Assembly (NCBI GenBank): GCA_963769935.1
Contig: CAVYNY010000020.1
Coordinates: 128,001 to 192,000, forward strand
Source: an uncultured delta proteobacterium
GTDB lineage: Bacteria > Desulfobacterota > Desulfobacteria > Desulfobacterales > JAFDCJ01
Reading direction: 5' to 3'
Length of the DNA: 64,000 nucleotides
Shown: positions 1 through 64,000 of the stretch, piece by piece
How the letters are laid out: the number at the start of each line of letters is the position of its first letter
Position numbering within the stretch: the first letter of the stretch is position 1
Program-made: the position numbers and the translations under genes
Notes under the pieces: generated by a model
The model's input: only the letters and a program-made list of their open reading frames with translations
Database searches by the model: none
Told to the model about the DNA's origin: nothing

Positions 1-643
1 CGCCGCCGGCCTTAGCATTGTCATGGCGGTTTTTCTGCTCTCGGTATCCGCCAAAAACCGCCTGATTCATTTTATTTTCCAGATTCCATTGACGGTTCCG
101 CACCTGGTGATCGCGGTGGCCATGGTATTTATGCTGACGCCGGCCGGTTTGTTGTCAAGGGTAGCCCTCAAACTCGGCCTGATCGACTCTTCCGCGGCGT
201 TTCCGCTGCTGGTAAACGATCGCTGGGGTATCGGTATGATACTGACCTATATCTGGAAAGAGATTCCGTTTATCACCCTGATGATTTTATCGGTGCTGCG
301 CCGCAGCGGTGCCGAACTTTTGGAAGTCGGCCGGACCCTGAAAGCGGGCCGGTGGCAGCGGTTCCGCTACATCACCCTGCCCACCATTTTTCCCAGTCTG
401 GGTGCGGCTTGTTTGATTGTCTTTGCTTACACCTTCGGCGCTTTCGAGGTGCCTTTTCTGTTGGGACGAACCTATCCCATGATGCTGCCGGTGTGGGCCT
501 ACAAAAATTACAGCGATGTGGACCTGCTGGCCCGCCCCGAGGGCATCGCCACCGGACTGATCATAGCCGGAGTTGTCGTCGTTGCCATCGTGTGCTCCCA
601 GGTGCTGACCCAGACCGCCCGGCGCCGGGGGATGATCCTGTGA
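1..643 (+). CDS. ABC transporter permease (PotB/YnjC-like), 5'-truncated by the window edge
   Basis: Hydrophobic ORF with EAA-type loop (ELLEVGRTLKAGRWQRFRYITLP) and FGAFEVPFLLG; first of a permease-permease-ATPase set. Confidence 0.85.
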   Translation, partial: AAGLSIVMAVFLLSVSAKNRLIHFIFQIPLTVPHLVIAVAMVFMLTPAGLLSRVALKLGLIDSSAAFPLLVNDRWGIGMILTYIWKEIPFITLMILSVLRRSGAELLEVGRTLKAGRWQRFRYITLPTIFPSLGAACLIVFAYTFGAFEVPFLLGRTYPMMLPVWAYKNYSDVDLLARPEGIATGLIIAGVVVVAIVCSQVLTQTARRRGMIL

Positions 644-1434
644 GGGCGTTTTACCGCCATATGGCCGCAGCAGCAATGATTACCACTGTTGGGTTGCCGT
701 TTCTGGTGCTGATTATATGGTCTTTCAGCACCCGCTGGTTTTACCCGCAATTGTGGCCCGCGCAGTGGGGACTGCGAGCCTGGCAGTATGTTTTCGGCAC
801 CGCCGGTTCTCAAATCGTCGCGGGGTTGATCCAGAGCATGCTGGTGGCTCTGGTCACGGCCATAATTTCGGTTCTGATCGGCGTACCGGCCGGAAGGGCA
901 CTGGGATTGTACAGTTTCAAAGGCAAGGACACGATTTCCATTATCCTGACGCTTCCGGTGATCGTACCCCCGCTGTGCGTGGCCATGGGACTGCAGCTGT
1001 GGTTTCTCAAACTGGGGTTGGCGGAAACGTTTGGCGGAGTGGTTCTGGTGCACCTGACGTTTTGTCTGCCTTACTCGGTTTTTGTCATGTGGGGGGTCTT
1101 TTCCAATTACAATCCGGATTACGAAGATCAGGCCCGTTCGCTGGGAGCTACTTCCTGGAAACTCATCACCCGCGTAATGCTGCCGCTGACTTTTCCCGGC
1201 ATCATAGTGGCCGGTTTATTTTCCTTTTTGCTTTCATGGAGTCAGTATCTGAGCACGTTGATCATCGGCGGCGGGCGGGTGACCACCCTGCCTATTTTGC
1301 TGTTTGCCCTCATGGGAAGCGGCGACCGGCCGGTGGCCGCCGCGGTCAGCATCGTATTCGTCGCCCCGGCGTTCCTGGCGCTGTTGTTCAGTGCCAGGTA
1401 TCTGGGCGGAAAAACTATTGCGGGGGTGCGTTGA
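640..1434 (+). CDS. ABC transporter permease (PotC-like)
   Basis: GTG start overlapping upstream TGA (GTGA); EDQARSLGA EAA loop, FLLSWSQY. Confidence 0.85.
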   Translation: MRAFYRHMAAAAMITTVGLPFLVLIIWSFSTRWFYPQLWPAQWGLRAWQYVFGTAGSQIVAGLIQSMLVALVTAIISVLIGVPAGRALGLYSFKGKDTISIILTLPVIVPPLCVAMGLQLWFLKLGLAETFGGVVLVHLTFCLPYSVFVMWGVFSNYNPDYEDQARSLGATSWKLITRVMLPLTFPGIIVAGLFSFLLSWSQYLSTLIIGGGRVTTLPILLFALMGSGDRPVAAAVSIVFVAPAFLALLFSARYLGGKTIAGVR

Positions 1435-2475
1435 TGGGTGAGCTGCTGCTGAAAAATCTAACCATCCGTTACGGCAGCGCAGCAGTGGTCCACGAATTCG
1501 ACCTTGCGGTATGTGATGCCGAGATGGTCTCCCTGCTGGGACCCAGCGGCGCCGGGAAGACCACGGTTCTCAAGGCCGTGGCCGGCCTGATCCATCCGCA
1601 AAAAGGTGAAATCATCATTGACGGGCAATCCGTACAGCATTTGCCCCCCGAAAAACGCAATGCGGTGATGGTGTTCCAGAAATCTCTCTTGTTTCCGTTT
1701 ATGAATGTGGCCCAAAACATCGGATTCGGCTTGCGCATGCGGGGGCAGCCCGGCGCGGAAATCCGGCAGGCAGATCGACCGGATCCTGGAACTGACGGAA
1801 CTCTCCGGTCTGGGACAGCGCAAAGTGCATGAACTTTCCGGCGGACAGCAACAGCGCGTAAGCCTGGCCCGGGCCCTGGTGCTCAAACCGGCCGTTCTCC
1901 TGCTGGATGAACCGCTGAGCAATCTGGATGCCAACCTGCGGCAGCAGATGCGCGAATTGATTCAGGACATCCAGGCCGAAACCCGGATCACCACCTTGTT
2001 CGTCACCCATGATCAGGCCGAGGCGCTGATGATATCGCACCGGGTGGGTCTGCTTTTAGACGGACGGCTACGCCAGGTCGGCGACCCCCGGGAGCTTTTT
2101 TACCGGCCGGCGGACACCGATGTGGCCCGCTTTTTCGGCGGCTGCAATTTTATCCAGGGTAAAGTAAGGGACGGGATGTTCCGGTCGGAGTTCGGCAATG
2201 CACCGGCACCGGCGATCAACGGCAACGGCCATTGGCTGACGGCCACCATCCGCCCGGAAGATATTCTCATCACCCCGGAGCCAAAATACGATCTGCAGGG
2301 AAAGGTCCAAAAAATCAATTTCGAAGGCAGCGCCACCCGCATCTGGGTGCAGTGCAGGGATACCCGTTTTGTGATCCTGACTTCAACAGCCGGTTTTGCC
2401 CCCGGCCAGAAGGTCGGCCTGCACCTGCCGCCGGCTAAAATCCGCATATTTCCTACCGAACAGGAATCCGTTTGA
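1434..2475 (+). CDS. ABC transporter ATP-binding protein (PotA-like, C-terminal TOBE); frameshift near 1770
   Basis: Walker A GPSGAGKT in one frame; [14 protein letters not shown] and H-loop in the next frame. Confidence 0.85.
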
Positions 2476-2526
2476 AATTAAAGGACATTTTAAATTCCAT
2501 TGCATTGGCGACCTCTTCGATAAACG

Positions 2527-3558
2527 ATGACACAAAACTTAATGTCCGACATGCTGCCCCAGGTGGCTGAATATCTTAACACCCGGGACTGGAAAGACGC
2601 CCCCGCCATGCGGGGCCGCCAATTTACGGTTTCGCCCTTAGCACAGGGCGAATACAACCTGAATTATCTGATATCGTCTGATTTTCTCCAACTCGTCTTT
2701 CGGGTAAATATCGGCACCCAGATCGATCGCGCCGATCAGATCGTCTACGAATATAAAGCCCTGGATCTGCTGAAGCATAGCGGGGTGACCCCCAGGCCCC
2801 ATTTTGTCGATGATACGCGCCGCTTCTTCGATCGCGGCATCCTGATCATGGACTATCTGCCGGGGGAAGCTCTGGACTACGACAGGGACCTGCCGCAGGC
2901 GGCCGCTCTTTTAGCAACCGTCCACCAGGTGGATGTTCCGGCTGAAAACAATCACCTGATTCGCGAAGACGCACCCCTGTCCCTGATTTATGAAGAGTGC
3001 GCCGGGTTGCTTCAGCAATACTTTGATTCGGATCTGGCAGATCCGGCTATCCGGGATTATTTGATGGATTTAAAGGCCTGGGCGGCCACAGCCCGGGCCG
3101 GGGAGGATTACTATCGGCAGGATCCCTGGCCGTGCATCGTGAATACGGAAGTCAACTCAGGCAATTTCATCGTAAACCGTAAAAAAGGAACGATTCACCT
3201 GGTGGACTGGGAGATGCCCCGCTGGGGCGACCCTTCCCAGGACCTGTCGCACTTCTGCTCGCCGCTGACCACCCTGTGGAAAACCGACTGGCGCATGTCG
3301 CCGGCGAAAAAGCGCGATTTTCTAAAAACTTACTGCCGGCACATCCAAGACCGCCACCTGCGGGATACCCTGGAAGAGCGGGTGCGCCTGCGCGATCCTT
3401 TTGTTTACCTGCGCGGCATTTCCTGGTCGGCCATGGGCTGGACGGCGTATCAAACCGGGTATTCCGGCATGAAAAACCCCGACACCTGGGCCAAGCTGCA
3501 ACAGTACCTGGACCTTGAATTCATCCGTTCGCTGTTTAATAAATTTATCGGCCACTGA
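2527..3558 (+). CDS. APH/choline kinase-like phosphotransferase family protein
   Basis: GEYNLNY N-terminal loop, NTEVNSGNF (Brenner-like) and LVDWE...GDP..DL motifs. Confidence 0.75.
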   Translation: MTQNLMSDMLPQVAEYLNTRDWKDAPAMRGRQFTVSPLAQGEYNLNYLISSDFLQLVFRVNIGTQIDRADQIVYEYKALDLLKHSGVTPRPHFVDDTRRFFDRGILIMDYLPGEALDYDRDLPQAAALLATVHQVDVPAENNHLIREDAPLSLIYEECAGLLQQYFDSDLADPAIRDYLMDLKAWAATARAGEDYYRQDPWPCIVNTEVNSGNFIVNRKKGTIHLVDWEMPRWGDPSQDLSHFCSPLTTLWKTDWRMSPAKKRDFLKTYCRHIQDRHLRDTLEERVRLRDPFVYLRGISWSAMGWTAYQTGYSGMKNPDTWAKLQQYLDLEFIRSLFNKFIGH

Positions 3559-3642
3559 TGCATGTTAAAACAGCAAATCAAATCATCCATGGAAAATCCG
3601 GTAGTGTGCAGCAATTCACCATAATCTGCTTTTGTTTGTGGT

Positions 3643-5481
3643 TTATTTCTTTTTCGTCTTGCCGCCGCGCAGGGTGTAGCGCTTGTGGGCCGAGAGGGCG
3701 GCTTTGCGCATGCGCACAGACTGGGGGGTTACCTCCACCAGCTCGTCTTCGCGGATGAAGCTGATGGTCTGCTCCAGGGTGATCGGTTTGATGGGAGACA
3801 ATATGACGTTTTCATCTTTACCGGAGGCGCGCATGTTGGACAGCTTCTTTTCCTTGCAGGGGTTGACGTCGATATCCTGGCCCCGGTTGTGTTCGCCGAT
3901 GATCATGCCTTCATAAACCGGATCGCCGGGCAATATAAAAAGCCGGCCCCGGGGCTCCAGGTTAAACAGGGCATAGGGGACGGCATGGCCGGTGCGATCG
4001 GCTACGATGGAGCCGGTGAAACGACTGGGGCACTCCCCGCGGAACGGCTCGTAGCCGTCGAAGAGGGCATGCATGATCCCGGTGCCGCGGGTATCGGTCA
4101 GAAACTCGTCGCGGTAACCGATCAGCGTCCGGGCCGGCACGGAAAATTCGATGCGCACCCGTCCCTTGCCGTTATTGACAAGGTTGGTCATCTTGCCCTT
4201 GCGCAGCGCGAGTTTTTCCGTCACAACGCCCAGAAAGCCCTCCTGGCAGTCGACCAGCAGCCTTTCTACCGGCTCGAGCTTTTGACCGTTTTGGTAGCGG
4301 AAAATGGCCTCGGGCCTGCCGACACAAAATTCATAGCCTTCCCGGCGCATGGTCTCGATTAAAATGGCCAGTTGAAACTCACCCCGGCCCTTGACCACGA
4401 TGCTGTCACGCTCTTCGGTTTCTTCCACGCCGATGGCCACATTGACAAGGGTTTCTTTTAACAACCGCTCCCGGATACGGCTGAACTGAACATACTTTCC
4501 TTCTTTACCGCCAAAGGGTGAGTTGTTGAAGGTAAATTTCATGGACACCGTGGGTTCATCCACGCTGATGCGGGGCAGGGCGACGGGGGCCTGCTGGTTG
4601 CAGATGGTATCGCCGATATTGACGTCGTCAATGCCCGCCAGCACCACAATGTCGCCCGGCTGGACCTCGCGCACCTCTTTTAATTGCATGCCCTCGTAGA
4701 CCTGAAGCTTGGAGATCTTGAGGGGCACGCGCCGGCCGTTTTTACCCAGGCAGACCAGACTGTCGTTGGACCGGGCCGTACCGTTAAAAGTTTTACCGAC
4801 GGCCAGTCGGCCCAGGTAATCCGAATAGCCCAGATCCGAGACAAGCATCTGAAAAGGTGCGCCGGGATCGTGGGAAGGGCCGGGAATCATTTCAAGGATG
4901 GTTTCGAACAGTACATTCAGGTTTGCGGCCGGCTCGTTCAGTTTTTTTTGGACAATTCCCTCCCGGCCGACGGCGTAGAGCAACGGAAATTCAATCTGTT
5001 CGTCGGTGGCATTGAGATCGATCAGCAGGTCGTAAATCTCATCGAGGACTTCGGCCGGCCGGGCATCCTGACGGTCGATTTTGTTGATGATCACGATGAT
5101 TTTAAGATCGGCCTCCAGGGCTTTTTTGAGGACAAACCGGGTTTGGGGCAACGGGCCTTCCGAGGCGTCCACCAGCAGAATCGCCCCATCCGCCATGGAA
5201 AGGGCCCGCTCCACTTCACCGCCGAAATCCGCGTGGCCGGGGGTGTCGATGATATTGATCCGCACCCCCTCCCAGAGGACCGAACAGTTCTTGGCCGCGA
5301 TGGTGATGCCGCGCTCGCGCTCCAGGTCCAGAGTGTCCATGAGCCGCTCGTCGACCTGCTGGTCGGCTCTGAAAAGACCGCTCTGCCGGAACATGGCATC
5401 CACCAGGGTGGTTTTGCCGTGGTCGACATGGGCGATGATGGCAATGTTGCGCAGGCTGTCGTTGATGATCGCGTCGGGCAT
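3643..5481 (-). CDS. typA: Translational GTPase TypA/BipA
   Basis: NIAIIAHVDHGKTTLVD, ERERGITI, DTPGHADFGGEVER, GRGEFQLAILIETMRREG; 612 aa. Confidence 0.97.
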   Translation of the reverse strand: MPDAIINDSLRNIAIIAHVDHGKTTLVDAMFRQSGLFRADQQVDERLMDTLDLERERGITIAAKNCSVLWEGVRINIIDTPGHADFGGEVERALSMADGAILLVDASEGPLPQTRFVLKKALEADLKIIVIINKIDRQDARPAEVLDEIYDLLIDLNATDEQIEFPLLYAVGREGIVQKKLNEPAANLNVLFETILEMIPGPSHDPGAPFQMLVSDLGYSDYLGRLAVGKTFNGTARSNDSLVCLGKNGRRVPLKISKLQVYEGMQLKEVREVQPGDIVVLAGIDDVNIGDTICNQQAPVALPRISVDEPTVSMKFTFNNSPFGGKEGKYVQFSRIRERLLKETLVNVAIGVEETEERDSIVVKGRGEFQLAILIETMRREGYEFCVGRPEAIFRYQNGQKLEPVERLLVDCQEGFLGVVTEKLALRKGKMTNLVNNGKGRVRIEFSVPARTLIGYRDEFLTDTRGTGIMHALFDGYEPFRGECPSRFTGSIVADRTGHAVPYALFNLEPRGRLFILPGDPVYEGMIIGEHNRGQDIDVNPCKEKKLSNMRASGKDENVILSPIKPITLEQTISFIREDELVEVTPQSVRMRKAALSAHKRYTLRGGKTKKK

Positions 5482-5664
5482 AATTTGTGTGTGTCCTTAC
5501 TGTGTATCCTTTAGCCGGCCAGGCCGGAATTCGCAATATAACCATCGGTTCGCCAATTACAAGAGCATAAAGCAAGTTGATTAAAGTCTTTGAAATGAAT
5601 ATCCTAGTATCGACAATAAATTTTTTACAGCTCGTCGCCGAGCGTCAAGACGGAGAAATCAATC

Positions 5665-6810
5665 ATGATCAAACCGATTTATCTGGATTACAATGGGACG
5701 ACGCCCCATGCCCCGGAAGTGATCGAGGCCATGCGGCCGTTTCTGGAAACCGAATTCGGCAATCCCTCCAGCACCCACTGGTACGGCATCAAACCCAAAC
5801 AGGCCGTGGAGACGGCCCGCCGGCAGGTGGCCGGCCTCCTCAACTGCAGTCCGGCCGAGGTTATTTTTACCAGCGGCGGCACGGAATCCAACAACCACGC
5901 CATCCGGGGCGTGGCCCGGCAGCTCAGGGGCAAAGGCAATCACATCATCACCAGCAGTTTCGAACATCCGGCGGTGCTCGAGGTCTGCCGCTACCTTGAA
6001 TCATATGGCTTTGAGACCACCTATCTGCCGGTCAGTGAAGAAGGTCTGGTGGATCCGGATGATGTCGCACAAGCCGTGCGCCCCACCACCATTCTGATCA
6101 CCATTATGCATGCCAACAATGAAGTCGGGACCGTGCAGCCGATTGCCGAAATCAGTCGTATCGCGAAACAACACGGCATCGTCATGCACACCGACGCCGC
6201 CCAATCGGTGGGGAAAATACCGACTGATGTCGCCCAACTGGGGGTGGACTTGCTCTCGGTGGCCGGCCACAAGGTGTATGCACCCAAGGGCATCGGTGCG
6301 CTGTATGTGCGCCCTCCGCTGGCGCCCGAAAAATTCTGCCACGGTGCCGGGCAGGAAATGGGCCGGCGGGCCGGAACCGAGAACGTGCCGGCAATCGTCG
6401 GGCTGGGTAAAGCCTGTGAAATCGCCCAACGGGATCTGGATAAAAATATGGCCCGTATGAAATTTCTGCGCGATCGGCTGCACGAGGGGCTTTTAGGGCA
6501 GCTGCCCAACATTCGCCTGAACGGACACCTCGACCACCGTCTGCCGAATACGCTGAATATCTCTTTCAGGGGGCGGGAAGCCAACCGCGTCCTGGAAGAT
6601 ATCGGTCTCGAGGTGGCCGCGTCGGCCGGTGCGGCCTGTCACTCGGACTTGGTGGAAATTTCCCATGTCCTGCATGCCATGGGTGTGCCCCTGGAATGGG
6701 CCAAAGGCACCCTGCGGTTCAGCGTCGGCCGAATGACGACCGAAGCGGAAATCGATAAAACAATTCGGGTGATAGCCGAGGCCTTAGGCCGGTCTGACTG
6801 CACTGCATAA
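5665..6810 (+). CDS. Cysteine desulfurase family (IscS/NifS group I, selenocysteine-lyase-like)
   Basis: YLDYNGTT, FTSGGTESNN, HTDAAQS, GHKVYAPKG (PLP Lys), SAGAACHS catalytic Cys loop. Confidence 0.9.
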   Translation: MIKPIYLDYNGTTPHAPEVIEAMRPFLETEFGNPSSTHWYGIKPKQAVETARRQVAGLLNCSPAEVIFTSGGTESNNHAIRGVARQLRGKGNHIITSSFEHPAVLEVCRYLESYGFETTYLPVSEEGLVDPDDVAQAVRPTTILITIMHANNEVGTVQPIAEISRIAKQHGIVMHTDAAQSVGKIPTDVAQLGVDLLSVAGHKVYAPKGIGALYVRPPLAPEKFCHGAGQEMGRRAGTENVPAIVGLGKACEIAQRDLDKNMARMKFLRDRLHEGLLGQLPNIRLNGHLDHRLPNTLNISFRGREANRVLEDIGLEVAASAGAACHSDLVEISHVLHAMGVPLEWAKGTLRFSVGRMTTEAEIDKTIRVIAEALGRSDCTA

Positions 6811-6823
6811 AGGAAGGAGAAAG

Positions 6824-7114
6824 ATGATGGCAATTCGGGTACTGATGCGGAGAAAATTTTCAGAAGACAAGGCCGAGGCCCTGCGGGAACTCACCGGCAA
6901 AATGCGTATTCTGGCAATGGACCAGTCCGGGTACATCTCCGGTGAAACGCTTAAAAGAATAGACCGGCCGGGTGAGAGCCTTGTTATCAGCAAATGGAAA
7001 ACGCGGGAGGCGTGGGAGAATTGGTACAGGACGCCGGAGCGGGAAAGTATGCAAAAAAAATTCGACGAACTTTTGGGGGTGAAAACGGAGTACGAGATCT
7101 ACGATTTCGATTAG
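6824..7114 (+). CDS. Antibiotic biosynthesis monooxygenase (ABM) domain protein
   Basis: 96 aa, GYISGETL...VISKW.....WENW pattern; strong RBS AAGGAG. Confidence 0.8.
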   Translation: MMAIRVLMRRKFSEDKAEALRELTGKMRILAMDQSGYISGETLKRIDRPGESLVISKWKTREAWENWYRTPERESMQKKFDELLGVKTEYEIYDFD

Positions 7115-7576
7115 CTATTTCGCAATCGACATCACCTTGCAACCGAGTGCCGCCACGATGTCGCCGGGAGCCATTTTGAGCATGACACCCCGCTGCCCGG
7201 CGTTGATCAGGATCTCCTCATTGGCCAGAATGCTTTCTTCCATAAAGGTCTCCAGCCGCTGCTGTGTGCCGAAAGGACTGATCCCGCCGACCAGGTATCC
7301 GGTCAGCCGTTCGGCGGTTTTGATATCGACCATCGCACTGCGCTTGGCCCCGCACAGAGCCGCCAGCTTTTTGAGATCCAGCTCCCTGTGCCCGGGCAGC
7401 AGCGCCAGGCAGTAGCTTTTGCGGTCTAATTCCACCACCAGGGTCTTTACCGTGCGCGCGAGGGGATAGCCGGTAGCCTTGGCTGCGAATTCGGCCCCTT
7501 TCTCCTCGTGTTCATATTTGACCACTTCGTAGGGCAACTTTTTTCTCTTCAGATATGCAATCGCACGGGTGGACAC
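7115..7576 (-). CDS. ybaK: Cys-tRNA(Pro) deacylase YbaK/EbsC
   Basis: KTLVV, TGYLVGGISPFG, NAGQRG motifs. Confidence 0.9.
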   Translation of the reverse strand: MSTRAIAYLKRKKLPYEVVKYEHEEKGAEFAAKATGYPLARTVKTLVVELDRKSYCLALLPGHRELDLKKLAALCGAKRSAMVDIKTAERLTGYLVGGISPFGTQQRLETFMEESILANEEILINAGQRGVMLKMAPGDIVAALGCKVMSIAK

Positions 7577-7898
7577 AGGATGCCTGCCTTGGCTAGGCGC
7601 TTAGACGTAAGGTCTTCGCATTTTCTGATAAAATATTTTCTCGCAAAGCCGCAGAGCTCGCAAAGGTAATTTATTAAGTTAAACTTGGCGTCTTTGCGCC
7701 TAGTTTGCGAGTCCGCCGAAGGCGGATCGATTCCGGTTCATCCGGGTTAGGGGACGGCAATTTGATTTTCACACGCGATTTCTATACAGCGGTGAAAGGG
7801 ATGTCAATCTGAAAAAGTAATTTTTGCAGCCTAGGGGCCAACACCGATGGACAAGCGGTCTGTTTCGCTCGTCTGTCGACGGGGGAATATTTTTTGCT

Positions 7899-8095
7899 TG
7901 ACAAGGTCGTTTTATAATTGTTAGTTACGCCCTCAAGCCGGGGCAGGAAGCCCCGGTGCGCCGTCAGCCGGTGAGTCAGATTGAAAACCGGAGCGACCTG
8001 CGGGTCTGAGGCGGTATTTCCATAAAATGTTAAACAAAGCCACGAAGGCGATTTTCCCAAAATGGGGAAAAAGCGGTCGTGGCTTTTTTATTTTT
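7899..8095 (+). promoter_or_regulatory. Promoter and structured 5' leader ending in a terminator-like hairpin (candidate riboswitch/attenuator) of the Ni/Co uptake operon
   Basis: TTGACA at 7899; several GC stems at 7929-8013; GCCACG...CGTGGC stem followed by a U-tract at 8039-8095. Confidence 0.55.
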
Positions 8096-8282
8096 ACGGG
8101 CCATGCGATGTTTTCATTTAGCGGCAATGTCGTTACTATGAACGCTTGAGGAATGATCTTCGATCATCGCATTCCTGAAAGCGCAAACAAAGCTGCTGAA
8201 CCCGGGTTTGAAGAGTCGGATTTGGAAATGCTCCATTAACCGTCACCCGATAACGGCAACCCAATTATAGGGAGGATTAAAA

Positions 8283-9055
8283 ATGAAGTTTGGCAAAATG
8301 ACAGCCCTGATTGTTTTTTTAACCTTGATCGCGGCAGGTCCGGCCTGGTCGCATTTTGGGATGTTGATTCCCTCGGATTCAATGGTGATGCAGGACGACA
8401 ACCGGACGGTAACGGTCACCCTGTCTTTTTCCCACCCCTTCGAAATGGTGGGGATGGACTTGGTAAAACCTAAAGTTTTCAGCGTGCTGGCCGGCGGAAA
8501 GACCCAGAACCTGCTCGGTTCACTGGAAGCCACCCGGGTAATGGACCACACGGCCTGGCAGGCGGCATATCCGGTAAAGCGCCCCGGGGTGTATATGTTT
8601 TACATGGAGCCCGAACCATACTGGGAGCCGGCTGAGGATTCGTTTATCGTTCATTATACCAAGAGTGTCGTAGCGGCTTTTGGTGACGACGAAGGCTGGG
8701 ATGAGGAGATCGGGCTCAAGACCGAAATCGTTCCCTTGTCCAAACCCTTCGGCCTGTATGCCGGCAACGTTTTTCAGGGGATTGTGAAGCTGAACGGCAA
8801 ACCCGTACCATTTGCCGAGGTCGAAGTCGAATACTATAACAGGGACAAGAAGTATACGGCCCCGACCGAGTATATGATTACCCAAACCATCAAGTCCGAT
8901 GGCAACGGCGTGTTCACTTACGCGGCCCCGGTTTCCGGCTGGTGGGGTTTTGCGGCGCTTAAACGGAGCTGATTTCAAACTGCCGCATGAAGGAGAAGAA
9001 AAAGAATGTCGAACTGGGAGCGGTTATCTGGGTGTACTTTCATGAAATGAAATAG
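8283..9055 (+). CDS. DUF4198 / NikM-type periplasmic nickel/cobalt uptake protein; frameshifts near 8965 and 9005
   Basis: Signal peptide ending AWS followed by mature N-terminal His (HFGMLIP); [10 protein letters not shown]-terminus ELGAVIWV recovered in another frame. Confidence 0.85.
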
Positions 9056-9073
9056 CAAAAATAAGGAGAGAAG

Positions 9074-10180
9074 ATGAAGAGACGACCGTGTTTAACCGCT
9101 GTCGGCGGAATTGCGGCCCTAATTTGCCTCTTATTTTTGAGCGGAACCGTATCAGCATATGATGTAACGGACAAGCTGTCCATCGGCGGTGTGATCGCCG
9201 GTGCCTACCAGCAGCAGTGGGTGGACGGCGACGACAATCTGGGCCGCGGCGCGCTGCCTTTCCAGCCCGAGTTCAGCTTCCGGCCCACTGAACAGGACGA
9301 GATTTTTGCCAACTTCGGTTTTGCCGCCGGCAACGGCTTAAACGGGGTGACCGGCTTCATCCTGGCCCCCTGGGCCGCGGACCTGGAAGACGATGTCAAG
9401 GACATCAACGGCCGCAACCGGGACTACCTGCTGACCGTCTGGTACAAGCACACCTTTGCCCTGGGAGAGAACAACGCCCTGGCCCTGACCGGCGGCATCA
9501 TCGATGCGACCGCCTACATCGATGAAAATACCTATGCCAACGATGAGTACACCCAGTTCATGAACGAGGCCCTGGTCAATGCCCCCAACGGCTTTGCCCC
9601 CTCCTATGATATCGGCGGGGCCGCGGAATGGGAGGTCGGCAGCTGGGATATCACCGCCCTGGGGATGAATGTGGGGGAAAACGAGGACGGCAACAACTAC
9701 AACTTTTTTGCCGGCCAGATCGGCTACAAGCTGAAAACCGCCCTGGGAGAAGGCAACTACCGGGTGATCGGCCAGATGACGAGCAAAGAGTTTGCCGACG
9801 AAAACGGTGGCAAGGAAAAGCGGGCGGGAGTCTTCATATCATTCGATCAGCAGCTGGGCGAGATCTTCGGGGCCTGGATTCGCTGCGGCTGGCAGGACGA
9901 CCAGGTCCTTATCGACTATGATGCGCTGTTTTCAGGCGGGCTGAACATTACCGGCAAGTGGTATGGCCGCGCGGCCGACAACATCGGTATCGGCTACGCC
10001 TGGCTGAACGGCAAAAACGATTTGGACTACACACAGGTCGCCGAGGTTTATTGGCGGGTTGTGCTCAATGACTATTTTGCCGTCACAGCGGACCTGCAGT
10101 ACATGCAGGACAAATACGACACCGGCAGCGATGATGTTGACGGGTTTATCGGCGGGCTGCGGATGACTGCCGAATTCTGA
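9074..10180 (+). CDS. Outer-membrane porin (OprB/carbohydrate-porin-like)
   Basis: Signal peptide, NDEYTQFMN motif, amphipathic beta strands, C-terminal Phe (MTAEF). Confidence 0.75.
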   Translation: MKRRPCLTAVGGIAALICLLFLSGTVSAYDVTDKLSIGGVIAGAYQQQWVDGDDNLGRGALPFQPEFSFRPTEQDEIFANFGFAAGNGLNGVTGFILAPWAADLEDDVKDINGRNRDYLLTVWYKHTFALGENNALALTGGIIDATAYIDENTYANDEYTQFMNEALVNAPNGFAPSYDIGGAAEWEVGSWDITALGMNVGENEDGNNYNFFAGQIGYKLKTALGEGNYRVIGQMTSKEFADENGGKEKRAGVFISFDQQLGEIFGAWIRCGWQDDQVLIDYDALFSGGLNITGKWYGRAADNIGIGYAWLNGKNDLDYTQVAEVYWRVVLNDYFAVTADLQYMQDKYDTGSDDVDGFIGGLRMTAEF

Positions 10181-10269
10181 TCTGATTTTTTTATCTAGTC
10201 CGCTGCCCCCGTGGGAAATCACAAAATTCTGGTGCCGATTGCCTTCGGGTAAAAGAAAGGATTTCTCTT

Positions 10270-10875
10270 ATGCACATTTCTGAAGGAGTTCTATCCGCTC
10301 CCGTGCTGCTTTCGGGCGCGGCCCTGGCTGCCGTAGGGACGGGGATCGGGTTGAAGAAACTGGACTATGATCAGATAGCCAAAGCCGGCATGCTTTCGGC
10401 TGCCTTTTTTGTGGCGTCGCTGGTCCATGTCCCCATCGGGCCGTCCAATGTCCACTTGATATTGAACGGACTGGTGGGTCTTCTCCTGGGCTGGGGGGCC
10501 TTTCCGGCCATCCTGGTCGCACTGGTATTGCAGGCCGTTTTTTTCCAGTTCGGAGGCATTACGACCTTAGGGGTAAATACCGTCGTTATGGCGCTGCCGG
10601 CGACCCTTTGTTATCTTATTTTCGGACGGTTTGTCCAAAAAAGCTCCCGGACGGCCGTCATCGCCGCCTTTGCCTGTGGATTTCTGTCGGTGTTGCTGAG
10701 CGGGTTGTTGGTCGCCTTCTCTCTGGTTTTTACGGATGAGAATTTCCTGGATGTATCCGGCATCATCCTTGCCGCCCATGTACCGGTTATGATTATTGAA
10801 GGTATTGTTACTGCCATTTGTGTGGCCTTTTTGCGCAAAGTAAAGCCGGAGATGCTGCTGACCGGGCCGGACTAA
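10270..10875 (+). CDS. cbiM: Cobalt/nickel ECF transporter substrate component CbiM/NikM
   Basis: N-terminal MHISEG, ASLVHVPIGP.NVHL, GGITTLGVN. Confidence 0.93.
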   Translation: MHISEGVLSAPVLLSGAALAAVGTGIGLKKLDYDQIAKAGMLSAAFFVASLVHVPIGPSNVHLILNGLVGLLLGWGAFPAILVALVLQAVFFQFGGITTLGVNTVVMALPATLCYLIFGRFVQKSSRTAVIAAFACGFLSVLLSGLLVAFSLVFTDENFLDVSGIILAAHVPVMIIEGIVTAICVAFLRKVKPEMLLTGPD

Positions 10876-10949
10876 GCAATGCTTGTTTTAATGTTGGAAA
10901 TAGAAAACAATTCCTGCAAAACGCCGAAAAACGGTTTAAGAGGCGAGGT

Positions 10950-11613
10950 ATGCGTATGAATAAATTCAGGGTAAAAATGGCTGTTGCGGTTGTGATGTTT
11001 TCATGCTTTGCGTTTTTGTCGGTACATTCTGCATTTGCCCACCGGGTCAGCGTCTTTGCCTGGGTGGAAGGCGACAAGATTTACCTGGAAAGCAAATTTG
11101 CCGGCGGCCGGCCGGTGAAATCCGGCAAGGTCGTTGTTACCGATCCCCAGGGTGCCGAGTTGCTGTCCGGCGTGACCAATGATGAGGGTGAATTTTCTTT
11201 CAAAATTCCCGAACGGACGGACTTAAAAATTGTGCTGATCGCCGGACAGGGGCATCAGGCCGAGTGGACCATCCACAAGGCCGAGATGGAGGATTTGCCG
11301 TCCGGGACGGCATCTGAAGGCCGGCGCTGAAAAGTCCGGAGCCGCCGGACAAAAGAAACGCTGTTACCAAAATATCTGTCGATAACGGAACCGGCCGCGC
11401 CAGGCGCTGTTATGAGTCCGAAAGAATTGGAAGCAGTCATCGAATCTGTTCTGGATCGAAAATTGAAACCCATCACGAAAGATGCTGGCCGATCTGCAGC
11501 AGGAGGGCCCCTCCATCAAAGACATATTTGCAGGCATCGGCTACATCTTCGGGCTTGTGGGCGTTGCGGCATATGTTCAAAGCCGTAAAAAGAGTCAGGA
11601 TTCCAGACATTGA
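10950..11613 (+). CDS. CbiL/NikL-like accessory component; frameshifts near 11320 and 11480
   Basis: Signal peptide then HRVSVFAWVEG; C-terminal TM DIFAGIGYIFGLVGVAAY read across frames; follows cbiM. Confidence 0.75.
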
Positions 11614-11640
11614 TCCGGCAGCGAGCCATGCGATGATCTT

Positions 11641-14600
11641 TCATTTGGCACCGGATCGGTTAAAGAAGTGGAAAAGCACCGGCATGACCAGCAGTACGAG
11701 GGGCATCTGCGCCACCAAGCCTGAAATAATGGCGATGGCCAGCGGCTGCAGCATCTCCGACCCCTGTCCCAGGCCCAAAGCCACGGGCAGCAGGGCCAGG
11801 ATGGCGGCGATCGTGGTCATGGCGATGGGCCGCAGACGGTTGATACCGGCCTGAATCAGAACATTGCTGTCCGGTTCCTTGAGGGTGAGCAAATTTCGAT
11901 ACTCGGAGAAGTAAAATATCGCCACTTCGGTGACGATGCCGACGACCATGGTCATACCCATCATGGCCGTTATGTTCAGCTCGACGTTCGTGGCCCACAG
12001 TCCGATGAACACCGCCGACATAGCCATCAAGGGCATGAGGATGATGGTAATTACGATCAGAAACCGTTCGTACAGGAACAACAGCAGCAGGAACACGAGC
12101 GACACCGCCGCGGCGAAGACCGTGATCAGTCCCCGAAAAGCGATTTGCTGCTGCTTGTAGAGCCCGCCCATCTCGTAGTAAATGCCTTTGGGAAGCAGAC
12201 CGCTTTTCTGCAACGCCTGCTCCACATCGTGAGCCGCCGGACCCATGCTGCGTCCGCTGATGCGGGCGGTCACCGCCACCATCCGTTTCAGGTTGTCGCG
12301 GGTGATCTGCGGTTGGCCGGTGACGGTTTCCACCGTGGCGATGCGGCCTAATGGAAACCGGTGGCCATCGGCGGCCGTCAGACTCAATGCGGCAATTTGG
12401 TCCTCTCGCATCCGCAGAGCTGCGGGCACCCATACCCGTATGCCGATCAGCTTGATGTTTTTTTGTACTTTGGTGGTGACGATCCCGCTCAGGTAGGCCT
12501 CCAACTGACTGGTCACGGCCTCCGGATCGATGCCCTCCAGCGCTCCCTTTGATCTGTCCACCTTGATTTCGAGGGAATCGCCGGCAATGACGATGCCGCT
12601 GCGCACGCTGACAATTCCCCGCACTTGCCCGATGGCGCGGGCTACCTTGGGAGCCGTGTCCAGCAATTGCTGAGTATTGTCGCCGAACAGCTTGATCTCG
12701 ATGGGCTGGGGAACGGCGGTCAAGTCGCCGATGAGATCTTCGATCAGTTGGGCCGTCTCGACTTCCAGTCCTGGAACCTGCTGCTCGATTTGCCCCCGGA
12801 CGGCGTCCATGACCGCCCAGACTGAGCGTCGCGGAGGCGGCTTGAGATCGATAAAGTAATCGCCTTGGTTGGCTTCGGTAATTCCCCCGCCGAGCTGGGT
12901 GCCGGTGCGCCGCGAATAGGTAGCAATCTCCGGAACGGTTTTCAGGATAGCGTCCACCTGCTCCAGCAGGCGATCGGTCTCGGCCAGCGAAGTTCCAGGC
13001 GGGGTCAGGTAGTCCAGCACGAATCCGCTCTCGTCCATCTTGGGAAGGAAGCCCGAGCCAACCCGGCTGTAGGCAAAGGTACCACCGATCAGCAGGGGCA
13101 AGACACCGGCCACCAGAAGCCAGGGGTGAGCCACAATGGTTTTCATCAAGCTCCTGTATCCGTGCTGAAAGGCATGCGTGATGCGGCCTTCATCTTCTCG
13201 AGCGGCATCTTTGCCGCCAAGTAGATGTTCGCACAACAGGGGAATGGCCAGCCAGGCCACCACGTAGGAAACCAGCAGTGCGCTGGCCATGGTCACTGAC
13301 AAGGCCTTGAAGAAGGCGCCGGTGACGCCGCTGAGAAACGCCAGCGGCAAAAAGATGATGATGGTAGACCCGGATGAACCGCTGAGCGGATGGACAAACT
13401 CGGTGGCAGCCTGGCGGATTATGTCAGAGTCAGAGCCGTGGCTCTGGCGTACACGCCGGATGATGTTTTCGAGCATGACGATAGCATCGTCGATGATCAG
13501 TCCCACTGCCGCTGCCATGCCGCCCAGGGTCATGATGTTGAAACTCATATTGAGCAGGTAGAGCACGAGCACAGCGGTTGCCAGCACCGCCGGCACCGTC
13601 AGAACGGCAATCAGGGTAATTTTGAGACTGCGCAGAAACAGCAGCAGCATCAGGGCTGCCAGACCGGCGCCGATGAGGACCGCATCACGCACGCTGCTGG
13701 CGGTTTCAGTCACCAGTCGGCTCTGATCATACCAGCTGTGGATCGAAATGCCGGGAGGCAGGCGGTCCTGAAATTGCTTCAACCGCGTCTTGATCTGCGC
13801 CACGATGTCGACGGTGTTGCCCCCCGGCTGCTGGTAGATCGACATCGATACCGCGTTTCGGCCGTCGGCCATTATGGTTTGCCAGTTCGGCACGCTGGAC
13901 AGCGCCACAGTGGCGATATCTTCCAGTCGCACCAAGCCGTTTTCATCGGTTCTGAGAACCGTGGCGCCAATCTGCGCCAGATCGTGGAAACGGGTGTCCG
14001 ACAGGAGCAGAAACAGTTTGTAATGATCCTGCAGTCGCCCGACGGCTTTGAGCACATTGGACGCCGATACGGCCTTGATGACATCCTCGATGGTGAGTCC
14101 ATAAGCCTGCAGCAGGGCCGGATCGGCAGAGACGCGGTACTCGGCCTCTTCGCCCCCCATGACCGGAACTCTGGCGACGCCGTCGATCGCCGACAGGAGC
14201 GGCGAAAGCTGATACTGGGCGATATCGCGCAGCTCAATCAGGCCGTGGGAGTCCGAGGTCAGGCTGTAGGCCGCGACCGGATAGACCGTTGCATCCATGC
14301 GGCGGGCGCTGAAAGAAGTCCCCGCCGGCAGGGATGAGAGCTGCTGGTTCACTACCGATTCAACCTGCAGCAACGCTACGACCATGTCATGTCCCCAGGA
14401 GAAGTCGATCGATATATCGGCGCTGCCGCGGCTGGTCGTGGAGCGGATGCTGTGCACGCCGGGAATGGCATGCAGCGCTTCTTCCACCGGGCGGGTGATC
14501 GTGAGAACCATTTGGCCGGCGGGGCGATCGCCGGCCTCCAGCATGACTTCGATGCGGGGAAAATCTACACGGGGAAACAGCGCCACCGGCAGTTTCAAGG

Positions 14601-14685
14601 CGCTCACCAGCCCCCCGAGGACCAACAACGCCAGTAGAAACAGAATCGAGCGGCGATGCCCGGCGACCCGGTCGGCAAAACTCAC
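11641..14685 (-). CDS. RND efflux permease (AcrB/CusA superfamily)
   Basis: 1014 aa, NIMTLGGMAAAVGLIIDDAIVMLENI, RLRPIAMTT, PLAIAIISGL. Confidence 0.95.
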   Translation of the reverse strand: MSFADRVAGHRRSILFLLALLVLGGLVSALKLPVALFPRVDFPRIEVMLEAGDRPAGQMVLTITRPVEEALHAIPGVHSIRSTTSRGSADISIDFSWGHDMVVALLQVESVVNQQLSSLPAGTSFSARRMDATVYPVAAYSLTSDSHGLIELRDIAQYQLSPLLSAIDGVARVPVMGGEEAEYRVSADPALLQAYGLTIEDVIKAVSASNVLKAVGRLQDHYKLFLLLSDTRFHDLAQIGATVLRTDENGLVRLEDIATVALSSVPNWQTIMADGRNAVSMSIYQQPGGNTVDIVAQIKTRLKQFQDRLPPGISIHSWYDQSRLVTETASSVRDAVLIGAGLAALMLLLFLRSLKITLIAVLTVPAVLATAVLVLYLLNMSFNIMTLGGMAAAVGLIIDDAIVMLENIIRRVRQSHGSDSDIIRQAATEFVHPLSGSSGSTIIIFLPLAFLSGVTGAFFKALSVTMASALLVSYVVAWLAIPLLCEHLLGGKDAAREDEGRITHAFQHGYRSLMKTIVAHPWLLVAGVLPLLIGGTFAYSRVGSGFLPKMDESGFVLDYLTPPGTSLAETDRLLEQVDAILKTVPEIATYSRRTGTQLGGGITEANQGDYFIDLKPPPRRSVWAVMDAVRGQIEQQVPGLEVETAQLIEDLIGDLTAVPQPIEIKLFGDNTQQLLDTAPKVARAIGQVRGIVSVRSGIVIAGDSLEIKVDRSKGALEGIDPEAVTSQLEAYLSGIVTTKVQKNIKLIGIRVWVPAALRMREDQIAALSLTAADGHRFPLGRIATVETVTGQPQITRDNLKRMVAVTARISGRSMGPAAHDVEQALQKSGLLPKGIYYEMGGLYKQQQIAFRGLITVFAAAVSLVFLLLLFLYERFLIVITIILMPLMAMSAVFIGLWATNVELNITAMMGMTMVVGIVTEVAIFYFSEYRNLLTLKEPDSNVLIQAGINRLRPIAMTTIAAILALLPVALGLGQGSEMLQPLAIAIISGLVAQMPLVLLVMPVLFHFFNRSGAK

Positions 14686-15728
14686 GGCTGCACCTCCTGC
14701 AGCGCCATGCCGTCTTTGAGCTCGTAGTTGCCCACGATGACCACGGCATCACCGGCCTTCAGCGGTCCTTCGACCGCCACCAGCCCTCTGTCCTCAAGCC
14801 CGGTCGTAACAGCCACTCGATGGGCTCGACCATTTTGAACGATGAACAGATACGCTCCCTGTGCATCCTTCAATACGGCACTGCGCGGCACGGCCAGGGT
14901 TTTTTCCTCGTTCAGGGTTATTGTCCCTTTGATCCGGTCGCCCAACACAAGTGGGGCCGACTTGGCTGCCGGCACCCGCGTCAGTACGTCCACCAGCCGC
15001 GTGCGCGGGTTAACCATGGCCAGCACTGTGCTGACCTGCACCTCGACTCGCCATTGCTGTTCGAACAGGGATTCCAGCACCACTTTCATCCCGGGTGCGA
15101 CGCGACGGGCGTCCTCCGGTTCCACGCCCAGTGGCACGAGCAGCGTGTCCTCGCTGGCCAGCAGCACGGCATCGGTGTCGGCCTGGACGCGCTGCCCCTG
15201 GCTTACCTTCAGCTCGATCACGATCCCCGCAAAAGGCGAGCGAATGATCGTCATGTTTTTCTCGTTGCCCAGCTTGAGCAGCGCAGCCAACTTGGCTTCG
15301 GCATCGCTGAGGTCGCGCTCTGCGGCCGCGACCTGATCGTGGGTTGCCAACTGCTGGGAAAACAGGCTTTGGGTTTGCTGCAGTTTGCTGCGCGCATAGT
15401 CAACTGCGGCTTTGGCCTGCTGGTAGTCCATGCGGGCCTGCGGGGCGGTGTCGAGTTCCAGGAGTTCCTGATTGGGGGTGACCCGCTGGCCGAGGCGGAC
15501 CAGCAGGCGGTTGATCGTACCGGCCCGCGGCAGTGAAATGCTGCTGATATGATCCGGGTCGGCTTGGACCTGCCCGTAAGCGACGACCGTCTTTTTCAGG
15601 ATGTGTTGCGCCAACGGCAGGGTTTGAACCTGGGCCTGAGGTTCGGCCAGGGCCGGGATCGTTGCCGGGTACACGGCGAGAAGGGCGGACAACAGATATA
15701 GCTTGGAATGACGGATAAAACAGTTCAT
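14682..15728 (-). CDS. RND periplasmic adaptor (membrane fusion protein)
   Basis: Lipoyl/coiled-coil pattern, IRSPFAGIV, VPRSAV; ATGA overlap with the upstream gene. Confidence 0.9.
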   Translation of the reverse strand: MNCFIRHSKLYLLSALLAVYPATIPALAEPQAQVQTLPLAQHILKKTVVAYGQVQADPDHISSISLPRAGTINRLLVRLGQRVTPNQELLELDTAPQARMDYQQAKAAVDYARSKLQQTQSLFSQQLATHDQVAAAERDLSDAEAKLAALLKLGNEKNMTIIRSPFAGIVIELKVSQGQRVQADTDAVLLASEDTLLVPLGVEPEDARRVAPGMKVVLESLFEQQWRVEVQVSTVLAMVNPRTRLVDVLTRVPAAKSAPLVLGDRIKGTITLNEEKTLAVPRSAVLKDAQGAYLFIVQNGRAHRVAVTTGLEDRGLVAVEGPLKAGDAVVIVGNYELKDGMALQEVQP

Positions 15729-17095
15729 GGTCGATACTTTCCAGGGGCCGGGGCGGAAGTCTCCGCGGGCCAGGCCAGCAGTGTATCCAATGCGATGCGG
15801 ATTTCCCACAGGGACTGCTCCAGGTCCACGGCTTCCAGGCGCTGGTTGAGAAGGGTATTGGCCATGTTGACATAAGCCAGCGAATCGATGTTGCCGGCCT
15901 CGTAGGCTCGGGTCGCCTTTGCAACCATCTGCTCCAGAATCGGCAGCTTTTGGTTGAGTGTGGAACGTTGCTGGGAAAGCAGCTCATACCGGGTCTGCAG
16001 CAGGTCGATCTGGGTCAGCGCCTGGTCCAAGCGCAGCTGATAGGCCTGCGCGAGCTGAGCCCGTGTTGCGCGCTGGATGGCGATCTGGCCCCGGTTGGCG
16101 TTCAAGACCGGCAGGTTCAACGTGATGCCGACACCGATGCTGGTTACATCGCCTGTATCCCGGCCCCAGTTGGGCCCGAGGCTTAAGGTGGGGAACTGGG
16201 CCAGTATCGCTCGGCGGACTTTTTCCTCCTGGCTGGCATATCCCGCCTGCAGCGCCAGCAGATCGGGCCGGCGCTTGGGTAGATCGGCCATGGCTGCCTG
16301 CAGGTTTGTCTGCTGAAGCGGTAGCGGCGCCGGCAGGAGTGTTAGATCAAGGGTTACATCGGGTTGCAGTCCCAGCAGGAGGTTGAAGTCGTGCCGAGTC
16401 TGATTCACCGTCAACGCCATCTGGCTCACCCTGGTGTTGGCGTCGAGCAGGGCGGTCAGGTCGGTGCCGGTCACATCCAGGGTAAGATTGCCCGCTTCGA
16501 GGGCCTGGGAGGAGCGGGCGTAGCGTTGTGCATAGAGCGTTTGTGCCTGGCGCAGCAAGGCCAGCTTGCGATCCTGCTGGACGCTCTGCACGAAGAGCGC
16601 GCGGGCCTGCTGGACGGTCAGCCACTCCTGCCAAAGGATATCCAGATCCACCTGCCGCGCGGCGGCGCTTGCCGCTTTGATGCCGGCGCCGCGGGTCACC
16701 AGGGTCATGACGTCGTAGCTCAAACCGATCCCATATGCATCGGTCAGAGGAGGCGGCCCCGAGGTGGGATGAGCGCCGCTCAGAGAGAGCTGGGGATCCG
16801 GCAACAGACGGGCATCGAACAACTGCGCTCCCGCAATCTCGGCTTCGAGACGGCGGGCCTTGAGTTCGGGGTTGTTGATGACCGCCAGGATGGCCACTTC
16901 AGTCATGTCGAGGCCGTCGTCCGGATTGAAAGGGTGCGAACGCAGCAATGGTAGGGGCAGTAGCCGGGGATCGACTTTCAGCCGTCGGACCCCTTTCGCC
17001 ATATCCGGCCCTTCGGGCAAAGGTTGTGGCTGATATGACGCGCAGCCAGTCAGCAGCACCGCTATAGCTATGATTATCACCCACACGGCTTTCAT
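15725..17095 (-). CDS. TolC-family outer membrane efflux lipoprotein
   Basis: Lipobox LLTGC, AVINNPEL, RRPDLLA motifs. Confidence 0.9.
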   Translation of the reverse strand: MKAVWVIIIAIAVLLTGCASYQPQPLPEGPDMAKGVRRLKVDPRLLPLPLLRSHPFNPDDGLDMTEVAILAVINNPELKARRLEAEIAGAQLFDARLLPDPQLSLSGAHPTSGPPPLTDAYGIGLSYDVMTLVTRGAGIKAASAAARQVDLDILWQEWLTVQQARALFVQSVQQDRKLALLRQAQTLYAQRYARSSQALEAGNLTLDVTGTDLTALLDANTRVSQMALTVNQTRHDFNLLLGLQPDVTLDLTLLPAPLPLQQTNLQAAMADLPKRRPDLLALQAGYASQEEKVRRAILAQFPTLSLGPNWGRDTGDVTSIGVGITLNLPVLNANRGQIAIQRATRAQLAQAYQLRLDQALTQIDLLQTRYELLSQQRSTLNQKLPILEQMVAKATRAYEAGNIDSLAYVNMANTLLNQRLEAVDLEQSLWEIRIALDTLLAWPAETSAPAPGKYRP

Positions 17096-17607
17096 GTGGT
17101 CCTTTTTCCCCCACGGGCTGACTCATGAGACTGGTTTACAAATTCGGCGTCCGACCGTGCCGATTATCATTCGACTCCAGGTGCGCCCAATACACTGGAC
17201 TGTTTATTTTCAGATGCGAAAATTTTCTCTCATTTATGAACTATGGTCGATAAAAAGTCAATTAAATGTGCCGAAAGCTCTCTAAACCCTATATTCTGAA
17301 GTATCCGCCGTTGTCACACCGAGGTGTGACTGTGGCAAGGTTGGCTGGGGTGTTGAAATAATACAGTATTCAAAAAGCCTTCAGACCTATCGCGATCAGG
17401 CCAGTACGGCAGTATCCATAGCCACCGGCGCACACTGTATTGGTTATCAAAATAGCAGGCCATTATGAAGAAAGCATGAACCCGCCGATGATTTCCCGCC
17501 TAGACAAAACAGGAAAATGAGGCAGAGTATATAGAGCTGGTTGGGAAGTCCCTTAGCTGTAATTTATTTCTTGACAAAAATAGGCTCACTGTTTTACTGA
17601 AATATAT

Positions 17608-17772
17608 AAGGTGCGTAAGCTTAATAGGGAATCCCGTTAGAATCGGGAACGGTCCCGCCGCTGTAACCCTGCTTCATTAATTGAAGAAAACCAGTTCGGC
17701 CCCGTGCGCCACTGTATCGTTTTAACGGAATGGGAAGGCCGCCGGACGGGCGGGGGAGTCAGAAGACCTGCC
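17608..17772 (+). ncRNA. Cobalamin (B12) riboswitch
   Basis: AAGGTG...AATAGGGAATCCCG..GAATCGGGAACGGTCCCGCCGCTGT, GCCACTG...TGGGAAGGC, B12 box GAGTCAGAAGACCTGCC; TTGACA at 17571; upstream of cbiK. Confidence 0.95.
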
Positions 17773-17845
17773 TTGCCAATACGCTATTGCTCTGCGGGCA
17801 ACAGAGCGTGTTGTGATATGAAAAGGGTTAAGAAAACTGGGTGCA

Positions 17846-17881
17846 GCCCTTCAGGCGTGAACGCTTGAAGGGTTTTTTTTT
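17846..17881 (+). terminator. Intrinsic terminator (riboswitch expression platform)
   Basis: GCCCTTCAGGCGT-GA-ACGCTTGAAGGGT hairpin followed by a long T run. Confidence 0.85.
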
Positions 17882-18089
17882 GCAATTTATCTTATTCGAC
17901 CTCTATGTGAGATCTTCCACAAAAAAGGAGGTGAGCTCAGGTCGTATGAAATAGAAACCGACACCAAGGGGATAGACGTTGACGGGATCCCCGGAAGTAT
18001 TCGGCTTACCAGGGAAGTGTGACATTTTTCCAACTTATTGGAGAACATCTATTTGAAGGTCAAAGGCAACTGCAAAGGAGAGTCTTCGA

Positions 18090-18972
18090 ATGAAAAAAAG
18101 AAATCCTGATTTCGGTGATCGCTGTGTTCACTGTAGTTATGTCTGTGCACTGCTGCCTGGGCTGCCGAGCACGGGCACAAAGCCCCTAAGAAGGTAGGAA
18201 TTTTGTTGGTGGCCTTCGGATCCAGCGAAGCCAGCGCCCAGGTGTCCTTTGAAAACATCGATAAAAAGACCAAGGCCGCTTTTCCGGATATTCCCGTACG
18301 TTGGGCCTATACTTCCAGCATAATCCGCAAAAAGCTGGCCAAACAGGGCAAGTACCTGGATTCACCTGAAGTCGCCCTGGCCAAAATGATGGATGAAGGA
18401 TTTACCCATGTGGCGGTGCAATCGCTGCACACCATCGGCGGCGAGGAATACCACGATTTGAGCCGCACTGTGGAGGGCTTCCAGGTGATGGGCGGCTTTC
18501 AGCGCATTATCCTGGCATATCCGCTGCTGGCCACCCAGGAAGACATGCAGCGTGCTGTGGACGGGATTCTGGAAACTATTCCCAAAGAAAGAAAAGAAAA
18601 CGAAGCGGTGGTTTTGATGGGGCACGGCACCCGCATCCATCCAACGCTTTTTATGCCGCCTTGATGTTTCAGCTTCAACTCAAGGATCCCAACATTTTCG
18701 TCGGCACCGTTGAAGGATACCCTGAAGTCGGTTTAATCAAAGATCTGATGCTCAAAAAGAAAATCAAAAAAGCGTATTTGATGCCGTTTATGTCGGTCGC
18801 CGGCGACCATGCTAAACACGACATGGCCGGTGATGATGCGGATTCCTGGAAATCAATTTTCGCCAAAGCCGGTATCCAGTGCGTTCCCATTCTCAAGGGA
18901 ACCGCTGAATATGATGTCTTCGTCGACATGTGGGTCGATCACCTCAAGGGCCCGTTGAGCCATTTTAAATGA
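18090..18972 (+). CDS. cbiK: Sirohydrochlorin cobaltochelatase CbiK, periplasmic type; frameshifts near 18100-18150 and 18635
   Basis: ILLVAFGSS, QSLHTIGGEEY, LMGHGT, GTVEGYP, PFMSVAGDHA..DMAGD; hydrophobic signal-like N-terminus. Confidence 0.9.
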
Positions 18973-19138
18973 TTCTTCCATTTATATACACCGCATCATA
19001 TTTAAATGTGTATTCGCTTTTTTCTGGTCGATAAAAGAACCGCTTCAGTAGGTAGACATGGGTAAAACACTGGGCATGTATGCGCCATGAATTAGGTCCT
19101 TTTGTATAATTAGTTCTACTTTGTCATATTGGCTTTTA

Positions 19139-19504
19139 CTACCACAACCGCCAGACAATTCGATCGCCCCTTTTTTCGGCCCGGGCCTTCTCCATATGCC
19201 TAAGTGAGGCAAATTGTCGCTGCAGATCCTCCGGGCTCATTTGGCAGCTGAGCTGCTGCAGCAAGGCCGCCGGTTCGATGCCGCCGGTTCGCTTTAAGAT
19301 GTCGAGGATTTCCGACTGGATCGGCGTCAGAGTCCCGGCACCGCCTGCATGCTTTTCAAAGGATTTCGCACTGTGCACGGCCCAGGGGTCGCAGGTTCGG
19401 ACGGGCGAAAGGGCGTCCATGTAGCAGTCTTCGCAGAGGGTCTGCCCCAGATGTTCTTTTTCTTCCCCCGCCTCAATGGCATTATGACAGCGTTCACACT
19501 TCAT
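19139..19504 (-). CDS. Hypothetical zinc-ribbon (CxxC..CxxC) plus winged-helix-like protein
   Basis: MKCERC...LCEDC...CDPWAVHSAK; RBS GAGGTGA. Confidence 0.7.
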   Translation of the reverse strand: MKCERCHNAIEAGEEKEHLGQTLCEDCYMDALSPVRTCDPWAVHSAKSFEKHAGGAGTLTPIQSEILDILKRTGGIEPAALLQQLSCQMSPEDLQRQFASLRHMEKARAEKRGDRIVWRLW

Positions 19505-19683
19505 AGGTCACCTCGTTGAATTAAGAAATTGCCGTGCCCGGACCTGGACGTGCAGCTGATCACCCGGCCCAATGCCCCGCCGGCGAAGGGCAAATTTTGG
19601 CGCCATTCATGCCGGTTCTTCCGGACGCTGCGCAAGCCTGGGCCGGCCGCGGCTGCTTTATAGTGTAAGACTTCCGTCTACCG

Positions 19684-20232
19684 CTAACGGTCAATTCCCA
19701 GGTCCCTGTGGATTTGAAGCATCCATTCGGGAACCGTAGGATTGTCAACGCCCAAGTAGGACTTGGAATAAGGCTTGATATCGATAATAGGGCTGCCGTC
19801 CAGGGCCTCCAATCCCTTTACTTTAATAACATTTCCGGTCCGTTCAAGCAAGGGCACCGCCGACACCAGAATCGGATTGGGCCGTGCCGGACTGCAGGTG
19901 GCGAATATGCCTTGCAAGGGCAAATCTTTACGGCCCATGGGATGGACTTTCCGCAAGTTCCGCCGTTTCGGGTCGATCAGATGGGGCCAATAAAGCACCA
20001 GGATATGGGAAAAACCGTCGATGCCGTCGAGCAGCTCCGCCCATTGGGGAAAGATGAACAGCTCGCATATGCTGTTTTCGACCCGTCTGTGATATTCGCG
20101 AATTTTTTCCAGGCGCTCCTGCAGTTCAATATCCGATTCGCCGGCGAGCAGCATGGGGGTTTTGATTTCGCTGCGCACCTCTCCGACCGGAGTGAGCTGC
20201 ATCGACAATAGATGGTTTTGGTTAACGTTCAT
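19684..20232 (-). CDS. tsaA: TsaA/TrmO-like SAM-binding methyltransferase family protein
   Basis: GIFATCSPARPNPI, GLEALDGSPIIDIKPY. Confidence 0.85.
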   Translation of the reverse strand: MNVNQNHLLSMQLTPVGEVRSEIKTPMLLAGESDIELQERLEKIREYHRRVENSICELFIFPQWAELLDGIDGFSHILVLYWPHLIDPKRRNLRKVHPMGRKDLPLQGIFATCSPARPNPILVSAVPLLERTGNVIKVKGLEALDGSPIIDIKPYSKSYLGVDNPTVPEWMLQIHRDLGIDR

Positions 20233-20403
20233 TGGATATTTCTCCTAAATCCATGGAAACGCGGGACTGCCTTCCCGAGGGTCAATAAGTTTTTTTATCC
20301 TTTGAGATTACAGATTTTCATATCGTTTCATCACTTACAGTTCATGATCCGCCCGTCGGTTCCAGGGCGGCTGGCGAACTCGCCTTGGAGGGACACCAAT
20401 GGG

Positions 20404-21485
20404 CTACCGGTTCCAGACCGCAGCATAAGGATCGCCGCCGGCTACCTTGTCGGCCAGCTTCGCCTTTCCCTCGAAAGACTTGAGTTCGACGATATAGGCA
20501 AGAATCTTATCCCTGGGGAGGCGGGCCAGCTCCCGGGACATTTTCACCCTGGCAACCCAGAACATCGGGTTCGCAGGTCCGCCTTTGGGCGTCAATTCAT
20601 CGGGCTTCATCCCGGTGTCCTGAAAAGCCTTGTTCCAGTCAAATCCCAGCACCCTGCCGTCGCACGAGTCCGATTTATTGTTTGTGCGCATGGCAACGAG
20701 CGGGGGTTGAACCCCGGCTTTGGCATATTTTTCCAGTAGGCTGCCGTCAATCGCCATGGCGTATCCCGAGGATTTTCCCGCCGTGGCGTTGAACATCATC
20801 TGAAGGGCGTCGGCCACACATTTGCCCGGTGCTGTTACAAAAACATATTTTTCGCCGGACCCCAGGGGGAGATTGTCCATAAGATATTCCCCGGCAATGA
20901 AACCGGAGTTGACCCCCGGGCAGAAATGGTCATGAAAAGCCGCCGCCTGCAGCAAGGCCCAGGGCGGCTCCACGGCCCAGGTGAGACTGATGCTGACCAC
21001 AGAAAAGATCCTCGCGCCGATGATGCCGCCGGCGGCATCCTTCCATCCCTCGGGGTCCAGGATTCCGGCAGGAGATGCATCGACTATTTGCTGCTCAAAC
21101 CCCTTTCCGGTCCACTTGAAAAAGATCAGCTTGCCTGTATCCTTCCGGTAAAGGGAGCACCAAAGTGGTTCCTGAATCCCCGTGTGCACGGCAAGCAGGG
21201 AACGGCTCCCCATGTGGCAGCCTGTTGCCGCAGAAGCGGTGTTCAGAAAAGCCTCCGTGCTCTGGTTGTCGACCGTTCCATAGCCGGCATTGGTCAGCAG
21301 CAGGAGATTGGCATCAGACTTGGATACGTACATTTCGGACATGGCACGGCCGAGAGCTTCTTTGGCCGGATCCAGCCAGGTGGCTCGTTGGCAGCCCAAG
21401 GCGAGGCAGTCAACATGAATGCGGCAACCAAGAGAATAACGACCAACAAATAGATCGTCATCATAAGCGGCTTCATGCCTGCCAT
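20404..21485 (-). CDS. FmdE family protein, large probably exported form; frameshift near the N-terminus (~21400)
   Basis: LTNAGY, FHDHFCPGVNSG, CVADALQ; hydrophobic signal in an adjacent frame (YLLVVILLVAAFMLTASPWA). Confidence 0.8.
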
Positions 21486-21536
21486 TCACTTCAGATCTGC
21501 AAACTTTAATTCTATCTCATTTCAGCTGGAGATGAG

Positions 21537-22151
21537 CTACCGTTTTTCTCTGGCTTCAAAACACGGGATGCATAAAAGCTGCCCGCCGAAATGGCGGGTC
21601 CGCGTCTCCATGACAGTCTCGCCGCACGCTTCACACACCAGGGAAGCCAATATCCGGGCTTTTTGGGGGACATGGTCAAGCGGTGTTTTGACCTCAAAGA
21701 GTTCCGTCAGCTCGGATTTCATGATGTGTTTGGAGAGGGCGTGCCGGGTTGCGTGCCAGAGACTATCCTCTTCTGCGGTCAGCCCTTCCGCCAGCATTTT
21801 TTTGTGAAGTCGACCCAGGGTAGCGCCGGCATCCCCGTAAATATCCGGCCAGGCGACCAGGCGGGCGGCCTTGCCGTCCTGTCTGTGGTAAAAGCTGAAG
21901 GCGTTTTTCCCATAGTCTTTGTGAATCAGGTTGCCCTTGCCAAAGGTGCAGCCCGTCAGGTACTGAATGGCATCCACGCCGCACATGTCGGTTTCCACAA
22001 CAGCCACGATCTCCTCATCCGGCGCTTTGCCCATCTCCTTTAAGGCCCATTCGGCGGCCCGGATGCCTATGGCCAAGCCGGGACACCAGTGGCCATGGAA
22101 ACTGGTCGTTTGTTTAATCAGTTCTTCGGTTACTATTTTGTCACTCATCAT
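21537..22151 (-). CDS. FmdE family protein with C-terminal zinc finger
   Basis: FHGHWCPGLAIG, ETDMCGVDAIQ..TGCTFGKGNL, CEACGE...LCIPC; RBS AAGGAGG. Confidence 0.9.
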   Translation of the reverse strand: MMSDKIVTEELIKQTTSFHGHWCPGLAIGIRAAEWALKEMGKAPDEEIVAVVETDMCGVDAIQYLTGCTFGKGNLIHKDYGKNAFSFYHRQDGKAARLVAWPDIYGDAGATLGRLHKKMLAEGLTAEEDSLWHATRHALSKHIMKSELTELFEVKTPLDHVPQKARILASLVCEACGETVMETRTRHFGGQLLCIPCFEAREKR

Positions 22152-22229
22152 TTCCTCCTTTAATAGATATCGATGTCCATCTCTGCCGGGTGCCAAATAC
22201 CGGAGAGATTTCATTTCCAAGGTGGCCAA

Positions 22230-24176
22230 GTTAGCTTGTATTTGCGGTCGGAAGCACCTCACCAGGTGTTGACCACCATTCGGATTTACTTCCGGCGGTG
22301 TTTCGGAAAAACATGCGAAACGCCATACCTGCATCGCGAAGAAAACGGGCACCCGGCCTGAGGGGGGTCCTTCGCCTGCAAAAGAAGGCCGTTGGCTCTC
22401 CCTGAGGCGCTCCGAATCAGAAGCCTTGTATAGGGGTGAAGCGGTTGGCGCAGCACCTGCACAGACGGCCCGATCTCGACGATGGTACCGGCTACCATTA
22501 CGCCTATGCGGTCTCCTATCTTGCGGGCCAATCCGATGTCATGGGTCACGAAGAGCATGGTGAGCCCCTTCTCGATCTGTAGATCCAGAAGGAGCTTGAG
22601 GACCTTGGCCTGAACGCTCGGGTCCAGGGAACTGGTCGGCTCATCGGCCACCAGCAAGGAGGGCTCCAATACCAGCGCACGGGCGATGCAGAGCCGCTGA
22701 ACGGCCCCCATGTTGAGCTCATGGGGATATCGTTTAAGAAACGCCGGTTCCGTGGAAAGCCGCACATCAGCCAGGACACTTTTAACGCGATCCTGAATTT
22801 CTTCCTTTCCCCGGATCGATCCCTGAATTCTTAGAGGCTCCGCCACGATATCGAAAACGGATAGGCGGTGGCTGACCGCTTCCGCGGGGTTTTGATAGAT
22901 CACCCCGATCCTTCTTGCCAGGGTTCGATAGCTGCGGTTCCTCCATTCGTCCATATCGCTGCCGTCGAAGACCCGGCTCCCCTGGTCAGGATCGAGCACC
23001 CCGGCCGCGATCATGGCCAGCGTGGTCTTACCTGACCCGGTTTCACCAACCAGGCAAAACACTTCTCCCGCTCGCAGGTTCAGATTTGTATGGCACAGGG
23101 CCGTAACCTTATTATAGCGCTTGCGCACTCCCTTCAATTCGATTCGACTTGCAATACCGCCGCGCAGGCAGCGAACACGGTGATCTTTTACGCTCAGCAT
23201 GGTCAAGTCCTTGCCTAAACAATCTTCAACGGCTTGTGTGCACCGGGGCTGGAAAAGGCATCCACAGGCGATGCATGGCTGTCTTCATGAATAGATCCGG
23301 CGCCGATTATGTGGCTGTGAGATTCAGCCCTATCGTTTTCTTGGGAATGTCTGTGGCTGACCCGGTAAAAGGCATCCCCGCGGATACCGCCGAGATCGCG
23401 CAGCGTATCCATGCCCGGATAGGACCGGCCCAGGGCCAGGGTGTAAGGATGGCACGGGTTCAGGAGAAGGTCTCGCCGCCGGCATGGTCTCCATGATCTG
23501 ACCCAGGTAAAGCACCGCCAGGTCGTCAGCCAGCTTATCGGCCAAATCGAGGTCATGGGTTACCAGCAGAACGGAGGCGCCCTTTTTTGACACATCCTGG
23601 ATTACATGGGCCACGAATGACTTGGTCATGGCGTCCAGGGCCGAGGTCGGCTCGTCGAGAATCAGTACTGCCGGGTCCATGATCAGGGCCATGGCCAGGA
23701 GCGCCCGCTGGATCTCGCCGCCGCTCAATTCATGGGGGAAACGACGTCCCTGTTCCGGCTGCAGTCCCATCCGCGCAAGAACGTTCATCGGCCCGATCAT
23801 TCGCCGCTTGCTTCTCACTTCGTCCGTGGTGAATCAAAGGTTCAGCCACCTGGTCGATAATACGGTGGGCAGGATTGAGGTTGGCCGCCCCGTTCTGAAA
23901 GACCATGGCCACTCGCGACCATCGGATCTCGTTGAAGCCCGCTTCGTCCAGGCCGATGAGTTCGGTTTCATTGAGCTTCACGCTGCCCGAGATTTCCGCA
24001 TTGTCCGGTAAAAGTCCCATGAGCGTCTTGGCCAGGGTGGTCTTGCCCGATCCGGATTCACCCACCAAAGCCGTAATCCGTCCGGGCTCCAAGGTGAGAG
24101 CGACCTGGTCCAGAGCCTGCAAGGCATAATCCCCGTCCCGGTAGATCACGGATAATTCTTCAATGCTTAGTTTCAA
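22230..24176 (-). CDS. Peptide/nickel-type ABC ATPase with two NBDs; several frameshifts; 3' end approximate
   Basis: [29 protein letters not shown]; second domain GETGSGKT, ADEPTSSLD; C-terminal GCPF..RC. Confidence 0.8.
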
Positions 24177-25012
24177 AGCGCCTCCTTCAGCCTCGGATCG
24201 AACACCTTTTCCAGGCCGATGGCCAGGAAGGTGACGGTCATGATCAACAGGGTCAGAAGAAAAACCGGCGGCAGGAGCCAGTTCCACCAGATATCCAGGT
24301 AATAGTATTTAAGGGCATAGCTGATCATGATCCCCAGGGATTTGCGGCTCGGGTCGAACAATCCCAGAAAGGCCAGCGAGGCCTCCATGAAAATGGCCAT
24401 CCGGGCCTTGGTGGCAAAGCCGATGATATAAAGCGGAAATAATTCCGGCAGCAGGTGTTTGACGACAATATACGAACCTGATCCTCCCATCTGTTTGGCC
24501 GCGTGTATGTGAAGACGGGTCTTTACCTCCAGAGCCTGGGCTCGGATTCCCTTGGCGGTGGTAGGCCACAGCATGATCGATAGAATCAAGGCCAGCGTCA
24601 TGGGTGCAGGCCGGAACACGGCTGCGGTCATAATCAGGATCATCACGGCGGGGACGGCCAACAGGATATCGGCCAAGCGCATGAAGACCTGGTCCGCCAG
24701 ACCTCCGAACCAGGCAGCTGCCAGCCCGACGGCTACGCCGAGGATAAGGGCCGCAAAGCCGGCCAGAAGGCCGAACTCCATGGTATTGCGCATCCCGACG
24801 AGGAGTTCGGAGAAGATGTCCATGCCGCCGTCATTGACGCCAAGCCAATGCTCGGCGGAAGGCGCGCTCAGCGGCCGGAAGGACATGTCATGGGCATCAT
24901 AAGGCGTCAAAGGCGGCCCCAGTAAGACTAAAAGGATTAAAACCGAGGCGAGAACCATGCCGATTATAAACCAGGGATCTTGGCCTAATTTATGGCGAAT
25001 GTTAATATGCAT
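24173..25012 (-). CDS. Peptide/nickel ABC permease (OppC/NikC-like)
   Basis: PSAEHWLGVNDGGMDIFS, EASLAFLGL. Confidence 0.88.
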   Translation of the reverse strand: MHINIRHKLGQDPWFIIGMVLASVLILLVLLGPPLTPYDAHDMSFRPLSAPSAEHWLGVNDGGMDIFSELLVGMRNTMEFGLLAGFAALILGVAVGLAAAWFGGLADQVFMRLADILLAVPAVMILIMTAAVFRPAPMTLALILSIMLWPTTAKGIRAQALEVKTRLHIHAAKQMGGSGSYIVVKHLLPELFPLYIIGFATKARMAIFMEASLAFLGLFDPSRKSLGIMISYALKYYYLDIWWNWLLPPVFLLTLLIMTVTFLAIGLEKVFDPRLKEAL

Positions 25013-25967
25013 AATCCACCCGTGGATCAATCCACCCGTAGACATACTCAAGGGCCAGGTTGATAAAAAGCACCAGGAGGGATGAAAAGAGGACGATCCC
25101 CTGGATCAACGGAAGATCACGCACTGCAATGGCGTTGAACAGCAGTGTGCCCAGTCCGGGGTAGGAGTAAATGTTTTCCACGACCAGTGCCCCGGTGACC
25201 ATGAAGGCGATGCGCAGCCCGAAACGGGTGATCATGGGCAGGAGGGCGTTGCGGGCAGCGTGTGCGTATCGCACCCGGACAGGTGGCAGGCCTTTTGCCC
25301 GGGCGGTTTGCACGAACTGCGCCCTAAGCACCATGACCATGCTTGCCCGTGTGAGCAGGAAATTGCCCGGAAAATAGGCCAGGACAAGGGTGGAAAGGGG
25401 CAAGACGAGATGACGTGTTACGTCCCGGACCTGCCCCAAGGGGGAGTACATGGCATAGGCGGTCTCAGCGCCGGACGGGGGGAACCATCCCAGGTAAAGG
25501 GCAAAGACCAGCAGCAGCGCCACGCCGGTGCCAATTTCAGGCATCCCCTCCAGCACGGTCATGCATCCGACGCCGGCTTTCTCCAAATAACCACCTCGAC
25601 GCCAGGCCGCCTCCACCCCGGCCATAAATCCGAAGAACATGGAAATCACGTGCGCGCTGCCCAGCAGCAACAGGGTCCATGGGAGGGCTCCCAGGATCAG
25701 ATCCGAGACCGGGGTCAAAAAAGCATAGGAATACCCCCAGTTCAGGGTCAGCAGGTTCACCAGAAACCGGCTGAAACCCTCTCCGTGACTATAGTAAGCC
25801 CTGATCTGTTCCTCCTGATCCGCGCTCAGGGTTACGTGCGAGCTTGCATACATGGCCGTTACGAAATCTCCCGGCAGCAGCCGCGGCAGAATGTAGCTGG
25901 CATAGATCATGACCAGGCCGGCCAGCAGGTAGGCCGGTACAAGTCTTATGTGATGACCTTTTCTCAT
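25002..25967 (-). CDS. Peptide/nickel ABC permease (OppB/NikB-like)
   Basis: PRLLPGD, TARAKGL, HAARNALLP, YPGLG, DPRV. Confidence 0.9.
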   Translation of the reverse strand: MRKGHHIRLVPAYLLAGLVMIYASYILPRLLPGDFVTAMYASSHVTLSADQEEQIRAYYSHGEGFSRFLVNLLTLNWGYSYAFLTPVSDLILGALPWTLLLLGSAHVISMFFGFMAGVEAAWRRGGYLEKAGVGCMTVLEGMPEIGTGVALLLVFALYLGWFPPSGAETAYAMYSPLGQVRDVTRHLVLPLSTLVLAYFPGNFLLTRASMVMVLRAQFVQTARAKGLPPVRVRYAHAARNALLPMITRFGLRIAFMVTGALVVENIYSYPGLGTLLFNAIAVRDLPLIQGIVLFSSLLVLFINLALEYVYGWIDPRVDYAY

Positions 25968-25968
25968 A

Positions 25969-27558
25969 TCACTTGATAAGGGACATCTTGTTCTGGGGGA
26001 TTGGGATGCCCTTGCTGATGCCTCCCTTCGTGTAATACCAGCGTATGCCTTTGCCGGGATTATAGGCGGCCATGGAATCCGGATAATAGAGCGAAATTGC
26101 CGGCAAATCCTCCGCGTAGATTTCCTGAATCTTGAAAACGATCGCCTTGCGCTTCTCCGGGTCCATTTCGCGCATCTGATCTTCCATCAATCTGTTGAGC
26201 TCCGGGTCGGCATCGTAGCGGGCGCTGTTGACCGAGCCGGCTCCGTATTGCGAGGAGATCATTTCGTTCAACATCCTGGGATCGCCGCACAGGCCGCCGT
26301 GTCCGGATACGGCCAGGTCGAATTGCCACTTTTTTACCCTGCTGTCTGTTGTTGCCTGTTCCAGGTTCACCAGGTCCACCTGGATGCCGATCGCCGCCAG
26401 TTGTTTCTTAATAACCTCCCCGTCCCGGTCGGCCACTCTCTCACCGGCTGCCGTGATATTTGAAGACAGCAACTCAATTTTAAGCGGACGGCCGTCCCGA
26501 ACAAAATAACCATCCGGCCCCTGGCGGTATCCTACGGACTCGATGAGTCGGCAGGCCTTCGCCGGGTCATACGGATACGTCGGTGTCTTGGGATTGTACA
26601 TCGCGTGATCAATGCTGAGCAGGCCGTAAGAAGCCGGAGCGGCAAATCCGCGGTGGGATTTGGCGATGATCTCTTGCCGGTTAATGGCATAGGCCAGGGC
26701 CGTGCGCAGGCGTTGGTCGTTGAAAGGGGGCTGGCGGTGGTTGATCATCAGCTTTTTGTTCCAGCCCCGCTCATCCTGGATGATGGCCATGCCCTGCCGC
26801 TTGAGAGGTTCGGCCATATCGGGTTTTATATTGGCCAGGTCGACTTCTCCGGTTGCCAGGGAAACCAGTGGCTTTCCAGAACGGACGTAGATGAGGCGAT
26901 CTGCCTTGGGCCGGCCCTGGTAATACTCCGTAAAGGCCTCGTACAGATAGGTTCCCTTGGCCTTGTCGAAGTCCCGGAAGACATAGGGCCCGCTGCCGAT
27001 GAATGCTTTCGGGCCGTTGTATTTTTCGGGATTTTCCACGGCCTTCCAAATGTGTTTGGGAAGGATGGGCATGGTCCCGCCGATATCTGACAGAAAGGGG
27101 GAGTAAGGCCGGGAGAGGTAAATGCTGACCGTCCATCGATCTTCAGCTTCGGCACGGTCGAGGTCCTTTACGGTTATCCAGGCATAGGGATGCCTTTTAA
27201 AATATTTGATGGTGAAGACCACGTCATCGGGCGTAAGGGGCTCACCGTCGTGCCACGTGGCTTTGGGGTTCAGCTTGAATGTAAAAGCCATCTTTGCCGG
27301 ATCATAAGACCATGACTCGGCCAAGGCAGGGATATAACCGTTCTGATCCTTCCAGATCAGGGTATCAAAAACCCAGCTCATTCGAATATAGCCCGGGCCG
27401 CGCGGGTAGTGGCGGTGGGGATTGGGGTAGCCCCAGTCGCCCCGACTGTCGGCGATGCGGATTTCCCGTGTTTGAGAAGCTGCGGCAGCTCCAATACCGC
27501 AAAAAAATAGCCCGGCAATAAAAAATGCGCACCCGAGTTTGGCCACTGATTGCTTCAT
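25969..27558 (-). CDS. ABC substrate-binding protein family 5 (NikA/OppA-like)
   Basis: Signal peptide; PALAESW, WHDGEPLTPDDVVFT, GSGPY. Confidence 0.9.
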   Translation of the reverse strand: MKQSVAKLGCAFFIAGLFFCGIGAAAASQTREIRIADSRGDWGYPNPHRHYPRGPGYIRMSWVFDTLIWKDQNGYIPALAESWSYDPAKMAFTFKLNPKATWHDGEPLTPDDVVFTIKYFKRHPYAWITVKDLDRAEAEDRWTVSIYLSRPYSPFLSDIGGTMPILPKHIWKAVENPEKYNGPKAFIGSGPYVFRDFDKAKGTYLYEAFTEYYQGRPKADRLIYVRSGKPLVSLATGEVDLANIKPDMAEPLKRQGMAIIQDERGWNKKLMINHRQPPFNDQRLRTALAYAINRQEIIAKSHRGFAAPASYGLLSIDHAMYNPKTPTYPYDPAKACRLIESVGYRQGPDGYFVRDGRPLKIELLSSNITAAGERVADRDGEVIKKQLAAIGIQVDLVNLEQATTDSRVKKWQFDLAVSGHGGLCGDPRMLNEMISSQYGAGSVNSARYDADPELNRLMEDQMREMDPEKRKAIVFKIQEIYAEDLPAISLYYPDSMAAYNPGKGIRWYYTKGGISKGIPIPQNKMSLIK

Positions 27559-27575
27559 TACGCCCTGCCTTTGCA

Positions 27576-27713
27576 AAACAAAAAAGCCACGGAAGTGCTC
27601 CCCTTCATGGGGGGATTGCCTTCGTGGCTCCTGTTTGTTGAAAATTTTCAGTATTACAGGGCTGCGTACCCTGAGTATCTATCTCTTTAAATCCAAACGC
27701 TTTGCTATGTCAA
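27576..27713 (-). promoter_or_regulatory. Promoter and leader with GCCACG...CGTGGC terminator-like motif upstream of the ABC/FmdE operon
   Basis: TTGACA on the minus strand at 27713-27708; GAGCCACGAAGGCAATCCCCCCATGAAGGGGAGCACTTCCGTGGCTTTTTGTTTT. Confidence 0.55.
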
Positions 27714-27792
27714 GAAAAACTTAGTCTAATTGATTCAGCTCCAGGCTCGGTTTCAATACATCGAGACGCCCTGAGGCAACTATGCGGCCATT

Positions 27793-28010
27793 TTATAGAA
27801 GAACCAGATGGTGGGCCAGGCGTTCGATTTCCTCCTGCAAATGGCTGACATAAATGATTGGTGTCGAAAAATCACGACATGGCCGGCTGATGAAAGGCAG
27901 TAGCTCGGATTTCCTGCCGCCGCCGATAGAAGCCAGGGGTTCGTCCATTAAAAGCAGGGAGGGACTGCACAAAAGCGTTCGGCCGATAGCGACACGCTGT
28001 TTTTCTCCGC
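27793..28010 (-). pseudogene. modC: Remnant of a molybdate ABC ATPase (modC-like internal fragment)
   Basis: [27 protein letters not shown]...PIIYVSH; no Walker A or N-terminus. Confidence 0.75.
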
Positions 28011-28031
28011 GGTTACAATTACGAGGTAAGG

Positions 28032-28295
28032 ACCCACGACCAGGGAGCACAGATGGTCGCCTGCCATGCCGCGGATGCGGCCTTGGGGCTGCGCACAATA
28101 GCAAGCGCATTCGGACTGGCTTTTGTGCCCATGACCGAAGTGCGCTGCGATCTTGTGATACCGGCGGATCTGGTTGAGCACCCCGCCATCCAGCGCATTC
28201 TGGACGTCATGCAAACCCATGACCTGCGCGATGAAATCAGCCATCTGCCGGGTTACAGCCCGAAAGAAACCGGCAAAACCATATCAGTGTTTTAG
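28032..28295 (+). pseudogene. C-terminal remnant of a PBP-like (molybdate/tungstate-binding-type) domain protein
   Basis: ADAALGL...AFGLAFVP...RCDLVIP...LPGYS..ETG; N-terminus missing. Confidence 0.65.
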
Positions 28296-28348
28296 CGAGA
28301 AATGCATCGTTGGGCCGAGCCTGATCCCCAATAGTCCTGCTAAAGGCG

Positions 28349-28558
28349 TCATTCCTTGACAGGCAGCACGTGAATGGCCTTGATGATCAGTTCGATTTCA
28401 TCCCCCGGTTTAATATCCAGATGTTCGACGGATTCCGTTGTCAGAACGGATGCCATCTCATGGGGATCGGTAACGGAAAATTTAACCATAGACATGACAT
28501 CCCCTTTTTTGAGGCTGCTGACCTTGGCACGGATGCGATTGCGGGCGCCGTATTTCAT
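28349..28558 (-). CDS. Mop/TOBE molybdate-binding protein (molbindin)
   Basis: MKYGARN..., SVLTTESVEHLDIKPGD...IIKA; 69 aa; RBS AAGGAGG. Confidence 0.88.
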   Translation of the reverse strand: MKYGARNRIRAKVSSLKKGDVMSMVKFSVTDPHEMASVLTTESVEHLDIKPGDEIELIIKAIHVLPVKE

Positions 28559-28725
28559 GATTTCCTCCTTAAACGTATTTCATCTTTGGGGGTTAATTTT
28601 AACATTGTTTATAAAGACATTGCTCTTCCAGCCATTACTCCAATACTCCTAAATCAATTCGAATTAAAAATTTCCCAGCGAGATGCCTTCTTTTTGATTT
28701 GGGATCCGAACTTCAGCCGATGTTT

Positions 28726-29325
28726 TTAGATATTGACGACCTTGTCGGCCAGCTGCATGGCGGTGACGATATCCAGCATATTGGTGGTCTCCCCGACCTG
28801 CTTTCGCTCCAACAGATTGAAGTGGTTCAGGCAGGTGCCGCAGACCATGATCTTAAGGCCGTCCTTTTCATACTGGCGGAGATCTTCCAGAACCTCCGAG
28901 CCGTCGATGGTCAGTTTCACGCCGTTGTTCACAAACACCAGCCTCCACAGCTCATTTCCCATCTCCTTGAGCGTACGCAGAAAATTGACCATCAACGCCA
29001 GGCCCAACGCGTCGTCGCCGAAGCCGATGCGGTCGGTGGCGCACATGACCATGATTTTCTTCAGTTCGTCGGATGGCTGTTCAACGGGTGGCTGAATTTG
29101 CTGCCCGGAGGCAGTATCGCAGGTTCCGATGACCAGGTAGTCGGCACCATTTTGCTCAAGCTTCGTTTGAAACCCCTGGGACTCCAGGAAGCGCTGGACA
29201 TTCTGCTGGGATGCGGCGTTGTCGACAACAATTCTCACGCCGGCGGGTTTTTCCTCCTGCAGCGCAGCCTTGGTTTGCAGCACCGGCGCCGGACACGCCA
29301 ATCCACGGGCATCGATTTCCTTCAT
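28726..29325 (-). CDS. yedF: Selenium-metabolism sulfurtransferase-like protein YedF (SirA/TusA plus DsrE domains)
   Basis: IDARGLACPAPV, FVNNGVKL, VCGTCLNHF, VGETTNM; directly downstream of selD. Confidence 0.9.
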   Translation of the reverse strand: MKEIDARGLACPAPVLQTKAALQEEKPAGVRIVVDNAASQQNVQRFLESQGFQTKLEQNGADYLVIGTCDTASGQQIQPPVEQPSDELKKIMVMCATDRIGFGDDALGLALMVNFLRTLKEMGNELWRLVFVNNGVKLTIDGSEVLEDLRQYEKDGLKIMVCGTCLNHFNLLERKQVGETTNMLDIVTAMQLADKVVNI

Positions 29326-29373
29326 TTTTAATCCTCCTGTTTCAGATATCGTTGATTGGTTGAATGGCTATCG

Positions 29374-29515
29374 CCGGTTAGCCAGTGTGCCCGTTTGCCA
29401 GTTAGCCGGTATGCTGGTCCGTTAAATTTGGCCAACAGGTAAACAGGTCAACGGGCTAACGGGTCAACCGGCCAACCGCGCTAGCGGACCGGCACAAGGG
29501 CAAACGGACTAGCCC
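29374..29515. repeat. Inverted array of degenerate 8-mers
   Basis: ccggttag/cccgtttg units followed by aacaggtc/aacgggct/aaccggcc units. Confidence 0.75.
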
Positions 29516-29516
29516 T

Positions 29517-30566
29517 TCATACCACGTATATTTTCTCTCTCGCGTCGCTTAGTATCTCCCCAATTTGCGCGGCATCTTCGATGCCTGCATTTTTCAGGTC
29601 CACAACGAGCGCTTCTGCCTGCCGCGCGCTTACACTGATCAGCAGGCCGCCCGAGGTCTGGGGATCGACCAGCACATCCTGCCGGGAGCGACCGACGGAA
29701 TCTGCGATGGTGATCATCGACTCCCGGAATTCTCTGTTTTTGTATGCTCCGGCGGGAATCAGCCCCATGGCAGCGAATTCCAGGGCTTCTGCAATCACCG
29801 GCACCTGATCCGCATAGATTTTTGCGCTCGTGCCCGAACCCAATACCATTTCGGCCAGATGGCCGAGCAGGCCGAAGCCGGTCACGTCGGTACAGGCGCC
29901 GACATCAAAATTCAACATGACGTCGGCGGCATCCCGGTTAAGAGCGGCCATCAATCGGGTTGCTTTGTCCGTGAGTTCCGCTGAAGCCATGGCCGCCTTG
30001 ATAGCGGTGTTGACAATTCCGCTGCCGAGCGGTTTCGTCAAAACCAGCCGGTCGCCCGGCCGCAGGTTCTTCTTGGTGAGCACCTTGGCCGGGTGCACGA
30101 TTCCGGTAACCGACAGACCGTATTTCAATTCCTGGTCTTCGATGCTGTGGCCGCCGATCAGAACCACTTCGGCCTCCGTTAGCTTGTCGAGCCCGCCCTG
30201 AATGATTTGCCGCAGAACCGACAGTTCCATATCCTTGACCGGAAAGGCTACCAGGTTCATGGCGGTCTTCGGCGTTCCGCCCATAGCGTAGACGTCGCTC
30301 AGGGCGTTGGCGGCGGCAATCTGTCCGAACCAGTATGGGTCGTCTACGATCGGTGTGAAGAAATCCACGGTCTGGATCAGCGCCAGCTCATCCGAAATCC
30401 TATACACACCGGCGTCGTCGGCGCGCTCCAAACCGACGATCACATTTTCATCGGTCGGAAACACCAGGCCGCACAGCGCCCGGTCCAGGTCCCCTGGAGC
30501 CAGTTTGGACGCTCAGCCGGATCCGGCGACCGTCTCGGTCAACCGTATTATCTTAATGTCGCTCAT
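29517..30566 (-). CDS. selD: Selenide, water dikinase SelD; selenoprotein with Sec18 (UGA at 30515-30513)
   Basis: MSDIKIIRLTETVAGSG-UGA-ASKL in frame with TVDFFTP, ANALSDVYAMGG, TDVTGFGLLGH, DPQTSGGLL; hairpin TCCAGG-GGA-CCTGGA with its loop 20 nt after UGA. Confidence 0.96.
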
Positions 30567-30619
30567 GGCTTTTTTCCTCTATTTCGTCAAATGTGCAATT
30601 TGGAGACTTGGCCTCCAAT

Positions 30620-30731
30620 CGGTTTCCAGTTTGCCCGTTAGCCCGTGTGCCCGTGTGCCGGTTGATCTGCCGGCCGGTTTTGGTAAACGAACATACGGGC
30701 TAACCGGCAAACGGGCCAACCGGCTAACTGT
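30620..30731. repeat. Inverted array of degenerate 8-mers (same family as 29374-29515)
   Basis: cccgttag cccgtgtg cccgtgtg ... acgggcta accggcaa acgggcca accggcta. Confidence 0.75.
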
Positions 30732-30935
30732 CTAACCGTCAAACGGACAGGACAGTTCTCCGGCATGGTATACGTGCTTCCGGCCGCAGAACGGGCAGGG
30801 TTGGTTGAGGGCTACCTTCGCATCCAGCGATTTGTTACCGGCCGCGTCGGTTATGACACCTCTGTTTTCCAGGATATTGAAATCCGGGCTTTCGAACACC
30901 TTGTTTTGAGTAGGACAGACAAAAATGAATTTCAT
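30732..30935 (-). CDS. Small Cys-rich hypothetical protein
   Basis: 67 aa with CP, CPFCG..H and SCPF motifs; co-oriented with the operon. Confidence 0.7.
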   Translation of the reverse strand: MKFIFVCPTQNKVFESPDFNILENRGVITDAAGNKSLDAKVALNQPCPFCGRKHVYHAGELSCPFDG

Positions 30936-30979
30936 ATGATTAATCCACCCGGAAACATGACACATCCAGAGTCGAAGCG

Positions 30980-31483
30980 CTACTGCTTGCCAGTTCCTTC
31001 AACCAGGCCGGAAAAAACGCACCGCAGAACCTTGTCGCTTATTTCCAGCAGCCGATCCTCTTGAAGATCTTCGACGATATCAGTTGAAGCGCCGTATGAG
31101 CGACTCGCGGGTGTCTGCGCTTTGGGAGAGATTTTAAGTAATTTACCCTTTCCGACAGGGACCTCTTTCAGGCGGCTGTTGTTTTCCAGCCAACGCTGGC
31201 ATTCATCGTGAGTGCCTAAAAAGGGGATATAGACCTTTCCCCCGCGCTGCAGGGTGATCAGCCGGTAGCCGCAGCCCAGATCGTATTTGCGGCAGTTCTT
31301 GATGCGATTCTCGCCGTACTTGGTATAGCTGCCGATCGCATCCATGTGGTGCCGGACAGCCCCCGAGGTCAGACTTTCGATAATGAGGATCGTTTTTTGC
31401 GCCAGGGCGACTCCCGCTTTGCCGGCTTTCTTAAGCGCTTCGATGCGGTTTTCGACCTTGACGCTGATATATAAATATTTCAT
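30980..31483 (-). CDS. Hypothetical protein (RelE-like segment KYDLGCGYRLI...FLGTHDE)
   Basis: 167-aa ORF inside the operon; fold guess from motif only. Confidence 0.65.
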   Translation of the reverse strand: MKYLYISVKVENRIEALKKAGKAGVALAQKTILIIESLTSGAVRHHMDAIGSYTKYGENRIKNCRKYDLGCGYRLITLQRGGKVYIPFLGTHDECQRWLENNSRLKEVPVGKGKLLKISPKAQTPASRSYGASTDIVEDLQEDRLLEISDKVLRCVFSGLVEGTGKQ

Positions 31484-31537
31484 AGCGAGTAGACAGTCCG
31501 GCTAAACCAATTCTCATTTTTTAAGCTTGCGGTGCTT

Positions 31538-32754
31538 TCAATCCAGCCCGCGGGGTCTCACCCGACTGGTTTCCGGTTTCAGTTCTCTTTTCAACCGGAG
31601 CTTGAGCAGCAGGCGGTTCAGGTAGGTGAAGGGCGACCGCGCCACCTTCAAACTGCCGTGCAGCGCAGCTTCGGGCCGATACAAAAGATCGGCGATGTGG
31701 ATAATCGGAACCGCCTGCTTTAGATAAGCGGCGCAGCCGGCACAGTAGGTAACCATGGGCCGATCGCCGTACTCACGGGCGCGGATACCCGACCAGCTCC
31801 CGGCGAATTCGGGCTTTACATACGCGACCATTCCGCCTTCTCCGCAGCAGACCGTGCGCTTGCCGCAGTGTTCCATCTCCGCCACCGTCAGCCCCATGCC
31901 GGTCAACAGGCTGCGGATTGCCTGCTGTACGTTCGCCTCGTTGCGCAGGGCACAGGGATCGTGCACGACGACCTCCCGGTCGCCGGCACGCGCGCCTTCC
32001 ATACCGCCGGATTCCTGGATGACTTCATAAACCGTCCTGACCCGGATGCCCTGGCCGTGATGCTGAAAAACGTTGAAACAGCTCGGACAGGCTACCAGAA
32101 CGGTCTTGACGCCCCGGCCTGATAAATAAGCGATCATCTCACCGAACATGGATTCGAAATAGGCCCGGCGACCCAGGTCATGGGAAGGTTTGGTGCAGCA
32201 GTCGAGCACGATTCCGATGGCGGGAATGATTTTCTGCAAATGCCGAAACATCCGCCGGGTCACCTCCGGCCGGGTTCCCGGCAGATTGCAGCCCGGGAAA
32301 AATACCGTATCGCAGCCCCGCGGCAGCCCATACCATGAAAACAGAGGCCGAAGTGCCGCGCTTTTCATAGCCTAAAATCGCTCCGGTAGGCGGCTTTGTC
32401 GAAATGGCCGCCGGCCGACATACAGCCGGCGCATCTCCAGAAAAAGGCCGCAGGGATCAAGGTTTTCCGGGCAGACAGCATTGCACAGGCCGCATAAACT
32501 GCATTCATAGGCTATCGCCAGATGCCGGGCGCGAGGAGAAATCAAGACTCCGATCGCATGGCTTTGGGTGTGCCGTAATGGGTTAAAAAGGCACACTCCC
32601 TGGTGCAGGCGCCGCACTCCGTGCAACGTTGCCGGATATCCTTTAGATACGGTTCCAAAGCGGGCGGCGCCTTGGCCTGGAAACCGCTTCGGCACGGCTT
32701 CAAATCCCCTGATTTCCCGCCGGAGCGGTCTCGATTTTTTAATTTTCTGCTCAT
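31538..32754 (-). CDS. (Fe-S)-binding CCG-domain oxidoreductase (HdrD/GlpC-like); frameshifts near 32540 and 32390
   Basis: CTECGACTREC, CSLCGLCNAVCP, FFPGC, CC, ACPSC, HDPC, CCGEGG, YCAGC across three frames. Confidence 0.85.
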
Positions 32755-33287
32755 TCAGACTTTTCCATCGGATAGCCGGCCCCTTTCCAGGCGAAGATTC
32801 CGCCCGGGTAGCGGTAGACATTCTTATAGCCGAGCTTGACGGCCCAGGCCGCCCCGTTGTGGCTGCGCGTGCATTTGACAAACCCGCAGTAGATGACGAT
32901 GGTTTTATTTTTGTCGCTGCCCAGCAGTTTTATAAAATCTTCCTGGGATTTGCCGTCGGTCTCCTGGGTGTTCCACTGGGGCATGTCCGGGATGGGAAAC
33001 AAAAACTGCACCGCGCCCGGCACATGATTTTTTTTGTAGCTGGCCTCATAGGGCATGGTGTCCACGATCACCATGTCCTTGCCGGCATCGATCCATTCTT
33101 TGAGTTCGGCGGTGGCGACCACATCGTATCCGCCCCGCTTCACGTCCCGCACGAGCTTGACCGCTTCGGTTTCCTTTTCCACTTCCTGTTCGAATTTGTT
33201 CTCGAACAGGGCGGCGGCCGGCCCGGCCAGGATGAACACCAGAATACCCGCCATCATCAGTTTCCGCACCGAATTAAATGTACGCAT
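32751..33287 (-). CDS. Exported rhodanese-like domain protein
   Basis: Signal peptide; VDTMP, HVPGA, YCGFVKCTRSH, YPGGIFAW. Confidence 0.9.
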   Translation of the reverse strand: MRTFNSVRKLMMAGILVFILAGPAAALFENKFEQEVEKETEAVKLVRDVKRGGYDVVATAELKEWIDAGKDMVIVDTMPYEASYKKNHVPGAVQFLFPIPDMPQWNTQETDGKSQEDFIKLLGSDKNKTIVIYCGFVKCTRSHNGAAWAVKLGYKNVYRYPGGIFAWKGAGYPMEKSE

Positions 33288-33773
33288 CTTCCGTCCTCCT
33301 TTTTTTTGCCAAGTTTTCTGATTATTAATGTTATCTTTACCGGCTGGATGGTACGGTAGCGGCGCCATCCATACATAAACCCAATTCCCGCCAGCATGGC
33401 CAGGTCACGGTAGAGGGACTCCCTGCAGGCCGTGGAAGGCCTTGGCTTCGGGATCGTCCGGGCCGAAGCAGCCGCAGTCCACGTCCAGCCCCATCCGGAT
33501 GCCGTAGCCCAATATGGCGATAAACAGCAACAGCAAACCGGCGATCACCGCCAGGCTGCCTTCGATCTCGCACAGCAGCCCGATGCCGCCGGCCACTTCC
33601 AGGGCCGGCAGGACGACGGCCACCGGCATGAGCAGGACTTGCGGCAGGATGCCGTAGGCCTCTATCAGAACGGCAAAGGTCCTGGGCTCCAGAAGTTTTA
33701 CGCACCCGGCATATATAAAGATGATCCCCAGACCCCAGCGGGCCAGTTTGTAGATCCAATCAACAGTTTTCAT
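33257..33773 (-). CDS. MauE/DoxX-family redox membrane protein; frameshift near 33420; 3' end approximate
   Basis: ARWGLGIIFIYAG..KL, LPALE, GLDVDCGCFG. Confidence 0.85.
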
Positions 33774-33817
33774 TGTGATGATCCCGCGAAAAAAACGCCC
33801 GGACTCGTCAACCGTCA

Positions 33818-34570
33818 TCATTCCCGGGCGAGAAGTGCCGCTCCCAGGGCCCCGACCAACTGCGGATCCTGCGGGCTCAGAATGCGACGGTCCAGTTTTT
33901 CTTCCAACAGCACCCGCATGCAGGGGTTTTTGGCCACCCCGCCGGTAAAGACGATATCCCCCTCCGACGACACCCGGTTGATCATGCCGGCGGCCCGGCG
34001 AATGACGCTGCTGTGCAGCCCCCGGGCGATTTCCCGCCGGTTCTGCCCCCTGGCGATCAGGGAAGTGACCTCGGATTCGGCAAATACCGTGCACATGCTG
34101 GAAATGTTGAGATCTTTTTCCGCCAGGAGGGCTTCGCTGCCGAATTCTTCGATTGCAAAGCCCAATGTTCGGGCCATGATTTCCAGAAATTTTCCGGTGC
34201 CGGCGGCGCAGCGGTCGTTCATTTCGAATTTTTTCACCCGGCCGTTGTCGAACAGCGAGATGGCCTTGCTGTCCTGCCCGCCGATATCCAGCACGGTGCG
34301 CACAGCCGGGAAAAACGCGCGGGCCCCTCTGGCATGGGCTTTGATCTCCGTAACCGTCGGGGCGTCAAAGGCGATCTCGAACAGGTTGCGGCCATAGCCG
34401 GTTGCCATGACACGATCATAGGCAATTCCGTCGACCAGCTTTTGGGCCTCGTCGATGGGATCAAAGCCGGTGTCGGCCTGCAGGCTGATAACGATTTCGC
34501 CCGCCTCATCCACCACCACCAGCTCGATGGTGCGTGAGCCGATATCAATTCCCGCAAAGCGCATACTCAC
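33818..34570 (-). CDS. ATP-dependent electron-transfer activase (BadF/HgdC family; DCCP-reductase-like)
   Basis: GIDIGS, ATGYGR, DIGGQDSK, MNDRCAAGTG, SMCTVFAESE, GGVAKN. Confidence 0.93.
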   Translation of the reverse strand: MSMRFAGIDIGSRTIELVVVDEAGEIVISLQADTGFDPIDEAQKLVDGIAYDRVMATGYGRNLFEIAFDAPTVTEIKAHARGARAFFPAVRTVLDIGGQDSKAISLFDNGRVKKFEMNDRCAAGTGKFLEIMARTLGFAIEEFGSEALLAEKDLNISSMCTVFAESEVTSLIARGQNRREIARGLHSSVIRRAAGMINRVSSEGDIVFTGGVAKNPCMRVLLEEKLDRRILSPQDPQLVGALGAALLARE

Positions 34571-34802
34571 CTTAACTTCTCATACGATGCTTTCTAAAAT
34601 CCAATGCCGTCAGCCGGAAGCATCTAACCGCAGGGATCGCTGAGTACGCAGAGATAATTTAAACTTTTCTTTCTCAACGTTCTTTGCAAGCTCTGCGGTG
34701 AATTACAGTGTTTCTTATTCGATCAGACAGGCTGCTTTTTTGGGCCAAAACCCAACGCCGCATTCTACAGCAAGCTTTTAAGATGGTCCAAGATCCTGAC
34801 GT

Positions 34803-36086
34803 CTACCGCAGCTGCTCGACAAAAGCCTCAACCCGGGTCTTCAGCTGGCCGATATCCTCCATGCTGTAGTCGGTTTCGATGCGCAGGCAGGGGATATTCT
34901 TTTCCTCCAGCGCTTTTTCCACCGGGATGGATTCCATCAGATACGGCTGGCAGAACTGCAGGCCGTAATGGATCACACCGTCGGCGTGGTAGGCGGCCAC
35001 CATTTCCCGGATATGGTTCAGGCGGTCCGGATTGGGCGTAAAAATGGCGCAATCGACCTTGAAAATAGCGATCCACGATGGCGTCCATCATTTCTTCCAC
35101 GGTCTGACCGGAATCATCTGTAAGGTTGCGGGTGCCGCGCTCGCCCACGCAGGACTCCTCGCCCACGATCACCCCGCCGGCGGTTTCCACAATCAGGGGC
35201 AGCTTCCAGTTGGGCACGGCCTGCGGGCAGCCGGAGACGAGAATCCGCGGGGTCTTGGGCGGGAAAACGCCCTTTTTTTCCGCAATCCGCTGCTCCAATT
35301 CGTCGCAGATTTTATTGACCGAGTCCGTAAACCGGGCCGGATTGTCGTAAAAGAAGACCTGGTTGGCCAGCAGGGCATCCAGGCCGGAGATGGGCGCCGG
35401 GTCGGCCTTACGCAGAGAGTGAGAGCCGATGGATGGCCGCCCGCTTGGCATTGACGGTCCGAATGGCCTGCTTCAGCGATTCGGCCGTGACAACAACACC
35501 CGTCAGTTTTTCGACCGCCGCCTTGAAACGCCCATATTCGGCCCGCAGCAAGTGCTTTGCCGTTTTCGGACTTGACCTGGGGCAGGTCCATCACGTAGAG
35601 GTTGTCAACCAGGGTATCAAGCGTTTCATAGGCCTTTTTCTTGCCGTCGCAGGTGTTTTCCCCCACGATCATGTCCGCGCTTTCCAGGTAGGGGCAGACC
35701 TTGCCGAGTTTAAACCCGAAGGATGATTTAATCAGGGCACAGGTGTTGCGGGGCAGCAGCTTTTCCACATCCTCGGTGGCAAAGTCGGCCCCGGAGCAAA
35801 GCCCCACCAGGGTGGCGTTGGCGGCCAGCACGATCTCCTCGGGCACGAAAACGCAATAGGAGCCGATGATTTTACGGCCGGCGGCCTTTTCGTCCAGCAA
35901 CTCCTTGATCCGCAAACCGTGGACCTCGCTCATGACGAAGTCAAAATAGCCCATCCCTTCCGGGCGGTCTTTCTGAGACAGGTAAATGTCCTGATAAGCT
36001 TTTCCCAAAACATCCAGCAGGGCGTCATGGGCTGCAAGATCGAGCCCCAGATCGGCCCACATCGAACGATAATCTTCACTCATCAT
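34803..36086 (-). CDS. Double-cubane-cluster-type reductase / 2-hydroxyacyl-CoA dehydratase family; several frameshifts
   Basis: YCVFVPEE, GLCSG, PRNTCALIKS, CPY, ENTCDGKKK, EESCVG, FCQPY, IETDYS..D.GQLKTRVEAF. Confidence 0.85.
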
Positions 36087-36300
36087 GTGCTCCTTTCAAC
36101 GATTGCTGCCTTTTTTCCCCCCGGCGGTCAGGCCGGATGGATGCAGCGGTTGCGTGGTTTTTCATTCAGAACGCGGCAGTTTCCGGGAAAGTTCGGCTGG
36201 ACCGATACCGACAGCAAAGATAGCATTTTTGTCCAAATGACGAATTGACGATGGCAGGTTGGATACGATTTTGGCATTCGGCGTCGTCTAACAAACCCGG

Positions 36301-36345
36301 TTAGCTGATTCAATGTCCTCAGGTAAAGCCAAAAACGTCACTCAT
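36301..36345 (-). CDS. Putative selenocysteine leader peptide MSDVFGFT(U)GH(U)IS
   Basis: RBS GAGGT 5 nt before ATG; in-frame UGA at codons 9 and 12; hairpin CTAAC-CGGGTTT-GTTAG; upstream TTGACA at 36433. Confidence 0.55.
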
Positions 36346-36463
36346 GGCGGACCTCGCGGAAGAGTTGCCCTTTCGATCAATTGGGGAGTAATTTTATAGA
36401 AATTTTATCGCATGGAAAATATCGATATGTCAAACAGGAAATTCCGATAGAAATGGGAGGCTG

Positions 36464-37375
36464 TTAAGGTTTTTCCGATAGGAGGAAATCATGCATGGCC
36501 TGGCAGGATGGCGAAGCGATCCGCAGTTTATTGCGAATCAGAAAAAAGCTGCGCGACATCGAAAGTCCTTTGACCTTCAAAGCTTTGAGCAGTCCGGCTT
36601 TAACCTCGGTGTCGATGGCAATGGCGGAGAGGATCGACAGGCCGAGGCCGGATTTGATGCCCTCTTTGACGGCCGTCGAGGAGCCGAAACGGGCGGAGAC
36701 TTGAAGGACGTTGCTGCCGTTCTTATCGGATTCACGCAGATTGGCCTCCAGGATCTTCAGCGTCCCGGAGCCTTCCTCCCGCAATATAAATGGGATTCCC
36801 CGCAGCTCCTGCAGGGAGACGGACTTGCGCCGGGCCCACGGGTGCCGGGCCGGGACGGCCAGCACCAGATCGTCCTCCCACAGTTTCTGGCACAAGAGGT
36901 TGGGGTGCAGACTTTTTTTTCCGATAACCCCGATCTCCAGTTTACCTTCAAGGACCTGATTTTCAATTTCACTGCTGTCCGCGATGGTCAGTTTCACAGA
37001 TAAGTGCGGGTACTTATTCTTAAATCTGCTGACGAGACCCGGAAGAATATACTCACCGGGGATGGTGCTGCCGCCCATGGAAATTTCTCCCTGCTCCAGT
37101 CCGAGAAACTTTTCCATTTCCAATTGGGCCGTTTCTTTCATTTCCAACAGGAGGACGGCATGCTTGTACACTATTTCGCCGGCGGCCGTCGGCACCACTT
37201 TTCTACCCAGGCGGTCCAGCAGCCGGATTCCGATTTTTTTTTCAAGCGAGGCGATCCTTTCACTGACCGAGGCCTGAACCAGAAAAACAGCTTCCGCAGC
37301 CTTCGAAAAACTCTCCAATTCGACTACTTTGCAAAAAATTTCAAGCTCGCGAAAACTGAAATCAATATTCAGCAT
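36464..37375 (-). CDS. LysR-family regulator (selenium-metabolism-associated type by context)
   Basis: SFSKAAEAVFLVQASVS..IASLE HTH; GGSTIPGEYILP; REEGSGT. Confidence 0.9.
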   Translation of the reverse strand: MLNIDFSFRELEIFCKVVELESFSKAAEAVFLVQASVSERIASLEKKIGIRLLDRLGRKVVPTAAGEIVYKHAVLLLEMKETAQLEMEKFLGLEQGEISMGGSTIPGEYILPGLVSRFKNKYPHLSVKLTIADSSEIENQVLEGKLEIGVIGKKSLHPNLLCQKLWEDDLVLAVPARHPWARRKSVSLQELRGIPFILREEGSGTLKILEANLRESDKNGSNVLQVSARFGSSTAVKEGIKSGLGLSILSAIAIDTEVKAGLLKALKVKGLSMSRSFFLIRNKLRIASPSCQAMHDFLLSEKP

Positions 37376-37862
37376 TTTCTGATTCTTCCTAATTAATCCG
37401 CCCTGAAAAATAGCTTCAGAAATTGAATATGGCATTCCGCGGCATTTTGCAAGGGTTGGAATTTTAGTTTGCGTTCAAGCATTCTGAAAAGGATTCTTTT
37501 CCCCCTCGGTCTGGAAGAAGCAATATAACCGGCAGTGCTTCAATGGCCGAGTTGTTTAGGGCTGAGCATTCCGCAAAAGTTTCGGAACCTTTGATTGACT
37601 TTATTGTCGATATCAGTATAAATCTTGAGCAGAAGCGTCAAAAGGGGGGCCACAGATTTTTGCGTAAAAGCCTATTCTTTCATTCTTCCCAACCCATCCC
37701 GGACAACGTACCCGCACCTTTGTCCGAAGACGGCATCCCGGCCTGGGATCCGGTGTTCATACACCCGCTCGCATTCAAAGCTAACCCTTATATGGATATG
37801 TCGCCGAATATATCAGTCTCTCCTGAGGCGGCGTTGTCATACCGATTCCGGAGAGCAAATCC

Positions 37863-39216
37863 ATGACGGAAGCTTGTCGCGAACGCTTGATAATCTTCAC
37901 CCGCTACCCGGAACCCGGTACGACCAAAACCCGCATGATACCGGAGCTGGGGCCGAAGGCGCCGCCGATCTCCAGCGCCGGATGACCGAGCACATTGTGG
38001 CCAGAGTTGTCAAGCTGATCGGGAATTGCGCAAAATGCCGGTGGAGATTCGCTATGAAGGCGGCAGTGAACAATTGATGGCCGCATGGCTGGGGAACGGC
38101 TTTTCCTATTGTCCCCAGGGTGAGGGGGACATCGGGCTTCGGATGGGGCGTGCCCTGGAGCAAGCTTTTACCCAGGAATTCGATAGCGTGGTGATTATCG
38201 GATCCGATATTCCGGATATCACGACCGAAATTCTGCAAAATGCGTTTGAGATGCTTAAACATATTGACCTGGTGCTGGGACCGGCCGGAGACGGGGGGTA
38301 TTATCTGATCGGTGTGCATCGCAAAACTTTCCGCCATTGGAATCCACAATTATTCGGCGATATCAGCTGGGGAACCGAAAGTGTTCTCCCCCAGACGCTG
38401 GCCATTGCCGAAAGATTAGGACTGAATTACCGTCTGCTCGATACACTCAATGATGTGGATCGGCCCGAAGATCTCAGCGTGTGGTATCAGGCTTCAAACC
38501 CGTGCCCCCCTTCAAACAACCCTATATCCCTGTCAGTTATCATACCGACTTTAAATGAAGCGGATACAATCGGTGAAACCGTTGCCGGTATTCGGCCAAA
38601 CAGCCGGACGGAAATCATTGTGGTTGACGGGGGCAGCCGGGACGGAACCGCCGAAATTGCCGAATCCCTGGGTGCCAAAGTGCTCAGGACTTCCCCCCCA
38701 AAGGGTGCCCAAATGAATGCCGGTGCTGCGGAAGCAGGCGGCGATGTACTGTTATTTTTGCATGCCGATACCCGCCTGCCGGAAAATTTCGAGGAATGTG
38801 TTCTGGCGGCTGCTGCCCAGGACGGCTTTTGTGCGGGCGCTTTTTCGTTGGGCATCGAATCATCTAAAAAGGGTCTCCGATTGATCGAAAAAGTTGCCAA
38901 CTGGCGTTCCCGCTTTCTTCAGTTGCCTTACGGCGATCAGGCACTATTTGTATTCCGCGACCGGTTTCAAGAGGTCGGAGGGTACCCGGAATATCCGATT
39001 ATGGAAGATTTCGTGTTAATCCGGCGTCTGAAAAATAAATGCAAAGTTAGCATTTTGCCGCAATCCGTGCAGACCTCGCCCCGACGTTGGCAAAACCTTG
39101 GCATTTTCAGAACCTGGCTGTTAAATCAGCTAATTATCGTTGCCTACTACCTCGGTATATCTCCCCGGCGACTCGCGCAATGGTATCGACGCGACAAGGA
39201 TCAACCCAATCAGTAA
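37863..39216 (+). CDS. Fused DUF2064 (TIGR04282-type) and GT2 (TIGR04283-type) glycosyltransferase; frameshifts near 37950-38035
   Basis: LIIFTRYPEPGTTKTRMIP, IGSDIP, LGPAGDGGYYLIG, DVD.PEDL; then SVIIPTLNE, VDGGS, FLHAD, GDQALF, MED, TSPRRW. Confidence 0.85.
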
Positions 39217-39510
39217 AGAATCCTGGCCCAGAGGACCAAGCTTTGACTTCATCCGAGATGGGTGGTCCTGGCCGTCAGAGTACCCATGGAATAATGGAAT
39301 ACTGGAAAAATGGGATATTGGGAATCAGATGCGGAAATAGGAATTATTTTAATTGTTTGATCTCTACCAACCCTATAAAAACAGATCTCCTTCCACCAAA
39401 CCCAATAAAATCCAACATTCCATTGTTCCAATATTCCATATCATTCATCTACGGCAAAGCCAATCTTCTCTGACCTAGCCCAAAGAACCAGGTTTTCAAT
39501 TTTTAAATAC
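39211..39510. repeat. MITE-like composite element with internal inverted 8-mer arrays
   Basis: ggaataat/ggaatact versus attcca arrays; ends match the short copy at 61347-61393. Confidence 0.65.
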
Positions 39511-39679
39511 AAATTATCGCTAAAGTTTTGTCTGAGACTATCCGATAACATTGAAGTCGGAAAATTTCGGCAAAAGAAAAACAACAGTTGCCGAGCAACT
39601 ATTGGACCTCCAACCAACAATAAAGCGGTTTCATAATCTCAGATCATGAATCCGCTTTTAATTATTTTTGGTTTCATTC

Positions 39680-40624
39680 ATGATGCATGCACACACTCCC
39701 CACAAGATCCTTTTCGAGCGCCCTAATCTCGAAGAATTGACCCGACGCTACACAGTTGTCGACCCCCATTTTCATTCGCACTATTCCGATGGATATAATT
39801 CGGTTCAAGCGATTGCAAAGCGAGCTAGGGAATTGAACATCGGCCTCGCCGTCACCGACCATAATGATATCCGCGGCGCGGTTGAGCTCGACGATCACAC
39901 AGATTTGGTCAATATACCGGGTATCGAAGTCACCTCCCGGGAAGGCACCCACATCCTGGTGTACTTTTATGACATAAAAAGCCTGACAGCGTTTTACCTG
40001 AATGATGTAAAACCCAACATGGGCCACGACATCATGAGTTCAACCAAACTGGAAATGGAGGAAATTATCGTGCGGGCCCGGGCGTATGAAACGGTGATTG
40101 TTTTCCCCCATCCTTACAGCGCCACTTTTACCGGTATTCACAATTCCTATTTCTCGGAAGAGCGGCTGGGCCGGTTATTCGAAATGGTGGATGGGATCGA
40201 GGTCATTAATGCCGAAAACCTCAACAAATGGAATCTGCGCAGCGCCCTGCTCGGGTTCAATCTGGACATCGGGATCACCGGCGGCAGCGACGGGCACCGT
40301 CTGGCTCAGATGGGCAAAGTGGTGTGCTATGCTGAATGCAAAAACAATCGGCAGGCCTTCCTGGATGCCATCAAAAAAAAGCAGACCAAGGTTGTCGGAA
40401 AAGAAATTGATCTCATCCGCAAGGTGACGTCCAACGGGGTCAAATTGCGCACCAATATAAAAAATTGTCCGGACCTGGTAGAAAAGAATCTTAAATACAG
40501 TTATACCTTCTTTAATGCAAAGTCGAAGATATTCAGGGACAACGTCAAGCGCAGTTTAAATGACAGATTTAAGGAAAGACGCAAAAAGCACGCGATGCTT
40601 TATAACAATGAGCGCGCTGACTGA
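39680..40624 (+). CDS. PHP domain metal-dependent phosphoesterase
   Basis: DPHFHSHYSDG, VTDHN, PGIEV, HIL, PHP, GGSDGH. Confidence 0.88.
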   Translation: MMHAHTPHKILFERPNLEELTRRYTVVDPHFHSHYSDGYNSVQAIAKRARELNIGLAVTDHNDIRGAVELDDHTDLVNIPGIEVTSREGTHILVYFYDIKSLTAFYLNDVKPNMGHDIMSSTKLEMEEIIVRARAYETVIVFPHPYSATFTGIHNSYFSEERLGRLFEMVDGIEVINAENLNKWNLRSALLGFNLDIGITGGSDGHRLAQMGKVVCYAECKNNRQAFLDAIKKKQTKVVGKEIDLIRKVTSNGVKLRTNIKNCPDLVEKNLKYSYTFFNAKSKIFRDNVKRSLNDRFKERRKKHAMLYNNERAD

Positions 40625-40658
40625 AAATGCATTCTATTTTCCAGCCTCCCGTTTGGAT

Positions 40659-41057
40659 TCACTCCGCCACATCGCTGTGAGGCGCATGGCTGAAAGCCAG
40701 GATCTTCGCCACCCGCACAACCAGCTTTCTTTCAACCTGGGGCAGGGGAGCGTGTTTTTCAGTTTCCGCCGAGTAACCGTTCATCATTGCCTGCTCCTCA
40801 ACGTTCACCACTTCGCCGAGAAGCTGGTATCCCTTGTCTAAGGGAGGATCCCAGACTACCAGTGAGATGCGCCGATTTTCATCCAGGTTGGCGATAGTAC
40901 CCGGGCAAAACCAGGCCGATACCGTCACATGGTCTTCCGAAGCAGATTGAATTTGGGCTGCAGCGGCGACATGCGGCATGCCGGATGAATCGGCAGTGGC
41001 CACAAACACATGGCCCAGCTTCTGCGCCAGTTTTATTGCTGCATCAAAGTTATTCAT
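40659..41057 (-). CDS. Pyridoxamine 5'-phosphate oxidase-like FMN-binding protein
   Basis: FVATADSSGMPHV, T.ANL.EN.RISL.VWD...GYQL.G. Confidence 0.8.
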   Translation of the reverse strand: MNNFDAAIKLAQKLGHVFVATADSSGMPHVAAAAQIQSASEDHVTVSAWFCPGTIANLDENRRISLVVWDPPLDKGYQLLGEVVNVEEQAMMNGYSAETEKHAPLPQVERKLVVRVAKILAFSHAPHSDVAE

Positions 41058-41176
41058 TTTCCATGCTTCGATCCCGTCAAAGAGCAAAAGAAAAAGGGTC
41101 GTTTAAGATTTGAGGTGCCTTGGTCTGAACCAAAATGATTCATTTTTTGTGAACACCATTTAACGGTTTTTTATTT

Positions 41177-41327
41177 CCTAAACCGGCTTTAAAACCTTTA
41201 GATATTGTTTGAAGGCAAGGCGTGAGGAGGAGAAAAAGCGCAGCGTACACGGAGTACGTGAGCATCTTTCTCCGACGAACAACGCCGTATTCGAGCAAGA
41301 GATGAAGATTTTAAAGCCGGTTTTAGG
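41177..41327. mobile_element. MITE (~150 bp) with ~18-bp terminal inverted repeats
   Basis: CCTAAACCGGCTTTAAAA ... TTTTAAAGCCGGTTTTAGG; structured interior; no ORF. Confidence 0.7.
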
Positions 41328-41514
41328 TTAGTTGGCCGGAGGCCCGGAACTCATCCAAACTCCTTTTTTCAACCAGCACGGCGCCCTTTTCCCGCACGGC
41401 TCTGATCTGGTCAAATTCGATCATTTGATAAATTATCTTGCGGCCGACGCCTATATATTTAGCCGCCTCGCCGACTGTCATCATAGGGAAATATATATAT
41501 GGATCTTGTTTCAT
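41323..41514 (-). CDS. Excisionase-like helix-turn-helix DNA-binding protein
   Basis: MTVGEAAKYIGVGRKIIYQMI (HTH_17 pattern); 63 aa. Confidence 0.75.
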   Translation of the reverse strand: MKQDPYIYFPMMTVGEAAKYIGVGRKIIYQMIEFDQIRAVREKGAVLVEKRSLDEFRASGQLT

Positions 41515-41679
41515 TGGTATTATTATAACCTCTCATAAAATAATAAACGAATCTAACACCTAAACTAAAGCATAAATAATATATGACAAGATATTAATCC
41601 GCCGGACTTCCGATCAGACAACGTTCTTCAATTTTCAAAAAACTATTTACAACTCCTAATGTGCAACCTTTGGGGCGGA

Positions 41680-42399
41680 TTAATTACGGAAATGCATCAT
41701 GTAATTAACGTGCGTATTGCCGCCCATGGAGTAGCGCCGCAGAAACGGATTATAGTGCAGCCCGGTCAGATCCTGCAGCGCCAAACCGACCTGCCCGGCC
41801 CAGGCGTCAAGTTCGGACGGTTTGACGAATTTTTTGTAGCTGTGGGTTCCCCGCCGCACCAGCTTCAATATGTATTCGGCGCCGACAATGGCAAACAAAA
41901 ATGACTTGGGGTTGCGGTTTAAGGTGGCGAAAAAGACGTCGCCTCCCGGTTTTACCATTCGGCGGCAGGCAGCGACGACCGAAGCGGGGTCGGGAACATG
42001 CTCCAGCAGTTCCAGGCAGGTCACCACATCGAATTGCTCGGGATGTTCGGCGGAAAATGCTTCGGCGGTGGCCATCCGATAATCCACTTGCAAACCGGAT
42101 TCTTTCAGGTGTAATTTCGCCACCTCCAGCGGAGCCCGCCCGGCATCGATTCCGGTTACTTCCGCCTGCAGGGCAGCCATGGCCTCCGACAAAATTCCGC
42201 CGCCGCAGGCCACATCCAGAACCTTTTTACCTGACAGGCGCGCCCGGTTGTTGATATAGGCGACCCGCAGGACATTGATGTCGTGCAGCGGTTTTTGGAT
42301 GCCGCTTTTATCCCACCAGATCGGCGCCATGGCCTCGAACTTGGCAATTTCAGCGGCATCGATGTTGGCAATCATTTTGTCGGCAGATTCATCTTTCAT
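41680..42399 (-). CDS. ubiG: Ubiquinone O-methyltransferase UbiG
   Basis: [49 protein letters not shown]. Confidence 0.9.
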
Positions 42400-42563
42400 A
42401 TTTTAAGCTCTCAAACTTTGCATAAGGTATTGCTAAAAATGGACCTTACAAGTGAGATCTATGGTCGTCAAGCCCGCAGGCGCTTAAAATATATTTAAAT
42501 GATTTAATTGAATAGATATTGACAGTAAGAAAATTTTTTGAAAACCTCCCTCTGGAAACAGGG

Positions 42564-42615
42564 AAACCCTGAACCCCGAACCCCGAACCCTGAATGCTGA
42601 ACCTGAACCTTTGAA
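42564..42615 (+). repeat. Degenerate 7-mer tandem repeat (gaacccc/gaaccct)
   Basis: aaaccct gaacccc gaacccc gaaccct gaatgct gaacct gaacc. Confidence 0.75.
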
Positions 42616-42666
42616 CATTATCAAAAAATCCGTATCCAAGAATAATATTAAATTAGGAGCGCAAAA

Positions 42667-43665
42667 ATGAATCTGGCCCAATTTCCCCGGCGACGTTATA
42701 CTGAAGGACAAACCCCGATTGAAAAACTGACCCGTCTCTCCGATGCCCTTGGCGGACCGACCCTGTATATGAAGCGGGACGATCTTCTGGGACTGGCCGG
42801 CGGCGGCAATAAAACCAGAAAACTGGAATTCCTGGTGGCCGATGCCCTGGTCCGGGGCGCCGACACGCTGATCACCTGTGGTGCGGTGCAGTCCAACCAC
42901 TGCCGTCTGACCCTGGCCGCCGCAGTCAAAGAAGGCTTGAAATGCCGACTGGTGCTGGAAGAACGGGTGCCCGGCAGCTACAACCCGGAAGCCGGCGGCA
43001 ATAATTTTCTCTATCGCCTGCTGGGCGTCGAGAAAGTCAAAGTGGTGCCGGGCGGCTCGGACATGGCCCGGGAAATGCAGCAGGTGGCCGACGAACTGGC
43101 CGCTGAAGGCCGCAAGGCTTATATTATCCCGGGCGGCGGCTCCAATCCCATCGGCGCCACGGGCTATGTGGCCTGCGCCGAAGAAATATTGGGGCAGCTA
43201 TTCGAGCAGGCCATAAGAATCGACCGCGTGGTATGCGCCAGCGGCAGCACCGGCACCCACGCCGGCCTGGTCACCGGATTCTATGGCAACAACAGCAACA
43301 TTCCGGTCATCGGCATCAATGTCAGCCGGAAAAAGCAGCAACAGGAAGAACTGGTCTACCGCCTGGTAAAGCAAACCGCCGCCCATGTGGGCATCGATGC
43401 AGTCATCCCGCAGGATGCCGTTTTGTGTTTCGACGAATATGTCGGACCGGGTTATTCCCGGCCCACACCGCAGATGGCCGAGGCGGTCCGCATGCTTGCC
43501 GGGCTGGAGGGCATATTGATGGATCCGGTTTACACCGGCAAGGCAATGGCCGGCCTGATCGATCTGGTGCGCAAGGGGTACTTTAAAAAAGAGGAGAATA
43601 TTCTCTTCGTTCACACCGGCGGTTCGCCCGCCTTGTATGTCTACATGAAGGATATACTCGACTGA
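42667..43665 (+). CDS. dcyD: D-cysteine desulfhydrase family (DcyD/CuyA-like)
   Basis: KRDDL.GL..GGNKTRKLE, GAVQSNH, PGGGSN, DPVYTGKAM, HTGG. Confidence 0.9.
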   Translation: MNLAQFPRRRYTEGQTPIEKLTRLSDALGGPTLYMKRDDLLGLAGGGNKTRKLEFLVADALVRGADTLITCGAVQSNHCRLTLAAAVKEGLKCRLVLEERVPGSYNPEAGGNNFLYRLLGVEKVKVVPGGSDMAREMQQVADELAAEGRKAYIIPGGGSNPIGATGYVACAEEILGQLFEQAIRIDRVVCASGSTGTHAGLVTGFYGNNSNIPVIGINVSRKKQQQEELVYRLVKQTAAHVGIDAVIPQDAVLCFDEYVGPGYSRPTPQMAEAVRMLAGLEGILMDPVYTGKAMAGLIDLVRKGYFKKEENILFVHTGGSPALYVYMKDILD

Positions 43666-43862
43666 TTCGGCTTCAAAACCATATTCGGAGCTATCGCGCA
43701 CCATACTGCTTTGGCCTTGCCCCGCATGTGGGTAACATCCGCTATCCCCAACTATACCAACTAACCTGGCAGCGTTCCAACAACGTAAAATAATTCATCT
43801 GTAAACTTGAAATCTCAAACTTAAGATTTGACATTTCAACGCTAAGACGTTATCAACAACAT

Positions 43863-45014
43863 ATGAACCTGATTGAAAGAAAGACGGACTTAGCACAGAT
43901 CCGCTCCTTATTGCGAATATTCCCGGTGGTTGCCATCCTGGGTAAGCGCCAGTGCGGTAAAACCACCATCGCCAAGGGTTTTGAATTCGATCATTATTTC
44001 GATCTCGAGAGTCCAAGAGACCTGGCGGCCCTGGACCAGCCGCAGTTGGCTCTGGAGGCCCTGGAGGGATTGATTGTTATCGATGAAATCCAGCGCAAAC
44101 CCAATCTCTTCCCTCTGCTCCGTCACCTGGTCGATAATTTGGCCACGCAGCGTTATCTGATCCTGGGCAGCGCGTCACGCGATTTGATTCGGCAGAGTTC
44201 CGAGACCCTGGCGGGAAGAATCGGGTATTTCAACCTGGGCGGGTTTCGTATCGCTGATGTCGGGTCAAACGAGATCGTTAAGCTTTGGCTCAGGGGCGGT
44301 CTGCCCAGGTCCTTTCTGGCCGCAAACGATGAAGAAAGCGCTGTCTGGAGAGAGAATTATATTGCGACTTTCCTGGAAAGGGACCTTCCCCAACTGGGCA
44401 TCTCAATTCCGGCCAACACCTTGAGACGGTTTTGGACCATGCTGGGGCATTACCACGGCCAAATTATCAACTATTCCGAGCTGGCCCGCAATTTCGGTAT
44501 TTCGGATATGACTGCCCGCAAATATATCGAGCTCCTCGAAGGCACGTTCATGCTCCGAGTACTTCAACCCTGGCACGTCAACATCGGCAAGCGTCTGGTG
44601 AAACGGCCTAAATTGTATTTTACGGATCCGGGCATTTTCCATTCTCTACTTGCAGTCGGCCGGAGAAAAGAGCTTTTGACGCACCCCAAATTAGGCGCTT
44701 CCTGGGAAGGCTTTGCTCTGGAGTGCGTGGTCCGCAGCATTGGAAAGCGAAACGAGGAAGTCTTCTTCTGGAGAACTCACAGCGGTGCCGAAGTCGATCT
44801 TTTCTGGCAGCACCAAGGCAAAAGCTGGGCAGTAGAATTCAAGTACATGGACGCACCCAGAAAATCGGCGGCGATGCAGTCGGCGCTGGAGGATCTCGGA
44901 CTGGCACACCTGTGGGTGGTCTACCCGGGATCTATAAGATACCGCCTTGCGGATAACATCACGGCCCTCCCGCTTTCAGACATGACCGATCCCTGGTCAT
45001 ACCCCAGGCTTTGA
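43863..45014 (+). CDS. AAA_14 plus DUF4143 ATP-binding protein
   Basis: GKRQCGKTT, IDEIQ, GSAS, ETLAGR, KRPKLYF.D.G, EVD..., VEFK. Confidence 0.88.
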   Translation: MNLIERKTDLAQIRSLLRIFPVVAILGKRQCGKTTIAKGFEFDHYFDLESPRDLAALDQPQLALEALEGLIVIDEIQRKPNLFPLLRHLVDNLATQRYLILGSASRDLIRQSSETLAGRIGYFNLGGFRIADVGSNEIVKLWLRGGLPRSFLAANDEESAVWRENYIATFLERDLPQLGISIPANTLRRFWTMLGHYHGQIINYSELARNFGISDMTARKYIELLEGTFMLRVLQPWHVNIGKRLVKRPKLYFTDPGIFHSLLAVGRRKELLTHPKLGASWEGFALECVVRSIGKRNEEVFFWRTHSGAEVDLFWQHQGKSWAVEFKYMDAPRKSAAMQSALEDLGLAHLWVVYPGSIRYRLADNITALPLSDMTDPWSYPRL

Positions 45015-45151
45015 AAGGCCCAAGTGCAACCCACCTGCTCGTCGGCTGGTCATCTGTAAATATCAACCTGTCAGAGAGGAAGGCTGTCTAATTTTTTTCT
45101 GATGCCAAGATAGTGAAAGACGCAGATTTGTCTAACCCTTTAAACTCTGGT

Positions 45152-45898
45152 TTAACAGAAGAGAAATAAATCGAAATCCGCAAACTCCCATAAGAACTCT
45201 TCAATATGGGCGATTTCATCCATGCCTTCAGCCAGCACGCCGTCCAGTCCCACCTGAAACGGGATGTGGCCGGTAGTATAAAAGTAAAGCTTTTTGGCGG
45301 TCGTCAGGATGGTTTGAAACTCCTCCCTGCTGACAAAGGAATAGATTTTGATGAAGTCGAAGCCCTGGTATTTTTGCCTGATCACGATATTGGCGGGATC
45401 TTCGCTAAAATGTCCGCGCAGCAGGGGCCCACAGGTCAGAATACTGGGGCCGTCGAGCAGCCCGGCATCGATTTGTTTTCGCCATTGGAGCCCGTAGCGG
45501 CCGGTTTTTCCATCAGGACCGAAACAGCGAATCGTGGTTACGCCGGTGGCAAGATACAGCTTCAGAGGGGACACCGGCCAGGCATTGCTCATCCAGTCGT
45601 ATCGCAGATGCATATGCATGTCGGCCAGACCCGGCATCAGGTAGGTGTCCCGGCAGTCGATCACTTTTACATTTGGCGGGATCTCGGTTTGGTTCGCAGG
45701 CCCCACGAAGGAGATTTGTCTACCATTGACGACCACGGTCTGATCGGGCAGAACGGCCTCTGTTGTCATTGGGATAAGGTTGGCATGCGTGAATACGATG
45801 GGAGGTTTTTCCAAAGCCGAGGCGCCTGCGGACAGCTGAATCCAGAACAGACAAACGCCGAAAACTGATAGAAGGGGCAGAAGACGTCTGTACTTCAT
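45152..45898 (-). pseudogene. Amidohydrolase family protein, 3'-truncated
   Basis: LMPGLADMHMH, GVTTIR, FIKIY, GH, IAH; ends at ~250 aa without the C-terminal half of the barrel. Confidence 0.7.
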
Positions 45899-46147
45899 GG
45901 CAGACTGCTCCTTTCTTACTATCACCGAGTCATCGCGGGTTGGGAAGTTTAGGTAGCTGGCATCATCTCTGCCGGATCATTTCATCGGGTGAAACGATCA
46001 GGCAAGGTCTTGTCTTCTTAAATTCCGCAGTGCATACATTCTGGATACATAGTTGCAGACTGTCAATAAAATCTTGATTTCCTTTTATGTCGCATGGCAT
46101 AAGGAAATTCAATTTTAAACACAACACGATTCTGAAAGGGACCGAAT

Positions 46148-48169
46148 ATGTGGAAACGCGCGGTCTGCACCAAGGATTGTCCCGATACCTGCGGTTTGTT
46201 GGTCAAGGTCGAGGACGGACGTATCGCAGCCGTCAAAGGGGATCCGGATCATCCCTTCACCGGCGGCTTTATCTGCCAAAAAGCCCGCTACTTTCCAGAG
46301 CATGTCCACTCGCCCAAACGCATCACCGCCCCGCTCAGGCGGATAGGGCCCAAGGGCGCCGGCCAATTCGAACCGATCGATTGGGACGAGGCGTTGGATG
46401 AAGTGGCCTCCCGCATGAAGTCCGTATGCGCCGAGTTCGGGCCGGAGGCAATCCTGCCGTACTCGTACGCCGGCCACATGGGCCTCGTCCACCGCAACGC
46501 CGGCCATGCTTTTTTCAACCGGCTGGGGGCCAGCCGTCTGAACTACACCATCTGCGGACCTGCGGCCCAGGCCGGATTTGAAGTTAGTTTAGGCAGGGGA
46601 CCCAGCACCGAGATCGAATCGGCCGCCCGGTCGGACTATATTATTATTTGGGGCAGCAACACCATGACGACCAACATTCATGCCTGGCCCCATTTCAATA
46701 CGGCCCGGAAGGCCGGAGCCACACTTGTCGTTATTGACCCCTATCGAAATCGAACGGCCCGACGGGTCGATATGCACCTGATGATCAAACCGGGCACGGA
46801 TGCCGCGCTGGCGCTGGCCATGATGCACGTTCTGATCGAGCGCGATATGATCGACCATGACTTTATTGCCCGGAAGACTGTGGGCTTTGAGAAATTGAAG
46901 GCCAGGGTCGCTGAGTACACCTCGGCCCGGACGGCCGATATCTGCGGCTTGTCCGAGGACATGATAGTCCGACTGGCCGAAGGTTATGGCCGTGCCAGGG
47001 CGCCCTACATCCGAACCGGGTGGGGGCCGGCACGCCAGCTTAAGGGGGCCATGGCGATGCGCACCATCGCCTTGTTGCCGGCCTTAGTCGGCGCTTTTGA
47101 TAAACCGGGCGGAGGGATTACCCGCGGTTTGGGCGGTGCACCCTCCGACTTGAGCCGATTGACTCGACCGGATCTGCGCCCTCCCGGCACCCGGACGGTC
47201 AACATGGTCCAACTGGGCAACGCTCTGACCAGACTGGATGATCCGCCGGTCAAACTGCTGTACGTTTATCTTTCCAACCCAGCCGTGGTTGCGCCGCAAT
47301 CGCGTGAGGTACTGGCCGGATTGGCCCGCCAAGACCTGTTCCTGGTTGTGCAGGAAATGTTTCCGACCGACACCACCCGCTACGCGGATATCGTTCTGCC
47401 GGGCGCCGGCTTTTTAGAAGTTACCGATATTTACCGGGCTTACGGCCACAATTACATCCAAATGGCCCGGCCGGTCATTCCGCCGGTGGGACAAAGCCGG
47501 TCCACGCTGGCCATCTTCCAGGATCTTGCGGCCAGACTCGGTTTCCAAGACGACGTGTTTTCCTTGGACGAGATGGACTTCATTGAAGGATTTTTAGGCG
47601 AAGACTCGCCCTATCTGGAAGGAGTCGATTTTGCGGCGCTGAAAGCCGGCCGGCCGGTGCGGCTGAACATACCGTCCAATCCATATGCCAATGGATTCTC
47701 CACGCCGTCAGGCAAGGTGGAATTCTACTCGCAGGCCATGGCCGAGCGAGGCCTCGATCCCCTTCCCGACGGGCAGCCGCTAAGGGATCCCGACGGCGGG
47801 CGCAGATACAGTCTGGAGTTTATCACTCCGCCCCATCATTTCTTCCTCAATTCCGCCTTCAACGAGATAGATGAACTCAGGGGAAGGGCCGGCGAGGCCA
47901 AGGTGATGATCCATCCTGAAACCGCCCGTGCCAGGGGCATAACCGACGGCGACCGGGTCAGAGTGTTCAACGACCGTGGCGAGTGCAGCTGTAAGGCACA
48001 GGTAACCGATGACACCCAGCCCGGTCTTTTAGTGGCCGAAGGCCTCCACTGGCCCAGCCTCTCGCCCGGCGGCGGGGCCAACCAACTGACCAGCCAGAGA
48101 CTGACCGACATGGGTGAGACCTGTGCCTTCCATTGCAGCTTGGTAGAGGTTCAACTGCAAGGCAGCTAA
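46148..48169 (+). CDS. Molybdopterin oxidoreductase (stand-alone, YoaE/YyaE-like)
   Basis: CTKDCPDTC...ICQK Fe-S motif, TICG, WGSN, PGTDAALA, TPSGKVEF; no Tat signal. Confidence 0.9.
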   Translation: MWKRAVCTKDCPDTCGLLVKVEDGRIAAVKGDPDHPFTGGFICQKARYFPEHVHSPKRITAPLRRIGPKGAGQFEPIDWDEALDEVASRMKSVCAEFGPEAILPYSYAGHMGLVHRNAGHAFFNRLGASRLNYTICGPAAQAGFEVSLGRGPSTEIESAARSDYIIIWGSNTMTTNIHAWPHFNTARKAGATLVVIDPYRNRTARRVDMHLMIKPGTDAALALAMMHVLIERDMIDHDFIARKTVGFEKLKARVAEYTSARTADICGLSEDMIVRLAEGYGRARAPYIRTGWGPARQLKGAMAMRTIALLPALVGAFDKPGGGITRGLGGAPSDLSRLTRPDLRPPGTRTVNMVQLGNALTRLDDPPVKLLYVYLSNPAVVAPQSREVLAGLARQDLFLVVQEMFPTDTTRYADIVLPGAGFLEVTDIYRAYGHNYIQMARPVIPPVGQSRSTLAIFQDLAARLGFQDDVFSLDEMDFIEGFLGEDSPYLEGVDFAALKAGRPVRLNIPSNPYANGFSTPSGKVEFYSQAMAERGLDPLPDGQPLRDPDGGRRYSLEFITPPHHFFLNSAFNEIDELRGRAGEAKVMIHPETARARGITDGDRVRVFNDRGECSCKAQVTDDTQPGLLVAEGLHWPSLSPGGGANQLTSQRLTDMGETCAFHCSLVEVQLQGS

Positions 48170-48314
48170 AAAAATTTGCTTTTTCAAGAAGATGCCGGTT
48201 CATTCGCCTTCGCCAGGATACTCTGCAGCTTGCTGCGGGGAGCTTCATTATTTATAGCCAACATCGAAAAAATCAAATATACTTATAGTCTCCTGAGATT
48301 TTTGCACCAATTAA

Positions 48315-48670
48315 TCAGAATGCCGCGAAAGCGGGTGTAAATGTCGTCGGCGTAGCGGTTGAGGGAGCCGCCAGGATGAACGAAGCGGACAACGCCATGG
48401 CGACGACCACCAGCCAACGCGAATCGACTTTGCCTCCAGCGGCAGCCATGGCGCAGACGATGAGCCCGAACTCGCTGAAGTTGGCGAGATTCGCCGTAGT
48501 GAGAAAAGAGTTCCTGGCGTTCAGCCTGAAGCGGGAAAACACGAGGATGTAGAGAAGCATTTTTATCGGCAGTGCCAAGACGAGGATAGCAGCTGCGAAG
48601 AGCCCGGATGCTCCGGGCAGGCCCATCATTCCGATTTTAAGAAAAAAACCAACCATCAAAAGCTCCTCGA
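48315..48670 (-). pseudogene. Internal fragment of a cation:proton antiporter (Kef-like)
   Basis: ELLMVGFFLKIG, LANFSEFGLIV, ALSASFILAAP; no intact ends. Confidence 0.7.
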
Positions 48671-48775
48671 TGTACATCAAGGCAGCAACCAATTCCAATG
48701 GTGATAATTGCAGCGGCTATATACATTGTATATGGGTACCATTTGATGAAATTATCAGTGCGTTCTTTTAAGGGT

Positions 48776-49843
48776 TCACTTGGCCGGTTGCAGTTGACCG
48801 CTGTCGATCATCTGTTGAAAAAAGTCGACCACTGAGTCTTTCATCGGGCGGTATTGCATGCCCAAATCTCGCACACCCTTACTGTTGTCGCCCATCCAGG
48901 GCAGGTTCACATTGCGGGAAACCCACTTTCGCGTCATTGCCTTGTTGACCATCGGTGCAACCAGCCATACCAGCCACTTGGGCATCACCTTGCGCGGTAT
49001 CGGATAGTCATTTCCGAACCTGTCGCGAAGCGCTTCGGCCATACTGGAAAAATCTGTATTATGCCCCGAGATAATGTAGCGGCCCTGGGCTTCCGGAGTG
49101 AAAGCCGCCTTGCAGTGTGCATCTGCCAGGTCGCGGACATCGACCACGCCAAACCCTACCCGCGGAGCACCGGACTTCATGGATCCGTCACCGAACTGCT
49201 TTATAATCTTGAAACTTTCAGAGGTTGCATATGGATTAAGGCCGGGTCCGATGACGAACGAGGGGTTAATCGCAACCAAATCCCAGTGTGTTTGCTTTTC
49301 GCTAATCTTCCAGGCTTCCTTTTCGGCCACAGTTTTCGAATATGAATAGGGTTGATGGTCGAGTGATGAGCTCGTATTCCACAGCGCTTCAGTAAAAATT
49401 CCATTCGGTGTCTTTTTCAGGTCGGCATTGTCGCCGTAAATGGCCGCACAACTGCTGGTCAGGACCACTCTTTTCACCGAAGGAGTCCGATTCACTTCTT
49501 CCAAGACATTTCGGGTACCCAATTGTGCCGGATCGACGAGTTCCTTCTGCGGATCAACCACATCGATCTTGAACGGAGATGCCGTGTGGAAGACGATCCG
49601 GCATCCGGCCATGGCTTCCGCATATGAGCCTTGATCAAGCAGGCCTGCCTTGAAGTATACGATCTTGCCCGGCGCTTCCTCAGCGATACGGTCCAGGTAC
49701 TTCAGCTTTTCCGGGTTGTGAGGATCTCGGACCGGAGCATGGACAGTCAGCCCCTCATTGAGCAGTTTTTTGACGACCCACCCTGCAACATACCCGGTGG
49801 CACCCGTAATCATCACCGGCATTTTTTTGTCTATCTTCATCAT
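48776..49843 (-). CDS. NAD-dependent epimerase/aldehyde reductase (extended SDR)
   Basis: TGATGYVA, FHTASP, TSSCAA, YSYSK. Confidence 0.9.
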   Translation of the reverse strand: MMKIDKKMPVMITGATGYVAGWVVKKLLNEGLTVHAPVRDPHNPEKLKYLDRIAEEAPGKIVYFKAGLLDQGSYAEAMAGCRIVFHTASPFKIDVVDPQKELVDPAQLGTRNVLEEVNRTPSVKRVVLTSSCAAIYGDNADLKKTPNGIFTEALWNTSSSLDHQPYSYSKTVAEKEAWKISEKQTHWDLVAINPSFVIGPGLNPYATSESFKIIKQFGDGSMKSGAPRVGFGVVDVRDLADAHCKAAFTPEAQGRYIISGHNTDFSSMAEALRDRFGNDYPIPRKVMPKWLVWLVAPMVNKAMTRKWVSRNVNLPWMGDNSKGVRDLGMQYRPMKDSVVDFFQQMIDSGQLQPAK

Positions 49844-50150
49844 GTGAACTTCCCTCCCTGACGCTTCCTTATATCCAATCCGACTCGTTGTTATCTGGAA
49901 ACAATTTAAGCAACCCAAAGAAAAACGCAATAGCGTATCGCGCCAAGCAACAAACAAAACACGCCAACATGCGATATTTTTCCCGCAAGCCGATGTGGCG
50001 CATTTTGCATATTGGAGTTACACTTCTTATCGGCGGGCTTTGGGATTAAATTCGATTGATGCAGGAGAAGCGATCCTTATTTTATCGTTATAGACCTTTC
50101 TGTCGATATCCAGAAAGACAGATTTGGGGAGTATGTTCGAAAATATACTC

Positions 50151-50339
50151 TTACATCATCTTGGGGGTGATTAATTGGACCGTCGGAAAATGTGTACGAT
50201 ATCTTGAAGGATCGCGTGTGAGTAAGTCAATTTTTAAGATAGCGGCTTGTGCACCGATATAAAAGTCGGGTAGTTGAGATCGTTTCGTGCCTTTGTTTTT
50301 TCGATATGCTAAAAAAGCTTTTCCCACCAGAAAATTCAT
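50151..50339 (-). pseudogene. C-terminal remnant of a PIN/VapC toxin
   Basis: GKAFLAYRK..G.KRS.LPDFYIGAQA...LLTRD..RYRTHFP; N-terminal half absent. Confidence 0.75.
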
Positions 50340-51874
50340 AATTGATAAATACCGGCAAGACTTTCAAAGGTATCTTTTAATTGATGATAAAGATTGCTGT
50401 AAATCGGGTATAACTTTTGATAGATTTTGGCGTTTTTTTCATTCGGCAGCGTTCTTTTTTCGGTTTTGATAAGCTGAACGGCTTCTTCGACCGTCTGCCA
50501 GACGCCCACGCCCGCGCCGGCCACCAATGCAGCACCGAAGGCGCCGCCTTCCGCGCTGCCGCTGACGGTAATCACTTCGCTGTTAAATACATCGGCATGA
50601 ATCTGGCGCCAGAAGTCGCTGAGCGCGCCGCCGCCTGAAGTCCGAATCTGGCCGATTTCCATGCCCATCTCCTCGATCAGCCGCGTCACGTCTTTCAGGC
50701 TGAAAACGACGCCTTCGAGCACGCTGCGCAATATGCTGCGACGATCGTGGCGCAGGGTAAGGCCGATAAATCCGCCACGCGCCTTGGGATCCGGATGCGG
50801 GCATCTTTCACCGATCAAATAAGGCAGAAAAAGCAGTCCTTCACATCCGGCCTCGGCCAGTTCAGCCTCCGCCGTATAGAGTTCGTAAACATCTTTGCCC
50901 AGCCAGCGGGCCGCTTCGTTTTCGGCGCCGCCCAGCATGTCGCGCACCCAGCGCAAAGACCCGCCGGCTGCCAGCGTGACCCCCATGGTGTGCCATTTAT
51001 CCGGCATGTTGTTGCAGAATACCTGCAGTTTGCCCTGCGGATTGTCATAGCATCGATCGAGCGCCATGGCGACATTGCCGGCCGTTCCAATGGTGGTTCC
51101 CAATATTCCGGGCTTGACCAGACCGGTGCCGGTGGTTTGCGCCACGGCATCGCCGCCCCCGCCGGCAATCGGAAGTCCGGCCGGCAGCCCGAGTTCACCG
51201 GCGATATCTTTCAGCAGAAAGCCGCTGATTTCAGGCGACTCATAGCAGGCCGGCAGCAGATCTTTGGAGATATTCAACAGCTCCAGCAAAGCCAAAGACC
51301 ACTGGCGTTCCCGCACGTTAAACAGCCCCGTACCGGAAGCATCCGATACTTCGGTGGCATATTCTCCGGTCAGCCGGTAGCGGATGTAGTCTTTTGGATT
51401 TAATATCGCGCGGGTCTTTTCGTAGGTGTCCGGCTCGTTTTCCCGCAGCCATAGAATCTTGCCCCCGGTATACCCCGGCAGCATCTGGTTGTTTGTGAGC
51501 TTCAGCAGGCCGTCGATCCCGCCGGCCAACGCATGAATTTTGCGGCACTGTTCGCCGGTACGCTGATCGTTCCAGAGAATCGCGCGGCGCAGGACGCTGC
51601 CCTTTGCATCAAGGGCCACCAATCCATGCATCTGACCGCTTAACCCGACGGCCTTGATGGCGTCGACAGGCTGAAACCCGTTCAAGACTTTTTTTAAAGT
51701 CGATAAGACGGCCTGCCACCAGTGCTCGGGATCCTGTTCCGACCAGCCGGGCCGCGGTGTAAACAAGGGATACTCTTCAACCGCACGTCTGACCACCTCG
51801 CCTGCATGATCGATAATGAGGGTTTTACATCCCGAAGTCCCGATATCGATGCCGATGATGTATTGTTTGGACAT
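50336..51874 (-). CDS. xylB: Xylulokinase (FGGY family)
   Basis: GIDIGTSG, SEQDP, SGQMHG, ILWND.R, SDASGT, PYL.GER.P, GGGA. Confidence 0.88.
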   Translation of the reverse strand: MSKQYIIGIDIGTSGCKTLIIDHAGEVVRRAVEEYPLFTPRPGWSEQDPEHWWQAVLSTLKKVLNGFQPVDAIKAVGLSGQMHGLVALDAKGSVLRRAILWNDQRTGEQCRKIHALAGGIDGLLKLTNNQMLPGYTGGKILWLRENEPDTYEKTRAILNPKDYIRYRLTGEYATEVSDASGTGLFNVRERQWSLALLELLNISKDLLPACYESPEISGFLLKDIAGELGLPAGLPIAGGGGDAVAQTTGTGLVKPGILGTTIGTAGNVAMALDRCYDNPQGKLQVFCNNMPDKWHTMGVTLAAGGSLRWVRDMLGGAENEAARWLGKDVYELYTAEAELAEAGCEGLLFLPYLIGERCPHPDPKARGGFIGLTLRHDRRSILRSVLEGVVFSLKDVTRLIEEMGMEIGQIRTSGGGALSDFWRQIHADVFNSEVITVSGSAEGGAFGAALVAGAGVGVWQTVEEAVQLIKTEKRTLPNEKNAKIYQKLYPIYSNLYHQLKDTFESLAGIYQL

Positions 51875-52327
51875 GGCAGAATCCTCTACAGACAATCATT
51901 CTCCGAGTAAATTTTAAATAATCGCCGGCTGAAAATTGTTGATTCACAACTCAAAGATCTAATAATTTCCTTCCCAGACCATGTCAATCTTAATTTTGAT
52001 CACCTCATAATCATCACCGGCCATTGGACTTAGTCGGTTCCGGATTTTATTCGCAGTGCATTACTGAATATCCAGCATCCAGAATCCTGCTACTGGCTTG
52101 TACGCTATGGCCTTTGCTCTTTGCCCTCTTCTATGCGCCCTGCCCTATGCGCACTTCCACGCACCCCGTAACGCGCAACCCGTTTTCGGTTTGACAATTC
52201 CAACAAAAAATCCTATTTACCGGCTTTAGTTCGTGGGGGGACCCGGTCTTTCCATTTTCAATTCAACTTTCAACCTGCCGTCACTTTTCTCACTGTTTAT
52301 TTAACCGCATAAATAAAGGAGGAAGAA

Positions 52328-53224
52328 ATGAAAAAATTATGTTTTTTGGGATTGGTATTTATAGTGGCAATAGCCCTGCTGGCCGGACCGGTTCTGGCAG
52401 ATCAAACCATGGATCAAATCGAAAAAACCGGCAAGATCAGGCTGGGTTTCCGGGAGGGGTCCATCCCCTTTGCGTATGTCGACCCGAAAGTCGGCAAACA
52501 CGTCGGGTTTTCAGTGGACATGGCCGGCGAACTGGCCAAGTATCTGGGTATGCGCTTCGGCAAGACCATTGAAATCGTGCCGTTTACCGTTACCCCAAAA
52601 ACCCGCATCCCCATGGTGGTCAACGGCACCATCGACGTTGAGATGGGGTCGACCACCTACACCCAGAAACGCGAAGAACAGGCCGATTTCAGTTTGATCT
52701 TCTTCTTCTCGGAAACAACCTTTTTGGTGGCTAAAGACAGCGGCGTCCAAACGCTGCAGGACCTGAACGGCAAACGGGTCGGCGCAGCCCGGGGCACCAC
52801 CAATCTCATGGCAGTCCAAAAACTGGCCGAGGAGGGCAAGTTTAAGCCGGCCGATATCGTCGTCACCGAAACCCATCCCCAGGGCATGCTGGCCTTAAAA
52901 AGCGGCAAGATCGACGCCTATTCCACCGATCGCAGCCTGCTGGAGGGATTGCGCATGAAAGACCAGAATCCGGAAAAATGGATGACGGTCCCCTTTGCCA
53001 TTGCTTATGAGCCTTATGCATATATCATGCGCGAAAACGATTCGGATTTCCGCGATTTCGTGAACAACACCATCCTGTGGTCCATTCATAACGGCAAATT
53101 CTTTGAATTGTACGACAAGTGGATGGGGCCCAACGGGGTGGTTCCCATTCCTATGTCGGACGCCTACAAACAATACCTTGAAATGATCGTCTATCCGATC
53201 GAGGACGGGTGGTGGAAGAAGTAG
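52328..53224 (+). CDS. Polar amino acid ABC substrate-binding protein (GltI-like)
   Basis: Signal peptide; GFREGSIPFAY, TRIPMV.NG.ID.E.GSTT, GTT. Confidence 0.9.
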   Translation: MKKLCFLGLVFIVAIALLAGPVLADQTMDQIEKTGKIRLGFREGSIPFAYVDPKVGKHVGFSVDMAGELAKYLGMRFGKTIEIVPFTVTPKTRIPMVVNGTIDVEMGSTTYTQKREEQADFSLIFFFSETTFLVAKDSGVQTLQDLNGKRVGAARGTTNLMAVQKLAEEGKFKPADIVVTETHPQGMLALKSGKIDAYSTDRSLLEGLRMKDQNPEKWMTVPFAIAYEPYAYIMRENDSDFRDFVNNTILWSIHNGKFFELYDKWMGPNGVVPIPMSDAYKQYLEMIVYPIEDGWWKK

Positions 53225-53521
53225 AGAGAGGTTGCGCGGTTCAGGGTTCTGCGTTCGGGGTTGAACGGATGGGGACTTGATTTAATTTGCTGAATTTACG
53301 CATTATCGTTTTGATAAGTTCGCTTTTATAACTTGATAATGAAACAATTCTAGCCTTTAAAACTAGCAATAAAGAAGGGGGCGGACGCCCCTTTCGGTTT
53401 AGCCGGTTAATATTTATCCATAGGCGTTTATCTGCCTTTTTTCGTGCTTTCGATCTTTCGTGTTTTCGTGATTAGATTATCTTTTTTTGGTGGATCCAGA
53501 TTTCGTATTTCCCGGAGGGTA

Positions 53522-54240
53522 TATGGGTTTTGCATACCATTTCGACTGGGGGGTGTTGTGGCGCCAGCCCTATGGCATGTGGCTGCTGCAAGGGCTGTGG
53601 CTGACCATCAAGATCGGGTTTTTGGCCTGGATTATCGCCTTCTTCCTGGGAATTTTCGTGGGCACCCTGCGGGTAACCCCCTGGCGCTGGCTGCGCTTCT
53701 ATCGCCGCGGCCTATACCGAGGTGTTTCGCAATATTCCTTTTCTGGTCCAGCTGTTTTTCTGGTATTATGCCGGCCCCATGGTTTTCGGAGAATATTTAG
53801 GGCGCCAAATCAACCATATAATGGGCCTTAACTACTACATAGCCATTTTTGCCCTGGGATTGTACACCGCCTCCCGGGTGGCCGAACACCTGCGGGCCGG
53901 ATTCGCCTCCATCGGCCGCGACCAATACCAGGCGGTGCTGTCTACCGGCATGACCCAATATCAGATGTACCGCTATGTGATCATTCCCTATGCACTGCGA
54001 ATCATTATGCCGCCGCTGACAACCGAGTTTCTGACCATATTCAAAAATTCATCGGTGGCCATGACCATCGGCGTGGCCGAACTCACCTTCATGAGTTATC
54101 AAATCGATGCGGAAACGTTTCACGGGCTGGAGGCAACCACCGGCGCTATGGCGATCTACCTGATTCTGGGTCTGACCGTGGTGCGCATCATGGGCATGGT
54201 TGAAAATAAATTCAAAATACGGGGCCTGATCGGGAGGTAA
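53522..54240 (+). CDS. Polar amino acid ABC permease; frameshift near 53705
   Basis: GLWLTI, FRNIPFLVQLF, IFKNSS. Confidence 0.85.
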
Positions 54241-54242
54241 GC

Positions 54243-54900
54243 ATGTTCGACGCTGTCACCCGCAATATTACCTTCCTGATGGGCGGCTTTCTCGTGACCC
54301 TCGAATTGACTTTCTTTGCCCTGCTCGGCGGCATTGCCCTGGGCGCCTTGGTCGGGCTGGGCCGGATCTCCAAACGTCCCTGGATTTACTACCCGGTTAC
54401 GTTGTACGTCAACTTACTGCGCAACATTCCGCTGATCCTCGTCATTTTCTGGTTTTACTTTGTGATGCCGATCATCGTCGGACAGCGCGATGGATCCTTT
54501 TCCTTCGGCGGTGATCTCCTTTATTATTTTCGAGGCAACCTATTTCGGCGAAATCTTTCGCGCCGGCTATCAATCCATCAGCAAGGATCTCAGCGCGGCT
54601 GCCTATTCAACCGGCATGACCTATGCCCAGACGGCACGCTACATTCTGGTTCCGATAGCGTTTCGCCGCATGCTGCCGAGTCTGATTACCCAGTCGATCG
54701 TCACCTTTCAGGACACCAGCCTGGCTTTTGTCATCGGCCTGCAGGAATTCGTGCGGCGAGCATCCATCGTGGACAACCTGGAAGTTCGCTCGATTCAGCT
54801 TTTCGGCTTTGTGGCCGTTGTCTTCTTCATTTTCTGTTTCATCGGTTCCAAAATTTCCCGGCATTTCGAGGAAAAAGGCAGAAGGGCAGGCTTGCTATGA
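54243..54900 (+). CDS. Polar amino acid ABC permease; frameshift near 54487
   Basis: LRNIPL, YFGEIFRAG, FQDTSL. Confidence 0.85.
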
Positions 54901-55620
54901 TTGAAATTAAAAACGTGAGCAAATGGTTTGGTGATTTTCAGGTGCTTGACGGAGGTGAATGAAACGATTGAGCGCGGCCAAACCGTAGTTATTTGCGGAC
55001 CGAGCGGGTCGGGCAAGAGTACCCTGCTGCGCTGCGTCAACGGACTGGAGCCCTACCAGGAAGGCGAAATCTTTGTCGACGGCGTATCGCTGAGCGACCC
55101 CCGGACCAATCTTTACAAGCTGCGGGAAAATATCGGCATGGTTTTTCAGCGATTCGAACTCTATCCGCATATGACCGTTTTGCAAAACATCTGCCTGGCG
55201 CCGATAAAAGTCCGCAAGTGGCCGAAACACAAAGCCGCCCAAAAAGCCATGGCGCTGCTGGAGCGCGTCGGCATTCCCGACAAGGCGGATGCCTATCCGG
55301 CCAATCTTTCCGGCGGCCAGCAGCAGCGGGTGGCCATCGCCCGCTCCCTGGCCATGGAACCCCACTACATGATGTTCGACGAGCCCACCTCGGCCCTGGA
55401 TCCGGAAATGATCAAAGAGGTTCTGGATGTCATGATCGATCTGGCAAAAGAAGGCATGACCATGCTGTGCGTTACCCACGAGATGGGCTTTGCCCGCGAA
55501 GTGGCCGATGAAATCATCTTCATGGACTTCGGCAAAATCGTCGAGCGGGGCACCTACGAGGAATTCTTTAAAAATCCCAAGAGCGAAAGAGCCAAGGAGT
55601 TTTTGGATCAGATTTTGTAA
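54897..55620 (+). CDS. Polar amino acid ABC ATPase (GlnQ/GltL-like); frameshift near 54950
   Basis: [47 protein letters not shown]. Confidence 0.9.
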
Positions 55621-55831
55621 ATATGCGCTAAGAAGTTTTATTCGAATAGTGTAAATAATGAATGGATTCTATTTTAGGCTTTTAAATAGACAGGATTTAC
55701 AGGATTATTTGGATTTTTAAATTTCCGGTTTCCGGAGGAAACCGAATAAACTCTTGTTCATCCTGCTAATCCTCTCGGAATAAAATATCAAAAAGGAATC
55801 CATTCCCCTATTAGAAGAAGGTCATTGTGAG

Positions 55832-56563
55832 ATGGAAAAAGTAATCGGTATCCTCGGCGGTATGGGGCCGGAAGCCACCGTGGATTGTTTCGACAAGATT
55901 ATCAAAAATACCCCGGCCGCTAAAGATCAGGATCATATCAGGGTCATCATCGATTCCAACCCCAAGGTGCCCGACCGTACGGCGGCCATCATCGGCGACG
56001 GTGAATCACCGGTGCCGGTATTGGTAGCGGGCTGCCGGGCCCTGGCGCGTGCCGGTGCCGATTTTATCATTATTCCCTGTGTTTCCGCGCACGTCTTTCT
56101 ATCAGAGATTCAGCGGCAGATCCAACTGCCGGTTTTGTCCATTTTTGATGCAGTGGCCGAGGCCGTCACCCGGGACCACCCGCAAATTAATACCGTCGGA
56201 CTGCTGGCAACTACCGGCACGCTCAGCGGCGGGCTTTTTCAAAAGCGCCTCGGGCAGGATGCAATAAAAACCCTGGTATGCGAGGATGGGGTGCAGTCAA
56301 GGGTTATGGCAGCCATCTACGACATAAAAAATGCGCATGCCGCCCGCAGCCGATCCGAAATCACGACCGACTTAATTGCGGCGGCCGAGAGCCTGATCGC
56401 CCGCAGTCCGGAGGGCGCCCAAGGCATCATTGCCGGCTGCACTGAAATTCCGCTGGCCCTCAAGCAGGAACACCTGGCGATCCCCTATTTCAATGCCGTA
56501 ACCATCCTGGCTCGTGCTGCGGTTATGCGCGCCGGTATAGAGCCGATTCCCCTGTTGCGTTAA
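55832..56563 (+). CDS. Aspartate/glutamate racemase family
   Basis: GILGGMGPEAT, PDRT, PCVSAH, AGCTEIP (two catalytic Cys). Confidence 0.9.
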   Translation: MEKVIGILGGMGPEATVDCFDKIIKNTPAAKDQDHIRVIIDSNPKVPDRTAAIIGDGESPVPVLVAGCRALARAGADFIIIPCVSAHVFLSEIQRQIQLPVLSIFDAVAEAVTRDHPQINTVGLLATTGTLSGGLFQKRLGQDAIKTLVCEDGVQSRVMAAIYDIKNAHAARSRSEITTDLIAAAESLIARSPEGAQGIIAGCTEIPLALKQEHLAIPYFNAVTILARAAVMRAGIEPIPLLR

Positions 56564-56714
56564 GGTGCTCGATGTTTAAATGTAGGTTGTGAATTGTAAG
56601 TTGTAAGTTGCGGATTGAACAAGATTGGATTTTATTTTTATATTTTCGAAAGCTTTGTAAAGAAACTCGATTAATATTGCCCATTTGTTTCCACTAAACT
56701 ATCAGGAGGTCATC

Positions 56715-57062
56715 ATGCCGGTCGGGAGCATTGAAAAATTTCAAACCGAAAGAGAAGAATTGAACAACCTTGTCATGGAATACGCCGGTCTGGGCACCAA
56801 GCGATTTTACAGCCTGGACTCGCAGGCTTACCGGGACGGCGCTCTTCCGGCAAAGTTCAAAGAGCTGCTGGGTCTGGTGGCCTCATTTGTATTAAGGTGT
56901 GACGATTGCATCAAATACCATATTATCCGGTGTTTCGAAGAAGGCGTCACCGACCAGGAATTGGAGGAAGCCCTGTTTGTCGGATTGATTGTCGGCGGCA
57001 CCATCACGATTCCCCATCAGCGGCGAGCCATTCAGGCGTGGGATGAAATGAAAAGTAAGTAA
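56715..57062 (+). CDS. Carboxymuconolactone decarboxylase/AhpD family protein
   Basis: GALPAKFKELLGL, RCDDCIKYH. Confidence 0.85.
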   Translation: MPVGSIEKFQTEREELNNLVMEYAGLGTKRFYSLDSQAYRDGALPAKFKELLGLVASFVLRCDDCIKYHIIRCFEEGVTDQELEEALFVGLIVGGTITIPHQRRAIQAWDEMKSK

Positions 57063-57111
57063 TTTTCAATTCACACTTGATATATGCATAAATATGTGTA
57101 TAATATAGACC

Positions 57112-57387
57112 CTGACGTTTACCTGGGATGAATCAAAACGTAAAATTAATCTTATTAAACATGGAATGGATTTCGTTGATGCGAAGGATGTATTTCCAGG
57201 TGCAACCTTTACGTTCGAGGACGATCGGTTATCTTACGGCGAACAAAGGTTCATTACAATTGGCTTGTTAAGAGATGTCGTGGTTGTAATTGCTCATACT
57301 GAGCGTAATGACGAAATTCGTATTATTTCCATGCGAAAGGCCACCAAATATGAGCAAAAAATTTATTTCCAAGGATTCACAGACTGA
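57112..57387 (+). CDS. brnT: BrnT family toxin (start codon uncertain)
   Basis: FTWDESKR..N..KHG.DF, YGEQR, IRIISMRKA. Confidence 0.85.
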   Translation: MTFTWDESKRKINLIKHGMDFVDAKDVFPGATFTFEDDRLSYGEQRFITIGLLRDVVVVIAHTERNDEIRIISMRKATKYEQKIYFQGFTD

Positions 57388-57685
57388 TTGGCAGCGTATT
57401 AATTCTATGCAGGATGAAGACATCGATACGTCTGATATTCCTGAAGTTACTGAAGATCAAATGGCAAAGGCCAAATTGCGCCTTGGCGGCAGGGATGTGT
57501 CTAAAGGCAAAATCCGAGTGAATATATTCCTGGATGCAGAAGTTGTCGCCTATTTCAAAGCAAAAGCCGGTGGACGGGGTTATCAAACACTTATCAACGA
57601 AGCGCTGAAAACGAATATCCGGAACATCGACCTGGAAAATATCATGCGCCGGGTGATTCGCGAAGAGCTTCATGCGATAGACTGA
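57350..57685 (+). CDS. brnA: BrnA family antitoxin
   Basis: TDW.R, ID.SDIPE, LDAEVVAYFK...G.GYQTLINEAL; overlaps brnT. Confidence 0.88.
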   Translation: MSKKFISKDSQTDWQRINSMQDEDIDTSDIPEVTEDQMAKAKLRLGGRDVSKGKIRVNIFLDAEVVAYFKAKAGGRGYQTLINEALKTNIRNIDLENIMRRVIREELHAID

Positions 57686-57710
57686 TTCAACGTGGAAAGT
57701 GGAGTAGAAA

Positions 57711-59072
57711 ATGGATCATATTCTGGCGGAAGTCATCAAACGGGCAACACGCTATCTTGCCGAACTGCCGGGCAGACGGGTAAGCCCTGCCCCGGATGCC
57801 GTGGACGGCCTCAGGCGCCTTGACGTGCCGCTGCAGGATCATCCGCTCGAACCGGCAACCGTGCTTGCCGAGTTGGACGACATCTGCTCCGCTGCTACGG
57901 TGGCATCCGCCGGCGGACGCTATTTCGGGTTTGTCATCGGCGGCGCCCTGCCGGCGGCCGCGGCGGCCAATATGCTGGCGGGGGTTTGGGATCAGAACGC
58001 TGGTCTGGAAGCGGCCTCGCCGGCGGCGTCATTTATCGAAGAAGTTTGCCGGCAATGGCTGCTGGCATTGTTGGGACTGCCGCCGCAGACCGCCGTCGGA
58101 TATGTCACCGGGGCAACCATGGCCAATTTCACAGGGTTGGCCGCAGCCCGGCATGCGCTGCTGGCAAAGCAGGGCTGGGATGTTGAATCCCGCGGGCTGT
58201 TTGGAGCCCCGCCCATAAAAGTTATCGTCGGGGAAGAAGTGCATGTAAGCGTGCTGAAAGCCTTGAGCATGCTCGGTCTGGGCCGGGATCGGGTTGAAAG
58301 AGTGCCCGTTGACGGTCAGGGCCGCATGCGGGCTGACTTGCTGCCTCGAGTTGATGGACCGGCCATTATTTGCCTGCAATCCGGCAACGTGAATACCGGG
58401 GCCTTTGACCCGGCCGCCGAGATTTGTCTAAAGGCCAGGAAATCAGGGGCCTGGGTCCACGTGGACGGCGCCTTTGGATTGTGGGCGGCCGCCGTGCCGC
58501 AAAAATCTTTGCTCGTGGACGGTGTGGCCGATGCCGACTCATGGGCGACGGATGCTCACAAATGGCTCAATGTGCCTTACGACAGCGGTCTGGTTTTCGT
58601 GCGCGACGTCCGCCACCTGGCGGCCGCCATGTCGACCCATGCCGCCTACCTGATCGAAGGGGCACGAAGAGAGCCCTGTCAGTACGTTCCGGAGCTGTCG
58701 CGCCGGGCCCGCGGCATCGAAATCTGGGCCGCGCTGCGATCATTGGGAAAATCGGGAATGGCGGACTTAGTCGCAAGATGCTGCCGGCATGCGCTTCAAT
58801 TTGCCGAAGGACTGCAGCAGGCAGGGTATCGGGTGTTAAATGAAGTCGTGCTCAATCAGGTCCTGGTTGAATTCGGCGATGAAGAACAAACGCGCCGCGT
58901 GATAAAAGGCATCCAGCAGGACGGCACCTGCTGGTGCGGGGAAACCAAATGGCAGGGACATGTTGCGATGCGAATCAGCGTATCCTCCTGGGCCACCACC
59001 GCAGAAGACGTTGAAAAAAGCCTGGCGGCTATTCTCAGAGTTGCGGCTGAAGAAACAGGAGGCAAGCGATGA
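57711..59072 (+). CDS. PLP-dependent group II amino acid decarboxylase
   Basis: YFGFVIGG, HVDGAFGLW, DSWATDAHKWLNVPYD, ELSRRAR. Confidence 0.9.
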   Translation: MDHILAEVIKRATRYLAELPGRRVSPAPDAVDGLRRLDVPLQDHPLEPATVLAELDDICSAATVASAGGRYFGFVIGGALPAAAAANMLAGVWDQNAGLEAASPAASFIEEVCRQWLLALLGLPPQTAVGYVTGATMANFTGLAAARHALLAKQGWDVESRGLFGAPPIKVIVGEEVHVSVLKALSMLGLGRDRVERVPVDGQGRMRADLLPRVDGPAIICLQSGNVNTGAFDPAAEICLKARKSGAWVHVDGAFGLWAAAVPQKSLLVDGVADADSWATDAHKWLNVPYDSGLVFVRDVRHLAAAMSTHAAYLIEGARREPCQYVPELSRRARGIEIWAALRSLGKSGMADLVARCCRHALQFAEGLQQAGYRVLNEVVLNQVLVEFGDEEQTRRVIKGIQQDGTCWCGETKWQGHVAMRISVSSWATTAEDVEKSLAAILRVAAEETGGKR

Positions 59073-59917
59073 AAATTCAGATTATTCAGGTACCGTATGA
59101 CTGCGGCTACAAGGATGTGCGACAGGGACGGGCTCCGGAATATTTTCTGAGTAACAACCTGGTCCCATTGCTCGAAGCCGACGGACACCGTGTCGAGGTT
59201 TCCCGGATCGAGGCCAAATCCAGGTTTACCCTGGAAGTGGGAACCGCCTTCGAACTGAACCGGCTATTGTCTCCGGCAGTCAAGAGCGCCGTCGCTGCCG
59301 GCAGGTTCCCGCTCGTGCTGGCCGGCAATTGCAACAGCTGTCTGGGCAGCATCGCCGGCATCAATTCGGATCGATTGGGAGTTGTCTGGTTTGATGCGCA
59401 CGGGGAATTCAACACTCCGGAAACAACCCTCAGTGGATTTCTGGACGGAATGCCGCTGGCTATCGCGACGGGGCGCTGCTGGAAGGGCGTCGCAGGAACG
59501 ATCCCGGGGTTTACAGCGGTCGGGGAGTCCGATGTCATCCTGGTAGGCGCGTGCGACCTGGATTCCGAGGAACAGCGGCAGCTGGAGCAAAGCGAAGTGA
59601 ATGTGATAAAATCCGCAGGCCGGAATGACGAGGAGATTTTAAAATCGATCGAAGCGGCGCTGGTGCGCCTGCAAGGCCGGGTTGGCGGCATCTACCTGCA
59701 TATCGACATGGATGCCTTTGAAATCAGCGAAGGCCGGGCCAATCATTATGGGGCCACCGGAGGCTTGAGTGTCGCGTTGATTGAAGGGGCTATTGCCGCA
59801 GTCAAGAAGCACTTTAAAATAATGTCCGCCACGCTGGCCTCTTTCGATCCGGCCGGTGATACGAACGGCCTGTTTTTAGAGGCCGGGCTGCGATGTATCA
59901 GAAAGATGACGTCGTGA
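59069..59917 (+). CDS. Arginase/ureohydrolase family protein
   Basis: LAGNCNS, WFDAHGEFNTPET, GMPLA, YLHIDMD. Confidence 0.85.
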   Translation: MKIQIIQVPYDCGYKDVRQGRAPEYFLSNNLVPLLEADGHRVEVSRIEAKSRFTLEVGTAFELNRLLSPAVKSAVAAGRFPLVLAGNCNSCLGSIAGINSDRLGVVWFDAHGEFNTPETTLSGFLDGMPLAIATGRCWKGVAGTIPGFTAVGESDVILVGACDLDSEEQRQLEQSEVNVIKSAGRNDEEILKSIEAALVRLQGRVGGIYLHIDMDAFEISEGRANHYGATGGLSVALIEGAIAAVKKHFKIMSATLASFDPAGDTNGLFLEAGLRCIRKMTS

Positions 59918-60031
59918 AGTGATACTTGTCCGGCATTATGGTTTAATATTTCGTATTTTGGTGGAATCCAGCATGATCGGTTCAGGGTCCAAGGTTGATG
60001 ATTTCCTAATAAGTCCGATTCCGTCATCTTG

Positions 60032-60120
60032 CTGGATGCCCGCCTGCGCGTGAATGACAATAAATTAATAAATATCAAGCAGATATGATTACTGTCATGC
60101 CCGCGAAGTCGGGCATCCAG
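60032..60120. repeat. Inverted pair of REP-like palindromes
   Basis: CTGGATGCCCGCCTGCGCGTGAATGAC and GTCATGCCCGCGAAGTCGGGCATCCAG, between convergent genes. Confidence 0.75.
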
Positions 60121-60213
60121 TCGTTAAAATGGCTTTTACGATATCACCAGGGTTCAAAGGATACAACACCGGGAGCAATTAGCTATACGGATGTTGCGCG
60201 AGGTTCGGGCAGG

Positions 60214-60729
60214 TCAGCAATCGATGCCCTTGCGGGCCAGGACGCCTTTCTGGTAGTAGTGTTTGATCTCGCGCATCTCACTGACCAGATCGGCCCGTTC
60301 GATCAGCCGCGGATCCGCCTTACGCCCGGTGAAAATCAACTCGACGCCGGGCGGCTTTATATCAATCAGCGCCGTCAGGTCGTCCGCCGACAACAGGCCA
60401 AAGTGAGTGGCAATATTGGCCTCGTCAAGGATGACGACATCATGACCGCCCGCGGCAACGATTTGTCGGACCTCGTCGAGTCCGGATCTGGCAAGCTGAA
60501 CATCCTCGTCGCCCGGCTGCCCCTGCAGCCAGCAGCCGCTGCCGTACTGACGGCAGGTAATCAGGTCCGGAAATCGCTCCAGCGCGAATATTTCGCTGTA
60601 TTTCTCCGACTTGACAAACTGGGCGATAAAAACCTTCAGACCCGCTCCGGCCGCCCGCAGGGCAAGACCCATCGCCGCCGTGGTTTTGCCTTGACCGTCA
60701 CCGGTGTATACTTGGACGTATCCTCTCAT
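60214..60729 (-). CDS. cobO: Cob(I)alamin adenosyltransferase CobO/BtuR
   Basis: VYTGDGQGKTTAAMG, QFVK, ILDE, FTGR, ADLVSEM. Confidence 0.92.
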   Translation of the reverse strand: MRGYVQVYTGDGQGKTTAAMGLALRAAGAGLKVFIAQFVKSEKYSEIFALERFPDLITCRQYGSGCWLQGQPGDEDVQLARSGLDEVRQIVAAGGHDVVILDEANIATHFGLLSADDLTALIDIKPPGVELIFTGRKADPRLIERADLVSEMREIKHYYQKGVLARKGIDC

Positions 60730-60733
60730 GGCA

Positions 60734-61339
60734 TTACTGCAACATAGCCTCGTGGAATCTCTCCGCCATTATTTTATAGCCTTTATCGTTTGGGTGAATC
60801 GGATCACTCATCAGATCACGATTTCCCATAATGCCTCCAAGAATATTGGGAATAAGGGAGGCGCCGGTTTCATCGGCCAGTTTTTTATAGGCCCTTCCGA
60901 AACCGCGGTCCCTTAACGGAAAATTCAGCCCGCCGATAACCACCCGCGCTCCCTGTTTCTGGATTGATTCAACAATCATCTTCAAATTCTTAAAAGCAAT
61001 ATCTTTGGCAACACCGTTTTTAAGATCATTGCCGCCTAGCGTGATCAGAACCACATCCGGAGATCTGGCCAGTACATCGCGATCGAGCCTCTGCAGTGCT
61101 CTGGCTGTCGTATCCCCCGGCACACCCATATTTACCACAGGCTTGGCAATAAGTTTCGACAACTGCGCCGGATAGTCCATGCCTTCGCCGGCCCCGGTGC
61201 CGTAAGTTAAACTGTCTCCAAAGCAGATGATGGTCTCATAGGGTATCTTGGTGGAGCCCATGCGGGGCGAAGAGAAAAATAACCTGTAACCCAGAAATAC
61301 AATAGCAACCGCAAGAAAAATATAGAATAGTTTTTTCAT
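60734..61339 (-). CDS. SGNH/GDSL arylesterase
   Basis: FGDSLT, GVPGDTT, LGGND, DPIHPN. Confidence 0.9.
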   Translation of the reverse strand: MKKLFYIFLAVAIVFLGYRLFFSSPRMGSTKIPYETIICFGDSLTYGTGAGEGMDYPAQLSKLIAKPVVNMGVPGDTTARALQRLDRDVLARSPDVVLITLGGNDLKNGVAKDIAFKNLKMIVESIQKQGARVVIGGLNFPLRDRGFGRAYKKLADETGASLIPNILGGIMGNRDLMSDPIHPNDKGYKIMAERFHEAMLQ

Positions 61340-61418
61340 ACCCTAACAGTAAAGAATTCTGGGCCAGAAGACCAAGTATTCAATGTTGAAATAAGCCTTC
61401 ACGCCAGCTGCATGATCG

Positions 61419-62351
61419 TCATAGTTCCCGGCGGATCGGATAGGCCGGCGCCTCTTTCTGGGGCCGCCAGTGGACCACCAGGATGCCGGACACGATAAAT
61501 ACAAGTGCCAGCAATATCTTAACGGTAATGGGTTCTCCCAGCACCAGCCCCCCCAGAGCGACACCTGAAATCGGCATGATAAAGATGAATGAATGCAGCG
61601 CAACTGCGCCGTATTTTTTGAGCATGGTGTTCCAGGCCACAAATCCGAAAGAGGCGGAAATCAGGCTCTGGTAAGCCAGCGCACCAATGACCGGGCCATC
61701 CAGATTGAATACCATCGGGGTGTCCCATAGCAGGGCCTCCATTAAAAAAATCGGAACCGAAAACAGCGTTGAATACATCACCACCTGAAAAGGACTGAAC
61801 GTGCTGATCACCCGCTTCAGATACACCGAAGCGCAGGCCCAGAAAAAGGTGGCGCAGAGAATGATCAGATCTCCCGTACGCAAGCCGGCGGCGGCCGCAT
61901 TTTTATCCAGAAACATTATGATCACCCCCGCAAATCCCAGCAGGATTCCGAAAAATTTTCGCCGGGTGATCCGGTCCCCCGGTATAAAAAAGTGGGCCAG
62001 AAATAAAATAAAAAAGGGCAGCAGATTCGCAAGCAAGGCGCCGCGGGAAGCGTTTGTTTTGCTGAGCCCCAAATAAAACAGCGACAACTGGATCGTAAAA
62101 AGTATTGAAAATATCAGCACCTGCCTGATTTGCCCCTTTTTCAGAGCGACGGTCCGCCCGGTCAATCTGGCCCACAGGTAAATAGTCACCGCGGCGGTGA
62201 GGAAGCGGAGGGCGGCGGTGGTAAACACCCCCAAACCGGTAAAAGTAATCTTTACGGCAACGGTATTGGACCCGAAAATTGCGCACAAAAAAATTGTGTA
62301 CAGCGCGGCCGCCAGGGGAAGCTCCTGATTGGACGGCAATTGATCTGCCAT
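61419..62351 (-). CDS. DMT/EamA transporter
   Basis: About 10 TM segments, two EamA halves, LGEPIT. Confidence 0.88.
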   Translation of the reverse strand: MADQLPSNQELPLAAALYTIFLCAIFGSNTVAVKITFTGLGVFTTAALRFLTAAVTIYLWARLTGRTVALKKGQIRQVLIFSILFTIQLSLFYLGLSKTNASRGALLANLLPFFILFLAHFFIPGDRITRRKFFGILLGFAGVIIMFLDKNAAAAGLRTGDLIILCATFFWACASVYLKRVISTFSPFQVVMYSTLFSVPIFLMEALLWDTPMVFNLDGPVIGALAYQSLISASFGFVAWNTMLKKYGAVALHSFIFIMPISGVALGGLVLGEPITVKILLALVFIVSGILVVHWRPQKEAPAYPIRREL

Positions 62352-62703
62352 TGGGCACCGATTTTTCAAAAGCAAAAGTAATCTTACAGCGTCGATAACA
62401 ACTTGTGATAAATGCCAAGGTAGTTTGATACACCACTTGGATGACCTTTACAAGGATCTAAACTGATAGGAAATCTTTGACAAATAAATATGATTGTGAA
62501 ACAGTCCGCCTCGGAAAAAATTTTTGCTCAATTGAACCAAGGCTTGAACCCAAAGTCCGGGCCGGCGTAAAAAAATATGCGCAGCATAAAGCAATTCATC
62601 CGCCGGACCTTAAATCTTACAACTTCCCTTCGTATTAAAAGAAAAATATACAGCCCTGAAAGCGCTGTTTTTCAGGGCGGATGAATTAGGAGGATTTAAA
62701 TCA

Positions 62704-64000
62704 ATGGATCCGAACCTGAAAAGATTCAATTCAAATCCGCTGGAATACCTGTCCGCCGAGCAGATGCGTGATATTCATTCAGCATCGCTGGCTATTTTGG
62801 AAGACTGCGGAACGGTTATTCATCATGAGAAAGCAGTTGGCCTTTTGCACCAGGCCGGCGCCCGGGTCCAAGACGACAAGCGGGTGTTTATTCCGAGCGG
62901 TTTGGTCGAATGGGCTGCTCGCCGGGCGCCGTCGCGCGTCACCCTGTACGACCGCAACGGAAAACCGTTTATGTTTCTTGAAGGCCGCAATGTTTACTAC
63001 GGCACCGGATCCGACTGTCCGAATCTGCTGGACAGTTTCACGGGTGAACGCCGCCAATTCTTATCCAAGGACGTGGCCGATGCCGTCCGGCTGGTGGATG
63101 CACTGCCTTATATTGATTTTACCATGTCAATGGGATTGGCGCCTGATTTTCCAAGCAACCGGCAGTATCAGCATAAGTATGCCGTCATGATTCGCAATTC
63201 CACCAAACCCCAGGTCATAACAGCAGCCGACCGGCAAACTCTCAACGACATCGTCGATATCGCCGCCGCGGCAGTCGGCGGTCGCGATGAACTCAGGCGC
63301 AAGCCCGTTTTCGTTTTATATGACGAACCGACGTCACCCCTGGTGCATATTAAGGAAGCGTTGGAAAAGCTCATGTTCATGGCGGAAAACAATCTGCCGA
63401 CCAACTATTCCCCGGGGATCATGGCCGGCGGCACCAGCCCGGTAACCATGGCCGGCGCCATCGCCCAGGCCAACGCCGAAATCCTGGCCGGTCTGGTCAT
63501 TCATCAGCTGACAAATCCGGGGGCACCCTTTATCTTCGGAGCCGGTATGTCGCCCATGGACATGCAGAGCATGCAGCCGACCTATTCCGCTCCCGAAGCC
63601 ATGATCACCCAGGCCGGCCTTTGCCAGCTCGGGCGCTGCCTTTACGATCTGCCGACCTGGGGCTTCGGCGGATGCAGTGCCGCCAAACTGGTGGATGCCC
63701 AGGCGGTGAATGAAGCGGCTGCTTATGTCATGATGGCGGGCTGGATGGGCACCAATCTCGTCCATGACGTGGGATACCTGGAATTCGGTTTGACCTATTC
63801 TTTCGATCTGCTGGTACTCTGCGACGAAATCATCGGCCAGGTCCGACGCATGATGGAAGGCATCCGGGTCGACAAAGAATATCTGGCCGTTGAAAGCATC
63901 AAGCGCGTCGGACCGGGAGGGCATTTTCTCGGCGATGAACACACCATGCGCCATTTCCGGGAAAACTGGCAGCCCGAGCTAACCGACCGAAAAACATACG
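62704..64000 (+). CDS. Trimethylamine methyltransferase (MttB) family, non-pyrrolysine; 3'-truncated by the window edge
   Basis: Not in the ORF track; my translation gives IHSASLAILEDCG, YGTGSD, EPTSPL, GGTSPVTMAGAIAQANAEILAG, PGAPFIFG, VGPGGHFL; RBS AGGAGG. Confidence 0.92.
   Translation, partial: MDPNLKRFNSNPLEYLSAEQMRDIHSASLAILEDCGTVIHHEKAVGLLHQAGARVQDDKRVFIPSGLVEWAARRAPSRVTLYDRNGKPFMFLEGRNVYYGTGSDCPNLLDSFTGERRQFLSKDVADAVRLVDALPYIDFTMSMGLAPDFPSNRQYQHKYAVMIRNSTKPQVITAADRQTLNDIVDIAAAAVGGRDELRRKPVFVLYDEPTSPLVHIKEALEKLMFMAENNLPTNYSPGIMAGGTSPVTMAGAIAQANAEILAGLVIHQLTNPGAPFIFGAGMSPMDMQSMQPTYSAPEAMITQAGLCQLGRCLYDLPTWGFGGCSAAKLVDAQAVNEAAAYVMMAGWMGTNLVHDVGYLEFGLTYSFDLLVLCDEIIGQVRRMMEGIRVDKEYLAVESIKRVGPGGHFLGDEHTMRHFRENWQPELTDRKTY

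Follow-up and report, generated by a model that had tools for sequence, protein, structure and literature searches.

A family of terminator leaders with GAA-loop hairpins upstream of metal-uptake genes, and DUF3842 as its candidate regulator

Sequence comparison confirmed that a leader found before two metal-uptake operons of an uncultured member of the Desulfobacterales belongs to a real, widespread and so far uncatalogued family of attenuators, and it pointed to a specific candidate regulator, the protein family DUF3842. The leader is a terminator with a competing hairpin in its 5' arm, and we propose that DUF3842-dependent antitermination would let nickel-uptake genes be transcribed under nickel shortage. 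The probability that we attach to this reading is about 0.55.

The window (the whole stretch of 64,000 nucleotides that was analysed) contains two copies of the leader, and both were present as written in a preliminary description of this DNA. A TTGACA upstream and a metal-type importer downstream were also seen at both copies, although the promoter reported there comes down to a -35 hexamer at copy 1, where a sigma-70 promoter scan gave no fully spaced site and no canonical -10. The terminator-like stem with its U-tract was found in both copies as well, and the terminator hairpins fold at about -28 kcal/mol each. Two elements had been missed, namely, a hairpin upstream of each terminator (H1) and an alternative hairpin within the terminator 5' arm (H2). 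The coordinates are given in Table 1. Two further copies lie in the same genome (C20:289746 and C19:126206), making four in total. Their targets are DUF3842-cooT and cbiQ/cbiO, the latter encoding the ECF transporter half that the copy 1 operon lacks.

Table 1. Leader elements and downstream genes at the two copies in the window
Feature	Position	Strand	Basis
Putative -35 hexamer TTGACA, copy 1	7898..7903	+	Read in sequence
H1 of copy 1: upstream hairpin, AGGAA loop, C-G closing pair	7938..7956	+	
H2 of copy 1: GCC[ACGAA]GGC mini-hairpin, also terminator 5' arm; predicted antiterminator	8039..8049	+	
Intrinsic terminator of copy 1: outer stem (8039-8083), apical hairpin (8052-8071, loop without GAA) and U-tract (six T, 8084-8089)	8039..8089	+	
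DUF4198, first gene behind copy 1; nikK by operon position	8283..8972	+	Pfam
OprB-family porin, copy 1 operon	9074..10180	+	Pfam
CbiM/NikM ECF substrate component, copy 1 operon	10270..10875	+	
nikL-like ORF	10818..11330	+	Named by operon order and visual likeness
Remaining copy 2 operon: two permeases, ABC ATPases, two FmdE, TrmO_N protein	19684..25967	-	
SBP_bac_5 solute-binding protein, first gene behind copy 2; likely ATG 27558	25969..27576	-	
Intrinsic terminator of copy 2: stem 27628-27586, U-tract 27585-27580	27580..27628	-	
H3 of copy 2: apical hairpin, AUGAA loop	27599..27615	-	
H2 of copy 2: GCC[ACGAA]GGC mini-hairpin and terminator 5' arm	27618..27628	-	
H1 of copy 2: upstream hairpin, variant loop ACGCA	27657..27673	-	
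Putative -35 hexamer TTGACA, copy 2	27708..27713	-	Read in sequence

The naming of nikK by operon position follows the nikKMLQO arrangement given in the accessible text of Rodionov and colleagues (PMC545781). For the SBP_bac_5 protein behind copy 2, the best NCBIfam match was NikA, below the cut-off. The reading frame of the nikL-like gene (window 10818-11610, +) seems to shift near 11330; several other window genes also look frameshifted, which suggests assembly errors. One of them is cbiK, which consists of two overlapping ORFs (18203-18664 and 18661-18972; probably a frameshift) and has a cobalamin riboswitch upstream (window 17592-18972, +). An RND efflux system (AcrB, HlyD, and OEP; window 11641-17095, -) lies between the nik operon and this riboswitch. 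TusA/DsrE and AIRS-family genes, the latter presumably SelD-like, were found upstream of copy 2 (window 28726-30464, -), and similar genes stand upstream of a leader-DUF3842-cooT unit at two loci (L004 and L110).

Base pairing was examined in the aligned copies. The terminator stem covaries (first pair GC in 37, AU in 9, and GU in 9), and its score was reached by 0 of 500 shuffles. The 5' arm can fold alternatively as RCC[AYGAA]GGY, which is H2, and the two folds are mutually exclusive. The closing pair of H2 also covaries (GC 27, GU 19, AU 8, other 1; again 0/500 shuffles), so that covariation was found in both structures. Across 237 distinct leaders, this pair was GC in 132, GU in 69, and AU in 31, with 5 mismatches; the A-U pairs came mostly from nikK leaders that are related and from ECF leaders of Clostridia and therefore represent few independent events. 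Where the search pattern permits both, U-G occurred 18 times and C-A twice among 159 copies, and C-A fell to 0/151 once 8 rows were removed (four reverse readings of palindromic copies and four chance or repeat matches). The presence of U-G and the absence of C-A indicate a single-stranded, sense-strand RNA. With a GC-rich stem, a U-tract following it, and covariation, the element has the features of an intrinsic terminator. The conserved bases had been taken in the preliminary description for an internal loop of that terminator, an assignment that did not hold: their 3' partners vary and often pair (141 to 165 of 188 at positions 7 to 10), and the conserved AAGGC is the closing part of the small competing hairpin, its bases forming the loop and 3' arm of H2.

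The same short loop recurs elsewhere in the leader. Under strict criteria, 75 of 158 leaders had an H1 with an (A)NGAA loop (mean of shuffles, 1.9); under wider criteria, 131 of 237 did (mean of shuffles, 8.6; maximum, 14; downstream control, 18). H1 sits a median of 45 nt upstream of H2, across a variable spacer that is 69% AU. A hairpin at the terminator apex (H3) carried such a loop in 71 of the 237 leaders (shuffle, 3.4), and apical loops containing GAA were present in 70/151 leaders versus 13/99 ordinary terminators of this genome. The loops counted were AGAA, UGAA, AAGAA, AUGAA, and ACGAA, closed by C-G. Both H1 and H3 were missing from 70 of the 237 leaders, which counts against the proposed mechanism. 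Forcing H2 to form cost 6 to 13 kcal/mol in this genome's four copies, and the median for 232 leaders was 13 kcal/mol. Since H2 is about 13 kcal/mol weaker than the terminator, read-through would probably need a stabilizing ligand. A leader peptide starting at the ATG variant was rejected, as 108 of 159 copies have ACG. In variant nikK leaders (L184, L187, and L203), H1 and an AUGAA/AUGGA apical loop are kept and H2 is lost; the one in G043, a genome with NikR and without DUF3842, is possibly a transition state.

The spread of the leader was examined with a two-arm search pattern (GCCAYGAAGGY-N12-42-YRTGGCTTT), with the reversed pattern as the control. Matches were found in 142 of 301 genomes of the order, and the control matched in 2 places; the leader motif is above chance. 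A scan of GTDB genomes gave at least 122 matching stretches, and the phyla among the matches listed were Desulfobacterota, Bacillota, Nitrospirota, NC10, and Acidobacteriota. Cultured carriers include Sporomusa ovata and Terrisporobacter petrolearius. According to a covariance model built from 55 copies, mostly pattern-selected, the leader was present in 113/150 genomes of the order (E up to 0.01), 47/141 of the phylum, and 16/149 of the Clostridia (one more genome was unscored). To avoid circularity, 30 loci were chosen because their first gene is an ortholog of the DUF4198 gene behind copy 1. With a relaxed pattern, 18 of these 30, our own copy included, carried the leader, with new variants in which the first G-C pair had become A-U, and several more had decayed forms, judged by eye. 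The family is therefore not an artifact of pattern selection.

The downstream genes were then tabulated. By Pfam, 64 of 110 first ORFs (31 + 79, manual tally, with the chance or REP-like loci L006, L049, L050, and L112 kept in) encoded metal-type import proteins, a strong bias toward metal importers. The families counted were CbiM/Q/O, DUF4198, Peripla_BP_2/FecCD, SBP_bac_5 and permeases, TonB receptors, TonB/ExbB, porins, and ECF S. Another 16 of the 110 had no Pfam match, and several of these were later identified as porins. FmdE, methyltransferases, DUF3842, and ChlI-type ATPases were recurring neighbors. Many targets are not specific to nickel, such as TonB receptors, FecCD, ChlI/D chelatase, methyltransferases, and the clostridial ECF S and kinase genes. 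In Clostridia (L252-L270), the first gene behind the leader often encodes an unassigned ECF S component, and the next one a uridine-kinase-like P-loop protein or a methyltransferase; this ECF S component may take up a metal cofactor. Tandem leaders before one gene or operon were seen at four loci (L059, L269, L276, and L305).

No known riboswitch class could be assigned, as the preliminary description had also concluded: the covariance models of Rfam 15 did not match the leader. At the gathering score, the cobalamin riboswitch elsewhere in the window was detected and nothing at the leader copies; for 8 related loci searched at E up to 5, nothing credible was found, the best overlap reaching 23.8 bits (E, 2.7) where the cut-off is 80. 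Literature searches, which covered journals outside subscription, gave no description of the leader. Term searches turned up no such motif in the main texts of Weinberg 2017 and Brewer 2021, in the accessible part of Narunsky 2024, or in the supplements of Stav 2019; the supplements of the first three may list it as a protein-binding or terminator candidate. The lack of an Rfam match, the target bias, and the covariation together support the earlier suggestion of an uncharacterized attenuator of metal importers. Of the two options offered for it, the protein-binding antiterminator site is more plausible than a metabolite aptamer, because one short loop recurs on interchangeable stems and the leader is found together with one protein family.

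That family is DUF3842, the one small non-transport family recurring beside leaders (10 loci). It was present in 136 of 142 pattern-positive genomes versus 110 of 159 others. By the covariance model, the figures were 104/113 versus 15/37 in the order, 45/47 versus 13/94 in the phylum Desulfobacterota, and 16/16 versus 38/133 in the Clostridia; all these counts span related genomes, and Fisher values overstate their significance. Among the first 30 families listed, DUF3842 was found in 11/11 that bear the leader, and it was also found in 5/5 additional leader-bearing genomes chosen from other lineages. Of the nine leader genomes of the order without DUF3842, six are less than 80% complete. Five genomes that have the target and neither the leader nor DUF3842 also lack CooT. 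Exceptions were found on both sides. A leader or model match without detected DUF3842 occurred in G503, G572, G041, G043, G047, and G267 (90 to 95% complete), and in G503, a true leader and cooT are kept while DUF3842 has gone from the syntenic place; such genomes count against DUF3842 as the reader of the loops. Conversely, no leader was detected in 38 of the 54 Clostridia with DUF3842 or in one closed genome with it (G465). Within the order, DUF3842 is usually found in a conserved, leaderless yacP-DUF3842-cooT-ispH cluster (L156-L175). In this genome, a yacP-cooT-ispH cluster without DUF3842 (C22:449031) was found, and the leader-controlled copy of DUF3842 alone is left.

The predicted structure of DUF3842 (pLDDT, 96) is a stand-alone Rossmann-like domain whose best matches are dehydrogenase and flavoprotein domains. 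Residues D8, E57, E85, K47, and K101 and a glycine-rich loop are invariant, the median net charge is 0, and few basic residues are conserved. In a wide structural search with a weaker model, the top match was an alcohol dehydrogenase (Z, 9.1; rmsd, 2.6; 93 aligned), and no RNA-binding family was among the matches, which does not exclude one. A solved relative was sought by sequence and none was found, and a search of the ESM Atlas returned DUF3842 clusters only. A Rossmann fold without a known RNA-binding match counts against DUF3842 as the reader.

Other candidate readers were compared. DUF3842 adjoins cooT in Desulfobacterota, and in some Clostridia it adjoins cooT together with a gene for a His-rich helical protein, which we take to be CooJ-like. 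CooT here matches PDB 6FAN; CooT binds one Ni per dimer via Cys2, according to the accessible text of PMC6006190. It is acidic (median charge, -5) and was rejected as the sole reader: it is absent from 13 of the 16 leader-bearing Clostridia, so that it cannot be universal. Structure prediction for a possible complex of DUF3842 with CooT scored 0.05 against a mark of 0.32. DtxR/FeoA was set aside as the regulator, with one copy in the genome, beside a leader at one locus only, as was the single NusG paralogue of this genome, whose context is unrelated. A search for ANTAR (PF03861) gave no match in this genome, nor in the control genomes.

Next, the likely signal was considered. NikR (PF08753) was not found in this genome (96.7% complete) in a search whose controls gave matches, and no site of the NikR operator type (GTGTTAC-N13/14-GTAACAC, up to 2 mismatches) was found on contigs C19 and C20. 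In the order, NikR was present in 3 of 150 genomes, all three without DUF3842; in the phylum, it was present in 4 of 47 leader genomes versus 62 of 94 leaderless ones. In a closed genome without the leader, DUF3842, and CooT (G027), nikR stands directly before the orthologous nikK, with a NikR-type palindrome upstream of nikR. The nikKMLQO genes were predicted to be controlled by NikR in other delta-proteobacteria, as stated in the accessible text of Rodionov and colleagues (PMC545781). This prediction, the near-exclusion of NikR and the leader, and the replacement in G027 make nickel the most likely signal; cobalt or a metal cofactor is less probable.

A mechanism can be proposed on this basis. 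The nascent RNA would fold H1 soon after the start, and H2 would emerge about 45 nt later. When nickel is limited, oligomeric DUF3842 would bind the loop of H1 and then those of H2 and, where present, H3. Bound H2 would keep the terminator 5' arm away, and the polymerase would pass the U-tract into the uptake genes. Nickel, sensed directly or via CooT or the His-rich partners, would end the binding, and transcription would stop at the U-tract. CooT would be an optional partner of DUF3842, and the leader before DUF3842-cooT would provide feedback. We put forward more tentatively, and at slightly less than even odds, the wider proposition that in anaerobes of several phyla an undescribed two-part system has taken the place of NikR in the control of nickel uptake. 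Its parts would be a GAA-loop multi-hairpin attenuator and DUF3842, a predicted stand-alone Rossmann protein that would be a new kind of RNA-binding antiterminator, linked to two CODH nickel chaperones, CooT and the CooJ-like protein.

The same attenuator may be read by another protein, either an unrecognized factor or, in some lineages, CooT, with DUF3842 being a co-inherited sensor or a nickel-handling enzyme of the regulon. This is unlikely. It would accommodate the Rossmann-like fold and neutral charge of DUF3842 and the leader with cooT and without DUF3842 in G503, and the candidates compared were DUF3842, CooT, NikR, ANTAR, NusG, and DtxR rather than whole proteomes. However, DUF3842 follows the leader and not the target, CooT is acidic and found in only 3/16 leader-bearing Clostridia, and the sole NusG paralogue here does not lie in a related context. 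A protein-free riboswitch, in which the GAA loops dock with one another, with a metal ion, or with a metal cofactor and so select between terminator and antiterminator, appears improbable. Its position and expression platform would be typical of riboswitches, a few leaders occur without DUF3842, and metal riboswitches of the NiCo type exist as a precedent; yet a conserved multi-helix core is absent, the spacer between H1 and H2 is variable and AU-rich, the stems are free to vary while only 4 to 5 nt of loop are kept, and the dependence on one protein family is tight.

A protein-dependent attenuator might also respond not to free nickel but to cobalt, to a metal-tetrapyrrole, or to a nucleotide cofactor that the Rossmann domain binds. 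DUF3842 has an invariant glycine-rich loop, TonB receptors, BtuF/FecCD-like systems, ChlI/D chelatase, and methyltransferases are among the targets, and the families used do not separate CbiM from NikM. We consider this more doubtful still in view of the near-exclusion of NikR and the leader, the presence of nikR in place of the leader in G027, the linkage to CooT, and the cobalt chelatase gene cbiK, which in the window is under its own cobalamin riboswitch. Finally, readings without any RNA switch, namely, a REP-like dispersed repeat, a simple terminator, or a DNA operator, are already largely refuted and hardly tenable. REP-like repeats with CCACGAAG do match the search pattern in these genomes (G146, L006), but the leader has one to a few copies per genome, lies in sense orientation in 5' leaders, and shows a target bias; it has G-U but no A-C pairs, a variable arm spacing, and a second covarying structure. 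In the present genome, there are four copies in 8 Mb, all in leaders, unlike a REP or MITE. REP-like intergenic repeats of CCACGAAG-type units that resemble the leader 5' arm were seen at L006 (G146), L173, L177, and C9:169576 of this genome, and they might be related to its origin.

The proposed DUF3842-dependent leader resembles several known systems in part. ANTAR-regulated leaders (EutV in Enterococcus faecalis) have dual hairpins with hexaloops bearing A at position 1 and G at position 4, as given in the accessible text of PMC8934654. Like our leader, they carry two or more small hairpins that present one loop sequence, and the hairpin nearer the terminator overlaps the terminator 5' arm; in both systems, several operons, including that of the regulator, have the leader. 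In contrast, the loops here are (A)NGAA of 4 to 5 nt and not A1/G4 hexaloops, the spacer is long, the terminator apex often bears the loop a third time, and the targets are metal importers. Without the hexaloops, the leader is not an ANTAR target, although it is ANTAR-like in its working. CsrA/RsmA proteins recognize GGA in hairpin loops and act by ribosome occlusion. Their target hairpins likewise repeat a short purine loop on interchangeable stems, but the constant part is GGA there and GAA here, and the output of the leader is termination rather than ribosome occlusion; GGA-containing loops were found in 5/75 upstream hairpins. Like the NiCo (czcD), cobalamin, and Moco riboswitches, the leader is a metal- or cofactor-linked 5' leader with a terminator platform; unlike them, it has no covariance-model match and no multi-helix aptamer. 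The NiCo riboswitch controls efflux, not import. With the NikR regulon of delta-proteobacteria, as described in the accessible text of PMC545781, it shares the nikKMLQO target and probably the signal; NikR represses at a DNA palindrome, whereas control by the leader is predicted at RNA termination, in genomes mostly without NikR.

If the proposal is true, it would describe a transition-metal sensor acting by protein-directed antitermination. Nickel enzymes are essential to sulfate reducers, syntrophs, and acetogens. NikR was not found in 147 of the 150 Desulfobacterales genomes sampled, and the leader offers a concrete, testable answer to how their nickel import is controlled. It would give DUF3842 a first function and CooT a possible regulatory role. 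As a marker, the leader suggests a link to nickel or a metal cofactor for many proteins without annotation, among them porins, TonB receptors, FmdE, methyltransferases, and ECF components, and it may be of use as a metal-responsive switch for engineering anaerobes.

Follow-up and report, generated by a model that had tools for sequence, protein, structure and literature searches.

Organisation of the locus

The window, a stretch of 64,000 nucleotides, holds a gene series running from a LysR regulator to yedF, with all genes on the minus strand and in the order given by the initial annotation (Table 1). The next gene after yedF, beyond the range of that annotation, encodes a TOBE/Mop protein and is present in 11 of 80 orthologous loci. 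SelD carries an in-frame UGA at its catalytic site followed by a SECIS, as expected of a selenoprotein, and selA, selB and tRNA-Sec are present in the genome. Frameshifts interrupt the reductase, MauE and CCG genes. These are very likely errors of the long-read assembly, since the extra bases at 35552, 35417, 35061, 33424 and 33300, as well as seven further ones between 32346 and 32695, are missing from contigs that short reads gave for this organism or one very close to it, the orthologues of the affected genes are intact, and selA of the source genome also scores as two pieces.

Table 1. Features of the selenium-linked locus, in window coordinates
Feature	Position	Strand	Family match or remark
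LysR regulator, selenium-associated subfamily	36464..37375	-	NF040786 LysR_Sec_metab, 275 bits (cut-off 250)
Predicted LysR-type operator	36428..36448	-	T-N11-A, ATMG-N7-CKAT consensus; abuts -35 TTGACA
Intergenic leader	between LysR and double-cubane reductase		377 nt
Shine-Dalgarno GAGG and leader frame MSDVFGFT-UGA	36319..36355 (frame 36345-36319)	-	
SECIS-like hairpin	36288..36304	-	stem of 5 bp and loop of 7 nt (first bases CGGG), 14 nt downstream of UGA
Anti-leader	36265..36275	-	complementary to middle codons of leader frame
Pyrimidine-rich tract	36199..36264	-	candidate Rho-loading site (function inferred)
Class I double-cubane cluster protein (DCCP)	34803..36083	-	three single-base insertions in assembly
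ASKHA ATP-dependent activase, DCCP-R type	33818..34564	-	TIGR00241, 228 bits
MauE/DoxX membrane protein, CGC motif	33290..33773 (end approximate)	-	PF07291; frameshifted
Exported rhodanese, CxxxxC	32751..33287	-	PF00581; signal-peptide-like N-terminus (by eye)
4Fe-4S dicluster and CCG protein	about 31538..32754	-	PF13534, PF02754; NF045663 partial match; frameshifted
Hypothetical protein	30980..31483	-	predicted RelE/YafQ fold (residues 1-100), acidic linker, helix
Four-cysteine protein, 67 aa	30732..30935	-	
selD	29517..30566	-	TIGR00476, 360 bits; UGA at codon 18 (Sec18); SECIS-like hairpin 30498-30484
yedF, TusA and DsrE domains	28726..29325	-	TIGR03527, 215 bits; CPxP and CGxC
TOBE/Mop oxyanion-binding protein	28349..28558	-	TIGR00638

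Identity of the reductase

Judged by its sequence, the reductase belongs to the class I double-cubane proteins. All seven cysteines of the cluster motif are present in its frame pieces, and the motif, found in 88 of 94 clustered homologues, aligns with the cysteines of DCCP. An orthologue free of frameshifts, whose segments share 83-87% identity with the window reductase, matches 6ENO over its full length (E 1e-136 to 1e-137; residues 4-424 against 3-420), includes the N-terminal extension that closes the CoA channel (about 420 aa) and scores 470 bits with NF040772 (cut-off 350 bits); the frameshifted window pieces reach only 166, 110 and 93 bits because of the frameshifts. The partner ASKHA activase adjoins the reductase and is kept in 76 of 80 orthologous loci. 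Assignment to the 2-hydroxyacyl-CoA dehydratases or benzoyl-CoA reductases was rejected, as the enzyme is encoded by a single gene with seven cysteines, not by an alpha-beta pair with three-cysteine subunits, and its kinship to HadC (E 1e-15) and BzdN (2e-22) is remote compared with that to DCCP (1e-137). The double-cubane identity proposed at the outset was thus borne out by alignment and motif: the ligands are there, and the protein does not group with the hydroxyacyl-CoA dehydratases. The substrate is not readable from the reductase sequence, which points to no particular compound; the substrate channels of class I DCCPs are narrow (PMC7317905, section 2.3), and the available part of that review names neither a physiological substrate nor selenium.

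Selenium linkage of the reductase loci

The link between the double-cubane enzyme and SelD is not new, having been published by Haft & Gwadz, at genome level, and by Lin et al. in 2015. Haft & Gwadz described the co-occurrence of NF040772 proteins with SelD, with 955 of 970 high-scoring proteins in SelD genomes, and already proposed the processing of a selenium compound (bioRxiv 10.1101/2022.07.06.499078). At the level of gene neighbourhood, selD, yedF, yedE, selB, DUF3343 or TusA accompany the reductase more often than by chance, at 35 of the 80 orthologous loci and, among the 46 loci that span at least 20 kb, at 25; selD itself is kept at 17 of 80. At 26 of 80 loci, a leader of the type described below precedes the reductase at a distance of up to 4.5 kb, compared with 4 of 300 random windows. 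At 31 of 80 loci, marker genes and upstream leader are both lacking, and selD is still present in the genome for 30 of these 31. The tie between reductase and selenium itself stands, since neighbourhood, genome content and selenocysteine-codon leader agree.

A short reading frame ending in UGA

The leader mentioned in the initial annotation does exist; its contents were not described there. It holds a frame of eight codons, MSDVFGFT, followed by UGA, with a second UGA three codons on. When the ninth codon was left free in the search, 85 matches were obtained in 251 genomes of the class, 56 with TGA and 29 with scattered sense codons (counted by eye), none with TAA, TAG, TGC or TGT; control matches numbered 2. 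With GFT left free, there were 47 matches compared with 1 in the control, comprising 30 GFT/GFI leaders, 10 other eight-codon leaders, one chance match and six long Sec-type reading frames (300-515 codons), which carry the same type of hairpin after the UGA. All such counts include related leaders that are not independent of one another. A Shine-Dalgarno-like word precedes 96 of 124 leaders, the three GFT codons all vary synonymously, and relatives keep ATG, frame, length and UGA even where the leader peptide changes. This corresponds to what is expected of an attenuator, namely that the leader is conserved, can be translated and has a sensing codon that does not vary. The sequence after the UGA varies in composition and in length (2 to over 40 codons). 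No such leader was found in Rfam or in the literature searched.

The hairpin loop starts 18-23 nt after the UGA in 124 leaders, compared with 18-27 nt for the 17 Sec codons of the same genome. A short stem and a G-containing loop about 18-27 nt past the UGA are the features of a bacterial SECIS, so that SelB binding is predicted; five of six hairpin pairs have double-sided changes in an alignment of 24 hand-picked leaders. The second helix, between leader and anti-leader, has a 9-bp consensus with 86% of cells paired and 73 cells with a double-sided change, and a leader's own partner pairs better than those of other leaders in 113 of 124 cases. The observed count of double-changed pairs in this long helix, tested on the same alignment from which the helix was derived, was reached by 148 of 500 shuffles. 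Taken by itself, the window leader shows no folding advantage over shuffled sequences (z about 0).

One alternative is that the hairpin is a SelB operator, at which SelB-GTP-Sec-tRNA would repress without translation, the small frame being incidental. It has a precedent in the selAB operon of E. coli (bioRxiv 10.64898/2026.03.03.709296), and RNA pairing could explain part of the codon conservation. We regard it as distinctly improbable, because Shine-Dalgarno word, ATG, frame, eight-codon length and UGA are kept despite changes in the peptide and because, in the window, some 200 nt separate the hairpin from the start codon that follows, compared with 3 nt between hairpin and selA Shine-Dalgarno in E. 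coli.

Upstream, the earlier description of the operon as LysR-linked is correct in that the regulator adjoins it on the same strand, but LysR is probably transcribed separately, since a predicted promoter and the leader lie between. At just one of the 80 loci does a close LysR orthologue adjoin the reductase, but all five genomes checked encode a member of the family elsewhere. A LysR-type box with TTGAC (at most two mismatches) was found upstream of 83 of 120 leaders, and in 75 of the 83 its distance to the ATG of the leader is 72-97 nt; the mean for shuffles was 2.1, and 14 of 1000 random 200-nt windows contained the combination. We infer from this that LysR binds the T-N11-A box.

Genes behind the leaders

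In a metagenome scan, the stem had at least 4 bp in 92 of 121 leader matches. The first downstream match lay in the reference set for 56 of them: DCCP (14), yedE (9), the four-cysteine protein (6), selD (5), the RelE-fold protein (4), selB (3), MauE (3) and others (12). Among 36 examined loci with formate dehydrogenase (FDH), HdrA or a TE[C/U]GH Fe-S protein behind leaders, nine of which gave no motif, the Sec position was occupied by Cys in 30 of 30 motifs found; paralogues in the source genome of the window carry TGA. Against the switch proposed below, leaders also front genes requiring Sec, such as selD and a TGA-containing UshA-like gene (L196). As back-up enzymes share it, the leader alone does not prove that the reductase acquires selenium.

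It is very improbable that a small selenopeptide with a function of its own is made from the frame, or that the switch is ON in high selenium. A UGA with a SECIS is a selenoprotein signature and the selD behind the leader needs Sec; however, the number of codons after the UGA can be as low as 2 or exceed 40, and those redox enzymes that stand behind leaders are the Cys copies.

Accessory proteins

The initial annotation had joined rhodanese, MauE, the CCG protein, reductase, YedF and SelD into one relay of selenium acquisition and reduction, taken here as an obligatory chain. The genes are co-oriented with short gaps (44, 22 and -4 nt), leaders in other DNA can have MauE-rhodanese as the first unit after them, and one locus (L086) holds the whole set except LysR, in another gene order. 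This is the only one of 80 loci to do so: MauE and rhodanese occur at 7 of 80 each (MauE with rhodanese in 6 of its 7) and the CCG protein at 2 of 80. Such rarity of the accessory genes makes the obligatory chain improbable. The rhodanese, moreover, is homologous to the N-terminal domain of the selenoprotein TsoB (NF045694, E 9e-29, far below the whole-protein cut-off), its CxxxxC motif is conserved, and a distant UGA-containing rhodanese is encoded elsewhere in the genome; on this homology, a role as cysteine back-up is conceivable instead of one as carrier.

For the 167-aa protein, a RelE/YafQ fold is predicted (model pLDDT 76; YafQ with Z 9.3, rmsd 2.6 over 88 residues); the best nine structural matches all belong to the RelE/ParE superfamily, with a Foldseek E of only 0.007, and PF24732 was found in 17 of 119 homologues. 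By clustering, the protein is present at 31 of 80 reductase loci, and it stands in selenium-linked contexts in all five other genomes that have it. Its invariant R60, R74, H92, D93 and W98 would fit catalysis without proving it. It would share its fold with the ribosome-dependent RNases RelE, YafQ and YoeB but differs in its low identity (12-18%), an extra C-terminal region and the lack of an obvious antitoxin gene upstream. The four-cysteine protein, present at 24 of 80 loci, gave no family match; it is possibly a zinc ribbon or a carrier of selenium or metal.

Proposed switch and function

We consider it fairly probable, from comparative sequence evidence, that this conserved selenium-linked operon is preceded by a leader that gauges selenocysteine supply at its terminal UGA and turns the operon on in selenium scarcity. 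The model builds on what was observed: the genes themselves, a UGA that does not vary, constant spacing, covariation in two helices, a box upstream and the kinds of gene that lie downstream. We propose the following hypothetical sequence of events, in which (i) with plentiful Sec-tRNA, SelB would decode the leader UGA and the ribosome would end at a stop usually within the hairpin (mostly 5 or 10 codons on, 3 in the window); (ii) after full translation of the leader, the leader:anti-leader helix would form and transcription would halt, Rho acting at the pyrimidine-rich tract being the most likely cause; (iii) with scarce Sec-tRNA, the ribosome would dwell at the UGA, the helix could not form and the operon would be read. 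LysR would likely add a second control at the DNA level. The output step is a guess, because consensus folding gave no alternative structure for the stalled state and no alternative partner for the leader:anti-leader helix, and terminator-like sites were confined to 6 of 119 leaders, where their positions are scattered; the window leader has none. A trp/his-type attenuator with an intrinsic terminator was rejected on the same count. The C/G ratio is 2.74 at +60 to +80 across the leader set, the window tract having only 18 C to 12 G, and a rho gene is present in the genome.

With electrons energised by ATP, the reductase would release selenide for YedF and SelD from a selenium compound that is hard to reduce and small, in keeping with the narrow substrate channels of class I DCCPs; more speculatively, the RelE-fold protein would clear ribosomes stalled at UGA codons. 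On a wider and less probable reading, the sulfate-reducer relatives may have a whole selenium-starvation regulon, in which a ribosome-read attenuator would induce cysteine back-ups, a reductase mining selenide for SelD from refractory small selenium compounds, and a RelE-fold nuclease that would ration selenocysteine by cutting mRNAs where ribosomes have stalled at UGA codons that cannot be decoded.

It is rather unlikely that the leader senses selenocysteine while the reductase is no supplier, but replaces a selenoenzyme reaction or itself needs SelD-derived selenium, for example in a Se-bridged cluster, a formal possibility raised by Haft & Gwadz (bioRxiv 10.1101/2022.07.06.499078). Cysteine back-ups such as FDH and HdrA stand behind the same leader, and the co-occurrence of 955 of 970 proteins with SelD (bioRxiv 10.1101/2022.07.06.499078) fits any selenium dependence. 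Against this, a Sec form of the reductase is absent from 165 alignments, save a single case in a copy that contains another stop as well, the induction of a selenium-consuming enzyme in selenium shortage would be counter-productive, and the reductase clusters with selD, yedF, yedE, TusA and DUF3343.

Published work on the natural substrate of double-cubane proteins offers only the co-occurrence with SelD. A supplier role under the proposed switch would add selenium supply as a likely job, to which the leader points; low selenium as the growth condition in which a reductase deletion should show a phenotype; and a direction, on when selenium is low, from a cis element common to selenium transporters and selenium-free back-ups. 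The leader could also serve as a marker for finding selenium genes, such as those of the RelE-fold and four-cysteine proteins.

Comparison with known systems

Leader-peptide attenuators include the trpL, hisL and leuL types and the Rho-dependent tnaC and mgtL. The leader described here would be an attenuator for the 21st amino acid, sharing with the general model (PMC3847290) a short translated leader, a sensing codon and a helix open to disruption by the ribosome. In contrast to the known types, its sensing codon is a recoded UGA needing SelB and a SECIS, and it has no conserved intrinsic terminator. In the E. coli selAB operator, a 5' SECIS-like RNA likewise reports the status of SelB-Sec-tRNA, but it blocks the adjacent Shine-Dalgarno directly, and the available text describes no upstream UGA frame (bioRxiv 10.64898/2026.03.03.709296). 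In the HrsM regulon of Methanococcus, a LysR of the same subfamily acts where low selenium induces cysteine isoenzymes and the YedE transporter; that system is archaeal and repressor-based, with no leader frame in the portion of the account available (PMC11097638). Sec/Cys isoenzyme switching was anticipated for Desulfobacterium autotrophicum (PMC2702500), and the leader could explain it in sulfate-reducer relatives.

Lin et al. reported LysR_Se, YedE, YedF and DUF3343 neighbourhoods with accessory families as here, and in their STRING table a 'hydroxyglutaryl-CoA dehydratase' and an activase already appear as partners of LysR_Se and YedF; as far as the available text goes, cis elements are not described and the enzyme is not recognised as a double-cubane protein (PMC5322559). 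LysR, YedF, rhodanese, MauE and a direction of regulation were not found in the available text of Haft & Gwadz (bioRxiv 10.1101/2022.07.06.499078), and their SAO system (saoABCDELPTX) was rejected for this operon, whose proteins matched no Sao family in a profile search. With DCCP and DCCP-R of Carboxydothermus hydrogenoformans (6ENO, 7YYL), the reductase shares the full-length match, the seven-cysteine motif, the N-terminal channel-closing extension and the adjacent ASKHA activase; here, in contrast, its gene shares an operon with selD and yedF, and a selenocysteine-codon leader precedes it.

Identity of the reductase and integrity of the operon

The reductase contains all seven cluster-motif cysteines, so that the double-cubane ligands, whose absence would have spoken against the reading of the initial annotation, are in place. 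Over its full length, an intact orthologue matches the double-cubane cluster protein of known structure (DCCP; E 1e-136). The same orthologue gave only weak alignments with dehydratase and benzoyl-CoA reductase subunits, and a dehydratase identity was rejected on this comparison. It also carries the DCCP-type N-terminal extension, which in DCCP leaves narrow channels only, a feature that speaks for a small substrate (PMC7317905 section 2.3).

The window belongs to a genome of 8 Mb (G000:C20), and the previously proposed gene series is present in full, in the same order and on the minus strand. The reductase, MauE and CCG genes of the window contain frameshifts. Because the extra bases are absent from short-read contigs and the orthologues are intact, we treat these three genes as presumably functional; true pseudogenes were rejected on the evidence of the short-read contigs. 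In SelD, UGA is codon 18 and a hairpin follows 14 nt downstream, and selA, selB and tRNA-Sec were all found in the genome. Selenocysteine (Sec) versions of the reductase, MauE, the CCG protein, both hypothetical proteins and YedF were not found in this genome or in the compared loci, except for one TGA in the broken reductase copy of locus L075.

L075 8339-10900 is a decaying operon copy: two in-frame stops interrupt its reductase, and its activase and selD are only partially matched. Elsewhere in the window's genome there are another selD, whose catalytic site has UGA, and a small rhodanese in which UGA takes the active-site cysteine position (G000:C7 near 116181, G000:C33 near 59885). The gaps before selD (30600-30735) and yedF (29340-29500) hold short imperfect repeats, and close-strain contigs differ there. 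Just beyond the LysR gene, 38026-39216 (+) encodes a TIGR04282-TIGR04283 glycosyltransferase fusion with an arsenosugar-biosynthesis annotation; its first domain begins at model position 46, and the gene may be frameshifted. A cobalamin riboswitch lies at 17592-17789 (+) and, identified by eye, a CbiM-like gene at 10270-10875.

Conservation of the module and its link to selenium

Of 266 related loci, the best 80 were used for counting neighbourhoods; the reductase orthologues are from Desulfobacterales, Desulfobulbaceae, Syntrophaceae and similar groups. Named species that have an orthologous reductase include Desulfocicer vacuolatum, Desulfofustis glycolicus and Desulfatitalea alkaliphila. 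Within these 80, the activase adjoins the reductase in 76; less common are the 167-residue hypothetical protein (31, by clustering), the 67-residue four-cysteine protein (24), yedF (22), selD (17), TOBE (11), MauE and rhodanese (7 each) and the CCG protein (2). Further recurrent neighbours are HesB-type proteins, YedE, SelB, TusA, a PstSCA-like transporter and a protein without a family match here, which we take to be DUF3343. A selenium marker gene is present in 35 of the best 80 loci; 31 have neither a marker nor an upstream leader, and in 30 of these 31 selD is still encoded in the genome. Because of the markers and of selD in the remaining genomes, we consider the selenium link of the reductase firm. 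The selenium connection of the initial annotation thus stands, but the genes of its six-step relay do not travel together as a conserved set, given the rarity of MauE, rhodanese and the CCG protein. LysR adjacency was likewise rejected as a conserved feature, a close orthologue lying beside the reductase in only 1 of the 80 loci. The PstSCA-like ABC transporter, a candidate selenium oxyanion importer, lies inside the reductase locus in 12 of the 80 (L051, L116, L126, L128 and eight more).

The link between double-cubane proteins and selenium operons is already known from published work: 955 of 970 high-scoring double-cubane family members co-occur with SelD, with either processing of selenium compounds or a selenium-bridged cluster proposed (bioRxiv 10.1101/2022.07.06.499078), and the STRING partners of LysR_Se and YedF include the same enzyme and its activase (Lin et al. 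2015, PMC5322559).

A short UGA-containing leader with a SECIS-like hairpin

Between LysR and the reductase lies a short reading frame ending in UGA, followed by a hairpin and by an anti-leader segment.

Features of the leader region
Feature	Position	Strand	Basis
Leader region	377 nt between LysR and reductase	coding strand of operon (-)	sequence
T-N11-A box abutting TTGACA	36448-36428	(-)	pattern
Leader frame: Shine-Dalgarno, ATG, MSDVFGFT, TGA	ATG at 36345; TGA 36321-36319	(-)	sequence
Leader hairpin	36304-36288	(-)	sequence
Anti-leader, complementary to the leader's own codons	36275-36265	(-)	pairing

Thirty-five such leaders occur across 34 of the best 80 reductase loci. Genome searches, which covered the phylum of the window, gave matches in 62 of 401 genomes against 15 control matches, some of the 62 being due to chance; a metagenome scan gave 121 matches, of which 92 bear the hairpin. 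With the ninth codon left free, TGA occupied it in 56 of 85 matches and TAA, TAG, TGC and TGT in none (counted by eye). With the peptide left free there were 47 matches, among them 40 leaders of eight codons, including ten whose peptides are unrelated, and six long ORFs running 300-515 codons beyond the UGA with the same hairpin type. Because these ORFs continue past UGA, they suggest that this type of hairpin works as a SECIS. In 124 leaders the distance from the UGA to the start of the loop is 18-23 nt, compared with 18-27 nt at 17 Sec codons of the window's own genome, and in 87 of the 124 the next stop after read-through would lie 5 or 10 codons on, inside the hairpin.

Covariation was seen in both the hairpin and the long leader:anti-leader helix, the hairpin set being hand-picked and the helix derived from the same alignment. 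The own anti-leader is a better partner than those of other leaders in 113 of 124 cases. In 83 of 120 leaders the upstream box was found, at an almost constant distance, with a pattern allowing two mismatches, which was used instead of the unspecific three-mismatch form (165 of 400 random windows). For the window's leader, single-sequence folding energy was no better than that of shuffles, the promoter and terminator scan of the region remained near shuffle level, and Rfam gave no match at gathering scores and only a chance snoRNA match when the limit was relaxed to E 10. When two leader subfamilies were submitted to constrained consensus folding, the SECIS hairpin alone emerged, probably owing to gappy alignments.

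The six long ORFs (L334-L338, from two other genomes, G524 and G453) continue past an early Ala-UGA and appear to form an unannotated selenoprotein family whose members contain repeats and are probably secreted. The ten 8-codon leaders that do not end in GFT (L324-L333; ends such as YQH, KRQ and ERH), nine of them from one family, precede cysteine-type Fe-S/HdrA/MvhD/HesB genes, often with the gene for the 167-residue protein. L220, L237, L244, L250, L256 and L260 carry GFT-UGA leaders that are divergent, have another hairpin and possibly belong to another lineage; the genes behind them encode distant homologues (22-34%) of a protein labelled transglutaminase-like by reading, without a family match.

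Direction of control and proposed mechanism

Two kinds of genes stand behind the leaders. One serves the supply and decoding of selenium and comprises selB, selD, yedE and the reductase with its companions; the other consists of cysteine copies, the families concerned being selenoproteins in this group (FDH, HdrA, MvhD, Fe-S/CCG protein, UshA-like, OS_HP2 and HesB). Three motifs around the Sec position, searched behind leaders in 36 loci (nine without a motif), showed cysteine at all 30 sites found, and the own-genome paralogues have TGA. The measured response of Methanococcus to low selenium is of the same kind, with a rise of cysteine isoenzymes and yedE (PMC11097638). From the gene content and this likeness, we infer that the operon would be switched on in low selenium. 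However, the leader-fronted selD itself needs Sec, and a TGA-containing gene lies behind the leader in L196. Four hairpin-bearing metagenome leaders with 1.5 kb of downstream DNA gave no match to the reference set there, and 32 more had less than 330 nt downstream.

We propose the following mechanism, in which (i) low delivery of Sec-tRNA by SelB would most likely make the ribosome dwell at the UGA, keeping the leader:anti-leader helix open; (ii) fast decoding of the UGA, followed by release, would let the helix close and expression stop; and (iii) the output step may be Rho termination, as a C-rich, G-poor tract follows the leader and a rho gene is present. The tract is seen over the leader set and is weak in the window's leader; rho was found by family search, a short Rho motif having given no match. 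Only 6 of 119 leaders have an intrinsic terminator, which is thus not a conserved element, and no alternative RNA structure was recovered for the leaders.

The 167-residue protein belongs to an unnamed family (328 matches) with invariant R60, R74, H92 and D93; its predicted model matches YafQ, YoeB and RelE, and 17 of 119 members match Pfam ParE_like, while a PDB sequence search with the family gave chance matches only. It occurs once each in 6 of 201 phylum genomes, and in all five others than the window's its gene lies beside reductase, DUF3343-like or cysteine-isoform genes; it also follows non-GFT leaders. An attractive role for this putative RelE-fold protein would be to clear UGA-stalled ribosomes. 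A search for longer forms found a single fusion of the domain to a UvrD-type helicase (P0122, 856 aa). In the 67-residue protein four cysteines are conserved, and no known family matched it.

The reading as a whole, in which low selenium induces the operon through a leader that senses selenocysteine, is moderately probable, and within it we hold the leader with more confidence than the role of the enzyme. In Rfam and in the main texts of the mostly open-access papers searched, the leader had no description, which is not proof of novelty. Rho-based leader control has parallels in tna and mgt, and the nearest printed mechanisms, within the accessible texts, are the selAB operator of E. coli and archaeal HrsM.

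Follow-up and report, generated by a model that had tools for sequence, protein, structure and literature searches.

Leader peptides such as trpL, hisL and pheL are encoded by short ORFs that have a ribosome binding site (RBS), codons for the amino acid of their operon, and bases that take part in a helix. The leader described here resembles these attenuators in that it has a putative sensing codon for the operon's own amino acid, selenocysteine (Sec), and a helix that a ribosome would open. Unlike them, it has one putatively recoded stop codon and a SECIS-type hairpin in place of a run of sense codons, a shortage would set RF2 against SelB, and neither an intrinsic terminator nor an antiterminator was found in it. 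In the portion of PMC8450073 that covers E. coli tnaC, the leader ends in UGA, inhibition of RF2 release leads to arrest, and a Rho-dependent site lies downstream; free tryptophan is sensed in the tunnel, and it is the ribosome itself that masks the Rho site. This system (PMC8450073, same portion) is our model for the steps proposed below. The present leader is unlike TnaC in its ORF of 8 codons, in its signal, which would be Sec-tRNA delivery, and in a C-rich tract that lies beyond the ribosome footprint.

The nearest precedent is the operator of E. coli selAB, a SECIS-like element in the 5' UTR, 3 nt from the selA Shine-Dalgarno (SD) sequence (PMC13449736, in the text available). In both cases selenium genes are under a SelB-type hairpin in a leader, but the E. 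coli element is without a described ORF or UGA in the available text of PMC13449736, whereas the present leader has a conserved ORF with an in-frame UGA. Its hairpin does not adjoin an SD sequence, the median distance to the next start being 201 nt. In Methanococcus, HrsM/LysR_Se represses Cys isoenzymes when selenium is adequate (excerpts of PMC11097638 and PMC5322559), and its signal is stated as unknown (excerpt of PMC11097638). The target logic is the same here, with Cys back-ups behind the leader and a LysR_Se gene directly upstream in the window. Unlike HrsM, a protein repressor on DNA, the leader would be an RNA and ribosome element, and the two kinds of control may be layered. Finally, selC*/selB* place Cys at UGA (PMC5389517 and PMC7609411, in part). 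Such a system, with a U73 tRNA of UCA or GCA anticodon before a second selB, is one target of the leader. No leader or regulation for selC*-selB* is mentioned in the available parts of PMC5389517 (including one supplement) or PMC7609411. A full-text literature search, with subscription journals mostly outside its coverage and a prior mention therefore possible, returned no bacterial Sec-codon leader. The leader is real and conserved, and seems not to have been described in print.

The leader and its surroundings in the window

The window is the whole stretch of 64,000 nucleotides that was analysed, from an uncultured member of the Desulfobacterales. The initial annotation proposed a Sec-sensing leader peptide on its minus strand, between a LysR gene and a double-cubane reductase gene, and all of the letters on which that proposal was built are present. 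These are TTGACA, which resembles a -35 box (36433-36428, 88 nt before the mini-ORF ATG), the SD-like GAGGT (36355-36351), the mini-ORF MSDVFGFT-UGA (36345-36319, ATG at 36345), which belongs to the family M-x-x-x-F-G-F-T-UGA, two in-frame TGA codons (36321-36319 and 36312-36310), the TAA (36303-36301) that closes a read-through extension G-H-(UGA)-I-S-TAA (36318-36301), the sequence and frame of which are not conserved, and a SECIS-type hairpin with a 5-bp stem and a CGGGUUU loop (36304-36288). As first described, the loop lies 19 nt past the first UGA, and the UGA of selD in the window has a GGGA-loop hairpin at a similar distance. The next start after the leader is at 36086 (minus strand).

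A promoter scan of 36000-36600 found no -10 partner for the TTGACA at 36433. Of 186 leaders, 157 have TTGAC[A/T] in the 130 nt upstream, most often at 50-79 nt from the ATG. In the window this box is part of a longer motif that is also found before selenium operons without a leader (loci L008-L012, L015, L017, L019). Repeats of a TATCGGAA-type motif together with TTTGACATATCG were observed at 36420-36485 (minus strand) and in the same set of loci, before selenium operons with or without a leader; they are a candidate LysR_Se binding site and promoter. The statement that no U-tract terminator is visible agrees with our scan, in which no terminator-like sites were found in 36000-36600.

Both flanking genes match NCBIfam models. 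Directly upstream is the LysR_Se gene (36464..37435, minus strand; NF040786, selenium metabolism-associated LysR, 275 bits vs a cut-off of 250). A fused TIGR04282/TIGR04283 glycosyltransferase-like gene, its 5' part scored from an internal start, lies beside it (38026-39216, plus strand). The first gene behind the leader is the double-cubane reductase (34803..36086, minus strand), which matches NF040772 in two frameshifted pieces that each score below the cut-off. Contigs from RNA libraries of relatives have one base fewer near 35059-62 and 35415-20. Relative to such contigs, single extra bases at 35059-35062, 35415-35420, 33425 and 33300 coincide with frameshifts in the operon genes, and are either assembly errors or recent decay.

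The operon continues on the same strand with an ATP-dependent activase, the partner of the double-cubane protein (33818..34570; TIGR00241, over cut-off), genes for a MauE-family membrane protein and a rhodanese-domain protein (32751..33989; PF07291, with rhodanese models below cut-off), and, before selD, an Fe-S gene in pieces and two unnamed genes. A 167-aa unnamed protein with a predicted RelE/ParE-like fold (30980..31483, minus strand) recurs behind leaders. Then follow selD (29517..30566, minus strand; TIGR00476, over cut-off), with an in-frame UGA at 30515-30513, and yedF (28726..29325, minus strand; TIGR03527, over cut-off). Gene order suggests that selD and yedF, ~6-7 kb downstream, would be co-transcribed with the leader. 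An operon-wide scan found 12 terminators vs 13.1 in shuffles, and thus no excess. A 77-aa unnamed protein with a CPFC motif is also encoded (30732-30965, minus strand), and its relatives are often located directly before selD or first behind a leader. Elsewhere in the window there is a cobalamin riboswitch (17592-17789, plus strand, 82.9 bits).

The source genome encodes rho and, of the Sec machinery, tRNA-Sec (G73), selB and selD. A loose pattern of SD, ATG, UGA and hairpin has 7 matches in its 8 Mb, covariance model R1 identifies one leader copy, and the folding of the leader region is no stronger than that of shuffles (z 0.90 and -0.02), these z-scores being uninformative for the leader. 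The evidence from the source genome alone is modest. Sequence comparison across genomes puts the leader far above chance.

Conservation of the mini-ORF and its stop codon

The leader family comprises an SD sequence, ATG, M-x-x-x-F-G-F-T, UGA, a gap of 13-18 nt, a 5-bp hairpin with a GGG loop, and the 3' strand of a helix that we term P1. A DNA search of 61 genomes gave matches in 16, with the mini-ORF region covered in 9 relatives. A metagenome search, in which FGFT-TGA and the hairpin were fixed and the ATG and SD were left free, recovered 102 loci; together with 9 earlier loci these provide 87 unique copies. An ATG is present exactly 8 codons before the UGA in 86 of the 87, and an SD-like word, which had not been searched for, in 81 of 86, so that both the conserved short ORF and the RBS of the initial proposal are borne out. 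A structured RNA that is not translated, riboswitch-like or protein-binding, with an incidental resemblance to an ORF, would also constrain the bases that pair in P1. We consider this very improbable, given that neither the in-frame ATG nor the SD was part of the search, that longer leader variants (10, 11 and 12 codons) stay in frame, and that no Rfam 15 model matched the leader at its gathering score (one chance-level snoRNA match, 13.5 bits vs 45). It is also at odds with a relative (L016:418-1053) in which yedF continues in frame from the first 8 codons of the leader, the UGA and hairpin being deleted; this fusion is a possible escape from control, or a mis-assembly.

In a separate genome scan the ATG, FGFT and the 5' arm of the hairpin were fixed, and codon 9 and the 3' arm of the hairpin were free. 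This identified at least 121 loci. Codon 9 is UGA in 115 of the 119 unique matches listed, and is never UAA, UAG or a Cys codon, as expected if the first UGA is invariant. The other four have only 2-4 of 5 stem positions paired and two are titled as an actinomycete and an Oceanospirillaceae bin; with poor pairing and, in two cases, unrelated hosts, we read them as chance matches. The leader family thus has an in-frame UGA in a translatable ORF, as a recoding site does.

Long open frames of the source genome end in TGA (1446), TAA (1387) or TAG (831). These numbers bear on the possibility that the UGA is a plain stop and the short ORF serves only to open P1, so that SelB-GTP-Sec-tRNA can bind the hairpin. 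This would have a precedent in the 5' UTR of E. coli selAB (PMC13449736, in the text available), and is in keeping with a conserved hairpin and with nothing in frame being conserved after the UGA. It appears improbable in view of the absence of UAA and UAG from all 119 matches listed, when these make up 61% of long-frame stops in the source genome, of a UGA-hairpin spacing that is held at decoding distance, and of the ~200 nt that separate the hairpin from the next RBS, as against 3 nt in E. coli.

Covariance model R1 gave matches of which 41 were inspected; 38 were parsed automatically, and two more have TGA by eye. Among the 38, the residues of FGFT are encoded in 36 (F), 37 (G), 38 (F) and 36 (T), with codon positions 1-2 nearly fixed and position 3 variable. 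Three model matches look decayed (L146 is without ATG and UGA, and L132 and L154 have broken hairpins). Conservation of FGFT is suggestive of nascent-peptide arrest; third-position variation is partly tied to P1, so selection on the peptide is not cleanly separable from RNA pairing. The base that follows a stop codon affects the strength of termination, and strong-stop contexts exist. In 99 leaders the UGA is followed by U twice and by A 10 times; the corresponding numbers for 1231 UGA stops of long ORFs are 354 and 439. We read this avoidance of U and A as selection for weak termination.

Relatedness among the copies, which form two subtypes, makes the leader counts overstate their independence. 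Part of the motif was fixed in either pattern scan, and the UGA is held invariant in the models.

The two UGAs in the window were at first read as U-G-H-U, a counterpart of a CxxC redox motif. This does not extend to the family: of 87 unique copies, 7 have a second UGA at codon 12, and none has Cys there. Cys variants, which the initial annotation suggested looking for, were found neither at codon 9 (119 matches listed) nor at codon 12 (87 copies). Spacers between UGA and hairpin of 13, 14, 15 and 16 nt occur in 4, 67, 8 and 8 of the 87 copies, and the frame behind the first UGA shifts with them. Given the rarity of the second UGA and the shifting frame, U-G-H-U is an accident of the source lineage. 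In the window copy, a ribosome that reads through the first UGA would meet the second 3 codons later and be stopped or slowed there. Of 115 matches listed, 10 have their next stop ahead of the hairpin, 73 inside it or shortly past it, and 32 farther downstream, up to >60 nt beyond the hairpin start. A conserved protein past the TAA (PGLLD...) was considered and ruled out by the shift of frame with the spacer.

A tiny selenopeptide of the UxxU kind, with a redox or selenium-carrier role for the product itself, had been offered as an alternative, and draws on the two in-frame UGAs of the window copy and the conservation of FGFT. UxxC/UxxU selenoproteins have a conserved second Sec or Cys and Cys homologues. 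Neither was found here (no Cys homologue at codon 9), frame and length vary after the UGA, and we give this alternative almost no weight.

Hairpin and P1 helix

Covariation of the hairpin, for which the initial annotation suggested testing, is supported by the 3' arm that was left free in the genome scan, which pairs at 5 of 5 positions in 99 and at 4 of 5 in 16 of the 115 matches listed (random expectation 0.9% and 10%). The fourth pair is C-G in 80 and A-U in 30 of the matches listed, and 47 and 17, respectively, in an alignment of 66 sequences. In ViennaRNA the hairpin is weak, with a probability >0.5 in 22-23 of 106 leaders. The first G of the loop is 21-25 nt after the UGA in leaders (matches listed), and 18-24 nt, counted by eye, after Sec codons of the source genome, for which 19 sites were selected by eye among the results of a Sec/Cys-pair search. 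CGG(G)U loops at ~18-20 nt are found in the source genome in RnfB, MsrA, a rhodanese and two formate dehydrogenases, and four loop types of its Sec codons share CGG(G)U with the leader hairpin. The leader therefore has, just 3' of its UGA, a G-loop hairpin like those of its host. In the same search, Sec was suggested in RnfB, MsrA, a thioredoxin, a thioredoxin-like protein and the CxxC site of a hydrogenase large subunit (source genome G000, C9, C11, C20 and C22), and each of these UGAs has a hairpin behind it.

P1 is formed by about codons 3-8 of the mini-ORF and a strand 3' of the hairpin. In the window the 5' strand, in codons 3-6 of the mini-ORF, is at 36338-36328 and pairs in folds with the 3' strand at 36275-36265 (minus strand). 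P1 covaries, with 93% and 87% of cells paired in two alignments and double changes in excess. The duplex energy is -16.3 kcal/mol when each leader is paired with itself, -11.7 in cross-pairs and -8.5 in shuffles; self pairing beats the cross mean in 94 of 106 leaders, and P1 has a probability >0.5 in 101 of 106 local folds. A ribosome at the UGA would cover the 5' strand. Thus, as in trpL-type leaders, a short ORF with the putative sensing codon overlaps a covarying and putatively regulatory helix, P1. RNAalifold also proposed a helix between the Thr-UGA bases and the loop of the hairpin, which found no support (-7.4 for self and -7.2 for shuffled pairs; 7 of 106 leaders with a probability >0.5).

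Genes behind the leader

The first gene behind the leader varies. Among 71 loci with at least 900 nt downstream (matches listed), supply genes (yedE, yedF, selD, porin) were identified in 39, back-up genes in 26 and either in 63, using crude motifs. Representatives named include selB, yedE, an ExtI-type porin, PstS/ModA-like binding proteins, HdrA, MvhD and FdhA, as well as HdrD-like proteins, [FeFe] hydrogenase, OS_HP2 (seleno)protein and a TonB receptor. Sites that can be either Sec or Cys are all Cys and never Sec in the 18 loci where they occur behind leaders (6 motif matches in HdrA, 2 in Fdh and 21 in MvhD, the last partly double-counted), vs Sec/Cys ratios of 5/2 for HdrA, 3/0 for Fdh and 5/6 for MvhD among the source genome's own copies. 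Five genomes were tested for mvhD, and in all 5 the copy linked to a leader lacks a TGA that is present in paralogues elsewhere.

Of 190 unique leaders, 141 of which have 300 nt of flank, 14 are followed by a selC*-type tRNA at a distance of 83-212 nt from the hairpin. These tRNAs have a long arm, U73 and the anticodon UCA (13) or GCA (1), and one is incomplete at its 3' end. A second, divergent selB lies behind the tRNA in the 7 loci examined. With U73, a UCA or GCA anticodon and a second selB downstream, tRNA and selB match the selC*/selB* system by sequence. No cysS* was identified; second cysS-like matches are long ORFs, and are not beside selB* in L290. Leaders directly before such a tRNA and a second selB were observed in L134, L140, L175, L176, L188, L206, L225 and others, with two selC*-type tRNAs in L225 and the GCA form in L174.

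Given Cys back-up enzymes and selC*/selB* as targets, the leader would be ON in selenium shortage, and a tRNA as the first target favours control of transcription. P1, the conserved FGFT, and the Cys back-up and selC*/selB* targets had all been missed in the initial annotation.

The 167-aa protein has 20 distinct relatives in loci around leaders, in supply and Cys back-up operons alike. Leads to its function are ParE-like annotations in a protein atlas (0.85-0.87), weak Pfam ParE/YafQ/HigB matches in a few members, and a structure model (pLDDT 73.5) for which the listed Foldseek matches are all of RelE/ParE fold (best E 0.009). No single lead is strong alone, and the protein is predicted to be RelE/ParE-like. 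One may speculate that it could act on ribosomes stalled at UGA.

Distribution of the leader

Among 151 genomes sampled from the order, covariance model R1 detects the leader in 28 and R2 in 49; for 151 genomes of the phylum the numbers are 6 and 9. A genome may have as many as four copies. Almost all named carriers among the matches listed are Desulfobacterota-type records, and they include the cultured Desulfosarcina alkanivorans PL12, D. cetonica and Dethiosulfatarculus sandiegensis. No match was found in plasmids. Several selenium operons in the source genus are without a leader. As selB is present in 145 of 151 genomes of the order, its co-occurrence with the leader says little; in one leader-bearing draft genome (G129, 95% complete) no selB match was found.

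Leader pairs a few hundred bases apart, several of them on opposite strands, were observed in L151/L166 (G129:C230), G163:C57 and C83, and G167:C62. Internal deletions that take out a large part of the double-cubane and activase genes behind an intact leader were seen in L002, L003, L004, L024, L030 and L058. Three RNA runs contained 6-8% of the query words, and three contigs from two studies cover related leaders at a depth of 2.4-3.8, which says nothing about strand, level, ends or transcription.

Proposed mechanism

A selenium-feedback leader, as proposed in the initial annotation, remains the best reading of a conserved mini-ORF with an RBS, an invariant UGA and a covarying hairpin before selenium genes. 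From these comparisons we consider it likely that the leader senses the decoding of UGA and is ON when selenium is short.

Several routes to an output were considered. Intrinsic terminators were found in 0 of 121 leaders (matches listed; 1.2 expected in shuffles), and a U-tract after P1 (6 U) in 2 of 99, which does not support P1 as a terminator. No antiterminator or conserved alternative helix was identified (P1 3' strand vs downstream RNA -15.4, shuffles -14.9). The terminator and competing antiterminator of trpL-type leaders are thus not found. In translational attenuators of the ermC/cat type, the ribosome exposes the next RBS. Here, 76 leaders were folded at equilibrium with the ribosome modelled in different states, and the next RBS had a mean accessibility of 0.43, 0.44 and 0.43, with 9 leaders gaining and 1 losing more than 0.1. 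C is at least twice as frequent as G in 11% of 2708 control windows; among 106 leaders, the share is 70% at h+20-60 (20-60 nt from the hairpin) and 58% at h+30-70. In the window, this C-rich, G-poor tract (36267-36228, minus strand; 12 C and 6 G) is a candidate Rho loading site. A C-rich, G-poor tract and a rho gene are thus both present, as for tnaC, the former as a matter of composition among copies that are kin; the tract is 50-90 nt from the UGA, beyond the footprint of a ribosome there. With no terminator or antiterminator found and no mean change at the RBS in equilibrium folds, and with a C-rich tract, rho and a tRNA as first target, Rho-dependent attenuation is the best guess, and by analogy the leader probably acts on transcription through Rho. 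Since neither a conserved alternative helix nor a mean change in RBS accessibility was found in the folds, the output step is the weakest part of the model.

We propose that a ribosome would load on the mini-ORF before P1 can close. Without Sec-tRNA on SelB, it would dwell at the UGA, with FGFT slowing release by RF2, and would keep P1 open, so that transcription continues (ON). With Sec-tRNA, SelB on the hairpin would insert Sec, and the ribosome would cross the hairpin to the next stop and leave. P1 would then close, and the naked C-rich tract would let Rho end the transcript (OFF). Where the leader precedes selC*/selB*, insertion of Cys at UGA would feed back on the sensor codon. Sec insertion, stalling, the direction of control and the role of Rho are inferred, and we give about even chances to an attenuator wired exactly in this way, by stalling at the UGA, P1 and Rho. 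The frameshifted first target gene counts against the model at the window locus.

The opposite wiring accommodates all of the conservation evidence equally well. RF2 would release the ribosome quickly when Sec-tRNA is lacking, and P1 would close (ON); slow SelB-dependent decoding and read-through would keep P1 open (OFF), with Rho, RNA decay or blocked translation of the next gene as the output. No arrest peptide is needed, read-through ribosomes would cross the hairpin or the P1 3' strand in most copies, and P1 overlaps the start of the C-rich tract. We nevertheless judge this wiring rather unlikely: the fixed codon positions 1-2 of FGFT and the avoidance of strong-stop contexts are left unexplained, and no RBS switch is seen in folds.

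Returning to a ribosome that dwells at the UGA, we offer a broader and more tentative proposal, which is plausible but somewhat doubtful as a whole. FGFT may be an arrest motif that holds the ribosome at the UGA until SelB delivers an aminoacyl-tRNA, and this one codon may gauge how well the cell can recode UGA and run an entire selenium-starvation regulon in the Desulfobacterota, consisting of uptake, selenium activation, Cys isoenzymes, selC*/selB* and a stand-alone RelE-fold protein, which would perhaps clear ribosomes stuck at Sec codons that cannot be decoded.

Implications

With an element of ~110 nt and cultured carriers, the leader is directly testable, and the efficiency of Sec insertion could be followed with it as a reporter. 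With this leader, the 21st amino acid would join those sensed by leader-peptide attenuation, with the competition between termination and recoding as the signal. The leader addresses the open question of selenium sensing in anaerobes and of their exchange of Sec enzymes for Cys copies. For sulfate reducers, the leader would be a concrete and mutable answer, with a predicted regulon that includes the conditions under which the selC*/selB* system for Cys at UGA is used.
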